Assembly (NCBI GenBank): GCA_965116025.1
Contig: OZ220480.1
Location: 320,001-384,000, forward strand
Reading direction: 5' to 3'
DNA: 64,000 nucleotides
Source: an uncultured candidatus Porisulfidus sp.
GTDB lineage: Bacteria; Pseudomonadota; Gammaproteobacteria; Poriferisulfidales; Poriferisulfidaceae
Shown: positions 1 through 64,000 of the stretch, piece after piece
Layout of the letters: every line of letters begins with the position of its first letter
How positions within the stretch are numbered: position 1 is the stretch's first letter
The notes under the pieces: generated by a model
Told to the model about the DNA's origin: nothing
Database searches by the model: none
The model's input: the letters and a program-made list of their open reading frames with translations, nothing else
Position numbers and translations under genes: made by a program

Positions 1-180
1 TGCGAGGTCGTTGGTCAAGCCAGCCAGAAAGTGACCATGCTGGTCGTGGGCATCCAAAGCGAGGGCATGCTGAAAGGCTACGAGAAAAGCAGAAAACATC
101 GGGAAGTGGAGGCGTTGATCGAAAAAGGGTTGGATATCCAGATTCTTTCGGAAAGAGACTTTCTCGACCTCATCGCCTGA
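1..180 (+). CDS. Partial CDS (C-terminus), BRCT-like domain as found on DnaQ-type exonucleases
   Basis: Frame 1 is open to TGA at 178-180 and reads CEVVGQASQKVTMLVVG...KSRKHREVEALIEKGLDIQILSERDFLDLIA, resembling a BRCT C-terminus. Confidence 0.6.
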   Translation, partial: CEVVGQASQKVTMLVVGIQSEGMLKGYEKSRKHREVEALIEKGLDIQILSERDFLDLIA

Positions 181-221
181 TCGATCCAATATCCCGGATC
201 GGGCTTCACCCGTCGTCACCA

Positions 222-1130
222 TCATCGCAACAGAGCTTCGAGCGCTCGCCGTTGCTCCAAATGCTTTCCCGAATTATCGCTTTTCAACCGTCGCAGATTG
301 AGCGACTTCCATTGGACGGCGGGCAGGAGAGCCGCCTGCGGAAATCCGATCAATTCAAAGTCGGGCTCGGCATCGTGCAGCGAAAGCAGGAAAACCGCGA
401 TATCGCCCGTGAGACGATCCTTGATGTCCGCATGCAAACGCGCGCGGGTTTCAGTGAGCTTTCTTCTCGTCACCTTCTCGCGCATCATTCCGGTGAGCTC
501 ATCGCTATACAGAGCGTCATCGAATTTCGCGTTCGGCGCCAGCAACTCATGTATCGGCCGGCTGGAGCTCGCCACATATACCATGAACGTGCGAAACAAC
601 GCGTCCGTGACTCCTTCGTTCTTGTAAAGATGCATGATATCGAAGAGGTCGCGCGGGTGCTGACGGTCGAGTGTCGCGTACATCTTGCCCGCATAGAGAT
701 CCTCGAAGGCGAGGACGTTCATCTCGACGAATCCGAAACGATCCATCACCGCGTCGGACACATCCATAGCAACCGGTGGATGCAATGCCCCGCGCGCTAC
801 CGGGAATGTCTCGACCTTGATCCGCGAGCGTTCGTCCCGAACGATCATCCGCGTGTCGATGTCGCCTCGACCGACAACGCGTTCCGCTCTCTCGGTCGGG
901 TCGCGCTCGGTAATAGCGAACGCGATCCGGTCAAGAGTCTCATCGATATCCCGGAGTGATTTCTGGCGGTCCTCCACCGGCAGGTATGTGAGATCTATAT
1001 CGGCGGAGAATCGGGGCATGTAGAAGAGATTGATCGCGGTGCCGCCCTTGAGCGCGAAAACCTCCTCCTTGGCGATATGCGGCAAGACGCTCAGCAACAA
1101 CCGAACTTGCGCAACGTAACGCTCATGCAT
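222..1130 (-). CDS. abiEii: AbiEii/AbiGii-family nucleotidyltransferase toxin (type IV TA)
   Basis: Motifs FALKGGTAINLF, SADIDL, YAGK, DRQHPRDLFD; ATG at 1130 overlaps the antitoxin stop. Confidence 0.85.
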   Translation of the reverse strand: MHERYVAQVRLLLSVLPHIAKEEVFALKGGTAINLFYMPRFSADIDLTYLPVEDRQKSLRDIDETLDRIAFAITERDPTERAERVVGRGDIDTRMIVRDERSRIKVETFPVARGALHPPVAMDVSDAVMDRFGFVEMNVLAFEDLYAGKMYATLDRQHPRDLFDIMHLYKNEGVTDALFRTFMVYVASSSRPIHELLAPNAKFDDALYSDELTGMMREKVTRRKLTETRARLHADIKDRLTGDIAVFLLSLHDAEPDFELIGFPQAALLPAVQWKSLNLRRLKSDNSGKHLEQRRALEALLR

Positions 1131-1721
1131 CAAAATCCACCTCGGCCTCGCCCTTTGGCACCATATCCCTCGGCACGTAAATCCGATACACGGGATGAAG
1201 CTTTCCACCGACCACGAGGGCGCGCGGGCCCGCTCCCAAATCAATGCGCGAAACGTCAAGACGCTTGCGCCACCGATGCCTGTGCTTGTCCGCGAAAACG
1301 AAGAACAGCCGGCGCACTTTCACGCTTCTGCACAGCGTGAGCAATTCCATAAGCCTCTCCGGCCGCAACATCGTTAGCCCCTCGAAAATCTTGTCTAGGT
1401 TGTCGAAGCTTGATCGCTTCGGAAGCTCGTCGAGCGCCTCGAGGATCGCCCGTTCTGGAGAGGAGGCCCGGACCGGCCACCGCCACACGCTCACCGTCCG
1501 GCCAACCTCACCGACATCACGGTCAGCGTCTTCTATTCCAGTCCGATCACCACCGAAGAGTCCACTCCGATGCAGAATAATCGTGTCCCGTGTTGGCAAC
1601 CTCTTCATCCATGGCGGAACATCGCCATAAATGATGGGATGGTTCGCCCCGCTTCCCTGCTTGGCCTTGAGCGGGCACAATGAGAGTACAACCAACCCAT
1701 CGCGAAAGCGGGACGACCCTT

Positions 1722-2768
1722 ATGAAGCAGACTCCATATCAACTCGCCATCGCCCATCTGGGCGTGGACCTGGGCAAGCGGGCGTTTCACGCTTGCGGGA
1801 TGACGCGCGCCGGCAAGATCGTTCTGGAGAGGCGCTTCACGCGGGCTCAGCTGGAACGCTTCGCGGAGGAGCTGCCGCCATGCCGGGTCGGGCTGGAGGC
1901 CTGCGGCGGCGCGCATCACTGGGCGCGGCTGTTCCGGCGTCATGGGCATGACGCGCGGCTGATGGCGCCGTCCTTCGTGAAGCCGTTCGTGAAGTCGAAC
2001 AAGAACGACGCGCGCGACGCGGAGGCGATCCGCGAGGCGCGGAGCCGTCCGAGCATGCGCTTCGTGCCGGCGCGGACGGAAGCCGAGCAAGCGATCCAGC
2101 AATGCCATCGGACGCGGGCGCGGCTGGTGCGGAGCCGCACCCGGCTGGTCAATCAGTCGCGCGCGTTCCTGCAGGAGTACGGGATCGTCATGCCGAAAGG
2201 GATCGGGGTCTTTCGCGCGCGGCTGCCGGAGATCCTGGAGGACGGCGAGAACGGCTTGCTTCCGGAAGTCCGCGAGGCGCTGGCGGAAGGTTACGAGGAG
2301 GTGCGGGAGCTGGACCGGCGGGAGGGGCGTTGCCGGGCGCGGATCCAGGCGCATGCCGAGGCCGACCCGGGCTGTCGGCGGCTGATGACGATCCCGGGCA
2401 TAGGCGCGCTGTCGGCCAGCGCCCTGGTCGCGAAGCTGGGCGACGGCAGCGAGTTCCGCGACGGGCGGGAGGCGGCCGCCTACCTCGGCCTGGTTCCGAA
2501 GCGGTATTCCACCGGCGGAAAGCCGAGGCTCGGAGGGATCAGCAAGCGGGGGGACCGCGCCTTGCGCGGCCTGCTGATCTTGGGCGCGAAAGCGGTGTCG
2601 CGGGTCTCCGACTAGCGCGAGGACGCGCTCGGCAACTGGCTTCGCGGCCTGCGCGAGCGCCACCACGACAACGTGGCGGCGGTCGCGTTGGCGAACAAGA
2701 ACGTCCGCATCGCCTGGGCGCTGCTCCGGCGCGGCGGAACCTATCGGGAGGAAGCCCGCATGGCGTGA
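1722..2768 (+). pseudogene. IS110 DEDD transposase/recombinase with a premature in-frame TAG at 2613-2615
   Basis: Motifs GVDLGK, GLEAC, KNDARDAEA, YSTGGK; after the TAG the same frame continues REDALGNWLRGL...VALANKNVRIAWALL to TGA 2766-2768. Start could be 1680. Confidence 0.85.
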
Positions 2769-3010
2769 GGCTTCCCTCCGTATCCCGGCGGGCTTCGCCC
2801 GCCGATCGGTTGCGGGGAAGAAGCGAAAGGATGGCGGAACAGGTCGGACCGACGCTCCGAGAGCCTGGTGTTGACATAGGCCTTCGAGGCCGTACAAATG
2901 ATAAGGCCGGAGCGTGCGGAACCCATCGGGGCCCGGGAGGCGACGTCCTCCCACCGAGAGGCCGGATATATGTGCGCGGCCGATCGACCGTCGCCTCAAG
3001 CTTCCGACTT
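2769..3010 (+). ncRNA. Putative bridge RNA / seekRNA in the IS1111 right end
   Basis: Stem CGCTCCG..GCCT / AGGC.CGGAGCG encloses an internal loop around hairpin GGCCT-TCG-AGGCC; a second loop carries CCCATC and ATATATG matching the predicted circle junction. Boundaries approximate. Confidence 0.7.
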
Positions 3011-3964
3011 GCAGGGAGGGGGCGAACCATATAAGTAAACGCGTGACATGCCCAGTTTCAGGTAGTGGGCGAAGCCAGCCAGATCAAGAGCGCTTTCACC
3101 GCCCAGGTGCACGTCGCGCTTCATGATCCACTGTAGCGAGAGCAGAGGAATTTCCCAAGATGCTTCAGCCCTCCCCTGCGCGCCCTCAGGCAAAGGGCGG
3201 CGATAAACCCCTCGGATGACGCGCTCCATCCATCCGCGAGAAACATAGCCGTGGAGAGATTTCGGATCGATGCCTTGCGCCTTGATCCACGCGGCATCAG
3301 CCATGAAACCAGGCGGAACCTTGTCCAAAAGGCTTTTTAGCTTTGATGTCTTTCGATGACCATTGACCATCTAAATGGAGAAGATTCGAAAAACCTTTCT
3401 TCGAGAATATCACCGCTATTATGGCAAAACTTTGCCGTTCCAAGCTCGAGCTCAGGACCATGGCTTTGATTTTTCGCCATTGATGATCCCGCGAATTCCT
3501 TGTTTTCCTCCGCGCGAGGGCGGGTGCGTAAGGATCGATCCTTTATAAAGTCAAGATTTTCCTTAGTCTTCCACCATGCCCGGCAGATCCTGTTGCTTCG
3601 TGACCGCCCGAGGCAACGCTTTGAAGCACGTCATGCCTCGCCAGCTCCCAAACCCACGGCATTCACCACTCGGAAGGCGGCCAGCCGGTTAGCCTCGCCA
3701 TCACCCATGTGGCGACCCAGCTGTCCCATAAGAAATCTCACCCCCCCCACTCGACCCGTCCATCGCTCACGCTTGCGCCCTGAAGACGATATATCGGTAG
3801 TCGCTCACGGGAAAATCAGATGCCGCCCCGTGGCCGCTTCCTTGAATCCAATAATTGTAAGTGACGGCCATCTTGGTGCCTGATGATACAATGCGGGACT
3901 ATTGATAGTTGACAGCCCGAGCGGAAAGACGCTCCGCGAAAGTTGCGGTCTTGACACTTGTTGA

Positions 3965-5704
3965 ATGAGCACTCCATTACCTACCGAGGTCCGATTGAAA
4001 TGCTTCGCGGCAATTCTTGACGCGGCCAATCGCTGGAAGAAAGAATGCCTCCTTGGAGGCACCTCGTTGCTTGGCGAGGAAAAGCTCTGGACGCACGATA
4101 CGTTCGGCCACCTTCAACGGCACTATACCGAGAACCTTTACGAGGGATCCCAATATAGTTTTGAAGAGCGGCTACAGGTCCAACTGGAACCTGCGCCGCC
4201 GGAGGCGAAGAAGCTATGTGCGGAAGTTTTCTGGGTGTATTACCTTCTCGTTCGTTCCGTCACGCGGGCTAAGAAACTCGACAGAATAAAAACGGTCTGG
4301 GAATGGTCCGGAGCAAGTGTGCCTGAAAACCACTGGGCACTTGGTGATGTTCTCGACAAAGGGGTCGTCCTCGCGGGAATGGCCTACAATCTTGGGCTAT
4401 GGAAGGAGTTAATGTTCATCTTCACTCTCATGCATGATTGGACCACCCGTTCCGCAAGCGACCGGAAATCCTTGTTAAGCGACCCTTGGCGTTTCGCCGA
4501 GTTCCTTGACGAACAACCGGACTCGGACCGTCGCCAATTCCGCCATGCCCTATTATTCCTTCTGTTTCCGAATGACTTCCAGCCAATGGTATCGTCCAGG
4601 CATAAACGGAAGATCGTCAGGGCGTTCCAGGACCAGATCGACGAGACTGTGAAACCAAATCGCATGAGCGCGGCGGGTATTGACCGGACGTTGCTGGCGA
4701 TACAGAGCCGACTCCAAGATCAATATCCCGATCAAGAAGTCTATTTCTACTCATCTCCTTTCAAGGAAATCTGGCAGAACGGCCCACCAGAGGAGGAAGA
4801 TGACTATAGTGACGGGGACGAGGAAGACGAGTGGAACGAAATGGAGAATGAGACGTACACCATTGAGACCGCGCTCGCGGACCTGTTTTTGGAGGAAACT
4901 CAGTTCCGTCGCGTTCTCAAAACCATCAAGCTGCACAAAAATCTGATCCTTCAGGGACCACCGGGCGTCGGCAAGACCTTCATCGCGAAACGAATCGCAT
5001 GGTGCCTTATGGGGCGCGAGGAGTTAGAGGCGGTGGAAATGGTGCAGTTCCACCAGTCTTACGCCTATGAGGATTTCGTGCAGGGCTACCGACCCACGGA
5101 GGAAGGCGGCTTCACGTTGCGCGAGGGTCCGTTCCTCGAATTCTGCGAGCGCGCGGCGGCAGCGCCCGACCAGCCATTCGTATTCATCATCGACGAGATC
5201 AACCGGGGCAACCTGTCCCGGATCTTTGGGGAGTTGCTGATGCTCATCGAGCCAGACAAGCGGGGCCCCGAGCACGAAATCAAACTGACATACGGAAGAA
5301 GGCGATTCAGCGTCCCGAACAACGTGCATCTTCTGGGCCTCATGAACACGGCGGATCGCTCCCTCGCGATCATGGACTACGCTCTGCGCCGGCGTTTTCG
5401 CTTCGAGACCCTCAAGCCGGAATTCGGAACCAGATTCCGGGAACATCTGCTGGAGCATGGAATCGCGACGAGTTTGATCGACCGCATCATCGGGAAAGTC
5501 GGCGCTCTCAACGAGCGGATTCGTGAAGAGAAGGACCTCGGCTCCGACTTCGAGATCGGGCACAGTTATTTCGTGCCCAATGGACAAGCGGGCGAACAGT
5601 GGTATCTGGATGTCATTGATCTGCAGATCAAGCCCCTGTTGCGAGAATATTGGTTTGACCATGCAGACAAGGTAGAGGAAATGGTCGAGGACTTGCGACG
5701 GTGA
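3965..5704 (+). CDS. mcrB: McrB-family AAA+ GTPase of a type IV restriction system
   Basis: GPPGVGKT, VQFHQSYAYEDFVQG, IIDEINRG, MNTADRS, DYALRRRF, IGHSYF. Confidence 0.92.
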   Translation: MSTPLPTEVRLKCFAAILDAANRWKKECLLGGTSLLGEEKLWTHDTFGHLQRHYTENLYEGSQYSFEERLQVQLEPAPPEAKKLCAEVFWVYYLLVRSVTRAKKLDRIKTVWEWSGASVPENHWALGDVLDKGVVLAGMAYNLGLWKELMFIFTLMHDWTTRSASDRKSLLSDPWRFAEFLDEQPDSDRRQFRHALLFLLFPNDFQPMVSSRHKRKIVRAFQDQIDETVKPNRMSAAGIDRTLLAIQSRLQDQYPDQEVYFYSSPFKEIWQNGPPEEEDDYSDGDEEDEWNEMENETYTIETALADLFLEETQFRRVLKTIKLHKNLILQGPPGVGKTFIAKRIAWCLMGREELEAVEMVQFHQSYAYEDFVQGYRPTEEGGFTLREGPFLEFCERAAAAPDQPFVFIIDEINRGNLSRIFGELLMLIEPDKRGPEHEIKLTYGRRRFSVPNNVHLLGLMNTADRSLAIMDYALRRRFRFETLKPEFGTRFREHLLEHGIATSLIDRIIGKVGALNERIREEKDLGSDFEIGHSYFVPNGQAGEQWYLDVIDLQIKPLLREYWFDHADKVEEMVEDLRR

Positions 5705-6744
5705 GCCAGAACGAGATTCCGATCACCAATATCTACTACCTCCTTTGCTACGCCTGGAATCATGTCGAGGAAAGCGATGTGGTTCGGATTGAGGAACTGG
5801 AGAATCTGAAAGCGGTCCACGATCTTTTTGGCAAGGTTCTCGCGGAAGGCACGTTTCGACTGATTCGCGGAGGCATCGACCGCGACTATCGGGAAGTGAA
5901 CGAGGACCTCGCCGGGGTACGAGGAAAAATCGAGTTGAGCGAAACGGTGAAGCGGGCGCTACGCGCCCGGGGCCAAGTGGCGTGCGTTTTCGAGGAAATG
6001 TCGCCGGACGTGCTACACAACCAAATCCTTCGTTCCACGCACAAATCGCTACTGAAAATCCCGGACCTGAGCCCTGACGTGCGCGCGAGCGTTCGGGATG
6101 CTTACGCGAAACTCGGAGGCATTACGGTCATTCCGATACGCCGCGAGACGTTCCAACGGGTGCGGCTGGACCGAAATCGTCGTTACTATCGATTCCTGCT
6201 GTCTCTATGCCATCTCATCCATGAGCAGCTATTGGTGGACGAGAAGTCTGGGAAAGCCAGATTCACCGCCTTCAGCGAAGCCCGGATGGAAAAACTGTAT
6301 GAGGACTTCATCATCGGATTCTATCGCCGCGAGCAACGACGCTATCGAGTTAATCACCCCAGCCGTGGGATCTCTTGGGCAGATGAGGGAACAGCCGATG
6401 ATCAGCGACGCTATATTCCTAAAATGGAAGCCGACGTTATCCTGGAAGAGCCGAATCGGCGCATCCTCATAGACGCGAAATACTATAAAGAAGCCTTGAA
6501 GAGCCATTACGGGCACAAAAAACTCTCATCGGGCAACCTCTATCAGCTCTTGGCCTATTTGCGGAATCGCGAGGCCACGGCGCCACCAGGCGCGAAGCAC
6601 GAAGGAATGCTTCTTTATCCGACGGTGGACGAATCGATAGCGATAGATGTCCGCTTGGAGGGATTCTCGATTCAGGCGCGAACCATCAATCTCGCCCAGA
6701 ACTGGCGTGATATCGAAAGAGACATGCTGGCATTGATCGCGTAG
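5701..6744 (+). CDS. mcrC: McrC-family PD-(D/E)XK nuclease subunit
   Basis: IPITNIYYLLCYAW, ADVIL..LIDAKYY, NLYQLLAY, GMLLYP; 4-bp overlap with mcrB. Confidence 0.92.
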   Translation: MSQNEIPITNIYYLLCYAWNHVEESDVVRIEELENLKAVHDLFGKVLAEGTFRLIRGGIDRDYREVNEDLAGVRGKIELSETVKRALRARGQVACVFEEMSPDVLHNQILRSTHKSLLKIPDLSPDVRASVRDAYAKLGGITVIPIRRETFQRVRLDRNRRYYRFLLSLCHLIHEQLLVDEKSGKARFTAFSEARMEKLYEDFIIGFYRREQRRYRVNHPSRGISWADEGTADDQRRYIPKMEADVILEEPNRRILIDAKYYKEALKSHYGHKKLSSGNLYQLLAYLRNREATAPPGAKHEGMLLYPTVDESIAIDVRLEGFSIQARTINLAQNWRDIERDMLALIA

Positions 6745-6870
6745 ATCAAGCGGCATCCCAACCTTCACTTGTCAGCGCGTTCGGCCCAACCCTCGCGACG
6801 CTCCCGTTTTGCCCCACGCCACCCCTCGAAGCCATCCGAACCCAATTCAAGCAACTGGAGCGGCTTCCGC

Positions 6871-7470
6871 TCAGTATCGCGTTCGCCCCTCGAACGCCGT
6901 CATCAAGGTTCCCGGATCCAGATATTCCAGCTCTCCCCCCACCGGAACTCCCCGCGCTAACCGGGTGACTTTGACCTGATGTCGTCGCGCCAGCTCGCTC
7001 AGCACGTGCGCGGTGACATCGCTTTCCACGGTCGTGCCAATCGCCAGGATCATTTCCTCTATGGGTTCAGTCTCCAAGCATGCCTCCAACTGTGACAGAC
7101 CGATTTCCTCTGGCCCGATGCCGTCCAGCGGAGACAGCCGCCCCATCAGCACGAAATAGCACCCCCGATAATCCGTATTGGCCTCCAGCATTCGAACGTC
7201 GGCCGGGCCTTCCACGACGCACAACTGGCTCTCCAACCGCGACTCGTCCGCGCAAATCGCGCACAGTTCGTTTTCCGTGAAGTTCCGGCAACGCGCGCAA
7301 TGCCGAATGTTGTCCAGTGCCTCCTTCAGCACGGATGCCAGCACGCGCCCGCGCGGGCGGTTTCGCTCTAGAAGATTGAAGGCCATTCGCTGGGCGGTCT
7401 TCACGCCGACCCCAGGAAGGCATTGCAGGGCCTCGACCAGACGGTCCAGCAAACTGTCCGAGGCCGACAC
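6871..7470 (-). CDS. recR: Recombination mediator RecR
   Basis: LPGVGVKTAQR HhH motif, C4 zinc finger, Toprim VVEGPAD, GVPVGGELEY; GTG start at 7470. Confidence 0.95.
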   Translation of the reverse strand: MSASDSLLDRLVEALQCLPGVGVKTAQRMAFNLLERNRPRGRVLASVLKEALDNIRHCARCRNFTENELCAICADESRLESQLCVVEGPADVRMLEANTDYRGCYFVLMGRLSPLDGIGPEEIGLSQLEACLETEPIEEMILAIGTTVESDVTAHVLSELARRHQVKVTRLARGVPVGGELEYLDPGTLMTAFEGRTRY

Positions 7471-7471
7471 T

Positions 7472-9067
7472 TCAGGATTCCGAGTCCGGGGCCGCCGCGC
7501 CATCCATCGGCGCGATGATCCGCTGGGCTCCAAGCTCCTCCTGCAGGGCCTGAATCGTTGGGGATTCCTCAATTTCTCGTTGCGCCTGCTTGGCCCGCTC
7601 ATCGCGGTCATAGGCATCCTTTTGCGCCCGGGTCTTCCTCCGCGGCACGCCAAACCGGACGCGCAAGGAAACCTTCCGGCCAAAATATTTGGACAAAGCT
7701 TCCGCCAGAGCGTCTTCCGCTTTGGTGGGGATCGAGTAGGTCTTGTCGCAGATCAAATGCAACGCGTCTCCCTCTATGCGCTCCACCGCGCAATGATCCG
7801 CGAAAACCTTCGCGTTTCCGCGAATCCCAAGTAGCTCGACCAGCGCGCTCCAGTCCATCTCCTCGTTCCACTCGACCGACTCCCTCGACTTTACCGACCC
7901 GGTTTTCGCGGGAGGCGCGCTCTGATTCGGCGACGGATCTCTCGCAGGAGCGGCACTGGGTCCAGCGGGTCCCTCTTCCCGCTGGCCTTCCGGCAGAAAG
8001 CACAATAGCCGCAACAGGGTCATCTCCAGTCCCGTCTGCTCATCCGGCGCGTACTGCAGGTCGCGCTTACCCTGCAACAGTATCTGGTAGCCCAGCTGAA
8101 GGTCGGCCGGACTGTACGCCTCGTTGATCGCGCGGACCCAGTCCCGCATTTCTTCCGGCGCGTCGGCGCCCACTCCTTCGGATGCCATCGCGCAGGCATG
8201 GAGCACTCGGGCCAGATCGTCCAGAATGTCCTGGAACGAAGGCGACAATTCCCGCAGGGCCGCGACCGCTTTCATCACCTCGTCAGTTTTCCGGCTCGCG
8301 AGAGCCTCGACCAGCGCACCGAAACTCTCGCGTGGCAACAGGCCTAGCATCCGGCCCATCTCGTCTTGGGTCAAGCCGTCAGCGCAATAATTAATGGCTT
8401 GGTCCAACAGGCTCAGCCCATCCCGCATGCTGCCATCCGCCGCGCGCGCCAGCCGAATCACCGCCTCAGGCTCGGATTCGAGTTTTTCCTGTTCGAGAAT
8501 CTTTCCCAACTGCTCACCAATCTCGGATTCCGTCAAGCGTTTCAGGTGGAACTGCAGGCACCGAGAAAGTACCGTGGCCGGGAGCTTTTGCGGATCGGTC
8601 GTGGCGAGCAGAAATTTGAGGTGCTCGGGAGGTTCTTCCAAAGTCTTGAGCAAGGCGTTGAAGCTGTGCGTTGACAGCATGTGCACCTCATCAATCAGGT
8701 ATACCTTGAAGCGCCCCTGGGCGGGAACGTAGGACGAGTCCGAGAGCAACTCGCGCATTTCTTCCACGCGGGTGCGGGAGGCCGCGTCGATCTCCAGAAG
8801 ATCCGGAAAGTTCCCTGCATCGATGCTACGGCAGATACCGCATGCTCCGCACGGCTGGGCGCTGACTCCCTGTTCGCAATTCAGGCACTTGGCGACGATT
8901 CGCGCGAGGGTCGTCTTGCCGACGCCACGGGTTCCCGTGAACAGATACGCGTGATGCAACCGATTGTTCTCGAACGCCTTGGTCAGCACCTGAAGCACGT
9001 GCTTTTGCCCGACCACTTCGGCGAACGAGCGGGGCCGCCACCTCCGGGCCAGGACTTCATACGCCAT
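7472..9067 (-). CDS. dnaX: DNA polymerase III subunit gamma/tau
   Basis: MAYEVLARRWRP start, GTRGVGKTT, IDEVHML, NALLKTLEEPP, SRC motif. Confidence 0.95.
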   Translation of the reverse strand: MAYEVLARRWRPRSFAEVVGQKHVLQVLTKAFENNRLHHAYLFTGTRGVGKTTLARIVAKCLNCEQGVSAQPCGACGICRSIDAGNFPDLLEIDAASRTRVEEMRELLSDSSYVPAQGRFKVYLIDEVHMLSTHSFNALLKTLEEPPEHLKFLLATTDPQKLPATVLSRCLQFHLKRLTESEIGEQLGKILEQEKLESEPEAVIRLARAADGSMRDGLSLLDQAINYCADGLTQDEMGRMLGLLPRESFGALVEALASRKTDEVMKAVAALRELSPSFQDILDDLARVLHACAMASEGVGADAPEEMRDWVRAINEAYSPADLQLGYQILLQGKRDLQYAPDEQTGLEMTLLRLLCFLPEGQREEGPAGPSAAPARDPSPNQSAPPAKTGSVKSRESVEWNEEMDWSALVELLGIRGNAKVFADHCAVERIEGDALHLICDKTYSIPTKAEDALAEALSKYFGRKVSLRVRFGVPRRKTRAQKDAYDRDERAKQAQREIEESPTIQALQEELGAQRIIAPMDGAAAPDSES

Positions 9068-9169
9068 GAGAATGAATGCGAGAATCAGGACTGATCTGTC
9101 GGCGTCATTATAAAGTCCCGCCCGCCCGCGATCGCCGGGTCCAGTTCCAAGCGCGTACAATCCCTCTCG

Positions 9170-10390
9170 ATGCACGGCATTTCCCGCAACCTCGCCCAGT
9201 TCGGGCAACAACTGGCGCAGGTCTTTCTGGTCGGCATGACTCTCGGCATGGTGCGCATGGTGGTCCCGGCCTTGGCGGAGAGCGAGTTCTCGGTCGAGCG
9301 CGACTCCTATCTTCTGCTCACCGTCTTCGTCGTGGCTTTCGGGTTCGTCAAGGGAGCCATGAATTTCGTCGCCGGGCGGACGGCGGACCGATTCGGGCGA
9401 AAACCCGTGCTGCTGGCGGGCTGGCTGTTCGCCCTGCCCGCTCCCTGGCTGATCCTGCATGCCGCGAGCTGGAACGAGGTGGTGCTGGCTACGTTGCTTC
9501 TGGGCATCAACCAGGGCCTGTGCTGGTCGGCGACCCAGGCCAGCAAACTGGACCTCGCGCATTCCCGGGAGCGCGGTTTCGCGGTCGGCTTGGATGAGTT
9601 CGCCGGCTACATGGGGGTGGCCGTGGCCGGGGTCGTGACCGGCTATTTGGCGACCGAGTTGGATGTTCGCGAGGCGTTGTGGGGGTTTGGCCTAGCCTGC
9701 GTTCTCCTCGCCATCGGGCTTCTTTTCGGGTTCGTTCGCGAGACTCTCCCCTGGGCGCGCCGGGAGCAGGAGACGGCCAACGCGTCCGAAACGATGCCCA
9801 CCACCACATGGGAAGCCTTCGCGGAAGTTTCCTGGAGAAATCGACGCATGCTCGCGGTTAGCCAAGCGGGGTTGGTCGAGAAATTCGTGGACACGCTAGT
9901 CTGGATTTTCTACCCGGTCTACTTGTACGCCAACGAATTCAGCCTTCCCGATATCGGCTGGATCGTGGGAATTTACGGAACCGTATGGGGAGCGAGCCAG
10001 TTTCTGACTGGCCGCCTGTCCGACCGAATCGGCCGCCTGCTCCCTTGCGTGGCGGGCATGTGGCTATGCGGGATCGGGGTCCTGGGCTCGTTGTGGAGTC
10101 TGGAATTCGAGGTCTGGGCGGCCAGCGCCGCCGTCACGGGATTCGGCATGGCTTTGCTGTATCCGAATCTCAGCGCCGCGATCAGCGACCTCGCCGCGCC
10201 CGCGTGGCGAGGCTCCGCGATCGGCGTGTACCGCTTCTGGCGCGATTTGGGCTACGGTCTTGGAGCGCTCGGGCTCGGAATCCTCGCGAGTCTGGCTGGC
10301 TCCCTGGAGGCCGGGTTTTACGGAGTCGCCATCAGCATGTTCGCATCCGGGGGGATTCTCGCCTGGCTCGGCCCACGAAGGCCCGGATAG
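9170..10390 (+). CDS. MFS transporter
   Basis: About 12 hydrophobic segments; motif A in both halves (GRTADRFGRK, GRLSDRIGR). Confidence 0.9.
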   Translation: MHGISRNLAQFGQQLAQVFLVGMTLGMVRMVVPALAESEFSVERDSYLLLTVFVVAFGFVKGAMNFVAGRTADRFGRKPVLLAGWLFALPAPWLILHAASWNEVVLATLLLGINQGLCWSATQASKLDLAHSRERGFAVGLDEFAGYMGVAVAGVVTGYLATELDVREALWGFGLACVLLAIGLLFGFVRETLPWARREQETANASETMPTTTWEAFAEVSWRNRRMLAVSQAGLVEKFVDTLVWIFYPVYLYANEFSLPDIGWIVGIYGTVWGASQFLTGRLSDRIGRLLPCVAGMWLCGIGVLGSLWSLEFEVWAASAAVTGFGMALLYPNLSAAISDLAAPAWRGSAIGVYRFWRDLGYGLGALGLGILASLAGSLEAGFYGVAISMFASGGILAWLGPRRPG

Positions 10391-10448
10391 ACCGAAGTAT
10401 CCGAAATGCTTCCTTCTTTTCTCGTCATCCCATTGAAATATGTAGTAT

Positions 10449-10476
10449 TTGACTTTTAAAGCATATATCTCATAAT
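10449..10476 (+). promoter_or_regulatory. Putative sigma70 promoter
   Basis: TTGACT-16 bp-CATAAT in an AT-rich patch upstream of the AAA_14 gene. Confidence 0.55.
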
Positions 10477-10512
10477 AGTTATTACTTTTCTACGATATTA
10501 TAGATTTTGGTC

Positions 10513-11722
10513 ATGGACCGTCGTCTGTCGAAGCATTTTCTCACTCATTTTCGCAATCATCGGCAGATGCTATTCCTCTCCGGCCCCAGACAGGTCGGGA
10601 AAACCACCTTGGCAAAAGACCTGCGCGACCGGTTCGCCTCGGGTCACTACTTCAACTGGGATGATCCGACCCACAGGGAACTGATCCTGAAAGGACCGGG
10701 AGAGGTCGCGCTGCGCGCGGGACTGGAAAAATTGCGAGCGGACCTTCCCCTGTGCGTCTTCGACGAGCTGCATAAATACCGCCACTGGAGAGACTTTCTG
10801 AAAGGCTTCTTCGACTTGCACGAGAGCCACGCGCGAACCCTAGTGACCGGCAGCGCCTCGCTGGCGACCTTACCAGAGAGGTGGCGACAGCCTGATGGGA
10901 CGGTATTTTCCCTACACGCTTCACCCGGTCTCCGTCGCGGAACTCGCTAGACCCAAGACATCAAGCTCGCTGATCCACAGTCCCGCGCGGATTGATGGCG
11001 ACGAATGGGACTCGCTGTGGCGCTTCGGCGGCTTCCCAGAGCCTTTTCTGAAAGCCGAGCGGAATTTCCACAACCAGTGGAGTGGCCTGCGCGACAACCA
11101 ACTTTTTCGCGAGGACCTGCGCGACCTCACGCGGATCCAGGGGCTGGAACAGGTGGAGACGCTGGCGCAACTGCTGCGCCAGCGCGCCGGACAATTGACC
11201 AGTTACGCCTCTCTCGCCAAAACGGTCCGCTCATCTCTGGACACCGCGCGCCGTTGGACCGCGACGCTGGAAGCGCTTTACTACTGCTTCGCGGTCAGGC
11301 CCTGGCATCACAACGTCGCCCGGGCATTGCGGAAAGAGCCCAAGTACTTTCTGTGGGACTGGAGCCAAGTCGAGTCTCCAGGCGCGCGGGCCGAAAATCT
11401 GGTCGCCTGCGCCTTGCTGAAAGCGGTTCACTGGTGGACCGAATCCGGCGAGGGAGAATTCGCTCTGCATTTCGTTCGGGACAAGCAAAAGCGCGAAGTG
11501 GATTTTTTGGTCGCCAAGGACCGGCGCCCCTGGTTTCTGGTGGAGGTGAAGCGCGGTGGAAACCAGCGCCTGTCAGATTCGTTGCGCTATTTCCAGAAAC
11601 AGACCGGAGCGACGCACGCGTTCCAAGTAGTCATGGACGCGGAATACGTCGCCCGGGATTGCTTCGAGCACTCGGACCCGGTCCTCGTTCCGGGCAGAAC
11701 TTTCCTCAGCCAACTGGTCTGA
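10513..11722 (+). pseudogene. AAA_14 ATPase + DUF4143 protein, frameshifted near 10870
   Basis: GPRQVGKTT, FDELHK, VTGSA in one frame; GGFPEP, REVDF, VEVK in another. Removing one T at 10870-10871 gives LATYQRGGDSLMGRYF. Confidence 0.8.
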
Positions 11723-11740
11723 CCGCGCGTCGCCAAACTG

Positions 11741-13186
11741 TCAGAACAATTTCTGGAAGTTCAGGCGAATCGTGAAGTTGTCGCGATCATAAAGATCGAT
11801 ATTCGATTTCGTCTCGGTGAGCCCGAACGTCAGCTCCGGCAGATAACCGCCCCAAGAAAGGGCCCGGTTGGAGACGGTGACGTGAAAGTTCCTGTGTCGT
11901 TCCTCGCGCCGCTTCTGAAACAGCACGTCGACTCCCTTGTACCGGTTCTCCGCCAACGTCGCCACCGCCGACACGCGCCAGTTCAAGCCGATCAGGGTTT
12001 CGTAGCCCAGCATTCCCTGATGCGACTTCCAGCGTTGTGACGCCCGGTCAGGGTGCTCCGTGGAAACCGTCCAGCCCACGGTCATCCGCGCGCGCTGGAA
12101 GACGCGCTCCACGTACAGGTTCAGCGCTTGCCCTTTCGGATCCAGCTCGCTTGATATCTCGCTGTAGCTAGTGTCCCAATAACGGACGTAGCCCCCGGCC
12201 AGCCACCGGGTGGACAGATACTGCCGGGCCGAGAGCCGAACCCAGGCGCTGCCAGAGTATGGATCTCCCCCCCGCCAGCGCTTCTCATACCCGATATCCG
12301 CCCCAACTTGACCAGGCAACATCTCTCCCGCGAGGTCCATCGTGTAATAGAGCTGCGGGCCTGTCGAGAAATTCATCCAGGTCCGGTTGTGCTCCTTGGC
12401 GTTGCGTGCCGTGTTGCGCGCAAGCCCCGCCCGGGTATGCAGACGAATGCCGCCATCTTCCCGCAAAGGCATGCGGTGAAGAAGATGGGCTCCCGCGCGG
12501 ACCACCCAAGCCTCGACCGGCTTCTCGTTCACCGAGAATCTCAGCCCTCCGAACAAGGGAATGTCCACCTCGTCGACTTCGGCCGCGTTGTTGACGTTTT
12601 TATCCTTCCAGATGCTGAGCTCATAGTCGACCAGCAAGCTTTTCCTTCGGTGAATGCGCTCCAGAAACCCCTCGATGTTGCGCTTCACCGGCTCGGGCAG
12701 GTTTTTCTTCTCTCGAACCCGCCGGAAGATCGCGTCGGCCTCCTCGTCCCTCCCCATCGAATACAGCATGGCGGCGTAGTCCAACTGAATCCGATCCACT
12801 TGAGGGTGACCGCGCGCGAGTTTTTCCAAGATCCGCGCCGCCATCTCGCGGTTTCCCAACCCCATGTGCGCCTGCGCGGCTAAGAAAAGGATATCGACCG
12901 TGGTTCGCCCACCCAACAGTTCCGTAGCCTGGGTCAGAACCCGCAAAGCCTGAGCGAGCTGGCCCTGTTGCAGCCACTGTCCCGCCTCCAGAACGAGTTC
13001 ACGATACCGCTCTTCTCGCTCGTCTAGCCGATCCGCCAGCGCGGGCGTGGAACCCGTCTCCACCACTCCCGCGGAATCGGGCGAGACGGAATCATCGGGC
13101 CACCCGGGACCGCAACTCAGTATCAGTATGACCGCGAAGCCGGCACGAACCGTGGAAAAGGGAGGGGCCTTCAAATTCGCCGTCAT
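11741..13186 (-). CDS. TPR + outer-membrane beta-barrel protein, Slam/DUF560 (type XI secretion)-like
   Basis: Signal-like N-terminus, TPR helices (RIQLDYAAMLY, LPEPVKRNIEGFL), DKNVNNA, C-terminal SNIDLYDR...FQKLF. Start uncertain. Confidence 0.75.
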   Translation of the reverse strand: MTANLKAPPFSTVRAGFAVILILSCGPGWPDDSVSPDSAGVVETGSTPALADRLDEREERYRELVLEAGQWLQQGQLAQALRVLTQATELLGGRTTVDILFLAAQAHMGLGNREMAARILEKLARGHPQVDRIQLDYAAMLYSMGRDEEADAIFRRVREKKNLPEPVKRNIEGFLERIHRRKSLLVDYELSIWKDKNVNNAAEVDEVDIPLFGGLRFSVNEKPVEAWVVRAGAHLLHRMPLREDGGIRLHTRAGLARNTARNAKEHNRTWMNFSTGPQLYYTMDLAGEMLPGQVGADIGYEKRWRGGDPYSGSAWVRLSARQYLSTRWLAGGYVRYWDTSYSEISSELDPKGQALNLYVERVFQRARMTVGWTVSTEHPDRASQRWKSHQGMLGYETLIGLNWRVSAVATLAENRYKGVDVLFQKRREERHRNFHVTVSNRALSWGGYLPELTFGLTETKSNIDLYDRDNFTIRLNFQKLF

Positions 13187-13446
13187 TCGGATAATGAGTC
13201 CACGATTCGAGTCGCCGCTTTCAATCTTCAACGCGCCCGTCCCGGCCACCTGGATTCCGGCCTTCAGCGAAGAGACCCGAGCGCTCGTTCCTTTCGTTTT
13301 CCAAGGACATTCGGACGACTCGCGCTTGACGCACGGCCCTATAGATGACACCAAGGCTAGGATTCAAGACGGAAATTATGCCGCCACCACGCGCGCCCGT
13401 CAACGAATCGCGATGGCTTCGCTACTACTGACCGTGGCGCCCATCA

Positions 13447-13926
13447 TTAGGGGGTCAATTCCCGCGGGCCTCTGACGACCTCTTTCAGGCCTTCTAGCCC
13501 CATCACTCTCCCTTCCATTCTTTCCGCCCACTTTTCCATTCTCGCCATGCGCTCCTCCATCCGCACCGCCCACTTTTCCATTCTCGCCATGCGCTCCTCC
13601 ATCCGCACCGCCCATTTTTCCATTCTCGCCATACGCTCCTCCATCCGCACCGCCCACTTTTCCATTCCCGTCATACGCTCCTCCATCCGCACCGCCCACT
13701 TTTCCATTCCCGTCATACGTTTTTCCACTTCGGTCACATGCCCCTCCACTCTTACCATTCGCTCGCCAAGACCCGCCATGTCCTTGCGGAGGTCAGCGAT
13801 ATCCCGGCTGGTTTCTTTGCGGTGCTCCGCCATATCTCGGTGGAGCGCGGCGATATCGTGCTGGATTTTCCAAAGGAAACTCACGACCGCCATCAACGCG
13901 ACGAGCTGAATTGCTGTTTCAAACAT
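13447..13926 (-). CDS. Hypothetical membrane-anchored coiled-coil protein with 14-aa repeats
   Basis: Hydrophobic N-terminus followed by heptads and (MEKWAVRMEERM[AT][RG])n. Confidence 0.7.
   Translation of the reverse strand: MFETAIQLVALMAVVSFLWKIQHDIAALHRDMAEHRKETSRDIADLRKDMAGLGERMVRVEGHVTEVEKRMTGMEKWAVRMEERMTGMEKWAVRMEERMARMEKWAVRMEERMARMEKWAVRMEERMARMEKWAERMEGRVMGLEGLKEVVRGPRELTP
13529..13728. repeat. Tandem 42-bp coding repeat, about 4.7 copies
   Basis: Unit CACTTTTCCATTCTCGCCATGCGCTCCTCCATCCGCACCGCC starts at 13529, 13571, 13613, 13655, 13697. Confidence 0.9.
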
Positions 13927-14309
13927 AATGATCCTATGTTCTGGTCAGCTCGTCTTAATTTCTGACCTTGATTCGGTGAATCGGATACCCCTCTGTAAAT
14001 TCCATTTTTCGGGGGCAGGCAGTGATCCGTAGTCTAGCACAAGTCGTGGAAATCCAGTGTCACGGAAAACCAGAAACTCATGGCGCAGCAATCGTAATCT
14101 ATATAGAATCAATCACTTGAATAAAAACCGATACCACAAGGCGTGCCCCAGATGACAACCGAAACGCTCCTCGCCCTCCGAACGCCTTCCCGGCCCTCCT
14201 CCACGCTCTCACATGATTTCGGAGCGAGAATCCAGCGGAACCATCCGCCTTCTCGAACGATGATCCTACGGGATGGACAGTGAGAAGTTCGCGTTCGATT
14301 CGCCCAGCG

Positions 14310-17300
14310 TCACTCGGGGTTGGCCACGATGCCGTCTCCTCCTTCCGCGATCATGCTCCCTCCCTCGGATGAGGGTGCCGGCTCGCTCCGACCGGATTCC
14401 GAATTCGGATCGGCGCCACCAGTCTCCGACCGCGCAGGATCCTCAAACGGACGCGCTTTTCGATCCTCCTTGAGCAATCGCTCAAGCTCACGGTGAAGAC
14501 GGTCGACGACCTCGCCCGAATCTCGAAACCAATTCGTGGACCAGACCCGAAGAATGTTCCAACCGAGCCCCTCCAGCACGGCCTGCCGGATCTTGTCCCG
14601 ATCCCGGGCGGTCGCTGAGGAATGGTATCTGGCTCCGTCGCACTCGATGCCAGCGAGATACCTGCCCGCGCGGTCGGGATGCACGACGCCAAGATCCACG
14701 CGAAAGCCGGACACCCCGATCTGGGTCCGAACTTCCCAGCCCTTTCTTCGAAACGCGGCCGCCACCGCTTCCTCGAAAGGATTCTCGGCGGGACCGAGCG
14801 AGCCCTCGTCCTGCGCGGGCAACGCGATCTCCCCGCGCTCGGCGTAGTCGAGAAACCCTTTCAGGTGCCGCACCCCGGTCGCGCGGGTGCGACCGAGGTC
14901 GATCTGGTCGGCCCGAATCGAGGAGAACACGTGGAATTCGCGGCGCGCGCGGGTGATCGCTACGTTGAGCCGCTTCTCTCCTCCCTCGTTGTTGATCGGC
15001 CCGAAATTCATCGTGAGCTTGCCCGCGAGGTCGGGCCCGAACGTGACCGAGAACAGCATGACGTCGCGCTCGTCGCCCTGGATGTTCTCCAAGTTCTTCA
15101 CGATCACCGGCTCCTCGCGCTGATCGGAGAAGAACCACTCGAGCGCGCCATCGTCGCGGCGAATCTCGTCGAGCAGATCCAGAATGAGCGACTGCTGCTG
15201 GATATTGAACGTGATGATCCCGAGAGTCTGGCGCTCGTCCTCTGGATCGTCGAGCCACTCCGTGAGGCGCCGCCGCGCCATCTCGGCGACGGCCTTGGCC
15301 TCGGCTCGATTCGCGCGGGCTCCGCCTCGCTCGTACACGCCATCCACCTTGTGAAACTGGAGCGCCCCGGAACCCGGGGCGGGCGCGGGAAACGTCACGA
15401 GCCTTCCGCCGTAGTAGAAATGGTTTGAAAACGCGATGAGCGCCTCGTCCCGGCTTCGGTAGTGCCAGGTCAGGTCTCGGCGCGACACGCCCGCGACTGC
15501 CACCTCGTCGAGGATCGAGGGCATGTCGCGCTCGATTTCCGGGAGATCCTCGTCCTCCTCGTCCACGCGACCAAAGAAATTCGTCGGGGGAAGCTGCTTG
15601 GGATCGCCCACGATGATCGTCTGGCGACCGCGCGCGATCGCGCCGATCGCGTCCCAAGTGGTGATTTGCGACGCCTCATCGAAAATCACCACGTCGAAAG
15701 CGGCCTGATCCGCCGGCAGATACTGGGCGATCGAGAGCGGAGACATCAGCACGCATGGCGCGAGCTTCCCGAAAGATTCGGGAAGACTGGCCAGAAGCTG
15801 CCGAATCGGCATGGACGGACGCTTGAGGCCAAGCTGGTGGCGGAGAACGCCCAGCTCCGATTTTCTCGAGACTCCGTCGCGCGCGGGCAAACCGTGCGCG
15901 ACGCGCCGCATCACCTCGCCCGCCGCGAGCTCCATCGCCTGATCGTCGATCTCGCGAAAGGCCTTGACGATGTCCTCGTGTCTCCAATACGCGAAGCCTC
16001 GGAGCTCGTCACTCGCGTCGATCGCGAGCGGAAGCCACCAGAACGCGTAGGCCCGTCGGAAAGCGTCTTCCGCGTCTCCTTCCGCTCGCCCGCTCTCGAG
16101 CGCCTCGATGAGCGGGCCGAGACCCGCGGCCATGCCTTCCTCGCTCTTCTTTCTCCATATGGTCCAGTCCTGCAGGCGCCCGCGCTCCTCGACCACGAGC
16201 GCGAGGCCGGCATCAAGGTCTTCTACGCTCGCGCCATCGGGGCGAGCGCCGCCCGCGCGCTCGAATCTTCGAGCCTCGTCGTCCACTTCCGTTTCCACTT
16301 CCAGGTAGGCCCCAAGCGCGTTCCGAACGGCTCCGCCAGCCGAGGAACCCAGCTCGACGGCAGCGGCCTCAAGGCGAGACGAATCGTCGATGTCAGCTTC
16401 CAGATCCACCAAGGCGGCCCGGAGCCTGACCGCGTGGCGAACCGCTTCCGTCATGCGACGCGCGTCTACTTCCCCATTCGCGCTCGCGACCGGAAGCAAA
16501 GGGCTCTCGCGGATCGCGGCATCAAACTCCCGCATCCGAAACAGCGCCTTCAAGTCCACGTCGGGGTCGGCCGCTCCGTCGTCCGCATAGCCCCGCAAGA
16601 GCTTCCGAACCTTTCGCTTCGAGAAAACCGAGAGTGGCCAGAATCTCGCCTGGGCCTCGCGCCAGTCCATGTCCAGTCGATCCAAAGGCATCCTTCGAAC
16701 CGTCTCCAGCGAATACGTCGCCAACGCTTCGGATCTGGCGGCGGCAAGTTCCCTGACGCACATCGCGAACGCGTCCGCTTCGGCAACAAGGCGTTCCGCC
16801 GGGATATCCGGCACGAGGGAGAGATCCGCCGCCCCGCGCTCCGCGCGGGGGGCGAGCGCCTTGAGACGCTCCCGACGGTCGGCCGCGAGCCCGGGATCAT
16901 CGCGCAGACCCAGCTCGCGGGCCAGCGCGGATGCAACGCGCCTCAGCTTGTCAAGCGCGGAGCGAAAAGATTCGGCCGCGTCCAAGATTTCCCTCTCCCA
17001 CTGGAAGGACCACTCTCCGCCGTGGATCAGCTGAAGGGACGGACCAGCCCCGACCGCGGCATGCGTCCGCGCGAGATCGACGGCCAGACTCGCCAGACGC
17101 TCGTAGCTTTTCTCGTCGTGCGCGTCCTTGTCCGCGAACGCGACGTCGAACGCCGGCTTACCCGGAGCCGCCAGCGCGATCGCCTCAGACACGCTGAATC
17201 CCTGCGACCCCCTAGCGTGAAGAGCCTCGACATAGGCATTCAACTGATCCCGGTGCAACCTCAGCCTGTCACTCACATCGATCCACGTCTCTTCCTCGTT

Positions 17301-19637
17301 CCCCGAAGCCCGGTCCCAACCACGTCCCAACTGCTTGATCACCGACCTCCGCTCCGTTTTGTTGGAATGCAGCTCAAGCACCGCGTCGCCCAGCCCCGTC
17401 GTCACCAGCCTGCGCTGGACCACGTCCAGAGCCGCCGCCTTCTCCGCGACGAACAGCACGGTCTTCCCCTCGCTCAGACACTGCGCGATGATGTTCGTGA
17501 TGGTCTGACTCTTGCCTGTGCCCGGAGGCCCGACCAAGATGAAGTCGCGGCCTTCCGAAGCAGCCAAGATGGCCGCGAGCTGCGAACTGTCCGCCGGCAA
17601 GGGAGTCAAGACATCTCGCGGCGAGCAGCGCCGGTCAATCTCCCTCGGCTTGATGGGAGCGCCACCGCCAGCTCCCGCGTAGGTCTCGTCGGAACCGTCG
17701 ATGAGATACTCGACCAGGCGGTTGCTCTTGAGCTGATCCTCGCGGTCGACCAGATCTTTCCACATCAGATACTTGGCGAACGAGAAGGTCGCGAGCGCGA
17801 GCTCCTCGACCACCTCGAACCCTGCGATGTCCAGCACCTTCCGACGCATGACGCCAAGAATTCTCTTGACATCGATTCCGCTCTCATCAAGCGGCAAATC
17901 TCCTTCAAGCTCATGGATTCTGAGGTTAAAATCCCGCTTCAGGAATTCCAGCAACGTGGAGTTGATTCGCACGTCGTCCTCGTGGTACGAGAGCTGGAAC
18001 GGAGACCGGGACGACCGGCGCGCCAACCTGACCGGGATCAGGATCAGCGGAGCGCGGTAAACGCGCGCCTCGCCCTCGATTCTCTTCCAGCGCAGGAACC
18101 CGGCGGCCAAGAAAAGCGTGTTCGTTCCCCCTTCCTGCATGTCGCTTTTCGCGCCACGGTGCAACCCCAGCAGACGAGCGTCCATCTCATGCCCAGAAAG
18201 CGGCACCGAGATCTCCGCCCGCTCGAACGCACCTCGAACCACGTCCTCCTCAATTCTCCTCCTCTCCTCCGGGGAAACCTTCCGGTCGCCAATCGGATCA
18301 TTGTCGATCAGGGAGAACGCCCGAAATTTCTCTCCACTGGCCAACCTGTCCTCCAAGACGGCGACATTCGGGCAGCGCAACGGAAGAGTCCGCTTGCCAT
18401 CGCGATAGTTGAGCAGGCGATTTCGGAGCGACAGATCGAGAAGCTTTCGGTGCCAGCGCTCGATTCGTCCCTGAGGCGTCTCGGGCTCCTCATCGATGAT
18501 CTCGCTCGGCAACAACCCGAAATCCGGTGGCGGCGGCAATGGAGCGGGCGCCACGTCCCCCGCCTCTGGAGATTCCGAGAGATCCGCGATCCTGTGACTC
18601 GCCAAGGGACGGACGCAAGAGGCGCGCGCTCGAGCGATATCGACAGCCATGACGAAATCGGGATCACGGCTCTCGGCGAGGCGGCGGCGGCCCTCATCGA
18701 CCGCCTCGTCAAATCTGACCGCGGGGCGCCTGGTCAGCAACGTCGTCTCGACCGGCGCGAACTCATGGACCTGCATGGACTTGCGAACGGCGACGACATC
18801 CGGTTCCGTCACATGCCCAAAACCCGCCTTCCCCGAAAGCCAGACTCCAACCCAAGCATGTCCTCGCGAGAAAAGAACCAAGGAATTGAGGCCCGCGGCC
18901 TCGAAAGCCGCCGCGAGGAAAAGCGAGGAATCCAAGCATGTCGCGAGACCCTCGCCGACGATTCGCCCCGGCCCCCGAATCTTCTGTCCCTTTTCCTCGA
19001 AGGATGCCGGAGGCTCGGCATAGGTGAGCCCAAGGCTGGTCGCGGCGGACCAAATCGCGCTGGCGAGCATGTAGACGCGTCCCGGATCACCCGACTGGTA
19101 GCCATCCAATGACCCGTCGCGACCTCCTTTCTCCAACAGACGGGAAGCGGCCTTCAGGATGTCGGCCACCGCGGGATCGTTCGGGGACACGAACGCGGCG
19201 AGGGTCTTGACCATATCGTCCACGCCGCCCCACTCGTCGCGCGCGAGAAGATCGACCCGGCGCTCCTCAACGATGGCTTGGAACCCTGGAACCTCCATGC
19301 GTAACTCCAGCTTGCCGAGCTCCGCCTCATCAAGCCTCCCCAAACGCTCGATGTCCAACGGGGTGGAAAGATCGCCGACCGAGAATTCGGAGTTGGGGGC
19401 GACCCGGTCGACGACCCAGGTCTTCTCGCGGATGATCGGGGGAACGGCCCGGAGCGTGATCCTCAGATCCTCAAGTCCCTCGTCGGTCGGATTGACGACC
19501 GTGATGCCCTTGATGATCGCGACATCGTTCTGCGCCGAGGCGAAGTTGACCCGTCTCGCCGCGTCACATCGCAACGATACTCTCTCGGATTCCTTCCGCT
19601 CGCTCAAGGTCTCGCTCTCGTTCAGGCTTTCATTCAT
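14310..19637 (-). CDS. DUF4011 - SF1 (Upf1/DNA2-like) helicase - Vsr-like nuclease protein (Hhe-like anti-phage)
   Basis: WHRKLLDLSLRNRLLN, GPPGTGKSQT, FDEASQ, GDPKQLPP, QGDERD, RLNVAITRAR, DLGV..GIECDG..YHS. Confidence 0.85.
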   Translation of the reverse strand: MNESLNESETLSERKESERVSLRCDAARRVNFASAQNDVAIIKGITVVNPTDEGLEDLRITLRAVPPIIREKTWVVDRVAPNSEFSVGDLSTPLDIERLGRLDEAELGKLELRMEVPGFQAIVEERRVDLLARDEWGGVDDMVKTLAAFVSPNDPAVADILKAASRLLEKGGRDGSLDGYQSGDPGRVYMLASAIWSAATSLGLTYAEPPASFEEKGQKIRGPGRIVGEGLATCLDSSLFLAAAFEAAGLNSLVLFSRGHAWVGVWLSGKAGFGHVTEPDVVAVRKSMQVHEFAPVETTLLTRRPAVRFDEAVDEGRRRLAESRDPDFVMAVDIARARASCVRPLASHRIADLSESPEAGDVAPAPLPPPPDFGLLPSEIIDEEPETPQGRIERWHRKLLDLSLRNRLLNYRDGKRTLPLRCPNVAVLEDRLASGEKFRAFSLIDNDPIGDRKVSPEERRRIEEDVVRGAFERAEISVPLSGHEMDARLLGLHRGAKSDMQEGGTNTLFLAAGFLRWKRIEGEARVYRAPLILIPVRLARRSSRSPFQLSYHEDDVRINSTLLEFLKRDFNLRIHELEGDLPLDESGIDVKRILGVMRRKVLDIAGFEVVEELALATFSFAKYLMWKDLVDREDQLKSNRLVEYLIDGSDETYAGAGGGAPIKPREIDRRCSPRDVLTPLPADSSQLAAILAASEGRDFILVGPPGTGKSQTITNIIAQCLSEGKTVLFVAEKAAALDVVQRRLVTTGLGDAVLELHSNKTERRSVIKQLGRGWDRASGNEEETWIDVSDRLRLHRDQLNAYVEALHARGSQGFSVSEAIALAAPGKPAFDVAFADKDAHDEKSYERLASLAVDLARTHAAVGAGPSLQLIHGGEWSFQWEREILDAAESFRSALDKLRRVASALARELGLRDDPGLAADRRERLKALAPRAERGAADLSLVPDIPAERLVAEADAFAMCVRELAAARSEALATYSLETVRRMPLDRLDMDWREAQARFWPLSVFSKRKVRKLLRGYADDGAADPDVDLKALFRMREFDAAIRESPLLPVASANGEVDARRMTEAVRHAVRLRAALVDLEADIDDSSRLEAAAVELGSSAGGAVRNALGAYLEVETEVDDEARRFERAGGARPDGASVEDLDAGLALVVEERGRLQDWTIWRKKSEEGMAAGLGPLIEALESGRAEGDAEDAFRRAYAFWWLPLAIDASDELRGFAYWRHEDIVKAFREIDDQAMELAAGEVMRRVAHGLPARDGVSRKSELGVLRHQLGLKRPSMPIRQLLASLPESFGKLAPCVLMSPLSIAQYLPADQAAFDVVIFDEASQITTWDAIGAIARGRQTIIVGDPKQLPPTNFFGRVDEEDEDLPEIERDMPSILDEVAVAGVSRRDLTWHYRSRDEALIAFSNHFYYGGRLVTFPAPAPGSGALQFHKVDGVYERGGARANRAEAKAVAEMARRRLTEWLDDPEDERQTLGIITFNIQQQSLILDLLDEIRRDDGALEWFFSDQREEPVIVKNLENIQGDERDVMLFSVTFGPDLAGKLTMNFGPINNEGGEKRLNVAITRARREFHVFSSIRADQIDLGRTRATGVRHLKGFLDYAERGEIALPAQDEGSLGPAENPFEEAVAAAFRRKGWEVRTQIGVSGFRVDLGVVHPDRAGRYLAGIECDGARYHSSATARDRDKIRQAVLEGLGWNILRVWSTNWFRDSGEVVDRLHRELERLLKEDRKARPFEDPARSETGGADPNSESGRSEPAPSSEGGSMIAEGGDGIVANPE

Positions 19638-19971
19638 CCCGATCCCCTGCTCCAGAGGAGCCACACTGAGCGGCGGTGGCTCGGAAAGGCATCCGGGATT
19701 ATAAGGGAGTCACAAACGTGAAACTGCTTGGCGAAACTCGGAAGCGGACAAGAAAGCGAAACGAAATTGTGAATCCGATTCAGTGGCGGAGCGAAAAATT
19801 GTGAGGATATTCGACACCCATATCAACGTCGATCACTCCTTGACAAAGGTTGACTAGTCGACCATGTCGATAAAAGATGATGTATGGATGCGGAACAGAA
19901 TGTCGTCCGTGACAATGAGTTTCTGCTAATCGGCTCAAAATCACCGGCATTCCTTGGGTAAAATCTATTCC

Positions 19972-21705
19972 GTGGCATCGCACCAACTCGAGATCCACCT
20001 TCCTGCGCCGCCCGCAGCCGGCGGGGATCAACTGGTTCCAGCAAGAATGGTGAACGAGTTCGTCTACTGCCCACGCTTGGCCTATCTCATGTGGGGACAA
20101 GCCGAATGGGCGGAGACCGGCGACACCGTGGACGGGCGGCGCGTGCACACCCGGGTCGACCGTCCCAACAAGCCGCTACCCGATCCCGAGGCGTTGGAAG
20201 ACGAGACCAAGGTAATCAGTCGCTCCCTGACTCTATCGTCTGAGAAACTCGGCGTGATCGCGAAAATCGATATTGCTGAGGCCGAGGATGGCGTGGTCAC
20301 ACCGGTTGACTACAAACGCGGAAAGCGACCTCATGTGGCAAAAGGCTCCTATGAACCAGAGCGCATCCAAGTCTGCCTGCAGGCGCTACTTCTTGAAGAA
20401 CATGGCTACAAAGTTGAGGAAGGAGCCATCTGGTACGCTGAAAGCCGCGAGCGAGTCCGGGTCGCTCTTGACGACGAGCTACGATTTGCCGCCCGGGAAG
20501 CCGTGAGCCGACTGCGCCTGACAGTAGCCCATGAACGCATCCCTCCACCGTTGCGCGATAGCCCGAAGTGCCCGCGTTGCGCGCTCGTCTCTATCTGCCT
20601 GCCTGATGAGACTAGATCGCTTGGAGGATCGAATCTGGCACCCCGTCCGATCGCTGTCGGAGCGGACGAGGCCCTGCCTTTGATCGTCCAATCGCAACGA
20701 GCGCGAATCGCCAAGGAGGGTGAGACTCTCAAGATCTCCGACGAGGAGAAAGGCGATACTGTCGTGCGGCTGAACGATGTCTCCGATGTGGCGCTGTTTG
20801 GAAACGTCTCGATCACCACGCCCGCGCTCTCCACGCTCATGGACCGGGAGATTCCAGTCGCGTTCCATAGCCATGGTGGCTGGTTTCGCGGTATCGCCCA
20901 CGGGGTGGGACACCGCAATGTCGAGGTGCGCGCGGCGCAATACCGACGTAGCTTCGATACGAGCTATTGCCTAGATTTCGCCCGCGGCCTAGTCGCCGCC
21001 AAGATCGTGAACCAGCGGACCATCATACGGCGCAACTGGCGCGGCGACCAGGACCAGCGCAAGATCGTGCTGGACCGACTCAACGCGGCGCGCAGGACAA
21101 CCAAGGTTGCCTCCACGACAAGCGCGTTGCTGGGGGTCGAGGGAGACTCGGCGGCGACGTACTTCCGGGCACTCGCTAAGATTCTGGCACCTCCCAGCAG
21201 CAGAGATTCCACGAAAGAAACTGAAGATCTCGCGCCCTTCCGCTTCGACGCGCGCAACCGCAGGCCGCCTACCGATCCCGTGAACTCCATGCTGTCACTC
21301 GCCTACGCCATGCTAACGCGACACTTGACCATCGCGCTCGCCACCGTCGGACTCGATCCCTATCAGGGTTTCTTTCACGCATCGCGCTACGGAAAACCCG
21401 CGTTGGCACTCGACATCATGGAACCATTTCGGCCGATCATAGCGGATTCCGTGGTTTTGTCAGCAGTCAATACCGGTGAAGTCTCGCCAACGGACTTCGT
21501 CAACGCTCCCACCGGAACATCGCTCACCCCCGCCGGACGCCGTCGCTTCGTCGGCGTGTTCGAGCGGCGACTATCGCAGGAAACCACACATCCACTGTTC
21601 GGCTACCGACTCAGCATGCGCCGTCTTTTGATACTCCAGGCGCGCCTACTGAGTCGACACTTGCTGGGCGAGTTACCTCACTACCCACACTATCTCCCCA
21701 GATGA
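19972..21705 (+). CDS. cas1: Cas4-Cas1 fusion (type I-G)
   Basis: Cas4 motifs YCPR, KIDIAE, VDYKRG, CPRC..C; Cas1 motifs [30 protein letters not shown]. Start uncertain (19954/19972). Confidence 0.93.
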   Translation: MASHQLEIHLPAPPAAGGDQLVPARMVNEFVYCPRLAYLMWGQAEWAETGDTVDGRRVHTRVDRPNKPLPDPEALEDETKVISRSLTLSSEKLGVIAKIDIAEAEDGVVTPVDYKRGKRPHVAKGSYEPERIQVCLQALLLEEHGYKVEEGAIWYAESRERVRVALDDELRFAAREAVSRLRLTVAHERIPPPLRDSPKCPRCALVSICLPDETRSLGGSNLAPRPIAVGADEALPLIVQSQRARIAKEGETLKISDEEKGDTVVRLNDVSDVALFGNVSITTPALSTLMDREIPVAFHSHGGWFRGIAHGVGHRNVEVRAAQYRRSFDTSYCLDFARGLVAAKIVNQRTIIRRNWRGDQDQRKIVLDRLNAARRTTKVASTTSALLGVEGDSAATYFRALAKILAPPSSRDSTKETEDLAPFRFDARNRRPPTDPVNSMLSLAYAMLTRHLTIALATVGLDPYQGFFHASRYGKPALALDIMEPFRPIIADSVVLSAVNTGEVSPTDFVNAPTGTSLTPAGRRRFVGVFERRLSQETTHPLFGYRLSMRRLLILQARLLSRHLLGELPHYPHYLPR

Positions 21706-21718
21706 CGGACGATCTTCC

Positions 21719-22012
21719 ATGAGCGACGAACGCACCTACATCGTCACCTACGACATCTCCAATCCAAAGCGCTGGCGGCGTGTTTTCAAAACCATGAATG
21801 GATTCGGAGAGTGGCTTCAACTATCGGTATTCCAATGCCGTCTTTCGCTCCGGCGCCGAGCGGAATTGGAAACCCAGTTGCGCGAACTGATCAAGGCGGG
21901 TGAGGACCACGTTCTGGTGATCGACATCGGCCCAGCGGACAAGACCAATGTCGCCGTCATGAGCATCGGCAAGACTTTCTCGTCAATCGAACGGCACGCT
22001 GTCATTGTATGA
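21719..22012 (+). CDS. cas2: CRISPR-associated Cas2
   Basis: YIVTYDIS, WLQLSVFQC; 97 aa directly after cas1. Confidence 0.95.
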   Translation: MSDERTYIVTYDISNPKRWRRVFKTMNGFGEWLQLSVFQCRLSLRRRAELETQLRELIKAGEDHVLVIDIGPADKTNVAVMSIGKTFSSIERHAVIV

Positions 22013-22277
22013 TGGGACGATTGAGTTCGGGAAACCATACGTCAATGCTCGGTATCAAAAATAATGGGCATCGCCTCCGCCGGGTCGATTCGAGCGGCGC
22101 GACAATGCTGAATTGCCGGGGCTCGCTCGAAACCGCGCATCCTATTGATGAATCCGCATTTCAGTGTGATAGACTGGTCGCGCATGGTGCGAATTGGATG
22201 CTTATGCCAAAGAAATTTGACGACCGCTCGAAATCGTCCGAAATTTGCCTTGGAAAACAAATGGTTGCAAGCCGCGG
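22013..22277 (+). promoter_or_regulatory. CRISPR leader region
   Basis: Lower-GC segment between cas2 and the first repeat; repeats end in ATTGAAGC on + and the truncated repeat is at the far end. Confidence 0.65.
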
Positions 22278-25150
22278 CCAATCCGGAGCGCCGCGCTCCG
22301 GCCTCATTGAAGCTGGGCCGGGCTCATCCGCGCCGCCTGCATTGAAGGTGCGATCCTTCGCGCCGCCAATCCGGAGCGCCGCGCTCCGGCCTCATTGAAG
22401 CGTTGATGAGCGATTCCAGTCCAATCCGGAGCGCCGCGCTCCGCCTCATTGAACGGCGCCCGTAGGGCGCCGGCCAATCCGGAGCGCCGCGCTCCGGCCT
22501 CATTGAAGCAGCGCGTCCTGGACCTCCAAGCAAGCTCCGCCTCATTCTCAGCGCCAATCCGGAGCGCCGCGCTCCGGCCTCATTGAAGCCAGTCCTTGCG
22601 TTCGCCAGGCGCTCCGTGAAGCCTCGCAGTTCGCCAATCCGGAGCGCCGCGCTCCGGCCTCATTGAAGCCCTCTCCCAGCGACAGGTATGGCCCATGTCC
22701 TATCCCCAATCCGGAGCGCCGCGCTCCGGCCTCATTGAAGCACCCTCCTCCGGGACGACCGAAGTGTCGACCGGGATCGCCAATCCGGAGCGCCGCGCTC
22801 CGGCCTCATTGAAGCCGTATTTGCTTTCGTTCCTCATTTCAGACTCCTAATCACCAATCCGGAGCGCCGCGCTCCGGCCTCATTGAAGCGGGTATCGCAA
22901 CTACGATAGGAACCGCTACAACGGACCCAATCCGGAGCGCCGCGCTCCGGCCTCATTGAAGCTTGAAAATCTGGTAATCGGACGGCTTGAGCGGACGCAG
23001 CCAATCCGGAGCGCCGCGCTCCGGCCTCATTGAAGCTGTGTCGAATTGCGCGAACTCGACCCCCACCGCGCTACCAATCCGGAGCGCCGCGCTCCGGCCT
23101 CATTGAAGCACGCGGACGAGGCGGTGATGGCGCGGCATAGAGACGGGCCAATCCGGAGCGCCGCGCTCCGGCCTCATTGAAGCTGGTTGTTCATCATGGA
23201 CGGCATCCTAGAACGGATCCCAATCCGGAGCGCCGCGCTCCGGCCTCATTGAAGCGTAATTCATTCGTCCATCTCCCCCACCAGCTCGCCTATCCCAATC
23301 CGGAGCGCCGCGCTCCGGCCTCATTGAAGCGTCGAGCTTCCTCTCGAGCGCGGCCACCTCAGCCAGCCAATCCGGAGCGCCGCGCTCCGGCCTCATTGAA
23401 GCGATGGGTCGCGCCCGGAGTCTGGCCGCGGACGACGCCCAATCCGGAGCGCCGCGCTCCGGCCTCATTGAAGCGTCATAGCTCCTGAACAGACAATCCG
23501 GAGCGCCGCGCCCCAGAGGGTGGCGTAGGCCCAATCCGGAGCGCCGCGCTCCGGCCTCATTGAAGCGTGGCCACAGGCGTGACCCGCCCAACATCGCAGC
23601 TGACCAATCCGGAGCGCCGCGCTCCGGCCTCATTGAAGCGGCGGTACGTGGACCCGACCTGCTCCCTCTCCCTGACCGCCAATCCGGAGCGCCGCGCTCC
23701 GGCCTCATTGAAGCATCAGGTCCGGAGGCAGCGGGGCGGGCTTGTCCGTCCGCCAATCCGGAGCGCCGCGCTCCGGCCTCATTGAAGCCTGTTCCGGCAT
23801 GTACGCCGTCGCGAAGCCCGCGAAGCCAATCCGGAGCGCCGCGCTCCGGCCTCATTGAAGCCAATACGCCGCAGCGCCGGGCTTCTTGTCTCGCCCGGCC
23901 AATCCGGAGCGCCGCGCTCCGGCCTCATTGAAGCCCGGCGTTTACGCCCTCGGCGGTGAGCAGATCCAACTCGCCAATCCGGAGCGCCGCGCTCCGGCCT
24001 CATTGAAGCGCTGCTGCGCGGAATTGGGCGTCCTGTAGCGGAGCCCCAATCCGGAGCGCCGCGCTCCGGCCTCATTGAAGCCGGGCCTGATACGCGCATT
24101 TTATATTGCGCGGTATGGAACCAATCCGGAGCGCCGCGCTCCGGCCTCATTGAAGCAGTATCGCCGTTACGCCGCTCCCGACCTCGCCTAGCGCCAATCC
24201 GGAGCGCCGCGCTCCGGCCTCATTGAAGCCCCCCAATCCTCCGCGGGCGCGGGCGTAGATGATGGACCAATCCGGAGCGCCGCGCTCCGGCCTCATTGAA
24301 GCTCCTTGCCGCCAGGCCGCTGGCTAAGCGTATCGGAGCCAATCCGGAGCGCCGCGCTCCGGCCTCATTGAAGCGAGCAGCGCGCGGACATCGCGGGGCT
24401 GTTCACGGACCAATCCGGAGCGCCGCGCTCCGGCCTCATTGAAGCGGCGAGGACACGGCCAATCTGGTGGAGATCAGGGCGCCCAATCCGGAGCGCCGCG
24501 CTCCGGCCTCATTGAAGCCTCTTTCTCGTCCATGAGCCAGCCCTCAACGATCGCCAATCCGGAGCGCCGCGCTCCGGCCTCATTGAAGCGAAGTTTCGTT
24601 GCTCATAATGATGTACGCTCCTATGCCAATCCGGAGCGCCGCGCTCCGGCCTCATTGAAGCTCCAACCTCCCAATATCCGGGCCGCCCGACTCGCGCCCC
24701 AATCCGGAGCGCCGCGCTCCGGCCTCATTGAAGCCGCCCCGCCTCCCGGTCGGCCTTGCTCGCGATCCCGCCAATCCGGAGCGCCGCGCTCCGGCCTCAT
24801 TGAAGCAGCATCCGGGCATCATCGACGGGGACAACTCGGAGCGGCCAATCCGGAGCGCCGCGCTCCGGCCTCATTGAAGCCCGCTATGGACTACCTGATG
24901 GAGCGCACGGGCGGCGTTCCAATCCGGAGCGCCGCGCTCCGGCCTCATTGAAGCCCGCTATGGACTACCTGATGGAGCGCACGGGCGGCGTTCCAATCCG
25001 GAGCGCCGCGCTCCGGCCTCATTGAAGCTCGGGAGATGGGGTGGACGGCTTGCTGGATTACCTGCCAATCCGGAGCGCCGCGCTCCGGCCTCATTGAAGC
25101 GCGCGAAGCCCCCAGTTAGCGATCGGTTCGCGCTCCGGCCTCATTGAAGC
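22278..25150 (+). CRISPR. CRISPR array, 36-bp repeat CCAATCCGGAGCGCCGCGCTCCGGCCTCATTGAAGC, about 41 units (38 intact, 1 degenerate, 2 partial)
   Basis: Manual count; hairpin CCGGAGCG/CGCTCCGG; spacers mostly 35-39 bp; terminal partial repeat at 25129-25150. Confidence 0.98.
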
Positions 25151-25210
25151 GGCGAAACAGAGCCTCTTTGATATACTTTTTCAGAACTTCCTGAATAGGG
25201 TGAAGAAATA

Positions 25211-26464
25211 ATGACTCAACTTACGTTCAAATTGCTTCGCGATTCCGTCTCAAGCAAAGCGGTCGCGTTGCGCTCTCGAATGACTTTGCAACCGGCTGGA
25301 GGAGAGGGAGACAAGGTTTTTCCACCATCCTATTCCGTTGAAAGGAGTGCCTCTCACAAGTATGCCGTAGAAGAGCGACAGGTCGGTAACAGCGATAACG
25401 TGACCACTACGGTACTACTCGATTCGGTAGCATCACAGGCGAACCGTGCAGAACTTGCATTACTTGAAGGATGGGAACGAGGCGAATTGATTTTTCCTGT
25501 CCCCTACGTCGATTTCTCCGAAGACGGAGGGATAACGGATTACGAGAAACTCACGGTACTGGAAGCACCGCATCGACTAGCAGATGCGATTTTCCGAGAC
25601 AGCCTGCTTGATGGCACACTGTTTCGCCTATCTGATATCGGTCAGGCAATTACTGAAGCCACACCTCGGGATGCTACGGAATTGTTTCGCTACTCCCCAA
25701 CTTCCTTGTTGTTTGGTATGTGGGATTCCACTGGCCCAAAAGGTGGTCTAGGGTCGAAATTCCAGCGCGCCTATGTGTCTGAAATCGTTGGCTTTGATGC
25801 CAAAGTGGGAAAAAAAGTTGGCAGTCGGATCGACCCCCTACAAATTGAGAAAGTCGCCCCAGATGATCGTGTCTACAACAGTGCACTACCGGGCGAGGTA
25901 TGGACTGATGACCCAGAGAAAGCGGAAATGGCCAAGAACAAAAAACCAGCACACGCTTCGCGTGGTAGCGAAAGTGGCGAGGCTGGACAGCCCTCGAAGA
26001 TCAACCACGGCAACATTGTTCCTTCAATTGACTCTTATGCTGGTGGTGTCACCATTTCAAGTGCTCTGCAGACTACGGTAGTCTCTTTTGCCGCCCTTCG
26101 CCGGTTGCGATGCAAGGGACACACTCGGGAAGCAGAAGCCGCTTTGCATGTGGCAGTTGCGGCACTTGGAGTCGCTGCCATTGCCTACCAATATGAAATG
26201 GATTTTGATCTTCGGGCACGTTGCCTGTTACTTCCGACACATCCTCCCAAGATCGAACTGCTACGACGCGATGGCTCACCCGGTGAGGTAGTGGATATAG
26301 ACCGAACCTCCTCTAGGAAAATTCTTGAACAAGCGGCCACGCAGGCAAGAGAAGCCGGTATCGGCTGGGAAACAAACGAGATTCGGCTTGTGCCTGCGCC
26401 AAAATTACTGGAGCTAATTCGGCGAAGTCGCAAGGTGTCTACTACTACCGAAACCACGGAGTGA
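25211..26464 (+). CDS. csb1: Type I-G Cas7 (Csb1)
   Basis: KVFPPSY, LLDSVASQANRAE, APHRLADA, PTSLLFGMWDS, LRARCLL. Confidence 0.9.
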   Translation: MTQLTFKLLRDSVSSKAVALRSRMTLQPAGGEGDKVFPPSYSVERSASHKYAVEERQVGNSDNVTTTVLLDSVASQANRAELALLEGWERGELIFPVPYVDFSEDGGITDYEKLTVLEAPHRLADAIFRDSLLDGTLFRLSDIGQAITEATPRDATELFRYSPTSLLFGMWDSTGPKGGLGSKFQRAYVSEIVGFDAKVGKKVGSRIDPLQIEKVAPDDRVYNSALPGEVWTDDPEKAEMAKNKKPAHASRGSESGEAGQPSKINHGNIVPSIDSYAGGVTISSALQTTVVSFAALRRLRCKGHTREAEAALHVAVAALGVAAIAYQYEMDFDLRARCLLLPTHPPKIELLRRDGSPGEVVDIDRTSSRKILEQAATQAREAGIGWETNEIRLVPAPKLLELIRRSRKVSTTTETTE

Positions 26465-28138
<1,674 letters not shown>

Positions 28139-28195
28139 AACCCGGATGAATAGACTCGATTCCGATCTAGCCTTTATGAAGGGACCAAACCACTT

Positions 28196-30994
28196 GTGAA
28201 AGACGAATATTCCGCCATGGATTTCGTTGCATTCTTCAAGGATGTCCATGACTATGAACCATTTCCGTGGCAACACCGATTAACTGAACAGGTGCTTGAT
28301 CAGAGGAAATGGCCAAAAGTCATCAGCCTTCCGACTGGTACGGGCAAGACCGCGGTGCTCGACACAGCTATATTCGCCATGGCTGCACATCCAGAGACCA
28401 CTCCCCGGAGAATCGTTTTTGTCATTGATCGCCGGATTGTCGTCGATCAAGTCTACAAACGGGCCCAGCAAATTCAAAAGCGCGTAGAGACGGCTAAAAC
28501 CCTCGTACTGAAACACATCCGGGATCGCCTACGAGAGTTAAGTGATGGTGAAACTTTGGGCATCGCCGCGTTACGAGGGGGAATTCCTATTGACGGCGAC
28601 TGGGCACACCGTCCAGACCAACCATGGGTAATGGTTTCCACAGTAGATCAGTTCGGCTCTCGTCTCTTGTTTCGAGGCTACGGAGTAAGCCCGGGTATGA
28701 GGCCAATTCATGCCGGACTTACCGGTAACGACTGCCTTGTGATCTTGGATGAAGTACATTTAAGCGTTCCATTCGCGCAAACCCTCACCCAGATATCCAC
28801 GCTGTCACCAGAGGGACCACTACCTCAAAGGTTTATTACGGTCGAAATGTCTGCCACTCCCAATGATAGGGAATCAAACCCTTTTACCTTGGACCCCGAG
28901 AAGGATCTAGAAGAATGCGCAGAGCTGCGACGCCGCATGAAAGCCGATAAGCGAGCGAAACTCATACCAGCGCGAGATCAAGAAGCCATTCCAGCCACCG
29001 TGAAGAAAATCGTCAAGTCCATACGCAAGAACGAATCGCAAGTTCGTAGCGTTGGTGTCATCGTGAATCGGGTACGAACAGCTCGCGATACCTACGCCAC
29101 ACTTATTGATGAAGGCTATCCAACATACCTGATCACCGGACGAATGCGCCCACTGGATCGGGTTTATGCACTGGAACGAATCGGCCCAGTCGTCAACCCT
29201 GATAGCGATCAGCATGAGGATCAACTCGCGGTCATAGTCGCGACTCAAGCCATTGAGGTCGGTGCGGATTTCAGTTTCGACGCGCTCATCACCGAATGCG
29301 CCGCGGTCGATAGCCTCCGACAACGGTTTGGACGCCTTGATCGCCGCGGAACCTATTCAGAACGTACCGGATCTCCGGCTCAAGCTTGGATTATCGGACC
29401 CAAGTCAGTAGTTGGCTCCAAAAAACCCGATCCTATTTACGGCGAGTCAGTCAGGGCGACATGGGAAGAACTTGAACGACGCCGCGAAGATGATGGGGAG
29501 CTGGCAGTCGGCCCAATGGCGTTGCGGGATAATTTTCCAGACAACGCAACTGCACCGAAAATATATGCGCCACTCCTCTTAAGAACGTACATGGATGCTT
29601 GGGTACAAACTAGACCCGAGCCCATAGCACAACCTTCCATCGACTGGTTTCTTCACGGCATTGAGCAGAACAAACCAGCGGATGTCTCGGTTCTGTGGCG
29701 ATTTGATCGAACTTCAGAAACTCTACGTCTAGTTCCTCCCCAGCAAGCGGAATTCATTCAAATACCCGCCCAAGCAGTCAAATCATGGCTAGCAGGAACA
29801 TCGGAAGTCGATATCGCCGATGTTAGTCAAGCGCAAGAATCTGATAATACCGACACCCAAAATAAATCGCACGTCAAAAACTGGGTACGCTGGGATGGAT
29901 TCGATGAAGGCGCAAAGAATGATATCCAGGTCATGGACATCCGCCCTGGAGATGTACTCATACTAGACCCCAAGTGTGGCGGTTTGACAGCCGGAACGTG
30001 GGATCCATCCTCGGAAGATCCAGTAACGGACCTCGGCGATGCGGCACAGATAGAATCTGGGCGTAGGGTCACATTGCGACTCGATCCGAATCTTCCCCAC
30101 ATGGTCTCTCCACCAGCTCCAGCTGACGAAGCCATAGCAGACACATCGCCCTCTCAACGAATCTCGGCATGGCTTGAATCTTATATATCCGATTCGAAAG
30201 ATCAGTCGTGCTGGATGCACAAAGCCATTGAAAATCTGGGGAGTGACTTCGATGTAATCCCAGTGGGGACCGGCAACGATTGTCTTGGGAAAAGTTATTA
30301 CATCCTGATCTCAAAGGACCCAAATACGAAGAAACCTATGGTGGATGCGGCGACACTTGACGGCTCAGACGAGACAGGTTCTTTCACATCAACAGGCATA
30401 AGCCTGGGTCAGCATTTGGATGGTGTCGGAAAACGCGCCGGACAAATAGCCGAAAGATTGGGATTACCATGCGAGGTCGTACAAGATCTCAGATTGGCCG
30501 GTCATTTGCACGATCTCGGTAAGGTGGATAGCCGTTTCCAATATCAACTGGTGGGCGGCGACATGGTTGAACTGGCAATGCGACGCGAAGAGCCACTAGC
30601 TAAGTCATTACCGGGAACTCGCAAGGTTCCAGGGTATCCCAAGGGAATGCGGCATGAGATCGCGAGTGTAGCAATGATTTTATCGAATACTGATATTCTC
30701 AGTCTCGCTCACGACGAGGACCTAGTACTCCACCTGGTTGGAACGCACCATGGCTGGGGGCGGCCACTGCCACCAATCATTGAAGACCCGAATCCTCAGA
30801 CACTTGAATACAGATGGAACGGGCACTTCCTAGCCGCAAAATCGGATCTAGTAGAAAGCTCTTTGGCTCTCGACATGGCCAACCGCTTCTGGGATCTAGT
30901 TGAGCATTATGGGCACCACGGATTGGCTTGGCTTGAAGCCATCTTACGGCTGGCTGACCATCAGCAAAGTGCCGAGGAGAGCAAGAAAGTATGA
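28196..30994 (+). CDS. cas3: Type I-G Cas3 helicase with C-terminal HD nuclease
   Basis: PFPWQ, LPTGTGKT, DEVH, MSAT, QRFGRLDR; C-terminal HDLGK, RHE, HHG, RLAD. Start could be 28217. Confidence 0.95.
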   Translation: MKDEYSAMDFVAFFKDVHDYEPFPWQHRLTEQVLDQRKWPKVISLPTGTGKTAVLDTAIFAMAAHPETTPRRIVFVIDRRIVVDQVYKRAQQIQKRVETAKTLVLKHIRDRLRELSDGETLGIAALRGGIPIDGDWAHRPDQPWVMVSTVDQFGSRLLFRGYGVSPGMRPIHAGLTGNDCLVILDEVHLSVPFAQTLTQISTLSPEGPLPQRFITVEMSATPNDRESNPFTLDPEKDLEECAELRRRMKADKRAKLIPARDQEAIPATVKKIVKSIRKNESQVRSVGVIVNRVRTARDTYATLIDEGYPTYLITGRMRPLDRVYALERIGPVVNPDSDQHEDQLAVIVATQAIEVGADFSFDALITECAAVDSLRQRFGRLDRRGTYSERTGSPAQAWIIGPKSVVGSKKPDPIYGESVRATWEELERRREDDGELAVGPMALRDNFPDNATAPKIYAPLLLRTYMDAWVQTRPEPIAQPSIDWFLHGIEQNKPADVSVLWRFDRTSETLRLVPPQQAEFIQIPAQAVKSWLAGTSEVDIADVSQAQESDNTDTQNKSHVKNWVRWDGFDEGAKNDIQVMDIRPGDVLILDPKCGGLTAGTWDPSSEDPVTDLGDAAQIESGRRVTLRLDPNLPHMVSPPAPADEAIADTSPSQRISAWLESYISDSKDQSCWMHKAIENLGSDFDVIPVGTGNDCLGKSYYILISKDPNTKKPMVDAATLDGSDETGSFTSTGISLGQHLDGVGKRAGQIAERLGLPCEVVQDLRLAGHLHDLGKVDSRFQYQLVGGDMVELAMRREEPLAKSLPGTRKVPGYPKGMRHEIASVAMILSNTDILSLAHDEDLVLHLVGTHHGWGRPLPPIIEDPNPQTLEYRWNGHFLAAKSDLVESSLALDMANRFWDLVEHYGHHGLAWLEAILRLADHQQSAEESKKV

Positions 30995-31917
30995 GTGGCA
31001 CACATATTCCCGGGCTCGAAGGAACAAACCCATTGGGTTTGTTCGCAGCTATTGGCATACAGGTGGCGTTCGCGACCGAGGACCGGCAACCACGGCTGTG
31101 GTGGAGTGACGATGTTACTCCGCACGCGATCATAGATAAAGAATTCACCATTGACCTGATCGTGCAGAAAGCATTAAAAGAATTTTCGCTCTGGAAGGAA
31201 AGCCCGGCCATCAAGCCACAAAGAACGGACGGCTCAAAAATGCCTAAGAGCGAAGAACTCAAACTGCTACCCGAAGACATTAAAGTGTATCTCGATCAGG
31301 CGGAGCGGTGTACCCGAGGCCGTGGCTTGGCTACTGCTCTCCTAGCTCAGGGTAGCCTAGACAACAACGGTATAGCAAAACCATCCGACTTCTACTTCAT
31401 GGCGGGCCAACAGAAGTTCTTGGATATAGCCCACAAAATCCTAACCGCCGCCAATCACGATGAAATCAAGGCTGGCCTTGAAGGCCCATGGCGCTACGAA
31501 AGCGATATTCTTTCCCTTGGATGGGATGTCGCCGACGACCGCGTATATGCCCTCATGGCAAACGACCCTAGCGCGGAAAAGAAAAAAACAAACCCCGGTC
31601 CGGAAGCATTGGCTCTATTGGGGGTGAGCCTGTATCCGGTCTTCGCAAAGCAAGGGCGCACGAAGACACAAGGATGCTCCGGAACATGGAAGAAGGGGCA
31701 TTTTTCTTGGCCTATTTGGCGAAAGCCCGCATATCCTAGTGTTGTCAAATCGCTATTAGCACATGCATACGACTGCGACCGTGCGGTAGATTCAAATCGT
31801 CATCGCTGGTACAAATCCTGGGGCATATCCACCATCCTTCGATCACCAATCCGTCGTACCAACCAAGGCGGCTACGGAACATTCGGCCCACCGGAGATCA
31901 TGTGGCAACAAGCATGA
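30991..31917 (+). CDS. csb3: Type I-G short large-subunit, Csb3/Cas8u2-like
   Basis: GLEGTNPLGLFAAIG, AGQQKF, GPWRY, FSWPIW; 308 aa, overlaps the cas3 stop. Confidence 0.75.
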   Translation: MSGTHIPGLEGTNPLGLFAAIGIQVAFATEDRQPRLWWSDDVTPHAIIDKEFTIDLIVQKALKEFSLWKESPAIKPQRTDGSKMPKSEELKLLPEDIKVYLDQAERCTRGRGLATALLAQGSLDNNGIAKPSDFYFMAGQQKFLDIAHKILTAANHDEIKAGLEGPWRYESDILSLGWDVADDRVYALMANDPSAEKKKTNPGPEALALLGVSLYPVFAKQGRTKTQGCSGTWKKGHFSWPIWRKPAYPSVVKSLLAHAYDCDRAVDSNRHRWYKSWGISTILRSPIRRTNQGGYGTFGPPEIMWQQA

Positions 31918-32120
31918 ATGCCTTTACCCGGCACGAGCGTAAATCCTACTGATAAAACCTATAGGGGAAAAACGCATTCGCTGAACACCATGAAACACGC
32001 GGTTTCACCCTAGAAAGCACTCCATTTTCACGAGTAGACCACGCGCTTCCTCACACGCGAATCTCCAGTCTCTGTCGCGCCCCTCCCCATCCATCACAGT
32101 GGGGTGATCAACAGGATCCT

Positions 32121-33500
32121 CTAGGCCAGAACCTGTAGCATCTCTTCACGCCGGGTGAACTTCTCCCGCGGCTTGCCCTTGGACTCGCCTCGGCTAATCT
32201 CCTCCGCGTCAATCCGTCGCCATTCCGCGAAATTCACGCTACGCACGTCACGTTCGGACAGCAGCTGGGCCAACGCGTCCGACCCCGGGCGGTCCGCGGG
32301 GAGGCTGGACAGGTCGTCTTTCAGAGATTCGACCGTTTGGACCGCGCAAGCGCGGTTGGTCCCGATAATTCCAGATGGACCGCGCTTGATCCAGCCAGCC
32401 GTGTAGAGGCCCGGCGCCACCGCTCCATCCGGGCCATCGGTGATCCGGCCTTCTTGGTGGGGGAAGACGCCCCAGGAATCATGGAACGGAACGCCCTTAA
32501 TAGGAACGCCACGGTAACCGATAGAACGAAACAGCAACCCGCACTCCAGCTCCTCGGTCTCGCCGGTGCCTGATGCGCGTTGCGAGAACGGCCCGCCCGA
32601 CAGTTCGTTGCGCTCCAAGACGACACGCTCGATCCCGCCGTCTCCCTCAATACGGATCGGGCTACGGCAGAACATCATGCGGCAGGTTCGGGGCTTGCCA
32701 TGTTCCGACTCTTCCGCCATCTTCTCGAAAATCGCCATGTTCTTGGCGGCCACCGCGCCGAGCTTCTTATCCCCAACCTCGGCCTGGCTAGCCTCATTGA
32801 GCGCGAGCTCTCTGGAGTCGATAACCGCCTGGCAGTTTTCCAGTTCCAGAAACTCGCGCAACTCCTTGGTCGTGAATTTCGCCTGCGCCGGGCCACGGCG
32901 ACCGATGACGGCGATCATCCGGATCCGGCTTTCCGCCAGCTCGTCCAAGGCATGCTGGGCGATATCGGTATGCTTGAGCTCATCCACCGATTTGGAGAGG
33001 ATGCGCGCCACGTCGGCCGCGACGTTTCCTTGCCCGATGATCGCGGCAGTCTCATGCGAGAAATCGAACTCGCGGTCGCGGTAGTCCGGGTGTCCGTTGT
33101 ACCAGCCGACGAATTCCGTCGCGGTGTGGCTGCCGGCGAGGTCCTCGCCCTCAATCCCCAAGCGGCGGTCCGTCTCGGCGCCACAGGTATAGATCACGGC
33201 GTGGTAGATGTCACGCAGCTCTTGGGGGGCGACATCCTCGCCGACCGTCACGTTGCCGAAGAAGCGAAAACCCTCAAGCGTGGCGATTCTCTCGTAGACC
33301 TTGATCGACTGCTTGAGCTTTGGGTGGTCCGGCGCGACGCCGCTGCGAACCAAGCCGTAGGGAGAAGGCAAGCGCTCGATAAGGTCAACCCGAACCTCGA
33401 GTTCGGATTTCAGCAGGGCTTCGGTAGCGTAGAAGCCACTGGGCCCGGCACCAACGATCACGACCCGCAGGGGCGCGGCCTCTGTCCCCAATTGGCTCAT
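32121..33500 (-). CDS. Ferredoxin-NADP+ reductase, adrenodoxin reductase/FprA type
   Basis: GAGPSG, PYGLVRSGVAPDH, FVGWYNGHP, GQGNVAAD, GWIKRGPSG. Confidence 0.92.
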   Translation of the reverse strand: MSQLGTEAAPLRVVIVGAGPSGFYATEALLKSELEVRVDLIERLPSPYGLVRSGVAPDHPKLKQSIKVYERIATLEGFRFFGNVTVGEDVAPQELRDIYHAVIYTCGAETDRRLGIEGEDLAGSHTATEFVGWYNGHPDYRDREFDFSHETAAIIGQGNVAADVARILSKSVDELKHTDIAQHALDELAESRIRMIAVIGRRGPAQAKFTTKELREFLELENCQAVIDSRELALNEASQAEVGDKKLGAVAAKNMAIFEKMAEESEHGKPRTCRMMFCRSPIRIEGDGGIERVVLERNELSGGPFSQRASGTGETEELECGLLFRSIGYRGVPIKGVPFHDSWGVFPHQEGRITDGPDGAVAPGLYTAGWIKRGPSGIIGTNRACAVQTVESLKDDLSSLPADRPGSDALAQLLSERDVRSVNFAEWRRIDAEEISRGESKGKPREKFTRREEMLQVLA

Positions 33501-33503
33501 GGA

Positions 33504-33809
33504 TCAGAATCCCAGAGCGGTCTTGCGCTCATCCGCTCCCGGCAACGGATCCATCTTGTCTTCCAGCACTGGGAGATCAGGAGCCCGTTCGGCGTTAATC
33601 TCGATCCACTCTTGCTTGTCTTCCGGCAGATCGTCCTCCTCGTAAATCGCCTGGACCGGGCATTCCGGGATGCAGGCGCTGCAGTCGATGCAGACATCCG
33701 GGTCGATGTACAGCATCTCGTCGTCATAATGGAAGCACGCGACGGGGCAAACCGTTACGCAGTCCGTATAGCGGCAACCTTTGCAGTTGTCGGTCACGAT
33801 CGTGGTCAT
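33504..33809 (-). CDS. fdxA: 7Fe/8Fe ferredoxin (FdxA-like)
   Basis: CKGCRYTDCVTVCP and CIDCSACIPECP. Confidence 0.9.
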   Translation of the reverse strand: MTTIVTDNCKGCRYTDCVTVCPVACFHYDDEMLYIDPDVCIDCSACIPECPVQAIYEEDDLPEDKQEWIEINAERAPDLPVLEDKMDPLPGADERKTALGF

Positions 33810-33990
33810 GAAAAGAAGCTCCTCGGTATGGTGAATCCAGCTCGTCCGCCAAAGGCGGACGAGCGTCTAGAAATTATTATAACGGAAGGCGCCCCAGCAC
33901 CGGGGCGAACGGCGCCCCCCTAGCCCTCGTCCATGTCGTTCCCGGAATCCGCTGCGCTCGCGCGCGAATTCCACGTCCGTCAAGCGGCCT

Positions 33991-34992
<1,002 letters not shown>

Positions 34993-35227
34993 TCAGCTCG
35001 CGACAGGGCTTGTTGACGGTATCCTTCGGCTCCAACCCACACGCCCCACGCTCGCGAATCGCCTAGAAAATGCGGCGACGCGATCAATCCGCTTCTGGTG
35101 TCATGCGGATTCTTCCGCCGCGCCTCGGCATGGGCGAATTCTGGTGGCGAAATCGACTTTCTCGAGTTCGCCACGGCCAAGGATCTACGAGCCGCGCGGA
35201 AACCGCTCTTTCCCGAATGGCGCGGGG

Positions 35228-36040
35228 CTAGCGCGAATCGAACACGAGGATTTCTCCCCGGTTCTCCTCCACGCTATCGCCGCAATAGCGCCGGTAGCGT
35301 CCTCCCATGTAGACATCGTCGAGGTCGAAGCCGCTCTGCGCGATATGGCACAAGTAGAACCGGAGGAACGTGGGCCGCAACCAGCAGGAGTAGGAGAACG
35401 TCGGGAGCAACTCCACCGGCTGGAACGAGACGATCGTGCCGCGGATCATGCCCGCGCCCGGGCGGGCGCCCATGCCGCCCATCACGATGATGGTTCCGGC
35501 GCGCATGTTGACGCCGGCGAAATCGCCGGCCGACCCGCCCACCGCGATCAGTCCCCGGCGCATGGCCGAGCCCAGCTCGTTCTTGACGTCGCCATGAATC
35601 AGGATCTCCCCGCCCAGGATTCCGACGCGCTGGCCCCGGTAGGCGCTGCCCACCATGTGGCCAGCGTCACCCATCACCTCGATCCGGCCTCCGCTCATCT
35701 CCGGGCCCACCCAATCGGACGCGTCTCCGGAGACCCGGATCGTCCCCCCAGACATGCCGACGCCCAAGTGCATGCCGGCGGAGCCGTTCACGAGGATCTC
35801 GCCTTCCGTCATCCCGGCGCCGATGTACTTGACTCGTGACAGGTCGCCTTCCAGGCGGAGCGAGGACTGGCCGTTCCCGGTCACCCGAAAGAAGTCCCCG
35901 ACCCGGACCTTGCGGTTGCCATGCATCATCTCGAGGTTCTCGATCCCCGATTGCGACAGCCCCTTGATTTTCGCCGGGCTCAGGCACTCCGCCTCGAGCG
36001 GGACCTCCGGCGCGGTGACCAGTTCCAGCTCGGTCGGCAT
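35228..36040 (-). CDS. fwdC: Formylmethanofuran dehydrogenase subunit C (FwdC/FhcC)
   Basis: GXGXG beta-helix repeats (GAGMTEGEI, GVGMSGG) and VPLEAECLSP. Confidence 0.9.
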   Translation of the reverse strand: MPTELELVTAPEVPLEAECLSPAKIKGLSQSGIENLEMMHGNRKVRVGDFFRVTGNGQSSLRLEGDLSRVKYIGAGMTEGEILVNGSAGMHLGVGMSGGTIRVSGDASDWVGPEMSGGRIEVMGDAGHMVGSAYRGQRVGILGGEILIHGDVKNELGSAMRRGLIAVGGSAGDFAGVNMRAGTIIVMGGMGARPGAGMIRGTIVSFQPVELLPTFSYSCWLRPTFLRFYLCHIAQSGFDLDDVYMGGRYRRYCGDSVEENRGEILVFDSR

Positions 36041-36042
36041 GA

Positions 36043-36936
36043 TCAGGCGCTCTCCAGCAATTCGTAAAGGCCGAATTTGTGCTGGCCGAGCGTTCCGCCG
36101 TAGTTGCCCGCGCTGACGTAGTCCACGCCGCGCGCCGCGGCCGCCCGGATCCCCCGGCGCATGGCCTCGCGCAAAGCATCCTCCGTGAGCCCATTGACGA
36201 CGACCTCGTACACCGCCGCGATGCCTTCCGGCAACATTGTATGCTTCACGCGTCCGCGCAGGGTCGGGCAGTAGGCCTCGTTGGTGGAGGCGATCAGACT
36301 CTTGTAGCGCGATCCCACCTTGCTTCCGGAGCCGACCACCCCTTGCGGGAACGGCAGAAACACGCCCGCCACGTGGCGCATCGCCTCCGCCGCGTCCGAC
36401 GCGGCGCGCAGCGCGACCTGTCCGCTCTTGCCCAGCATCAGCAGATTGCCTCCTCCGATGGCGGGCTGCACCCCGAAGACGTCGTCCACCAGGAACTCGC
36501 CGCCCATGATCGGGATTCTCCAGAATCTCCGATCACCGACCACCTTCGCGATCTGGTGTCCGTCTCCGAAGAACCGCAGGCGCTGGCCGACCGGCACGAC
36601 GGTCTCCCCCGCGAGCCCGTTGTAGCAAGCGGTCGTCGGGCAGGTCATCACGCATTGCCCGATGCGCTCGACCAAGCGCGCGCTCATGTCCTTCTCGCTC
36701 ATCGCGAACAGCAGCACGCTGATCCCCGGGCGCAGGTCCGGCGTGTCGGTATCGGGAATCTCGCACTCCACGGCCGCCTCGCACTTGCAACGGATCACGG
36801 AGGTGGCGAATCCGGTGATGGACTGCGCCGCGGCGCGCGCCCAACTCTTGGTGGCGGCGGTGATGATGACGCGCGCGCCCCACATGCCGAAGGCCTCGGC
36901 GAACGTGTCGACCACCTCGGTCTTGCCGATCCTCAT
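36043..36936 (-). CDS. ftr: Formylmethanofuran-H4MPT formyltransferase (Ftr/FhcD)
   Basis: DTFAEAF, GFATSVI, RIGQCVMTCPTT, SGSKVGS, SAGNYGG. Confidence 0.95.
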   Translation of the reverse strand: MRIGKTEVVDTFAEAFGMWGARVIITAATKSWARAAAQSITGFATSVIRCKCEAAVECEIPDTDTPDLRPGISVLLFAMSEKDMSARLVERIGQCVMTCPTTACYNGLAGETVVPVGQRLRFFGDGHQIAKVVGDRRFWRIPIMGGEFLVDDVFGVQPAIGGGNLLMLGKSGQVALRAASDAAEAMRHVAGVFLPFPQGVVGSGSKVGSRYKSLIASTNEAYCPTLRGRVKHTMLPEGIAAVYEVVVNGLTEDALREAMRRGIRAAAARGVDYVSAGNYGGTLGQHKFGLYELLESA

Positions 36937-38597
36937 TTCCGCTTGCCGTCCGGGTCGCGTGGCGGAATGACCTCATGGTCGTGAAGATAGGAGGCGTCCA
37001 CCCGGTAGTTGTTGAACTGGATCGAGTAGTAGTCCTCGAAGAACGGCCGGATCTGGTCCTCGATCACGGAGTCGTAACTGGGCTCCGTGTGCAGAAATCG
37101 CCCAGTATGGTCCGCGACGAACTCGTGGTTCTCGATGATCATCTTGCCGGCCTTGATCACGTAGCGCGGAGCGTTGAACATCGCCTCGCGGTCCTCCTCG
37201 TCCGTGTAGACCGTGACATCGGCGTCCGCCCCAACCCCCAAGTGCCCCTTGTTCGCAAGGCCCAGCGCCCGGGCCGGAGCCGCGCGCGTGATGATGGCGA
37301 TCTCCGACAGGGTGTATTCCCGGTCCAGCTGCGGCAACAGGCTGTTTCGGATGGCCTTCTGGTTGACCCGCTTCATCATCTCGGTTCGATATCCCCGGTC
37401 CATCAGCAGGCGGATCACCTTCGGGTAGGTCACGAAGGAGGCGCCGTTCGGATGGTCGGTCGAGAACATCACGCGCCAAGGGTCTTGGGACAGCAGGAAC
37501 AGCTCTAGCCCGATCGCCCACTGCATGGAGTGCGTGTAGCTCGTGTCCTGATAGCTGAACGGCATGACCCCGCAACCGCTCTCGCACTCCGTGTCGGCGT
37601 TCACCCACTTGGCGTCCTTGTGCCGCAGCATCCAGGTCAGCGGAGCGTCCGCGGTCATGGCCGTAGCCTTGCCGAACATCACCATGCCGATGTCGGCCGT
37701 GAGATTCTCATGAGTGTTGAGGTAGTCGATGATGGGTTCCGATCCCGTCTTGACGCGTCCCCCGAGCTCGCCCGCGTAGCTATGGAACTGGACGTGCGCG
37801 ATGTGCGCCCGATGTCCCTCGGCCGCCTTCATCGTGTCCAGCGTGGTCCGGTAGTTGCCGCTGTGCCCCAGGTTGTTGCAGTGGACGTGCGCCGGATGGG
37901 GGAGATTCAGCTCGTCCACCGCCTCGATGAAAGCGTTAGTGACCTGAAGCGGGGTCAAGTCGAACGGGTCGATCTGCTCGTTGACGTCGGTCACGTTCTC
38001 GTTGCGCTTCCCCTTCCAGAACTCGTCGCTGCCGGCGTTGACCAGCTTGACTCCGGCGGCCCGGGCCGCCGTCACCCACCAGGCGATAGCGTTCTTGAAG
38101 TCCCGCTTGCGTCCCTGCTTGAGCAGGTCGTACAGGAACATGTTGTTGCCGAGCAAGACGTAGAAGCCCTTGTCGATCACCGGAGTGTCGTGGAATTCCT
38201 CGATGACGTGGCGCGCCGCCAGCGGCGGCACGGCGGCGTCGAACGCCGTGGTGTAGCCCAGCGCGGCGTAGCGGTAGCCGGTGGCGAACGTCGACGGCGT
38301 GACCCCGCCGACCCCGGACCGAGTCACGTCGGTGCCGGGGTGGACGTCGAGGCGGTGGTCCTCCGGCTGCAGCTTGCGCGAGAGGTTGACCTTGGGCCCG
38401 GCGATGTGGCAATGGATGTCGACGGCGCCCGGCATGACCACCATGCCGTGCGCGTCGATGGTTCGCGCCGAATCGGAGACCTTGTCCACGACGCGCCCGT
38501 CGCGGATAAGGATGTCGCGGACATCGCCGTCCACGCCATTGGCCGGATCGTAGACCCTTCCGCTTTTGATGCGAAGTTCCACGCCCTTCTCAGCCAT
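36933..38597 (-). CDS. fwdA: Formylmethanofuran dehydrogenase subunit A, amidohydrolase (FwdA/FhcA)
   Basis: DIHCH, KLVNAG, HVHCNNLG, HVQFHSY, STDHPNG metal-ligand motifs. Confidence 0.95.
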   Translation of the reverse strand: MAEKGVELRIKSGRVYDPANGVDGDVRDILIRDGRVVDKVSDSARTIDAHGMVVMPGAVDIHCHIAGPKVNLSRKLQPEDHRLDVHPGTDVTRSGVGGVTPSTFATGYRYAALGYTTAFDAAVPPLAARHVIEEFHDTPVIDKGFYVLLGNNMFLYDLLKQGRKRDFKNAIAWWVTAARAAGVKLVNAGSDEFWKGKRNENVTDVNEQIDPFDLTPLQVTNAFIEAVDELNLPHPAHVHCNNLGHSGNYRTTLDTMKAAEGHRAHIAHVQFHSYAGELGGRVKTGSEPIIDYLNTHENLTADIGMVMFGKATAMTADAPLTWMLRHKDAKWVNADTECESGCGVMPFSYQDTSYTHSMQWAIGLELFLLSQDPWRVMFSTDHPNGASFVTYPKVIRLLMDRGYRTEMMKRVNQKAIRNSLLPQLDREYTLSEIAIITRAAPARALGLANKGHLGVGADADVTVYTDEEDREAMFNAPRYVIKAGKMIIENHEFVADHTGRFLHTEPSYDSVIEDQIRPFFEDYYSIQFNNYRVDASYLHDHEVIPPRDPDGKRK

Positions 38598-38633
38598 GGA
38601 GGCCGTTCCCCATCTCCCAGTTTGGTGAAAAGA

Positions 38634-39992
38634 TTACGCCGCCTTCTTATGGCCCTTCGACCGGCGTTCCTTCAGGCGAGAGTAAATCCCGTTCAGGACC
38701 TCCTCGTCCGTCGGAAACGGGGAATCGAAGGCCGGGCGCAAGGTGATCGGCACGTCGTCCATGCGGTACACGGTGCCGCCGGTGTTGATCCCGTAGGTGG
38801 CGACCATGAACGCGACTCGGGCCTGGCGACTGGTGTAGGTCGGCTTGGCGTCCAGAGAGATCACCGGGATGCGCTTCAGACGCTCGATCGCGCGCTTCGG
38901 GAAGTTCGAGGCGGGGTCCGTGGCGATCATCAGCGCCGCGTCGGCGTCGCCGCGCGCCAGCAGATCCACGGTGGTGAACTCGCCTGGGTTGAAGCGCGGA
39001 TAGCCACGGTGAAAGTTGACTCCGAACGGGTAGCCGGTCTGCCACGACACCACGTTGTCGGCCCCGGTGACGTTGCCGTGCCCGCGCACCGGCTTGGCGA
39101 CGAAATGGGTGTGCTTGTTCAGGTCAGTGGCCAGCGCCAGCAACGCGCCCGAGTTGAAATGGCGCCCACGGGTCATGGTCAGCCCCATGCCGAAGAACAG
39201 CACCCCGTAGTTGCAGCTCTTCATGCGTTCCACCAGATCGTCCAGAGTCGCGCGCGACACGCCCGTGATCTCCTCGATGTCGGCGTGGACGTCGCGCCCA
39301 CGCACCCGGGCGCGCAGGGCCCAGAGCAACTCGAAGTCGCGCCCAGGCTTGACCCGCACGACCTGGTCCGCGACCGGCGCGCTGGGCGTCTTGCGCACGT
39401 CGACCAGCACGACGTGGCGGTCCTTCTTGCCGTTCGGGATGTAGCGCCCTTTCGGCGTGACGGTGTAGCGCGTGAAATGCCTAGGATGGGACTCGGCTGG
39501 GTTGCCGCCCCAGTAAATGACCAGATCGGCGCGGTTCTTGACCTCGCCCAGCGTCGCCGTGCTCTCGCCGACGCCCTGGAAGGCGATCCCGGACGGGCCG
39601 TGGCACACCGAGGTGGTGGTGTCGATGTTGCCGCGGATCAGATCGTTGATGGCCACCGCCACGCGCTGCGCCTCGCACGGCGAGTCGCTCAGCCCATAGG
39701 TGATCGGAAACTTCGCCTCGCTCAGGACGCGCGCCGCCTCGTCCATCGCCTCCTCCAGCGGAACCTCGCGCCCATCGATCATCGCCTGCGGATGATCCTC
39801 TATGCCGTGCTGCAGGAACCAGGCGCGCCCGAGGACGCAAGCGTTCTTGGCTTTCGTGATCCGGTTCGCCTCCAGATCGACGGTCAGCTCCATATCATCG
39901 CAGACGCACCCGCAGAACGTGCAGGTGGCGTCCTTGACGACGCGGGTCGCGGGCGGGGCCGCGGCGGCCTCGGGGGGCGTGGTCTCGCTCAT
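38634..39992 (-). CDS. fwdB: Formylmethanofuran dehydrogenase subunit B, Mo/W-pterin type
   Basis: CTFCGCVCDD...NAC, SVCHGPS, GEVKNRAD, HPRH, RGHGNVTG. Confidence 0.93.
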   Translation of the reverse strand: MSETTPPEAAAAPPATRVVKDATCTFCGCVCDDMELTVDLEANRITKAKNACVLGRAWFLQHGIEDHPQAMIDGREVPLEEAMDEAARVLSEAKFPITYGLSDSPCEAQRVAVAINDLIRGNIDTTTSVCHGPSGIAFQGVGESTATLGEVKNRADLVIYWGGNPAESHPRHFTRYTVTPKGRYIPNGKKDRHVVLVDVRKTPSAPVADQVVRVKPGRDFELLWALRARVRGRDVHADIEEITGVSRATLDDLVERMKSCNYGVLFFGMGLTMTRGRHFNSGALLALATDLNKHTHFVAKPVRGHGNVTGADNVVSWQTGYPFGVNFHRGYPRFNPGEFTTVDLLARGDADAALMIATDPASNFPKRAIERLKRIPVISLDAKPTYTSRQARVAFMVATYGINTGGTVYRMDDVPITLRPAFDSPFPTDEEVLNGIYSRLKERRSKGHKKAA

Positions 39993-40016
39993 GGAATCGG
40001 CACGCTCGTCAGGGCC

Positions 40017-40370
40017 TCAGTCGGCGCCCAGGCGCTCCACCTCCACCATCATCTGCTTCGACATCGGCATGCCGGAGCCCGCCGTGTCGCTCTCCATCAG
40101 CTCGCTGGAGCACGGGCCGTACGGGATGAAGATCATGTCGTCCGGAAGATCCGCGTCCTTGCGCGCCTTCCCGCATTTCACCTCCACCTTGCCAGTGGCG
40201 CAGGACAAGCGCACCCGGTCTCCGGCGGAGATCCCGAGCCGGCGCATGGCGCTCTCGCTCATCTCGATGGTTGAGGTGACATCCTGATACTCATCCTTGA
40301 GTTTCCCGGCGTTCAGGGAAGTTCCCTGCTTGCTCGACCGTCCGGGTATCAGCATCATCCGTTCCGCCAC
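40017..40370 (-). CDS. fwdD: FwdD-like molybdopterin dinucleotide-binding subunit
   Basis: LIPGRSSKQG, IFIPYGP, DTAGSGMPMSK; first gene of the operon. Confidence 0.85.
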   Translation of the reverse strand: MAERMMLIPGRSSKQGTSLNAGKLKDEYQDVTSTIEMSESAMRRLGISAGDRVRLSCATGKVEVKCGKARKDADLPDDMIFIPYGPCSSELMESDTAGSGMPMSKQMMVEVERLGAD

Positions 40371-40405
40371 TGGCGCAGCCTCGCCGTGATTTCAGGGGGA
40401 AGAGA

Positions 40406-40411
40406 ATTATA
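40406..40411 (-). promoter_or_regulatory. Putative -10 box of the fwd operon
   Basis: TATAAT on the minus strand 35 bp upstream of fwdD in a GC-rich context. Confidence 0.45.
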
Positions 40412-40461
40412 CCCCAAGCCCGCGCGCGCCACGGCGAGACTCCCACGGATTCACCATCCCA

Positions 40462-41640
40462 TCAAAGACGCTCCCGCCGCAAGGCCGCTCGCCGCGCCGT
40501 GAGCCATCCGACCAGCATCCCCGCCAGGGCGACCGCCGCCGCGACGTGAAACGTCGCCGCGGGCCCGAAGTCTTCCCAAAGCGCCCCGCTGATCAAGCTG
40601 CCCAGAGCCGCGCCCACGCCGTAGTTGAGAGACAGGTACAGAGCCTGACCCCGGCTCTGAAACCGGCCGGGGAACAGCTGGTGAATGAGACGCATGGAGA
40701 CGGTATGGTAGGTGCCGTAGACCACGGCATGCAGCAGCTGGGCCGCCAGCAGCGCCGGCCACAGGTCTGGAAAATTCCCGAGCAGAGCCCAGCGAACCGC
40801 CGCGAAAAAGAACGCGGCCGCGAATAGGAGACGCGCCGAATAGCGATCCAGCCTTCGCGCCAGATACAGGAACACGGCGATCTCGCCGAGCACCCCGACC
40901 GACCACAGCGCGGCCAGACTGTAGATCGGATAGCCGTGGTCTTCCACGTAAATGGAGAAGAACGCGTAGAACGGTCCATGGCTGGCCTGCATCAGGACGA
41001 ACGCCGCCAGAAGCCCCAGCACGGGCGGATGGCGAATCAGGCTGACCAACGTGATGTGAGGCGAATGCTCGCGCCTCTGGGGCCGGCCGGTCAGCGTCAG
41101 GCTGACCAGCCATAGCCCGAAATGGCAGAAAAACCAGCCTAGCGGAATGAGCCGCATGGCGTCGGCCTCCGCGTGAAACAGAGCGGTCGAGAGAATGACG
41201 CAGGAAAAGATGAAGCCGGTCGACCCCCACGCCCGAACGCGCATGTAGGTGTAGCGCGGAGTCGCCTGCCGCTCCAGGTGCGTCAGCGTGAGACCCTCGA
41301 CCAGCGGCAACGAGGCGCACCAGAAAAAGCTGGACGCCAGCATCAGCAGGGCCATCCCGCGAAAGTCGCTGGCCCAGAGCGTCCCCAGCGCGGCCACCAT
41401 GCCCCCCAGCGTGGCGAGCCACACCAGCGGGACCCTGCGCCCGGTATGGTCCGCCAGCCAACCCCAGACGTTCGGCGCCACGACGCAAGCCGCCATCGCC
41501 ACCGCCATCAACTGCCCGATCTCGACCGCGCTGAACCCCAAGGACCTCCAGTAAAGCGGCCAGAATGGAAGAAACACGCCGAGAGCGGCGTAGTACAGAA
41601 AATAAAAGCCGGAGAACCGGCCGTACAGGAACGGGGTCAC
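40462..41640 (-). CDS. MFS transporter (HcaT/nucleoside permease-like)
   Basis: LPFWPLYW, WGWLADHTGRR, RVRAWGSTGF; about 12 TM segments. Confidence 0.88.
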   Translation of the reverse strand: MTPFLYGRFSGFYFLYYAALGVFLPFWPLYWRSLGFSAVEIGQLMAVAMAACVVAPNVWGWLADHTGRRVPLVWLATLGGMVAALGTLWASDFRGMALLMLASSFFWCASLPLVEGLTLTHLERQATPRYTYMRVRAWGSTGFIFSCVILSTALFHAEADAMRLIPLGWFFCHFGLWLVSLTLTGRPQRREHSPHITLVSLIRHPPVLGLLAAFVLMQASHGPFYAFFSIYVEDHGYPIYSLAALWSVGVLGEIAVFLYLARRLDRYSARLLFAAAFFFAAVRWALLGNFPDLWPALLAAQLLHAVVYGTYHTVSMRLIHQLFPGRFQSRGQALYLSLNYGVGAALGSLISGALWEDFGPAATFHVAAAVALAGMLVGWLTARRAALRRERL

Positions 41641-41653
41641 GCGCCGGGGAAGT

Positions 41654-42730
41654 CTAGGGCGCCGCCGCGCCGTCGCCGCACTGGGCGCGATGGCGCAAGG
41701 CCTGGTCCATCAAGGTCAGCGCCAGCATAGCCTCGGCGATCGGCACGGCGCGCAGGCCCACGCAGGGATCGTGGCGCCCCTTCGTCACCACCTCCACCGC
41801 CTCCCCCTTCCGGTTGATCGAGCGTCCCGGGATCCGGATGCTCGAGGTCGGCTTGAAGGCCAACGCGACTCGCAAGTCCTGCCCGGTGCTCACGCCCCCC
41901 AGGACGCCGCCGGCGTGGTTCGACAGGAAGCCTTCCGGCGCGATCTCGTCGCGGTGCTCGCTGCCGCGCTGCCCGACCACGGCGAAGCCGTCCCCGATCT
42001 CCACCGCCTTGACCGCGTTGACGCTCATCATCGCCTGGGCCACCATGGCGTCCAGGCGCTCGAAGACCGGCTCGCCCCAGCCGGCCGGCAGGCCGGTCGC
42101 CTCCACCTCCACCCGGGCGCCGATCGAGTCGCCCGCCCGGCGCAGGTCGTCCATGAACCGCTCCAGCTCGGCGATTCTTCCGGGCTCCGGAAAGAAAAAC
42201 GGATTCTCCTCGACCGCCGCCCAGTCCGTGGTCTCGGCGCGGATCGGGCCGACCTGCCGGACGCATCCGCGAATCTCCACCCCGTGGCGCTCGCGCAGCC
42301 ACTTCCGGGCCACTCCTCCGGCGGCCACCCGGGTCGCGGTCTCCCGCGCGGAGGCCCGCCCCCCTCCGCGCGGATCGCGGATTCCGTATTTTCTTTGGTA
42401 GGTGTAGTCCGCGTGCCCCGGGCGGAAGCGCTCGCGCAGGTCCGCGTAGTCTTTGGAGCGAGCGTCCTGGTTCTCGATCACCAGCGCGATCGGGGTCCCG
42501 GTCGTCTTTCCCTCGAAAACCCCGGAGAGGATTCGGACCCGATCCGGCTCGCGCCGCTGACTGGTGTGCCGGGTCTGGCCTGGCCGGCGGCGGTCCAAGT
42601 CGCGCTGCAGGTCGGCCTCCTCGAGCTCCAGGAGCGGCGGGCAACCGTCGATGACGCAGCCGATGGCGGGGCCATGGCTTTCGCCGAAAGAGGTGACGGC
42701 GAACAGAGAGCCGAAGGTGTTGCCCGTCAT
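41654..42730 (-). CDS. aroC: Chorismate synthase
   Basis: [30 protein letters not shown]. Confidence 0.98.
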
Positions 42731-42787
42731 GGTCCGGGATTCTACACCGCCCCGCCGCGAAACCGCGATCCGGGCCCGGATCGCGTC

Positions 42788-42821
42788 CTGTCATACGCTC
42801 GTTACAAGTCTCGCTTTTAAT
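42788..42821 (+). promoter_or_regulatory. Pho box and -10 upstream of pstS
   Basis: CTGTCAT-ACGC-TCGTTAC (11-bp period), then 10 bp, then TTTAAT, the geometry of PhoB promoters. Confidence 0.65.
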
Positions 42822-42885
42822 GCGGCGCGCGAACGGGGTCATCCCCGCCAAACCCATCGATAAAGCCTAGAGGATCTAACACATA

Positions 42886-43914
42886 ATGAACTTCCGAATT
42901 TCCGCGATCGCCCTGCTCGCGCTGGCCGCCTCCACGGGCGCCCAGGCCCGCGACCAAATCAACATCGTCGGCTCTTCCACCGTCTATCCCTTCGCCACGG
43001 TCGTCGCCGAGCGATTCGGCAAGACCACGGCCTTCAAGACCCCGAAAATCGAATCGACCGGCTCCGGCGGCGGCCTGAAGCTGTTTTGCTCCGGCGTCGG
43101 CACCAGCACTCCGGACATCACGAACGCCTCGCGCAAGATCAAGAGCAAGGAGGTCGAGACGTGCGCCAAGAACGGCGTCGGCGACGTCACCGAGGCCAAG
43201 ATCGGCTACGACGGCATCGTCCTCGCCAACTCCAAGGCGACGGCCCCGATGGAGCTGACCCGGCGCGACATCTTCCTGGCGCTGGCGCGCGAGGTCCCGG
43301 ACCCGAACGGCGGAGAGTCCTTCGTCGCCAACCCCCACGAGACGTGGAAGGACGTCAACCCTGCCCTGCCCGACGCCAAGATCGAGGTGCTCGGCCCGCC
43401 GCCGACCTCCGGCACCCGGGACGCCTTCGCCGAGCTCGCCCTGGAAGGAGGATGCAAGACCTTCCCCTGGATCAAGGCGATGAAGAAGAAGGACAAGAAG
43501 CGCTACAAGTCCTACTGCCACTCCGTGCGCGAGGACGGCCACTACATCGAGGCGGGCGAGAACGACAACCTGATCGTGCAGAAGCTGACGGCCAACCCGG
43601 CCGCGCTCGGCGTCTTCGGGTTCAGCTTCCTGGACCAGAACTCCGACAAGGTCCAGGGCTCCGTCATCGACGGCGTCGCCCCGGCCTTCGAGGCCATCGC
43701 CGACGGCAGCTATCCGGTGTCCCGGCCGCTGTACTTCTATATCAAGAACGCCCATCTGGACGCCATCCCCGGCATCCGGGAGTTCGTCGCCGAGTTCCTG
43801 AGCGACCGAGCGAGCGGCGCCGACGGCTATCTGACCGAGAAGGGCATGATCCCGATGTCCGGAAGCGAGCGCGAGGAGCTGGTGGCCCGGGTCACCTCGT
43901 TCACCCCGCTTTGA
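42886..43914 (+). CDS. pstS: Phosphate ABC transporter substrate-binding protein (PstS family)
   Basis: Signal peptide, GSSTVYP, STGSGGG, SGTRDAF, YPVSRPLYFY. Confidence 0.93.
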   Translation: MNFRISAIALLALAASTGAQARDQINIVGSSTVYPFATVVAERFGKTTAFKTPKIESTGSGGGLKLFCSGVGTSTPDITNASRKIKSKEVETCAKNGVGDVTEAKIGYDGIVLANSKATAPMELTRRDIFLALAREVPDPNGGESFVANPHETWKDVNPALPDAKIEVLGPPPTSGTRDAFAELALEGGCKTFPWIKAMKKKDKKRYKSYCHSVREDGHYIEAGENDNLIVQKLTANPAALGVFGFSFLDQNSDKVQGSVIDGVAPAFEAIADGSYPVSRPLYFYIKNAHLDAIPGIREFVAEFLSDRASGADGYLTEKGMIPMSGSEREELVARVTSFTPL

Positions 43915-43939
43915 GGCGGGATTTCCCGAACGTTTCGAG

Positions 43940-43968
43940 GAGGGCCGCGTTCGCGGCCCTCTTTGTTT
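43940..43968 (+). terminator. Intrinsic terminator after pstS
   Basis: Stem GAGGGCCGC/GCGGCCCTC followed by TTTGTTT. Confidence 0.8.
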
Positions 43969-44050
43969 GGGGTCGTGCTCATGAACGCGACGGGCGAGAG
44001 GGCCTCTTTGCTATACTTCAATCCGCAATGCCTTTTAGCGAGATCGCCTC

Positions 44051-44515
44051 ATGGCCGTGAGCGTGTTGAGCGCCGCGAAGTTCGCGGGCGAGTTTCTGGG
44101 GTGGTCCGTCTCCCACCTTAAAATGCAGAAAATGCTTTATATCTCGCACATGTATCACCTCGGACGAACGGGTGGCGACCCACTGGTTACAGGACAATTC
44201 GAGGCTTGGGACTATGGACCGGTGCATCCGATCCTGTATCACAAGGCAAAGATTTTCGGAGCTGATCGGGTAGAGAACATTTTTCGTCTCAATCCAGACA
44301 TTCGCGAGGAAGAGGCCCAAACCCTGAAACACATATTGAAGGTGCTCCGCGAATTTGATGGAGCGAAGCTCGTCGCGATCACCCACAGTAAAAATGGCGC
44401 ATGGGCGAAACACTACCGCCCAGGAGCGCGCGGCATCACGATCCCGAACGAGGATATTCTCGAGGAATACCGGAGGCGCGCCAAAACGGACGAGCGTGAG
44501 CGAGTCGATGCCTGA
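44051..44515 (+). CDS. Panacea (DUF4065/SocA/GepA-like) antitoxin
   Basis: SHLKMQKMLY, FEAWDYGPV, LVAITH...AW, IPNEDI. Confidence 0.88.
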   Translation: MAVSVLSAAKFAGEFLGWSVSHLKMQKMLYISHMYHLGRTGGDPLVTGQFEAWDYGPVHPILYHKAKIFGADRVENIFRLNPDIREEEAQTLKHILKVLREFDGAKLVAITHSKNGAWAKHYRPGARGITIPNEDILEEYRRRAKTDERERVDA

Positions 44516-44837
44516 TACGGGCGGTTTCGAGCAGTCGCTTGAGCAAAGCGAATCAGACGAAAAAGATGAGCAGATCGAAAAACTGGAGGAATACCTCACC
44601 AAAGAGCAAGACTCCCGGAAAGAAGAACGCTTTATCGCTCTTCTCTCTTTGGTTATTTTGCTGGATATTTTCTTTTTCACGTTGATGCCGTCTCTCGGCG
44701 GTCCCATAGCGATATTAGTTCTCCAATTATTGTTATTCGTTCCCGTGGCGAGAATGATGGGCGTTAATGAGATAGGGAGATTGCTTGATAAGGTTCTCTT
44801 CCGAGTCCTCAGCAAAAAGGAAGATAATGGGCCATAG
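44508..44837 (+). CDS. Hypothetical 109-aa two-TM membrane protein, candidate Panacea partner
   Basis: ATG 44508 overlaps the upstream stop by 8 bp; acidic coiled N-terminus then two hydrophobic helices. Confidence 0.7.
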   Translation: MPDTGGFEQSLEQSESDEKDEQIEKLEEYLTKEQDSRKEERFIALLSLVILLDIFFFTLMPSLGGPIAILVLQLLLFVPVARMMGVNEIGRLLDKVLFRVLSKKEDNGP

Positions 44838-44916
44838 TGGTGCGAGTCCCGCAGCCCGAGCGATTCGGGAAATTTAGCGAAGCGAGGTCGGGCGATCCCA
44901 GCCCCATCCCCTTGGC

Positions 44917-47748
44917 ATGAAACCCGCCCCCATTCCCGACAGCCTGAAAGAAGAGGCGGAATCGGCCCTGGAGGAGATCCGGCCCGCCCTTGACGGCGAG
45001 CTTCTGGACGAGAACCGGGCGGGCCTTCTGAATCTGTTCGCCGCGAGTCCCTTCGCGGCCCGGCTCGCGCGGTCCCGTCCAGACCTTCTGGAGTCCGCCC
45101 TGCGCGACCCGAACCCAAAAGATCTGGATCCGCCAGATCCCGTGGACTCGAACGACGCGGATTTCGCTCGATCATTGCGCCACGCCCGGACTCGGGAGAT
45201 GCTCCGCGTCATGTTCCGGGACATCAACGGACTGGCGGAGCTGCCGGAGACCCTACGCGACCTGAGTTCGTTCGCGGACCGCGCCGTCATGGGCGCCGCC
45301 CATTGGCACCGCGCTCGCATGAAAGCGCCGAGCCCCACTGATCGAAACGGCGATCCCGTGCCGTTCGTGGTCCTCGGCATGGGTAAGCTCGGCGGGGCGG
45401 AACTCAACTTCTCCTCCGATATCGACTTGATCTTCGCCTATCCGGACGCGGCCTCGGATCGCGACGAGGCGCAGTCTTACTTCATTCGCTTAGGGCAAAG
45501 GACGATCAAGGCCCTGGACGAGGTCACGGCCGACGGCTTCGTGTTTCGCGTGGACATGAGGCTGCGTCCGTTCGGCTCCACCGGCAGCCTGGCGTTGCCG
45601 TTCTCGTCCATGGAGGCGTACTACCAGAATCATGGGCGCGAGTGGGAGCGCTACGCCCTGATCAAGGCGCGTCCGCTAGGCGAGCCCACGGCCGCCGGCG
45701 CGGAGCTGACCGAGCTGCTCCGCCCCTTCATCTATCGACGCTCTCTGGACTTTCAAGTGCTCGAGGACCTGCGGACCATGAAAGCCAAGATGGAGCGTCA
45801 CGCGCGCAAAGAGACGCTGGAAGACGATCTCAAGCACGGCCCTGGCGGCATCCGCGAGGCCGAGTTCATCGTGCAGAGTGCGCAATTGATTTTCGGCGGA
45901 CGGGAAAAAGCCCTGCGGCAAAACTCGTGGATGGGCGCCCTGGAGGCGATGAATCGATGCGGCAAGCTTACCGACACCGACGTGCAAGTGCTGCTCGAGG
46001 CCTATTCCACCCTCCGCGCGACGGAGAACCGGCTGCAGATGATTGAGGACCAGCAGACTCACACCTTGCCGAAAGACGAGCTGGCGAGAGAGCGGATCCG
46101 GTTCTCGATGGGACACCCGGACTGGGAGGCGTTCGTGGAAGATCTCGCCATGCAGCGGGTCAGCCTGCAACTGGAGTTCACGTGCTTGATGCGGGTGGAG
46201 CTGGAGCCGGAGCAAGAGCACCCCGAGGAGCTGAAGGCCCTGTCGCACATGATCGAGACCGCCGGGCAGAAGGACGGCGACGCGACCGGCTTGGAGGAAG
46301 TCCTGGTAAAAATGGGGGTGACGGAAGACGCGGAAGCACCGGCGCGGCGCTTGCGCGCCATCGTCTCCTCGTCCGCGTGGAGCATGCAGAACTCCGGTGG
46401 ACGCCACTACGCGCTAGCGCTGATCCCGAAAATGATCGAGACGGCCTGCCGGCAAGAGAGCCCGGCCGACGTGCTGAACCTCTTGCTCGACTCTCTGGAA
46501 ACCCTTCTGCGCCGACCCGACTGCATGGCCCTGCTGGCCGAGAATCCTCCGGCGCTGAACCTGCTGGCTGAATTGATCCGCCGTAGCCCCTGGGTGCAGA
46601 CGCAGATCCTGCGGTCTCCCCACCTCATCGACGAGCTGCTCGCCCCGACCACGCTGTTCGGGGAGCGCGCTCCGGAAACCCTGCGCGAGATTCTGCATCG
46701 GGCCCTGCCGGACGACGCGGACGATCTGGAGCGGCAGATGAGCGCCTTGCGCCAGTTCCGGCAGTCCCAGACCCTGCAAGTCGCCGCCTGCAACCTGATC
46801 CACTCGAAATCCCTGTCGGACGTGAGCGACGAGCTGACCTGGATCGCCGAGACCGTCACGTCCTGCGCTTGGTACCTCGCGCTGCGCAAGCAGCTCCAGC
46901 GCGACGGCCAGCCCCATTGCGTGGTGGACGGCCAGCGCCGTCCGGCGCATTGCGCGGTCATCGCCTACGGCAAGTTCGGGGGGCTGGAATTGGGATTCAA
47001 CTCGGACCTGGATCTGGTGTTCGCGCACGACAGCGAGGGCGAGGAGCAGATGACCGATGGCGAGAATCCGGTCTACAACGAATATTTCTTCACCCGCGTG
47101 GTCCAGCGGTTCATCCACATCATGGAAACCCTGACTTCCGACGGAGCCTTGTACGAGATCGACCCGCGGCTACGACCCGGCGGGCAGTCCGGCCAAACCG
47201 TATGCGGTCTCCGCTACTACGAGAAATACCTGCGGGAGAAGGCCTGGACTTGGGAGCGTCAGGCCTTGGCGCGCGCCCGAGCGGTCGCGGGCGAGGAATC
47301 CGCGCGCGCGGCGTTCGGGGAGGTCCGGGCCCGGACCCTGCGCGCGCGCCGCGAGACCGCCGCGTTGCGGAAGGACTTCTTGGACATGCGCCGACGAATG
47401 CTCGAGGAGCGCCCGCCCCGACCCGAGAGCTTCCACCTCAAGAACGACCCCGGAGGCGTGACCGATATCGAGTTTCTGGTGCACTATAATGTGTTGTTCC
47501 ACGCCAGCGACCACCCGGAGATCATCGAGCCGACCGCCACGGTGATGATTCTGGACCGTCTGGCGGAAAGCGGCCTGATGGAGACCGAGACCGTCGAATT
47601 CTTGCGCTCTTGCTACTTCGCCTACCGCGACCGGATCCACGTACTCAGCCTGCAGGAAGAACCCCCGCGCGCTCCGCCGGAAGAATTCGCGGACGAGCGC
47701 GAGACGATCAGGAAAATCTGGAACGAGACCTTCGAACTGGCGACGTGA
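44917..47748 (+). CDS. glnE: Glutamine synthetase adenylyltransferase/adenylyl-removing enzyme
   Basis: Two NTase domains, MGKLGGAELNFSSDIDL and YGKFGGLELGFNSDLDL. Confidence 0.96.
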   Translation: MKPAPIPDSLKEEAESALEEIRPALDGELLDENRAGLLNLFAASPFAARLARSRPDLLESALRDPNPKDLDPPDPVDSNDADFARSLRHARTREMLRVMFRDINGLAELPETLRDLSSFADRAVMGAAHWHRARMKAPSPTDRNGDPVPFVVLGMGKLGGAELNFSSDIDLIFAYPDAASDRDEAQSYFIRLGQRTIKALDEVTADGFVFRVDMRLRPFGSTGSLALPFSSMEAYYQNHGREWERYALIKARPLGEPTAAGAELTELLRPFIYRRSLDFQVLEDLRTMKAKMERHARKETLEDDLKHGPGGIREAEFIVQSAQLIFGGREKALRQNSWMGALEAMNRCGKLTDTDVQVLLEAYSTLRATENRLQMIEDQQTHTLPKDELARERIRFSMGHPDWEAFVEDLAMQRVSLQLEFTCLMRVELEPEQEHPEELKALSHMIETAGQKDGDATGLEEVLVKMGVTEDAEAPARRLRAIVSSSAWSMQNSGGRHYALALIPKMIETACRQESPADVLNLLLDSLETLLRRPDCMALLAENPPALNLLAELIRRSPWVQTQILRSPHLIDELLAPTTLFGERAPETLREILHRALPDDADDLERQMSALRQFRQSQTLQVAACNLIHSKSLSDVSDELTWIAETVTSCAWYLALRKQLQRDGQPHCVVDGQRRPAHCAVIAYGKFGGLELGFNSDLDLVFAHDSEGEEQMTDGENPVYNEYFFTRVVQRFIHIMETLTSDGALYEIDPRLRPGGQSGQTVCGLRYYEKYLREKAWTWERQALARARAVAGEESARAAFGEVRARTLRARRETAALRKDFLDMRRRMLEERPPRPESFHLKNDPGGVTDIEFLVHYNVLFHASDHPEIIEPTATVMILDRLAESGLMETETVEFLRSCYFAYRDRIHVLSLQEEPPRAPPEEFADERETIRKIWNETFELAT

Positions 47749-48674
47749 GCACCCTCGCCCCAAATCCTGACGCCGTGATCTGGCTGGACGGCCGCATGGT
47801 CCCTTGGGAGAAGGCGACCACGCACGTGCTCACCCACAGCCTGCATTACGGCAGCGGCGTGTTCGAGGGACTGCGCGCGTTCGCCACTGAGCAAGGACCG
47901 GCCATCTTTCGCCTGCGGGAGCACACCGACCGTCTGTTCGCCTCGGCCGACTGCGTCGGCATGCGCCTTCCGTACGCCCGCGAGGAAATCAATCAGGCTT
48001 GCGTCGACGCGGTTCGAGAGAACCGGCTGGAAACGGCTTACATCCGGCCCATCTGCTTCTACGGCCCGGAGGGACTGGGACTGCATGCCGAGGGGCTGGA
48101 GGTGCATGCCGCGGTGGCGGCTTGGGAGTGGGGCGTCTATCTCGGCGTGGAGGGTCTGGAGCGAGGAATCCGGGTCCACACGTCCTCCATCGTTCGCGAC
48201 CGCGTGAACGCGCCGCTGACGAGCTCCAAGATCTGCGGCAACTACGTTTATTCCGCCGTGGCGACCGCACGGGCGAAAAGCGCCGGATACGACGAGGCCC
48301 TGCTGCTGGAGGCGGACGGGCGAATCTCGGAAGGAAGCGGCGAGAATCTGTTTCTCGTCCGCGACGGCGTTCTGGAAACCCCCGCGCTCGGCTCGGCCCT
48401 GGACGGGATCACCCGCCGCACCATCATCGAGCTCGCCCGCGAGAGCGGCATTGAGGTGCGGGAGAACCGTCTGGCCCGAGACGACCTGCTACGGTGCGAT
48501 GAGGCGTTTTTCACCGGAACGGCCGCCGAGGTCACGCCGATCCAGGAACTGGACGGCGCGACCATCGGCGACGGCCAGCGCGGGCCGCTCACCACGCGCC
48601 TGCAACGGCAGTATCAAGACATCGTCAGCGGTCGCTCCGAGACGCACCTCCACTGGCTAACGCCCGCGCGCTGA
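47745..48674 (+). CDS. ilvE: Branched-chain amino acid aminotransferase
   Basis: HSLHYGSGVFEG, KICGNY, EGSGEN, LDGITR, TGTAAE; GTG start overlapping the glnE stop. Confidence 0.95.
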   Translation: MSTLAPNPDAVIWLDGRMVPWEKATTHVLTHSLHYGSGVFEGLRAFATEQGPAIFRLREHTDRLFASADCVGMRLPYAREEINQACVDAVRENRLETAYIRPICFYGPEGLGLHAEGLEVHAAVAAWEWGVYLGVEGLERGIRVHTSSIVRDRVNAPLTSSKICGNYVYSAVATARAKSAGYDEALLLEADGRISEGSGENLFLVRDGVLETPALGSALDGITRRTIIELARESGIEVRENRLARDDLLRCDEAFFTGTAAEVTPIQELDGATIGDGQRGPLTTRLQRQYQDIVSGRSETHLHWLTPAR

Positions 48675-48676
48675 TC

Positions 48677-48904
48677 ATGCCAAGCCCCCATACCGCGGAC
48701 CATCCGGACGATTTCCAGACGCCAAACCAAGCGGTCCGGAAAAACGTCCACCGCAGCCAACTTCCCCTCCACTGTCCCATGCCGGGCTCCAGCTTATGGG
48801 ATTCCCACCCTCGGGTGTTCCTGCCTATCGAGGACGCGCCGGACCACAAGATTCGGTGCCCTTATTGCGGAACCGTGTACACGCTGGTGGACGCGGACCA
48901 GTGA
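48677..48904 (+). CDS. Small zinc-finger protein (zf-CHCC)
   Basis: LHCP...HPRVFL...CPYC. Confidence 0.88.
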   Translation: MPSPHTADHPDDFQTPNQAVRKNVHRSQLPLHCPMPGSSLWDSHPRVFLPIEDAPDHKIRCPYCGTVYTLVDADQ

Positions 48905-48910
48905 TTTCCG

Positions 48911-50335
48911 GTGCGCCTGAGCCTGCCTGACTTCTCCGAAATCCGCGTCCTGGTGGTCGGGGACGTGATGCTGGACCGCTACTGGGTCGGAAAGTCCGAG
49001 CGCATCTCGCCAGAGGCCCCGGTGCCAGTCGTGGCGATCGAGGATGAGCAGCAAAGGGTCGGCGGGGCGGGCAACGTAGCCGTCAACCTCGCGTCGCTAG
49101 GCGCGCGCGCCACGCTTCTCGCGCCGATCGGACCGGACCAGCCAGGCCGCGCCGTCGCGCGCCTGATCCGCAAGCGCGGGATCGAGAATCGCCTCATGAT
49201 TCAAGCCGACATGAGCACGTCGGTCAAGTTGCGGGTCGTCAGCCAACACCAGCAACTGATCCGACTGGACTTCGAGAAGCCAAGCCTTCCCGACAAGGCA
49301 GCGTTTCTGAAGCGATTTCGCGCGGCCTTGGCGAGCCGTGACGTGGCCATCCTGTCGGATTACGGGAAAGGCGCGCTGCATGACCCCCAGCCGCTGATCA
49401 ACCTGTGCCGCCGCATGGGAAAGCCCGTCTTCGTGGACCCCAAGCGCGACGACTTCTCCGCCTACGCCGGCGCCACCGCCATCACGCCGAACCGCCGCGA
49501 GCTGGAAGCCGTGGCGGGCTCCGCGCCAGCCCTTACTGACATCTCCAGAAAGGCCGGAAAACTCTGCCGCCAGCACCGCCTGAAGGCGATGCTGGTCACG
49601 CTTGGCGATCAGGGCATGCTGCTGCGCGAAGGCCGAAAAAGCGTTCACCTCGCCGTGGCCGCGCAGGACGTGTTCGACGTCACCGGCGCCGGAGACACCG
49701 TCATCGCCACGCTCGCATGCGCCCATGCCGCGGGACTATCGCTGGAAGAGGCCATGCGCTTGGCGAACCTGGCCGCGGGGCAGGTGGTGGGCAAGTTCGG
49801 AACGGCTTCCGTCACGCCAGACGAGCTGCAGAGCGCCGTCCGCCTCGAGCGGAACGTCAAGGCCGGCGTCGTTCCCTCCAGCATCCTCCGTAGACTGGTC
49901 GGAGAAGCCCGAGCGCTGGGCGAGACGATCGTCTTCACGAACGGCTGCTTCGACCTGCTCCACGCCGGCCACGTCACGTTGCTGGAGCGCGCCGCGGATC
50001 TGGGCGACCGGCTGATCGTGGCCGTCAACACCGACGCCTCGGTTCGCCGCAACAAGGGACGAGACCGCCCGATCCAGCCGCTGAAATACCGGCAACGAGT
50101 GCTGGCCGCTCTGGAGCGCGTCGACTGGGTCACGGCGTTCTCCCAAGACACTCCGGAACGGCTGATTCAGGAGATCCAGCCGGACGTGCTGGTCAAGGGA
50201 GCCGATTACGCGACCGACCGGATCGTCGGCAAAAAAGAAGTCGAGAAGGCGGGCGGAAAAGTCGTCGTCCTTCCGCTCGTGGAGGGCTGCTCGACCACGG
50301 ATCTGGTCCGGCGCGTCCGCGAGAGCGCGAAGTAG
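48911..50335 (+). CDS. hldE: Bifunctional heptose-7-phosphate kinase / heptose-1-phosphate adenylyltransferase
   Basis: RISPEAPVPV, DVTGAGDT, FTNGCFDLLHAGH. Confidence 0.96.
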   Translation: MRLSLPDFSEIRVLVVGDVMLDRYWVGKSERISPEAPVPVVAIEDEQQRVGGAGNVAVNLASLGARATLLAPIGPDQPGRAVARLIRKRGIENRLMIQADMSTSVKLRVVSQHQQLIRLDFEKPSLPDKAAFLKRFRAALASRDVAILSDYGKGALHDPQPLINLCRRMGKPVFVDPKRDDFSAYAGATAITPNRRELEAVAGSAPALTDISRKAGKLCRQHRLKAMLVTLGDQGMLLREGRKSVHLAVAAQDVFDVTGAGDTVIATLACAHAAGLSLEEAMRLANLAAGQVVGKFGTASVTPDELQSAVRLERNVKAGVVPSSILRRLVGEARALGETIVFTNGCFDLLHAGHVTLLERAADLGDRLIVAVNTDASVRRNKGRDRPIQPLKYRQRVLAALERVDWVTAFSQDTPERLIQEIQPDVLVKGADYATDRIVGKKEVEKAGGKVVVLPLVEGCSTTDLVRRVRESAK

Positions 50336-50338
50336 TCC

Positions 50339-51352
50339 ATGTCCAGCCGGGACCGGGACCCACGCGTCCTGGTGGTAGCGCAAGCCTGGGTCGGCGACCT
50401 CGTGCTGAGCCAGATTCTGTACGTCCTCCTTAAGCGGCGACGACCCGACTTCTCCATCGACGTGGTCGCGCCCAGCTGGGCGGCGGCCCTGCTCGCGCGG
50501 ATGCCCCAAGTCGCGCGCCATATCGCCCTTGACGTCCGACGCGGCCAGCTGGGATTGTGGCGACGGTGGGCCGCCGCCCGGCGCCTGGACGCGGAATATC
50601 GACGGGCCATCGTCATTCCCCGCTCCGCGAAGGCCGCGGCGCTACCGTGGGTCGCTGGCATCCGGAAACGAGTCGGGTTCGGACCCGGAACGCGCGCGGG
50701 ACTCATCAACGACCCGCGCCCGCGCCCTCCAGACGCCCGGACCCGGATGGCGCGTCTGGCTTCCCGACAAATCATCGATCCCGCCTTCCTCCCTCGACCC
50801 AAGCTGGCCATCAATCCAGAAGAGGCCGCATCCGTGCCGCGAGAGTGGAAGATTGATCCCGGGGAACCGATGGTTGGGCTCATGCCGGGGGCCGCCTATG
50901 GCCCCGCCAAGGAGTGGGGCGCGAAATCCTTCGCCCGGCTGGCCGCCATGCTCGCCGCGCGAGGGCGACGCGTCTGCGTGATAGGCGCTCCGGGAGACCG
51001 TCCCTTGGGCGAGACCATCGTTCGCGCCGCGCCAAGGCATGCCATTAATCTGTGCGGCGAGACCAGTCTGGAGCAAGCCATCCTCCTGATCTCGAGACTC
51101 ACGGTCGCGGTCTGCAACGACTCTGGACTCATGCACGTCGCCGCGGCCGTGGACACCCCGGTGGTCGGGATTTACGGCCCGACCAGCCCCGACACGCACC
51201 CGCCCCTGACGGACGCCCGGAGAATTCTCTCGGTGGAGGTCCCATGCAGTCCCTGCCACCGCCGCGCCTGCCCGTATCAGAGTCATGCATGCATGGCCCG
51301 CATCACGCCGGAACGGGCGCTTGAGGCCGCGATGGCCCTGCTGCCCGAATGA
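50339..51352 (+). CDS. waaF: LPS heptosyltransferase II (GT9)
   Basis: WVGDLV, PGAAYGPAKEW, NDSGLMHVAAA. Confidence 0.9.
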   Translation: MSSRDRDPRVLVVAQAWVGDLVLSQILYVLLKRRRPDFSIDVVAPSWAAALLARMPQVARHIALDVRRGQLGLWRRWAAARRLDAEYRRAIVIPRSAKAAALPWVAGIRKRVGFGPGTRAGLINDPRPRPPDARTRMARLASRQIIDPAFLPRPKLAINPEEAASVPREWKIDPGEPMVGLMPGAAYGPAKEWGAKSFARLAAMLAARGRRVCVIGAPGDRPLGETIVRAAPRHAINLCGETSLEQAILLISRLTVAVCNDSGLMHVAAAVDTPVVGIYGPTSPDTHPPLTDARRILSVEVPCSPCHRRACPYQSHACMARITPERALEAAMALLPE

Positions 51353-51416
51353 GCGGCGTTGCTACAATGGCGGGGTGGCCCGGAGCCTTGGAGACAAGGC
51401 CGTCGGGAGAATGCGG

Positions 51417-51504
51417 GCCGAGATGGCGGAATCGGTAGACGCGCCGGACTCAAAATCCGGTGGGGCAGCCCCCCGTGTGGGTTCGAGTCCCACTCTCGGT
51501 ACCA
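51417..51504 (+). tRNA. tRNA-Leu(CAA)
   Basis: Acceptor GCCGAGA/TCTCGGT, anticodon arm CCGGA-CTCAAAA-TCCGG, long variable arm, TTCGA loop, encoded CCA. Confidence 0.96.
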
Positions 51505-51567
51505 GCAGCCCCAGCGGTATCGCGGGGGCGCGGTAACATCTTCGGACTGGTGGCGGATTCCGCCGCG

Positions 51568-52773
51568 TCAGGCGAAGAGACGCACGATAAACCGCTCGCC
51601 ATCTTCAATGAGGTCGGCCTCCGTCCCGTTGCGCAGCCTCATGCCGCGCACGATCTTTCTCGGTACCCCCATCCCCATATGCTCGACATAGCCATAGTCC
51701 CGCATCACGTCCTTCAGCAACGGGTCTTGGGCAGCCCTGGCTCCAACCCGCATGCGTTCGGGCGTTATGCCATTGGGTAGTCTTCCAGGCGAGATGACCT
51801 CCAGCCGGTCCTGGTACACCGCCAGCTCAATGTCCGTATTCGCCAGAAGGTAGTCTCTATGGATAAGCGCGTTCGTCACGGCTTCACGCACTACTTCATC
51901 AGGGTAAGTCGAGTGTCCCACGCGACGCGCGCTGTCCTTAAGGTCGCCGCTCACAGGAGTGTTTCGTCTAACGAACTCCAACGCCTGCTCAACGAGGCCA
52001 GCTTCCAAAAGTTCGCCACCACGGTCCGAAAGTGATGTCATGGGACCGCGCAACTTTCTCCGCTCAATAGCCGCATAGTCCTTTTCTGACCCTGAAAACG
52101 CTGCCGCGTCAATGCCCGCCTGCGGCAGAAAGCGATTCGGCATGGAGCCGAAAAGCAACAGGCCTGACCAACCCACACCATCCTCAACCATGATTCCCGT
52201 GTTGACCAACAAGGTCCGCCAGCTCGATTCGTCGTCATCATCTGGAATTTCCTGCTGACGAATCACCTGAAAATACTCCTTGAGCCGACGACGGTCCAGA
52301 TCGTCGAGCGTCGTCCCATGAGCGGGCCGCAGGTCGGCGCGAAGCGCCCCGCGTCGCCGAAAGAGCCAGTCCAGTTCTTCGGGAGTCGACTCTCGGCTCC
52401 GCGTTCCAACCCGGACGAAATAGACGTTTCCGTCATCGCTCCGCTGGCTATGCGCGTAAACGCCGCGCGGCACCCGCACGACCACGACATCAGCGCCCGG
52501 GCGAGCGTCCTTGATCGTCTCGAAATATGGGGTGACCGCCGGCATGATCTTGTCCCGGCATACGTCCGCCACCCACTCCTCCAGACGTTCCCGCGTCACC
52601 CCGACTACGGTTCCGTCATCATCCACGCCGAGAAAAACCCTGCCGCCCTCCAGGTTGGAGAACGCGACCAGATCCTTAGCGAGGTCGTGATCCCGCGCGT
52701 CGTCCCGCTTGAACTCGATGCCGGAATTCTCACCATTCGCGATGATCTCCAGGAGCTCCACCCGCGTCGTCAT
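51568..52773 (-). CDS. AlbA_2 (Schlafen-like) + HATPase_c_4 domain protein
   Basis: GENSGIEFK, AFSNLEGG..LGVDDDG, REAVTNALIHRDY, ISPGRLP, EHMGMGV. Confidence 0.85.
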   Translation of the reverse strand: MTTRVELLEIIANGENSGIEFKRDDARDHDLAKDLVAFSNLEGGRVFLGVDDDGTVVGVTRERLEEWVADVCRDKIMPAVTPYFETIKDARPGADVVVVRVPRGVYAHSQRSDDGNVYFVRVGTRSRESTPEELDWLFRRRGALRADLRPAHGTTLDDLDRRRLKEYFQVIRQQEIPDDDDESSWRTLLVNTGIMVEDGVGWSGLLLFGSMPNRFLPQAGIDAAAFSGSEKDYAAIERRKLRGPMTSLSDRGGELLEAGLVEQALEFVRRNTPVSGDLKDSARRVGHSTYPDEVVREAVTNALIHRDYLLANTDIELAVYQDRLEVISPGRLPNGITPERMRVGARAAQDPLLKDVMRDYGYVEHMGMGVPRKIVRGMRLRNGTEADLIEDGERFIVRLFA

Positions 52774-53022
52774 AATCAAAGTCGTATTGGGGCGGCGCGT
52801 CTCGAAGGGATTTCCACCGTGCCGTATTGTGTATTGCGAGCGACGCTCCATCGGAATCGGCTTCTCTCCAAACTTGAGATGATCCAGCGGACCGGCATGC
52901 CGGGCGCGGTGTCCGGATGGCCTTCATCGTCTCGATACTCCGAGCCGAACGGAGAGAGTTCCCTGCGATGGATTTCGCCAAAGGAACCGGTTAAAATTCT
53001 GGCGCGCGACTTGTTCCACCCG

Positions 53023-53328
53023 ATGCCGCATTACAAACGACACGCCTTCTTCTGCGTCAACCAGCGAGAGGACGATGCCTGCTGTCAGGATCATGGCGCG
53101 CGGGCGATGCGCGACTACGCCAAAAAACGGTGCCAGGCGCTTGGCATTCACGGAACCGGCCAAGTCCGAATCAACCGGGCGGGGTGCCTCGACCGGTGCG
53201 CCGAAGGCCCGGTCATCGTCGTCTATCCGGAAGGCGTTTGGTACCGCTATCGCGATCAGGCCGACATCGACCGTATCATCGACCAGCATCTGATTCGCGG
53301 AAAGCCCGTGAAAGACCTGGAGATCTAA
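53023..53328 (+). CDS. Thioredoxin-like [2Fe-2S] ferredoxin
   Basis: FFCVNQR..CC, GCLDRCAEGP, VYPEGVWY. Confidence 0.92.
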   Translation: MPHYKRHAFFCVNQREDDACCQDHGARAMRDYAKKRCQALGIHGTGQVRINRAGCLDRCAEGPVIVVYPEGVWYRYRDQADIDRIIDQHLIRGKPVKDLEI

Positions 53329-53330
53329 GG

Positions 53331-54368
53331 ATGGAGCTCCGTCCGCTTGGCGACACCGGCATCGAGGTCAGCGCTCTCTGTCTCGGGACCATGACGTTCG
53401 GCGAACAGAACACCGAGGCCGAGGCCCACCAGCAACTGGACCGGGCGTTCGAGCGCGGCGTCAACTTCATCGATACCGCCGAGATGTACTCCGTCCCGAT
53501 CAGCGCGCGCACCCAGGGCCTCAGCGAGCGGCACGTCGGCTCTTGGCTCGCCTCCTCCCGCGTTCCCAGGGACCATGCGGTGATCGCGACCAAGGTGAGC
53601 GGTCCCAGAGCGTCCATGGACTATCTGCGCGATGGGCCACGCCTGAGCGCGAAACACATCCATCAGGCCATGGACGACAGCCTGCGCCGCCTGCGCACCG
53701 ACTACGTCGACCTCTATCAGGCGCACTGGCCCGAGCGGAACACCAACTATTTCGGGCAACTGGGATATCGAAGCGGAGACGACCCGGACTCCATCCCGAT
53801 CGAGGAGACCTACGAGGCGCTCCGCCAGCTGGTGGAAGTCGGCAAGGCGCGCGCCATCGGGGTATCCAACGAGACCCCGTGGGGAGTGTCAGAATACCTG
53901 CGTCTCGCGCGGGAGTCTTCCGGCCCGCGCGTCGTCTCCATCCAGAACCCCTACAACCTGCTGAACCGGACCTTCGAGGTGGGACTCGCGGAAGTCGCCA
54001 TCCGGGAGCGATGCGGCCTGCTGGCCTATTCGCCTCTCGGGTTTGGGGTCCTCACCGGAAAATACCAGCGGGACCCCCCGCCCGAGTCCCGGTTGCGACG
54101 CTGGAGCTACTTCAACCGGTACAGCAACCCGCAGGCTAAGGCCGCGACCGCTCAATACCTGGAGTTGGCGCGCAAGCATGGCCTGAGCCCCGCGCAGATG
54201 GCCCTAGCTTTCATTCGGAAGCAGGCCTTCGTCACCAGCGTCATCGTCGGCGCCACCACGATCCAGCAATTGGATGAGAATCTGGCGAGCGTCGATCTGG
54301 ATCTGCCAGATCCGTTGCCGCGCGAGATCGACGCGATCCACGAGACCCAGCCAAACCCCGCTCCCTGA
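53331..54368 (+). CDS. tas: NADP(H)-dependent aldo-keto reductase (Tas-like)
   Basis: LGTMTFGEQN, DTAEMY, IATK, HWPER, SNETPWG. Confidence 0.9.
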   Translation: MELRPLGDTGIEVSALCLGTMTFGEQNTEAEAHQQLDRAFERGVNFIDTAEMYSVPISARTQGLSERHVGSWLASSRVPRDHAVIATKVSGPRASMDYLRDGPRLSAKHIHQAMDDSLRRLRTDYVDLYQAHWPERNTNYFGQLGYRSGDDPDSIPIEETYEALRQLVEVGKARAIGVSNETPWGVSEYLRLARESSGPRVVSIQNPYNLLNRTFEVGLAEVAIRERCGLLAYSPLGFGVLTGKYQRDPPPESRLRRWSYFNRYSNPQAKAATAQYLELARKHGLSPAQMALAFIRKQAFVTSVIVGATTIQQLDENLASVDLDLPDPLPREIDAIHETQPNPAP

Positions 54369-54369
54369 A

Positions 54370-55083
54370 TCACATCGGGGGAGACATCCGCGCTCCCGCG
54401 TCCTCGATCCACTCTCGGACCCGCTCGTTCAGCCGCGCGGGCCGCGATCCTTCCGTGGAGATCGGCGGCCCGACCCGAACGGTGACCGTTCCGGGCTTCT
54501 TGACGTACCCCCGAAGCCAAAAGCGTCCTGAGTTGTGGGCCATCGGGAGCACCGGCACCTGGTTCTGGACCGCGATATGCGCTCCACCCGCCTGATAGGG
54601 GCGACGTTCTCCCGGAGCGAGACGAGTGCCTTCCGGGAAAATAACGACCGCGTCGCCACGCGCGAAACGCTCGCGCGCCTGTCTCACCAAACGCTTGAGG
54701 CTGCGCACCGGCGAGCTTCGAACGATGATGATCGGGCGCGTCAGAGCCAAGCCCCAGCCAATCACCGGAATCCACAGCAAGGACCGCTTGAGCGCGAAGA
54801 TCGGTCGCCGCAATAGCACCACCAGCAAGATCGTCTCGAACGCCGACTGGTGATTCGCCATTAGCATGAAGGGGCCAGAATCAGGGATGTTCTCACGCCC
54901 GTGGACCTCGCAGGAAATTCCACAGAGCGCGTCCGCGCACCAGAGGACGGCCACGTTCCAGAGGCTGAGCAACCGATAGCAGGGACGGCGGGGCAGGCAC
55001 GCGGCGATCGGCAACGCGCATGCGGCGGCCAGCGTGACGGCCAGAACGCCTAGGTAGAACGACGTGGAGCGGATGATGGCCAT
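54370..55083 (-). CDS. plsC: 1-acyl-sn-glycerol-3-phosphate acyltransferase
   Basis: NHQSAFET, FPEGTR; glyQS-gmhB-plsC order. Confidence 0.9.
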   Translation of the reverse strand: MAIIRSTSFYLGVLAVTLAAACALPIAACLPRRPCYRLLSLWNVAVLWCADALCGISCEVHGRENIPDSGPFMLMANHQSAFETILLVVLLRRPIFALKRSLLWIPVIGWGLALTRPIIIVRSSPVRSLKRLVRQARERFARGDAVVIFPEGTRLAPGERRPYQAGGAHIAVQNQVPVLPMAHNSGRFWLRGYVKKPGTVTVRVGPPISTEGSRPARLNERVREWIEDAGARMSPPM

Positions 55084-55093
55084 CCGACCGCGC

Positions 55094-55636
55094 TCAGCAA
55101 GATGACGCCAGCAACTCGTCCACGAAGGAAAGCAGATTGTCGTACACCGGGATGCCGGCCGGCAGCTCCTCGTTCTTCTCGATCTGCCTGCCGTACCCCG
55201 TGCGCACCAGAACTGGTCGCGCGCCGGCCGCCAGCGCGGCCTGGATGTCCGACAGCTTGTCCCCGACCGCCGGCACGTTCCCCAAGTCGGTCCCGCACCG
55301 CTGCGCGATATCCTCGAACATGCCCGGCTTGGGCTTGCGGCAGTCGCTCTTCGCGTCCGGCGCGTCCGGGCAGAAAAATATGGCGTCCACCCAGCCCCCG
55401 AACCGGCCCAGGGAGTTGTGCATTTTCTGATGGATCGTGTTCAGGGCGTCCATGTCGATGATGCCGCGGCCAACGGCCGACTGGTTGGTCGCGAGCACCA
55501 CCCGGTAGCCCGCCTCGTTCAGCCGGGACACCGCCTGCATGCTGCTGTCGATCGGCACCCACTCGTCCGGCGTCTTGATGAAGTCCCTCCGCTCCTCGTT
55601 CAGGACTCCGTCGCGATCCAGAATGATCAGTTTCAT
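55094..55636 (-). CDS. gmhB: D,D-heptose 1,7-bisphosphate phosphatase
   Basis: LDRDGVLN, TNQS, CRKPKPGM, VGDKLSD. Confidence 0.95.
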   Translation of the reverse strand: MKLIILDRDGVLNEERRDFIKTPDEWVPIDSSMQAVSRLNEAGYRVVLATNQSAVGRGIIDMDALNTIHQKMHNSLGRFGGWVDAIFFCPDAPDAKSDCRKPKPGMFEDIAQRCGTDLGNVPAVGDKLSDIQAALAAGARPVLVRTGYGRQIEKNEELPAGIPVYDNLLSFVDELLASSC

Positions 55637-55655
55637 ATCTTAAATTCCGTTCCGC

Positions 55656-57752
55656 TCAATCCCGCAAGCATGAGATATCCGCGATTTCCAGAAACGATTC
55701 CCTTATTTTTCTGAGAAGGCGCAGACGATTATGACGCAATTTCTCGTCTTCCGCCATCACCAGCACCGAATCGAAGAACTTGGACACCGGCTCCGCCAGC
55801 TCGACCAGCGCGTCCAGCGCCCGCTCATAGCGCCGCTCCACGCGACGCTCCAGAGATTGATCGCGCGCCGTCTCGAACCGCGTCCAGAGCGCCCGCTCCG
55901 CCGCCTCTTCCAACAGGTCCGGATCTACAGCGCCGTCGATTCCGTCCGCCTCGCGCAAGATGTTCCGGATCCGCTTGTGCGTCTCGATCAGCGACCGCGC
56001 TCGCGGCCGAAGCCGGAACTCCTCCACCGCCCTCGCCCGTCTGAAGGCGTCCAGCGGTCGCGCGAATCCCGTCGCCAGAGCCGCCTCGGCGACATCGCGG
56101 GATAACCCGCGCTCCACCACGTAGCCACGCATCCGGTCCTCCAAATACTTGAGCGTCGCCCGCGGAGCGGCGGGATCAAGAGATTCCGGATAGCCCTCGG
56201 CCGCCCGCGCGAGGCAGTCCTCCAGATCCAAATCCAGATCTCTCTCCACCGTCAGGCGCAAGACGCCATACGCCGCGCGTCGGACTCCCAGCGGGTCCCG
56301 GGTCCCGGTGGGAGTCTCGCCGATCGAGAACACGCCGACCAGCATATCCAGCCGGTCGGCCAAGGCTAGGGCGAGGCCGGGCAACGCGCCCGGCAACGCG
56401 TCGTCCGCGCGCCGGGGCAAATAGTGATCCGAGATCGCCGCGCAAACCGCTTCCTCCTCCCCCTCCATCTTGGCGTACCACGCGCCCATGATTCCCTGGA
56501 GCTTCGGAAACGACTGCACGATGTCCGTGCCCAGATCCGCCTTGCACAGGCGCGCCGCGCGCTCCACCACCCTCTCGCTCACGTCCGCGCCCGATTCCCG
56601 AACGATATGCAAGGCCAGCCGCCCAATGCGCCGAACCCGATCAAGGAGCGTCCCCAATTCGCGGTGAAACACTACCCTGCCCAAATCCTCGACGCGAGAT
56701 TCGAGCGGCCGCGACCGGTCGCGCTCCAGGTAGAACGCCGCGTCCTGCAGTCGAGAGCGCGCGACCCGCTCGCACCCGGCGCGGACATCTCCGTTCACGT
56801 CCGGGACGTTGGCGACGGCGAGAAAAATCCGGGACGGCGCGCCATCCGCGGTCCGGGTCGAGAAGTATTTTTGCTGGTCTTCCAGAACCGCGCGGACCAC
56901 CTCCCACGGAAGGTCCAGAAACTCCTCGTCGACGCGGCCCGCGACGACCACCGGAAACTCCACGCTCGCGCAAACCTCCTCAAGCAGGCTCTCCGTCCGG
57001 ACCGCCGACGCTCCCGTCTCGATCTCGATTTCGGAGAGCTGCCGCTCCGTCTCTCGCCGTCGCTCCGCGCCGTCCACCAGCACGCGTCCTCGCTCGCGCA
57101 GGACCTCCTCATAGGAGTCGGCGTCCACCAAATCCAAGAGCCTCTCTCCGAGAAAGCGGTGGCCGCGCGTGGTCGCGCCACAGGCCAGCCCCAGAACCTC
57201 TCCCTCGACCGGCTCGTCACCGTACAGCAACACCACCCATCGGACCGGACGCAGAAAAGCGACTTCCCGCGCGCCCCAGCGCATGCGTTTTGGAAGAGGC
57301 AGTCCCGCCACGGCGCGGTCGAGCGCTCCCGGCAGAACTTCCCGACAATCGCGCGGCTCGGTCGTCCGCTCGAACGCGAGCCATTCCCCCTTTCCCGATC
57401 TCAGACGATCTTTTCCGTCTTTCCAACGCCGCATCTGTTCCGCGTCCGTTCCGCACCCCTTGGCGAAGCCCAGCAGAGCGCGCGTCGGGCGCCCTTCCGA
57501 GTCGAAGGCCGCTGCGACCGCGGGACCCTTGCGGGTCTCGGCGAGCGCGTCGGTCCGCGCCGCGACCGCCGAAATCCGCAACGCCAGGCGACGCGACGAC
57601 GCGTATGCCTGGACGGCCCTCCCGAACGGAAGGTTCGCGTCTTCCAGCTCCGCCACGACCCCGGCTTTCAGGGCCTCCCTAAGGGAATCCTGATAGCGGG
57701 GAGGGAGTTCTTCCGTACCAAGCTCGAACAGCGCGGCGCGAGTCTCGCTCAT
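55656..57752 (-). CDS. glyS: Glycine-tRNA ligase beta subunit
   Basis: [35 protein letters not shown]. Confidence 0.96.
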
Positions 57753-58630
57753 TCCACGCCCAAGGGAAAGTCCAGAGCCTCGCGCGCGGCGTAATAAGCC
57801 CGCGCGACCTTCCGCGCGCGCGCGCGCATGCGCAGAATGTATTTCTGGCGCTCGGTCACGGAAACCGCGTGGCGCGCGTCCAGCAAGTTGAAAAGATGCG
57901 AGCACACGACCAACTGCTCGTACGCGGGCAATGGCAGATCCTGATCGACCAGCTCATCGCACTCCCGCTCCATCTCGTCGAACTGGCGCGAAAGCTTCTC
58001 CGTGTCGGCCCGCTCGAAGTTGTAGGCCGACTGCTCGACCTCGTTCTGGTGAAACAGTTGCCCGTAGGTGACCCGGCTCGGCCCCGACCCGCTCCACGCC
58101 AAGTCGAACACGCTGTCCTTCCCCTGCAGAAACATCGCGATCCGCTCGATGCCGTACGTCAGTTCGCCAAGCGTGGGACGGCACTCCAGCCCCCCCGCCT
58201 GCTGGAAATACGTGAACTGGCTGATCTCCATGCCGTTGAGCTGCACCTCCCATCCCAGCCCCCAGGCGCCCAGCGTCGGAGACTCCCAATCGTCCTCCAC
58301 GAAGCGAATATCGTTCTCGGCCAGCGCGACGCCCAACTCTCGCAACGAATTCAGGTAGAGGTCCTGGATATCGTCCGGCGAGGGCTTGAGCGCCACCTGA
58401 AACTGGCAATAGCGCTGAAGACGATTCGGATTCTCTCCATAACGCCCGTCCGTGGGGCGCCTGCACGGCTGCGCGAACGCGCACCGCCACGGCTCCGGCC
58501 CGATCGCCCGCAAGAACGTCTCGGGGTGGAAGGTCGCCGCCCCGACCGGCAGGTCCAGAGCGGGCAAGATGGCGCAACCGCGGGCCGCCCAGTACTCTTC
58601 CAGTCCACGGATAAGGTCCTGCAGGGTCAT
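57749..58630 (-). CDS. glyQ: Glycine-tRNA ligase alpha subunit
   Basis: [34 protein letters not shown]. Confidence 0.97.
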
Positions 58631-58869
58631 GCTTTTCTGGGGAAAATGGAGCGGAGGCCCGCCGGGAAAAATTGTAGCACTCGCGTGGCGACGAACCTGA
58701 AAATTGGTCCGGGAAGCATAACGCTCTCATGAAAACTCGACTCCAGTTTCCCCGCCACCTGGGTAACTGGCATCCTATCGGCTATCCTTGAACCTCCTTC
58801 CGCCGCGGGTCTCGGCGGGCGCGGTCCGCGCGCGGAGCGCGCTCACGCGCTATTTCTACCCGCGCGCGC

Positions 58870-61800
58870 TCACCACCGGAGGGAGGCGCGCAAGGCGATC
58901 CGGCTCTCGCCGCCGGTCTCCGCCTCCAGCGCCAGCGCCAGCGTCTCGCCACGGCGGTAGCGCGTCCCCAATCGCAGCAGCGCCAACCCGGACTCCTCCA
59001 CCGACAGCCCCGCGTACGGCGTCGCCAGTCCCGCCCACGGCCCCGACAGCCCCTGACCCACCTCCGCCTCCAGCCGCGTCCGAGCCTCCGCCTCCCCCAG
59101 CCTCGCCGACGACCCCTCCCGCGCGAACAGCCGCGCCAGCCCGCTCCCCGCGTCGCCCCGACCCAGCGACAGCCGCAGCGACGGACCCCGACCGCTCGCC
59201 TCCGGCGTCACCGACATCCGCGCGCTCGCGCTCCACTCGTCGCGATCCGCCTCGTGCGCCACCAGCATGCGCGTCCGAAGCTCCACCGACATCCGGCCCG
59301 TCCCATCCAAGTACGACACGCTCGCCCCCAGCTCCGCCCCCGCCCCGTCCGTCGCGTCGCCCCCGTCGTAGCGCGCCCCCGCCTCCAGCGCCGGCGTCAG
59401 CCTGCCCCCATCCTCCAAGACCCGCTCCCGCGACCCCTCCAGCGCCAGCCGAACGCGGCTCGCGTCCACCGACAGCCCCTCCAGCCCGTCCTCCGCGTCC
59501 GTCCGCGCCCGCGCCAGCGAGCCTTCCCCCCGCAGCGCCAATCGCAGAACGTCTCCCCCCGCGCCCGAGCGCTCCGACAGCGTCCGCCAGCCCCCCGCCG
59601 ACGCGCTCCGCGTCCGCAAGTCCGCCTCCCGCGTCGCCTGACCGTCCTCCCGCACCCGAACCTTCCCGCGCCCGTAGCTCGCGCTCGCCCACAAGCTCGA
59701 CCCGTCCTCCAAAAGCCACGCCACATACGGGCGCACCGACGCCAGCCGCGTCTCGTGCCGCCCCCGAACCCCGTCCGCCTCCGTGTCCAGATCGCCCTCC
59801 GCATAAGACGCCGCCACCCCCGCCAGAACGTCCGGGCGCGCCCGAAAGTCCACCCCGGCGTGCGCCGACCACACCTCCCCGTCCCAGGACACCCCGTCCT
59901 CCGACCCGTCCAGCGACGACAGCGCCCCGCGAACCCAGACCGACGCCACCCGGCTCCCGTCCGCCCCGGTCAGCCCCGTCGCCAGCGCCATCCCGGACAG
60001 CGCCGCCCGCCAGTCCAGCCCGGCCCCGTCCGCGCCCGCCCCCGACGCCAGCGCCGCGCCCAGGTCCAGCGCCTCCGGCTCCACCCCCGACGCCGCGAGC
60101 TCGATCCGCTGGGCGATCACCCCGGTCGCCTGCGCCACCGCCGCCGCCAGCGCCTGCGGCAGCGCCGCCGCGTTCACCCGGCTCGCCCGCGCCGCCGCCC
60201 CCAGCCGGTCGCTCACTATCCCGTCCGCCAGGGCGTCCGCCCCCACCGCGTAGCCCGTCCCCGCCAGCAGCTCGACCCGGTACGCCTCCTCCCCCTCCGA
60301 CCCCTCGTCCCCTGCCGTCGGGATCAGCACCATCCCCGTCATCCCCGCCTCTGCCCCGAAGTTCGCCTGGAAGTCCCGCGGGCCCAGCCCGCCCTCCACG
60401 TCCTCCGCGTCGAAGCCGCTGTCCTCCCGCGCCGACAGCCTCAGGCGAACCGCCAGCATGCCCGTCACCGCCTTGTCCGACGCCACCGTCAGCCGGATCG
60501 CCTCCCCCTCCGCCGTCACCGACGGATCCATCGATAATTGCAGGATCGGCGTCGTCTCCGACACCGACACCGACACGTCCGACAGCGTCGCCGCGTCGTA
60601 GCCCCCGCCCGCGATCGCGTGCGTCAGCGTCACCGCCGCCTCCGCCTCCGCGTCCTCGTCCGCCGCCGCCGACACCGTCACCGTCCGCGCCGTCGACCAG
60701 CTCGCCGCCGTGAACGTCAGGCTCGTCGGCGCCGCCGACACGTCTCCCGACGCCCCGCCCACCGTCACCACCACGTCCCCCGCCTCCGGCGGCGGAATGT
60801 GCAGAACCACCGTGTACGCCGCGCTCCCGCCCTCCACGACCGTCAGCTCCGTCGGCGCCACCGTTCCCCCCGGATCGTCCTCCGTCACCGACACCGACAC
60901 CGACCCGAACGCCACCGCGTCGTAGCCCCCGCCCGTCGCCGAGTGCGTCAGCCGCGTCGACGGGTCCGGCATCGTGTCGTCGTCCGACGCCGCCGACACC
61001 GTCACCGCCTGCGCCGTCGACCAGCTCGCCGTCGTGAACGTCAGGCGCGTCGGCGCCGCCGACACGTCTCCCGACGCCCCGCCCACCGACACCGTCACCG
61101 CCGCCGACGGCTCCGCCCCCAGAACCACCGTGTACGAGCCGCTCCCGCCCTCCGCCACCGTCAGCGCCGCCGTCGACACCGTCGCGCTCGCCGCGTCGTC
61201 GTCTCTCACCGTCACCGTCACGCTCCCCGCCGTCACGCTCCCGTAGCCCGACACCGCGTGGCTCACCGTCACCTCCTCGTCGCCCACGTCGTTGTCCTGA
61301 ACACCGGACACCGTCACCGTCTGGGCCATCGACCAGTTCGCCGTCGTGAACGCCAGCGACCCCGACGCCGTCGCCGCCCCCGGGTCCGAGCTCGACGGCG
61401 CCACCGTCACGCCTCCCTCCGGCTTCGTGTTCAGCCGCACCGTGTACGTTCGGGTTCCGTCCTCGGCCACCGTCAGCTCCGACCGCGACAGGATCACCCC
61501 CGGCGCCGCCGTCGGCGTCGCCTTCACCTCCGTCGAATAGCCGTTCTCCGGCGCCCGCGTCCCGTCGGGCGCCTCGGCGTACATCCGGAACGTGTACTCC
61601 ACGCCATTGCGAAACCCCGTGCCCTCGCCCCGCTCCACGGCGCTCGTCTGGCTTCCGCGAACGCGGCGAGTGCCCCACTCGGGCGGCATTTTCGCCCGGC
61701 TCTCGTCGTTCGTGTATTGGTAGACCCACCACGCCACCCCCGGCTGGGCGTCCCAGCTCAGCGTCACCGAGCGGTCGCCCGCCGTCGCCATCAGCGTCGG

Positions 61801-64000
61801 CGTCGCCAGCCCCGCCGTCGGCGTCGCCGGCTCCGGCGACGACGCCGGGCCCGCCCCGGCCGAGTTCCGCGCCCGAACCTGAAACTGATACCGCGCGCCG
61901 TTGTCCAGCCCCGTCACCGCGTGGCTTCGGGTCGCCGCCACCGAACCGGAGATGCTGGTCCACCCGCCCCATCGGGCCGCCCTCTTCTTCCGCCTCATCT
62001 GCCAGGCCGCGATCGACGCGTCCGCCCGCGGGAGCGTCCACGACAGCGTCACCTGACCGTCGCCCGCCGCCGTCGACAGGGTCGGCCTGCCGGAGGGCTT
62101 GACCACCGTCGCCGCCGCCCCGTCGCCCAGCGTCCCGTCCGCGCGCCGCGCCGACGCCGAGGCCGCCACCGCGTAGCCCGTATCGTCCATCAGCGTGATC
62201 CGGTAGGTCTCGTCGCCCTCCGTCTCCGCGTCCGCCACCGTCCTGATCGTCACCGTCCCCGCGTGCGACGCGGCGGAGCCGAACTCCGCGACGAAATCCC
62301 GCTCCAGCGCCCCCACGATATCGGCCGCGTCGAAGCCGCTGGCGTCCCGCGCCGCCAGCCGCAGGCGCACCGAGAGGTCGCCCGTCAGCGCCTTGTCCGA
62401 CGTGATCGTCAGGCTGATCGCCGTCCCCTCCGTCACCTTCGCCGGATCGGTCGACAGCCGCAGCGTCGGCGTCGCGTCCGACACCGTCACGACGACGGCG
62501 TCCACGCTCAGCGCCGAGCCGTAGGCCGCGTCCCCGCTGGACGCCGCGTGCGTCAGCGTCGCCACGTCGTCCTCCACGTCCTCGTCCGTTCCCGCCGACA
62601 CCGTCACCGTCTGGGCCGTCGCCCAATTCGCCGTCGTGAACGTCAGCGGCGCGCCCGACGCCGTCACCTCCCCCGACGCCCCGCCCACCGACACCGTCAC
62701 CGGCGCCGACGGCGCCGCGTCCAGAACCACCGCGTACGACCCGCTCCCGCCCTCCTCCACCGTCAGCGCCGTCGGCGCCACCGACACCCCCGCCGACGCC
62801 GCCGGCGTCACCCCCGCCGAGGCGTCCGACGCGGCGCCCACGCCCTCGCCGTTCACCGCCCGAACCCGGAAGCGATACTCCGCCCCGTTCTCCAGCCCCG
62901 ACACCACGTGGCTCGTCGACGTCGCGTCCGTGCCTTCCATGTTGGCCCAGTCCTCCCAAGCGGCGCTCCCCTTCTTCCATTGAACCCGCCAGACCGTCAC
63001 CGTGTCGTCGTCCAGATCGTCCCAGCTCAGCGTCGCCCGCCCGGCGCCCGGCGACGCCGCCAGCCCGGTCGGCTTCGCCGGAACCGCCGTCGCCGCCTCC
63101 GCCACCGTCACCTTCACGCTCCCCGCCTCCGGGATGAAGTCCGCGCTCGCCCCGGCGAGCCGAAAGGCGTGCGTGAGCGTCGCCGTCCCCGCCGCCACCC
63201 CGGACACCGTCACCGTCCGCGCCATGGCGGCGTTGGCCTGGGTGAACGTCAGGACTGGCGGCGACGCCGTCGCCTTCCCCGGCGCCGAGCTCGCGATCGT
63301 CAGCGTCCCGGAATCGCCCACCGTGATCAACGCGTCACCGTGCAGGGCCACCGTGTAGGTCGCGGTCCCGTTCGGCTCCACCGACACCGGCGCCCCCGCG
63401 AGGGTCAGCGCCGACCGGGCGGCGCTGGCGTTGGTCATCGTCGCCTCCGCCGCGTTCGACCACGGGCCAAATCGGTTGCCAAAACCCCCCGCGCTCCAAG
63501 CCCTGCCAGAATGCCGAACCTGATACTCGATCACCGCGCCGTTCAGCCAGTTCGCCGAATCGTCGTAACTTCGGGTATGGGGCTGGGAGAGGCGCATCCA
63601 CGTCGACGAGCCCCATCCGGTCTTCCCTTTCCTCCTGGATCGAAAATACCAGTCATTGAGATGGCTGCCGTCCGTCACGACCGCGTGCGGGTCCGCGTCC
63701 GCCACCACCCAGCTCAGCCCCGCCGCGCCGCCGGCCTTCGCCGCGACGCTCAAGGTCGGCGCCACCGCCGCCTTCGGCGTCCCCGCGTCCGCGTCCGAGA
63801 CCAGGCCATTCCCGTTATCGCTCACCGCCCGAACCTGAAACCCGTACGTCGTCCCGTTCGTCAGATCCCCCACATCGTAGTGGGTCGTGCCGGCGCCCGA
63901 GCTCGGAACGTCCATCCAGGCGCCGTAGCTCCCGGTCCCCTCCTTCCGCCGATACTGCCACTTGGTGATGGTCGCGTCGCCCGGATCCGTCCACGACAGC
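58870..64000 (-). CDS. Large autotransporter/adhesin with fibronectin type III and Ig/Calx-beta-like repeats (5' end lies outside the window)
   Basis: FN3 motifs (LSW..LTNGTTYGFQVRAV, LENGAEYRFRVRAVN), repeated LTFTxANW.TAQTVTV, C-terminal barrel ending SLRW; frame stays open to the window edge. Confidence 0.88.
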   Translation of the reverse strand, partial: LSWTDPGDATITKWQYRRKEGTGSYGAWMDVPSSGAGTTHYDVGDLTNGTTYGFQVRAVSDNGNGLVSDADAGTPKAAVAPTLSVAAKAGGAAGLSWVVADADPHAVVTDGSHLNDWYFRSRRKGKTGWGSSTWMRLSQPHTRSYDDSANWLNGAVIEYQVRHSGRAWSAGGFGNRFGPWSNAAEATMTNASAARSALTLAGAPVSVEPNGTATYTVALHGDALITVGDSGTLTIASSAPGKATASPPVLTFTQANAAMARTVTVSGVAAGTATLTHAFRLAGASADFIPEAGSVKVTVAEAATAVPAKPTGLAASPGAGRATLSWDDLDDDTVTVWRVQWKKGSAAWEDWANMEGTDATSTSHVVSGLENGAEYRFRVRAVNGEGVGAASDASAGVTPAASAGVSVAPTALTVEEGGSGSYAVVLDAAPSAPVTVSVGGASGEVTASGAPLTFTTANWATAQTVTVSAGTDEDVEDDVATLTHAASSGDAAYGSALSVDAVVVTVSDATPTLRLSTDPAKVTEGTAISLTITSDKALTGDLSVRLRLAARDASGFDAADIVGALERDFVAEFGSAASHAGTVTIRTVADAETEGDETYRITLMDDTGYAVAASASARRADGTLGDGAAATVVKPSGRPTLSTAAGDGQVTLSWTLPRADASIAAWQMRRKKRAARWGGWTSISGSVAATRSHAVTGLDNGARYQFQVRARNSAGAGPASSPEPATPTAGLATPTLMATAGDRSVTLSWDAQPGVAWWVYQYTNDESRAKMPPEWGTRRVRGSQTSAVERGEGTGFRNGVEYTFRMYAEAPDGTRAPENGYSTEVKATPTAAPGVILSRSELTVAEDGTRTYTVRLNTKPEGGVTVAPSSSDPGAATASGSLAFTTANWSMAQTVTVSGVQDNDVGDEEVTVSHAVSGYGSVTAGSVTVTVRDDDAASATVSTAALTVAEGGSGSYTVVLGAEPSAAVTVSVGGASGDVSAAPTRLTFTTASWSTAQAVTVSAASDDDTMPDPSTRLTHSATGGGYDAVAFGSVSVSVTEDDPGGTVAPTELTVVEGGSAAYTVVLHIPPPEAGDVVVTVGGASGDVSAAPTSLTFTAASWSTARTVTVSAAADEDAEAEAAVTLTHAIAGGGYDAATLSDVSVSVSETTPILQLSMDPSVTAEGEAIRLTVASDKAVTGMLAVRLRLSAREDSGFDAEDVEGGLGPRDFQANFGAEAGMTGMVLIPTAGDEGSEGEEAYRVELLAGTGYAVGADALADGIVSDRLGAAARASRVNAAALPQALAAAVAQATGVIAQRIELAASGVEPEALDLGAALASGAGADGAGLDWRAALSGMALATGLTGADGSRVASVWVRGALSSLDGSEDGVSWDGEVWSAHAGVDFRARPDVLAGVAASYAEGDLDTEADGVRGRHETRLASVRPYVAWLLEDGSSLWASASYGRGKVRVREDGQATREADLRTRSASAGGWRTLSERSGAGGDVLRLALRGEGSLARARTDAEDGLEGLSVDASRVRLALEGSRERVLEDGGRLTPALEAGARYDGGDATDGAGAELGASVSYLDGTGRMSVELRTRMLVAHEADRDEWSASARMSVTPEASGRGPSLRLSLGRGDAGSGLARLFAREGSSARLGEAEARTRLEAEVGQGLSGPWAGLATPYAGLSVEESGLALLRLGTRYRRGETLALALEAETGGESRIALRASLRW

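Follow-up and report, generated by a model that had tools for sequence, protein, structure and literature searches.

An intact Fwd-type operon with Fhc gene order, and a candidate route from formyl-H4MPT to CO2 and NADPH, in an uncultured candidatus Porisulfidus genome

The window analysed here, a 64,000-nucleotide stretch of the 2.0-Mb genome of candidatus Porisulfidus, a gammaproteobacterium nearest to sponge-associated lineages, contains a minus-strand operon of five genes, fwdD-fwdB-fwdA-ftr-fwdC, which the ORF list and its translations place at positions 35228-40370. Its product is probably a redox-active hybrid of the Fwd and Fhc complexes, which would oxidize formyl-H4MPT to CO2 and reduce NADP+ through a ferredoxin. 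Such an enzyme would convert formaldehyde-derived carbon directly to CO2, with the electrons probably passing to NADP+, in contrast with the bacterial version that has been studied, which frees formate instead.

The five-gene operon proposed in a preliminary description of this DNA is real, as family profiles and PDB entries match all of its subunits. The Fhc-like order B-A-ftr-C reported there was also confirmed, with ftr between fwdA and fwdC. The span given at the time, 35228-40411, begins correctly at the fwdC end of the operon, but its upper limit overshoots the start of fwdD by 41 nt on the upstream side.

By homology, fwdB (38634-39992, minus strand; 452 aa) encodes the catalytic subunit carrying the Mo/W-bis-pterin and a [4Fe-4S] cluster. 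The protein scored 500 bits against NCBIfam TIGR03129 (cut-off 327.8) and had no match in a Pfam profile search. In a PDB sequence search it matched solved FwdB chains of the methanogen type (9sfi_Q, 1.4e-111; 8rja_B, 9.9e-110; 5t5i_B, 4.3e-109), chance being excluded at E-values of the order of 1e-109 and better, and it matched M. extorquens FhcB (6s6y_B, 9.7e-14) through its C-terminal half only. The motifs that had been listed for this subunit (CTFCGCVC..C, SVCHG and RGHxN) are kept, both on direct reading and on alignment with M. wolfeii FwdB (5t5i_B): the Fe-S cysteines C24, C27, C31 and C52 (CTFCGCVCDD...NAC) fall on its cluster cysteines, the metal site S128-V-C130-H131-G on svCHg, and R303-G-H305-G-N on mRGHynv. 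Eight residues, namely the four cysteines together with C130, H131, R303 and H305, are retained in 80/80 related loci and are invariant in all 21 class-sample genomes with the intact type, and the Fe-S cysteines do not vary in 63 aligned sequences. The corresponding Cys118, His119 and Arg288 of M. wolfeii FwdB are described as having a catalytic role and as no longer present in FhcB (PMC6926001).

The separate FwdD-like gene claimed for the head of the operon is likewise upheld. The product of fwdD (40017-40370, minus strand; 117 aa from a GTG), predicted to be the cap, or fourth-domain, subunit of the Mo/W-pterin module, matched Pfam Molydop_binding (1e-9) and the solved FwdD chain 5t5i_D (2.7e-13 over residues 4-111), and against NF042908 it reached an E-value of 1.6e-20 at 73.5 bits, below the 175-bit model cut-off. 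The N-termini of archaeal FwdD agree better with a start at the ATG at 40358, which is probably the true one. FwdD homologues lie upstream of fwdB in 78 of the 80 related loci and in 20/21 class-sample loci, and this cap has been called critical for the pterin site (PMC6926001).

The amidohydrolase subunit (formyl-MFR hydrolase/synthase, by homology) is encoded by fwdA (36933-38597, minus strand; 554 aa). It scored 695.1 bits against TIGR03121 (cut-off 392.75), carries an HxH motif at residues 62/64, and found its best PDB match in 8rja_A (2e-143), followed by 5t5i_A (2.5e-134) and FhcA (6s6y_A, 2.5e-105). The formyl-MFR:H4MPT formyltransferase gene ftr, or fhcD (36043-36936, minus strand; 297 aa), occupies the place between A and C that it has in fhcBADC; Ftr matched NF002554 (409.3 bits, cut-off 297), Pfam FTR and FTR_C, FhcD (6s6y_D, 1.2e-84) and 1ftr_A (1.2e-82). 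A homologue is present in 75/80 related loci, in most rows of the locus table between fwdA and fwdC, with exceptions such as L074 and L082. The scaffold subunit, a beta-helix protein encoded by fwdC (35228-36040, minus strand; 270 aa), scored 259.6 bits against TIGR03122 (cut-off 130.65) with a PDB match at 4e-47. Alignments with archaeal FwdC end at residues 216-219, whereas FhcC (6s6y_C) spans residues 20-266, and residues 217-266 align with this chain only in the PDB sequence search. In an AlphaFold model (pLDDT 94.7) the tail forms helices at 224-235 and 242-245; the model has a TM score of 0.88 to 5t5i_C, and a fold search with the whole chain did not distinguish between FhcC and FwdC. 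The C-terminal helix-loop-helix of FhcC is the docking element for FhcD (PMC6926001), and the presence of an Fhc-type helix-loop-helix on FwdC gives the complex the appearance of an Fhc/Fwd hybrid.

The preliminary description found no FwdF/FwdG polyferredoxin gene, and neither the ORF list nor family profiles revealed one in the operon or its flanks; what had been missed, however, is a conserved fdxA-fprA pair just downstream. The 101-residue product of fdxA (33504-33809, minus strand), an Azotobacter-type 7Fe ferredoxin that we propose as the first electron acceptor, aligned with 1frk_A over residues 4-94 (6.2e-32), has a DUF3470 tail and scored 118.8 bits against NF045490 FdxA_Protbact, below the 135-bit cut-off. 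Nine of its cysteines (C9, C12, C17, C21, C25, C40, C43, C46 and C50) do not vary across 63 sequences, in keeping with the pattern of one [3Fe-4S] and one [4Fe-4S] cluster, and its similarity to FwdF is weak, being limited to one cluster motif (9.8e-08) with no stretch passing on its own. The neighbouring gene fprA (32121-33500, minus strand; 459 aa) encodes an NADPH:ferredoxin reductase of the adrenodoxin-reductase/FprA type, the proposed outlet to NADP+, which matched M. tuberculosis FprA (1lqt_A, residues 10-457 against 3-453, 6.9e-111), bovine adrenodoxin reductase (1cjc_A, 1.3e-103) and, at its N-terminus, Pfam Pyr_redox_2 and NAD_binding_8. Linkage was counted in the 64 related loci whose sequence continues for 2200 nt or more beyond fwdC: fdxA is the next gene after fwdC in 58, fprA comes after fdxA in 60, and the operon of these relatives thus comprises seven genes. 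The arrangement spans Gamma- and Alphaproteobacteria and Gemmatimonadota; four Gemmatimonadota loci have the partners upstream of fwdD instead, and a single locus (L069) lacks both. From this conserved neighbourhood, the pair is likely to be the electron outlet of the complex. In the window itself an N6/N4 DNA methyltransferase gene (33991-34959, minus strand; Pfam N6_N4_Mtase, 6e-54) separates fwdC from fdxA, and co-transcription is therefore not assured here; a hairpin sits in the gap before fdxA. The methyltransferase gene, whose GC fraction of 0.593 is lower than that of the fwd genes (0.64-0.67) and which is present in 0/80 related loci, is an insertion and lies outside the enzyme system.

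The intact type is widespread, occurring in 21 of 400 sampled genomes of the class and in more than 517 species genomes. In a genome profile search the present organism had a single B gene, of the intact type, and no degenerate fhcBADC set, whereas many Gammaproteobacteria carry the intact set beside a degenerate one. All six tandem loci that were fetched showed fwdD-B-A-ftr-C-fdxA-fprA beside a second fhcB-A-D-C set in the same genome; in the second B both the Cys and the Arg-Gly-His motif were gone and no FwdD accompanied it, and in the tandem and class-sample loci FwdD was retained only alongside an intact B. Gammaproteobacterial FhcB forms its own clade in the tree and the B of the window falls in a separate one, each marked 100*. 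The phylogeny, like the PDB E-values (1e-109 against 1e-13), thus sets the window's B apart from cofactor-less FhcB. The earlier label 'archaeal-type' holds for the features of the complex but not for a recent transfer, as B is 43-52% identical to representatives of methanogen-like clusters and its clade extends across several bacterial phyla.

The surrounding H4MPT and methanofuran pathway, for which the preliminary description had suggested a search, is encoded in the genome: fae, mch, mfnB, mptG, mptN and two Mpt_N (MtdB-like) genes were found, with fae next to mtdB and mch. They provide a complete Fae-MtdB-Mch route of formaldehyde oxidation, with the Fwd-type complex as its proposed last step. 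MGD synthesis is represented by a mobA gene over its cut-off, which is permissive for a bound Mo/W-bis-MGD. No gene in the genome scored high enough to reach a formate dehydrogenase family cut-off, and metal-free FDH had no match over its cut-off. Only two other genes carry PF00384, a 1179-aa ORF, provisionally read as NuoG-like, and one for an unclassified 763-aa MopB protein, whose 251 bits against the Fdh-alpha model TIGR01591 (cut-off 666) make a second formate oxidizer possible.

In the mechanism that we infer, Ftr would dock on the Fhc-type tail that FwdC carries and transfer the formyl group of formyl-H4MPT to a furan carrier, and FwdA would hydrolyse the formyl-furan. The formate would be kept rather than freed, through channelling, and oxidized to CO2 at a Mo- or W-loaded bis-pterin site of FwdB capped by FwdD. 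Two electrons would then pass from the [4Fe-4S] cluster of FwdB to the 7Fe ferredoxin FdxA, and from there through the FprA-type flavoprotein to NADP+. The potential of NADP+ is about -0.32 V. For the formyl-MFR couple a review gives -0.53 V, and oxidation is favoured by this difference.

It could be argued that FwdBD is redox-active and makes CO2 but that FdxA and FprA do not serve it physiologically, the electrons going to another ferredoxin or carrier while the pair supplies, for example, reduced ferredoxin or NADPH to a different formyl-MFR-linked step. In G204, fdxA-fprA lies immediately upstream of a degenerate fhcB, and the 9 kb upstream contain no Fwd-type set; in G381 fprA alone precedes a degenerate fhcB. 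In these cases no intact set was found within 9-13 kb, and the linkage could either be left over from a Fwd set that has been lost or point to another role for the pair. The four Fe-S cysteines, moreover, are retained by nearly all representatives of the degenerate FhcB type, so contact with ferredoxin might be independent of the pterin site, and the present genome encodes a second FdxA paralogue (49% identity). It should be emphasized, however, that linkage to the intact set holds in 58-60 of 64 loci from several phyla and classes and survives rearrangement, that the pair stays with the Fwd set in genomes without an Fhc set, such as this one, and that fprA is single-copy here. We therefore regard this explanation as unlikely, and retain FdxA and FprA as the probable partners.

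It is quite improbable that the complex is an ordinary formate-releasing Fhc hydrolase in which the FwdB and FwdD features are structural relics or serve assembly alone. The M. extorquens Fhc, the one bacterial complex known to have been characterized biochemically, does release formate (PMC6926001), and the B-A-ftr-C order and the FwdC tail are Fhc-like. The invariance of the eight residues (80/80 and 21/21), however, indicates that the FwdB features are not relics, for the pterin-site residues are gone from the FhcB paralogues that these genomes also encode; FwdD is restricted to loci with an intact B, and no gene over a formate dehydrogenase family cut-off is present to dispose of freed formate. 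The earlier suggestion that the complex might run in reverse, attaching CO2 to the furan carrier in the manner of methanogens, draws on the reversibility of archaeal Fwd noted in a review. With partners at the level of NADPH and a 7Fe ferredoxin this direction is very unlikely: the cluster has no bifurcating or low-potential donor, the formyl-MFR couple stands at -0.53 V (review), and the genome has, next to mtdB and mch, the gene fae, whose product activates formaldehyde in the oxidative route.

A broader proposition, which we offer tentatively as the less probable side of the matter, is that the redox-active hybrid is a surviving intermediate between the CO2-fixing Fwd of methanogens and the Fhc of methylotrophs. 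A single bacterial supercomplex would accept formyl-H4MPT, use a tethered furan carrier that swings between Ftr and FwdA, tunnel formate to the Mo/W site and deliver NADPH, without free formate or a separate formate dehydrogenase. The bacteria concerned would live in oxic habitats (sponge tissue and upland soil), and for a large and mostly uncultured fraction of the Gammaproteobacteria, the Gemmatimonadota and other groups the supercomplex might provide the principal last step in oxidizing formaldehyde.

The system combines traits of several characterized complexes. With methanogen FwdABCDFG (M. wolfeii, 5T5I) it shares homologous A-D subunits, a FwdB that aligns end to end (4e-109) with its motifs kept, and a separate FwdD; it differs in having a 7Fe ferredoxin and an FprA-type reductase in place of FwdF/FwdG, ftr inside the operon, an Fhc-type tail on FwdC and an expected oxidative direction. 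With M. extorquens FhcABCD (6S6Y) it has in common the B-A-ftr-C order, an Ftr most similar to FhcD (1.2e-84), a FwdC tail that aligns only with FhcC and is predicted to form a helix-loop-helix, and its terminal position in the bacterial H4MPT formaldehyde route. The loss of cofactor sites from FhcB, stated in the preliminary description, agrees with the published account of this subunit, which has no Fe-S domain, Ser for the catalytic Cys and no FwdD (PMC6926001); an Fhc of the M. extorquens kind was rejected for the window, whose B keeps the four Fe-S cysteines, the catalytic Cys and FwdD. The F420-reducing Fmd of Ca. Ethanoperedens thermophilum (8RJA), the best PDB match for FwdA (2e-143) and among the top matches for FwdB, offers a precedent for an oxidative Fmd/Fwd core coupled to a non-ferredoxin end acceptor by a swapped electron module, as outlined in a review, but is archaeal, anaerobic and F420-reducing, with other electron-transfer subunits.

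The intact bacterial type has already been noted in part in print. Hakuba Actinobacteria single-cell genomes contain fwdDBA-ftr-fwdC, an identical five-gene order, and their FwdB has an N-terminal [4Fe-4S] domain and Cys118; the authors considered that the complex could be active (PMC7325909). That operon differs in its phylum and in its Wood-Ljungdahl context; the authors found no H4MPT biosynthesis genes, and in the available part of their report an fdxA-fprA pair is not mentioned. FprA and FdxA are counted among the reductase and ferredoxin partners of M. tuberculosis (PMC6208970), and the likeness extends to a full-length FprA alignment (6.9e-111) and a 101-aa 7Fe ferredoxin here. The mycobacterial pair, however, feeds P450s with electrons from NADPH, whereas the flow proposed for the Fwd/Fhc hybrid is the opposite, from the dehydrogenase to NADP+.

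ORF calls and translations of the window identify five contiguous genes, all on the minus strand, that encode FwdD (40017-40370, 117 aa), FwdB (38634-39992, 452 aa), FwdA (36933-38597, 554 aa), Ftr (36043-36936, 297 aa) and FwdC (35228-36040, 270 aa). The preliminary description had placed this set at 35228-40411; the genes are real, but 40411 overshoots the fwdD start by 41 nt on its upstream side. For that start, the ATG at 40358 agrees better with archaeal N-termini than does the GTG at 40370. The Fhc-like gene order that it reported is correct, with ftr flanked by A and C, the arrangement seen in fhcBADC. FwdB (TIGR03129, 500 bits), FwdA (TIGR03121, 695 bits), Ftr (NF002554, 409 bits) and FwdC (TIGR03122, 260 bits) all scored above the curated cut-offs of the NCBIfam one-carbon models. 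FwdD matched its NCBIfam model with an E-value of 1.6e-20 but, at 73.5 bits, fell below the strict cut-off of 175; it also matched the Pfam molybdopterin-dinucleotide-binding domain and solved FwdD chains (5t5i_D, 2.7e-13). FwdB matched no Pfam family at E up to 0.001. A recent island origin of the operon was rejected, as its GC content (0.64-0.67) is near that of the genome (0.627) and same-genus and same-order relatives carry it.

When compared with all solved structures, FwdB aligned end-to-end with the FwdB of methanogens and alkane oxidizers (9sfi_Q, 1.4e-111; 8rja_B, 9.9e-110; 5t5i_B, 4.3e-109), whereas the match to M. extorquens FhcB (6s6y_B) reached only 9.7e-14 and was restricted to the C-terminal half. 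Cys24, Cys27, Cys31 and Cys52 aligned on the [4Fe-4S] cysteines of solved FwdB, the sequence S-V-C130-H131-G on svCHg, and R303-G-H305 on mRGHynv. The relevant passages of PMC6926001 name Cys118, His119 and Arg288 as the catalytic residues of FwdB, and describe FhcB as having Ser in place of the Cys and as devoid of both the Fe-S domain and the pterin-capping fourth domain provided by FwdD. As the FwdB residues of the window align with the catalytic residues named there, and in the PDB alignments, the features on which the preliminary description relied (the Fe-S, SVCHG and RGHxN motifs of FwdB and a separate FwdD-like gene heading the operon) are borne out, each being present and rightly interpreted. 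The proposal that the complex is redox-active is supported at this level, and is extended by a putative electron-transfer module and an Fhc-type FwdC tail.

A search of 1.84 billion cluster representatives with FwdB matched 2660 clusters at an E-value threshold of 0.001 and 677 clusters at one of 1e-30. Of the best 150 representatives, the 124 of at least 390 aa were kept and 26 shorter ones dropped; nearly all of these 124 have the four Fe-S cysteines, and only 16 keep the Cys-His-Arg residues. In P0125, the representative closest to the window FwdB (53% identity), FwdD is fused to FwdB, as confirmed by the alignment of FwdD to its residues 3-113; some others, of 570-606 aa, are probably fusions of this kind as well. 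In the trees, the FwdB proteins of fwdD-B-A-ftr-C-fdxA-fprA clusters (fdxA and fprA encoding a 7Fe ferredoxin and an FprA-type NADPH:ferredoxin reductase, respectively) from Gamma- and Alphaproteobacteria, Gemmatimonadota and a Chloroflexota MAG formed one clade (support 100), and gammaproteobacterial FhcB copies formed a separate clade (100) on a long branch in the 62-row IQ-TREE. The window protein falls outside the degenerate FhcB sequences, so that the interpretation also withstands the second objection foreseen in the preliminary description, a grouping of B with cofactor-less FhcB. The methanogen-like clade was anchored by PDB matches (P0154 to 7bkb_H, 3e-175; P0129 to 5t5i_B, 2.9e-137). 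The trees disagree on deep placement: a 125-row FastTree grouped the window FwdB with the methanogen-like rows (96), a 64-row IQ-TREE that included the mis-cut L116_fhcB and L107_B (branch length 5.7) assigned it to the side of FhcB (96), and the 62-row IQ-TREE without these two returned it to the methanogen side with a support of only 46. We therefore make no claim as to the donor or the direction of transfer.

Evidence for a distinct function comes from genomes that hold both types of gene set. Of 400 genomes sampled evenly from the same class, 53 encode a homologue of B (E-value up to 1e-20; one further genome, G248, lies outside the 53 and was left unscored). A copy 67-100% identical to the window FwdB was present in 21 of these 53, the genome under study included, and the other members of the 53 had only copies of 25-35% identity; the 21 include G039, G308, G296 and G141, which are flagged unpublished. 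Both kinds of copy occur in 14 of the 21, as read off the match table. SVCHGP and RGHGNVTGAD are present in all 21 high-identity copies, and FwdD lies upstream in 20, the exception ending 15 nt short of the gene. In each of the six tandem loci examined, a complete fwdD-B-A-ftr-C-fdxA-fprA set adjoins a complete second set, fhcB-A-D-C, whose B subunit is unaccompanied by FwdD and retains neither the Cys (DHMHGD-like) nor the Arg-Gly-His motif. This contrast between paralogues indicates that selection preserves FwdD jointly with the pterin-site residues in one copy while these features decay in the other, which argues strongly for a redox function of the intact set that the Fhc set lacks.

Downstream of fwdC, on the same strand, are three genes encoding a DNA methyltransferase, a ferredoxin and a flavoprotein, the latter two constituting a putative electron module that had been overlooked. 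The ferredoxin, FdxA (33504-33809, minus strand, 101 aa), is of the Azotobacter 7Fe type (1frk_A, 6.2e-32), and the flavoprotein (32121-33500, minus strand, 459 aa) is a full-length homologue of Mycobacterium tuberculosis FprA (1lqt_A, 6.9e-111) that also matches adrenodoxin reductase (1.3e-103). Within its own genome fprA is single-copy, and fdxA has one paralogue elsewhere (49% identical). More than 517 species genomes were confirmed to contain relatives of the locus; in the best 80 of these all eight FwdB residues checked (the four cysteines, Cys130, His131, Arg303 and His305) are kept in every case, and tblastn detected a FwdD homologue in 78, lying just upstream of fwdB in the tabulated rows. 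Among the same best 80 of more than 517, 64 loci extend at least 2200 nt beyond fwdC; fwdC is followed directly by fdxA in 58 of these 64, and fdxA by fprA in 60. The six exceptions to the direct fwdC-fdxA arrangement are L011, with a 2.3-kb insert between the two genes; three Gemmatimonadota loci, in which fprA sits upstream of fwdD; L074, in which fdxA-fprA is placed upstream; and L069, which has neither gene. One reading frame of the L011 insert has, as its translation reads, a potassium-channel-like signature. The N6/N4 methyltransferase gene (33991-34959, minus strand) is an orphan; it is absent from all of the best 80 of the more than 517 relatives, its GC content (0.593) is below that of the fwd genes, and it is an insertion into an otherwise conserved seven-gene cluster. 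A tblastn search with this gene gave 13 further matches at 12 or 13 other genome places.

The complex also displays features of Fhc. Archaeal FwdC chains align to the window FwdC only as far as residues 216-219, whereas the alignment with M. extorquens FhcC continues to residue 266, and an AlphaFold model of FwdC (61 sequences, pLDDT 94.7) contains helices at 224-235 and 242-245. According to the pertinent section of PMC6926001, residues 216-246 of FhcC form a helix-loop-helix in place of the FwdC beta-hairpin and make contacts that attach the formyltransferase. As Foldseek matched the model to FwdC and FhcC chains alike (TM 0.87-0.88), it is only the tail, and not the whole-chain fold, that separates FhcC from FwdC. 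FwdA is nearer to archaeal FwdA (2e-143) than to FhcA (2.5e-105), and Ftr is marginally nearer to FhcD. The same source proposes, in the part consulted, that Fhc arose from Fwd in three steps: the dehydrogenase was lost, Ftr came to dock on C, and the furan carrier became tethered. Judged by its sequence, the complex appears to have made the second of these steps but not the first.

The host genome is a single contig of 2.02 Mb (62.7% GC, rated 99.4% complete) with one B gene; among the matches listed, the closest FwdB loci (86-91% identity) are in MAGs titled 'candidatus Porisulfidus', 'Chromatiales' or 'Gammaproteobacteria'. A listing of sequencing runs for it gave two DNA-type entries, both from one study, and none of RNA. 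It contains an H4MPT island with genes for beta-RFAP synthase (mptG) and an MptN-like glutamate ligase, together with mch, fae and an MtdB-like Mpt_N gene. Another Mpt_N gene lies elsewhere in the genome, the furan carrier is represented by mfnB, and mobA scores above its cut-off. With these H4MPT and furan-carrier genes in place, the interpretation survives the objection, foreseen in the preliminary description, that the pathway might be missing. An additional Ftr gene, standing alone outside the window at C1:599108-599980, encodes a paralogue with 40% identity to the Ftr of the operon. The best score for the PQQ alcohol (methanol) dehydrogenase TIGR03075 in the genome was 28.6 bits against a cut-off of 480, and a pmoA/AMO search gave zero matches, but its control queries gave no signal either, so that this absence carries no weight. 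Apart from FwdB, PF00384 is represented only by a 1179-aa ORF, read as NuoG-like, and by an unclassified 763-aa cytoplasmic MopB protein whose top matches are all far below the cut-offs (dmsA_ynfE, 273 against 778; Fdh-alpha, 251 against 666). No gene in the genome reached the cut-off of a formate dehydrogenase family, the metal-free enzyme included; the 763-aa MopB may nevertheless be a formate dehydrogenase.

An MFS transporter gene at 40462-41640 separates the operon from upstream ORFs of 406, 312 and 385 aa (41637-45175, minus strand) with no Pfam or NCBIfam match, and among the best 80 of the more than 517 relatives it is only the closest ones that share the 406- and 312-aa ORFs along with the MFS gene. 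A type I-G CRISPR-Cas locus (19954-31917) encodes a Cas4-Cas1 fusion protein (19954-21705), members of the GSU0053 and GSU0054 families (25211-28138), Cas3g (28196-30994) and a Cas3-extension protein (30991-31917), and its array (22272 to about 25000) contains about 40 repeats, each of roughly 36 nt; GC content is only about 0.52 at the cas3 end, against 0.63 for the genome. Together with an AAA_5 (McrB-like) ATPase (3965-5704) and a 1784-aa DUF4011/superfamily-1 helicase/MTES_1575 nuclease protein (14310-19664), this locus looks like a defence island. The stretch at 58870-63999 (minus strand, 71-75% GC) is a single giant gene with an open 5' end and at least 1709 codons, whose translation reads as fibronectin-III-like and Calx-beta-like repeats with a C-terminal autotransporter-barrel-like region; a 1374-aa ORF in another frame (58856-62980) has no Pfam match and looks spurious.

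The genes, their residues, linkage and pathway are thus evident in the DNA, and from them we infer how the complex may work. Ftr would load the furan carrier with the formyl group of formyl-H4MPT, FwdA would hydrolyse the formyl-furan, and FwdBD, with its predicted cofactor, would oxidize the channelled formate to CO2, electrons passing from the FwdB cluster through the putative partners FdxA and FprA to NADP+. The potential of NADP+ is about -0.32 V. Compared with the -0.53 V given for the formyl-MFR couple in a review passage, this value favours oxidation and not the reverse reaction; the same review passage describes the F420-reducing enzyme of an ethane oxidizer, a precedent for both a swapped electron module and oxidative running. 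It could be argued that FwdBD is redox-active but that FdxA and FprA are not its physiological partners, the pair serving formyl-MFR enzymes in some other way. Indeed a degenerate fhcB is immediately preceded by fdxA-fprA in G204 (L123, G204:C4) and by fprA alone in G381 (L122/L108, G381:C33); the 9-13 kb examined contained no intact set, and neither genome had a second B match at E up to 1e-20. This arrangement, however, could be a remnant left after loss of a Fwd set; we consider separate partners unlikely, and it is because of the linkage in these two genomes that we retain the alternative. A complex prediction with the FwdB and FdxA alignments scored 0.17, below the mark, and is taken as evidence neither for nor against their pairing. 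The B protein of G204 has HCHGD where its kin have HMHGD, and lacks the Arg-Gly-His motif.

In the textbook scheme of bacterial H4MPT-linked formaldehyde oxidation, Fhc releases formate, which separate formate dehydrogenases then oxidize. A 2016 opinion article (PMC5020050), in the passage concerned, states that Planctomycetes and Proteobacteria lack fwdD. Excerpts of PMC7325909 report fwdDBA-ftr-fwdC in Actinobacteria single-cell genomes, with the Fe-S domain and Cys118, and state that the enzyme could be active, while those of PMC10100899 give 149 bacterial FwdB representatives, ascribed to transfer from Archaea, and treat Fhc as the form of aerobic methylotrophs; in the portions available of PMC8788690 and PMC11264602 the genes appear in figure legends only. 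The literature searched, to which most subscription journals are external, yielded no biochemical study of any bacterial Fwd, and the term 'formylmethanofuran' was absent from the parts of the FprA and 7Fe ferredoxin literature checked. Intact FwdBD with its own predicted ferredoxin/NADP+ outlet is widespread, with 21 of 400 Gammaproteobacteria genomes and more than 517 species genomes carrying the genes, often adjoining a degenerate Fhc set. If active, the complex would change the bookkeeping of C1 carbon and redox in many uncultured bacteria, yielding CO2 directly and NADPH instead of NADH or formate, and would be a natural Mo/W CO2/formate catalyst that must work in aerobes. It would also supply the missing step of the Fwd-to-Fhc path proposed from the Fhc structure. 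The degenerate FhcB-type proteins (representatives P0125-P0274 and loci L106-L120) have lost the pterin-site residues and, in almost all cases, kept the four [4Fe-4S] cysteines, in contrast to M. extorquens FhcB, the only FhcB studied, which is without the whole Fe-S domain.
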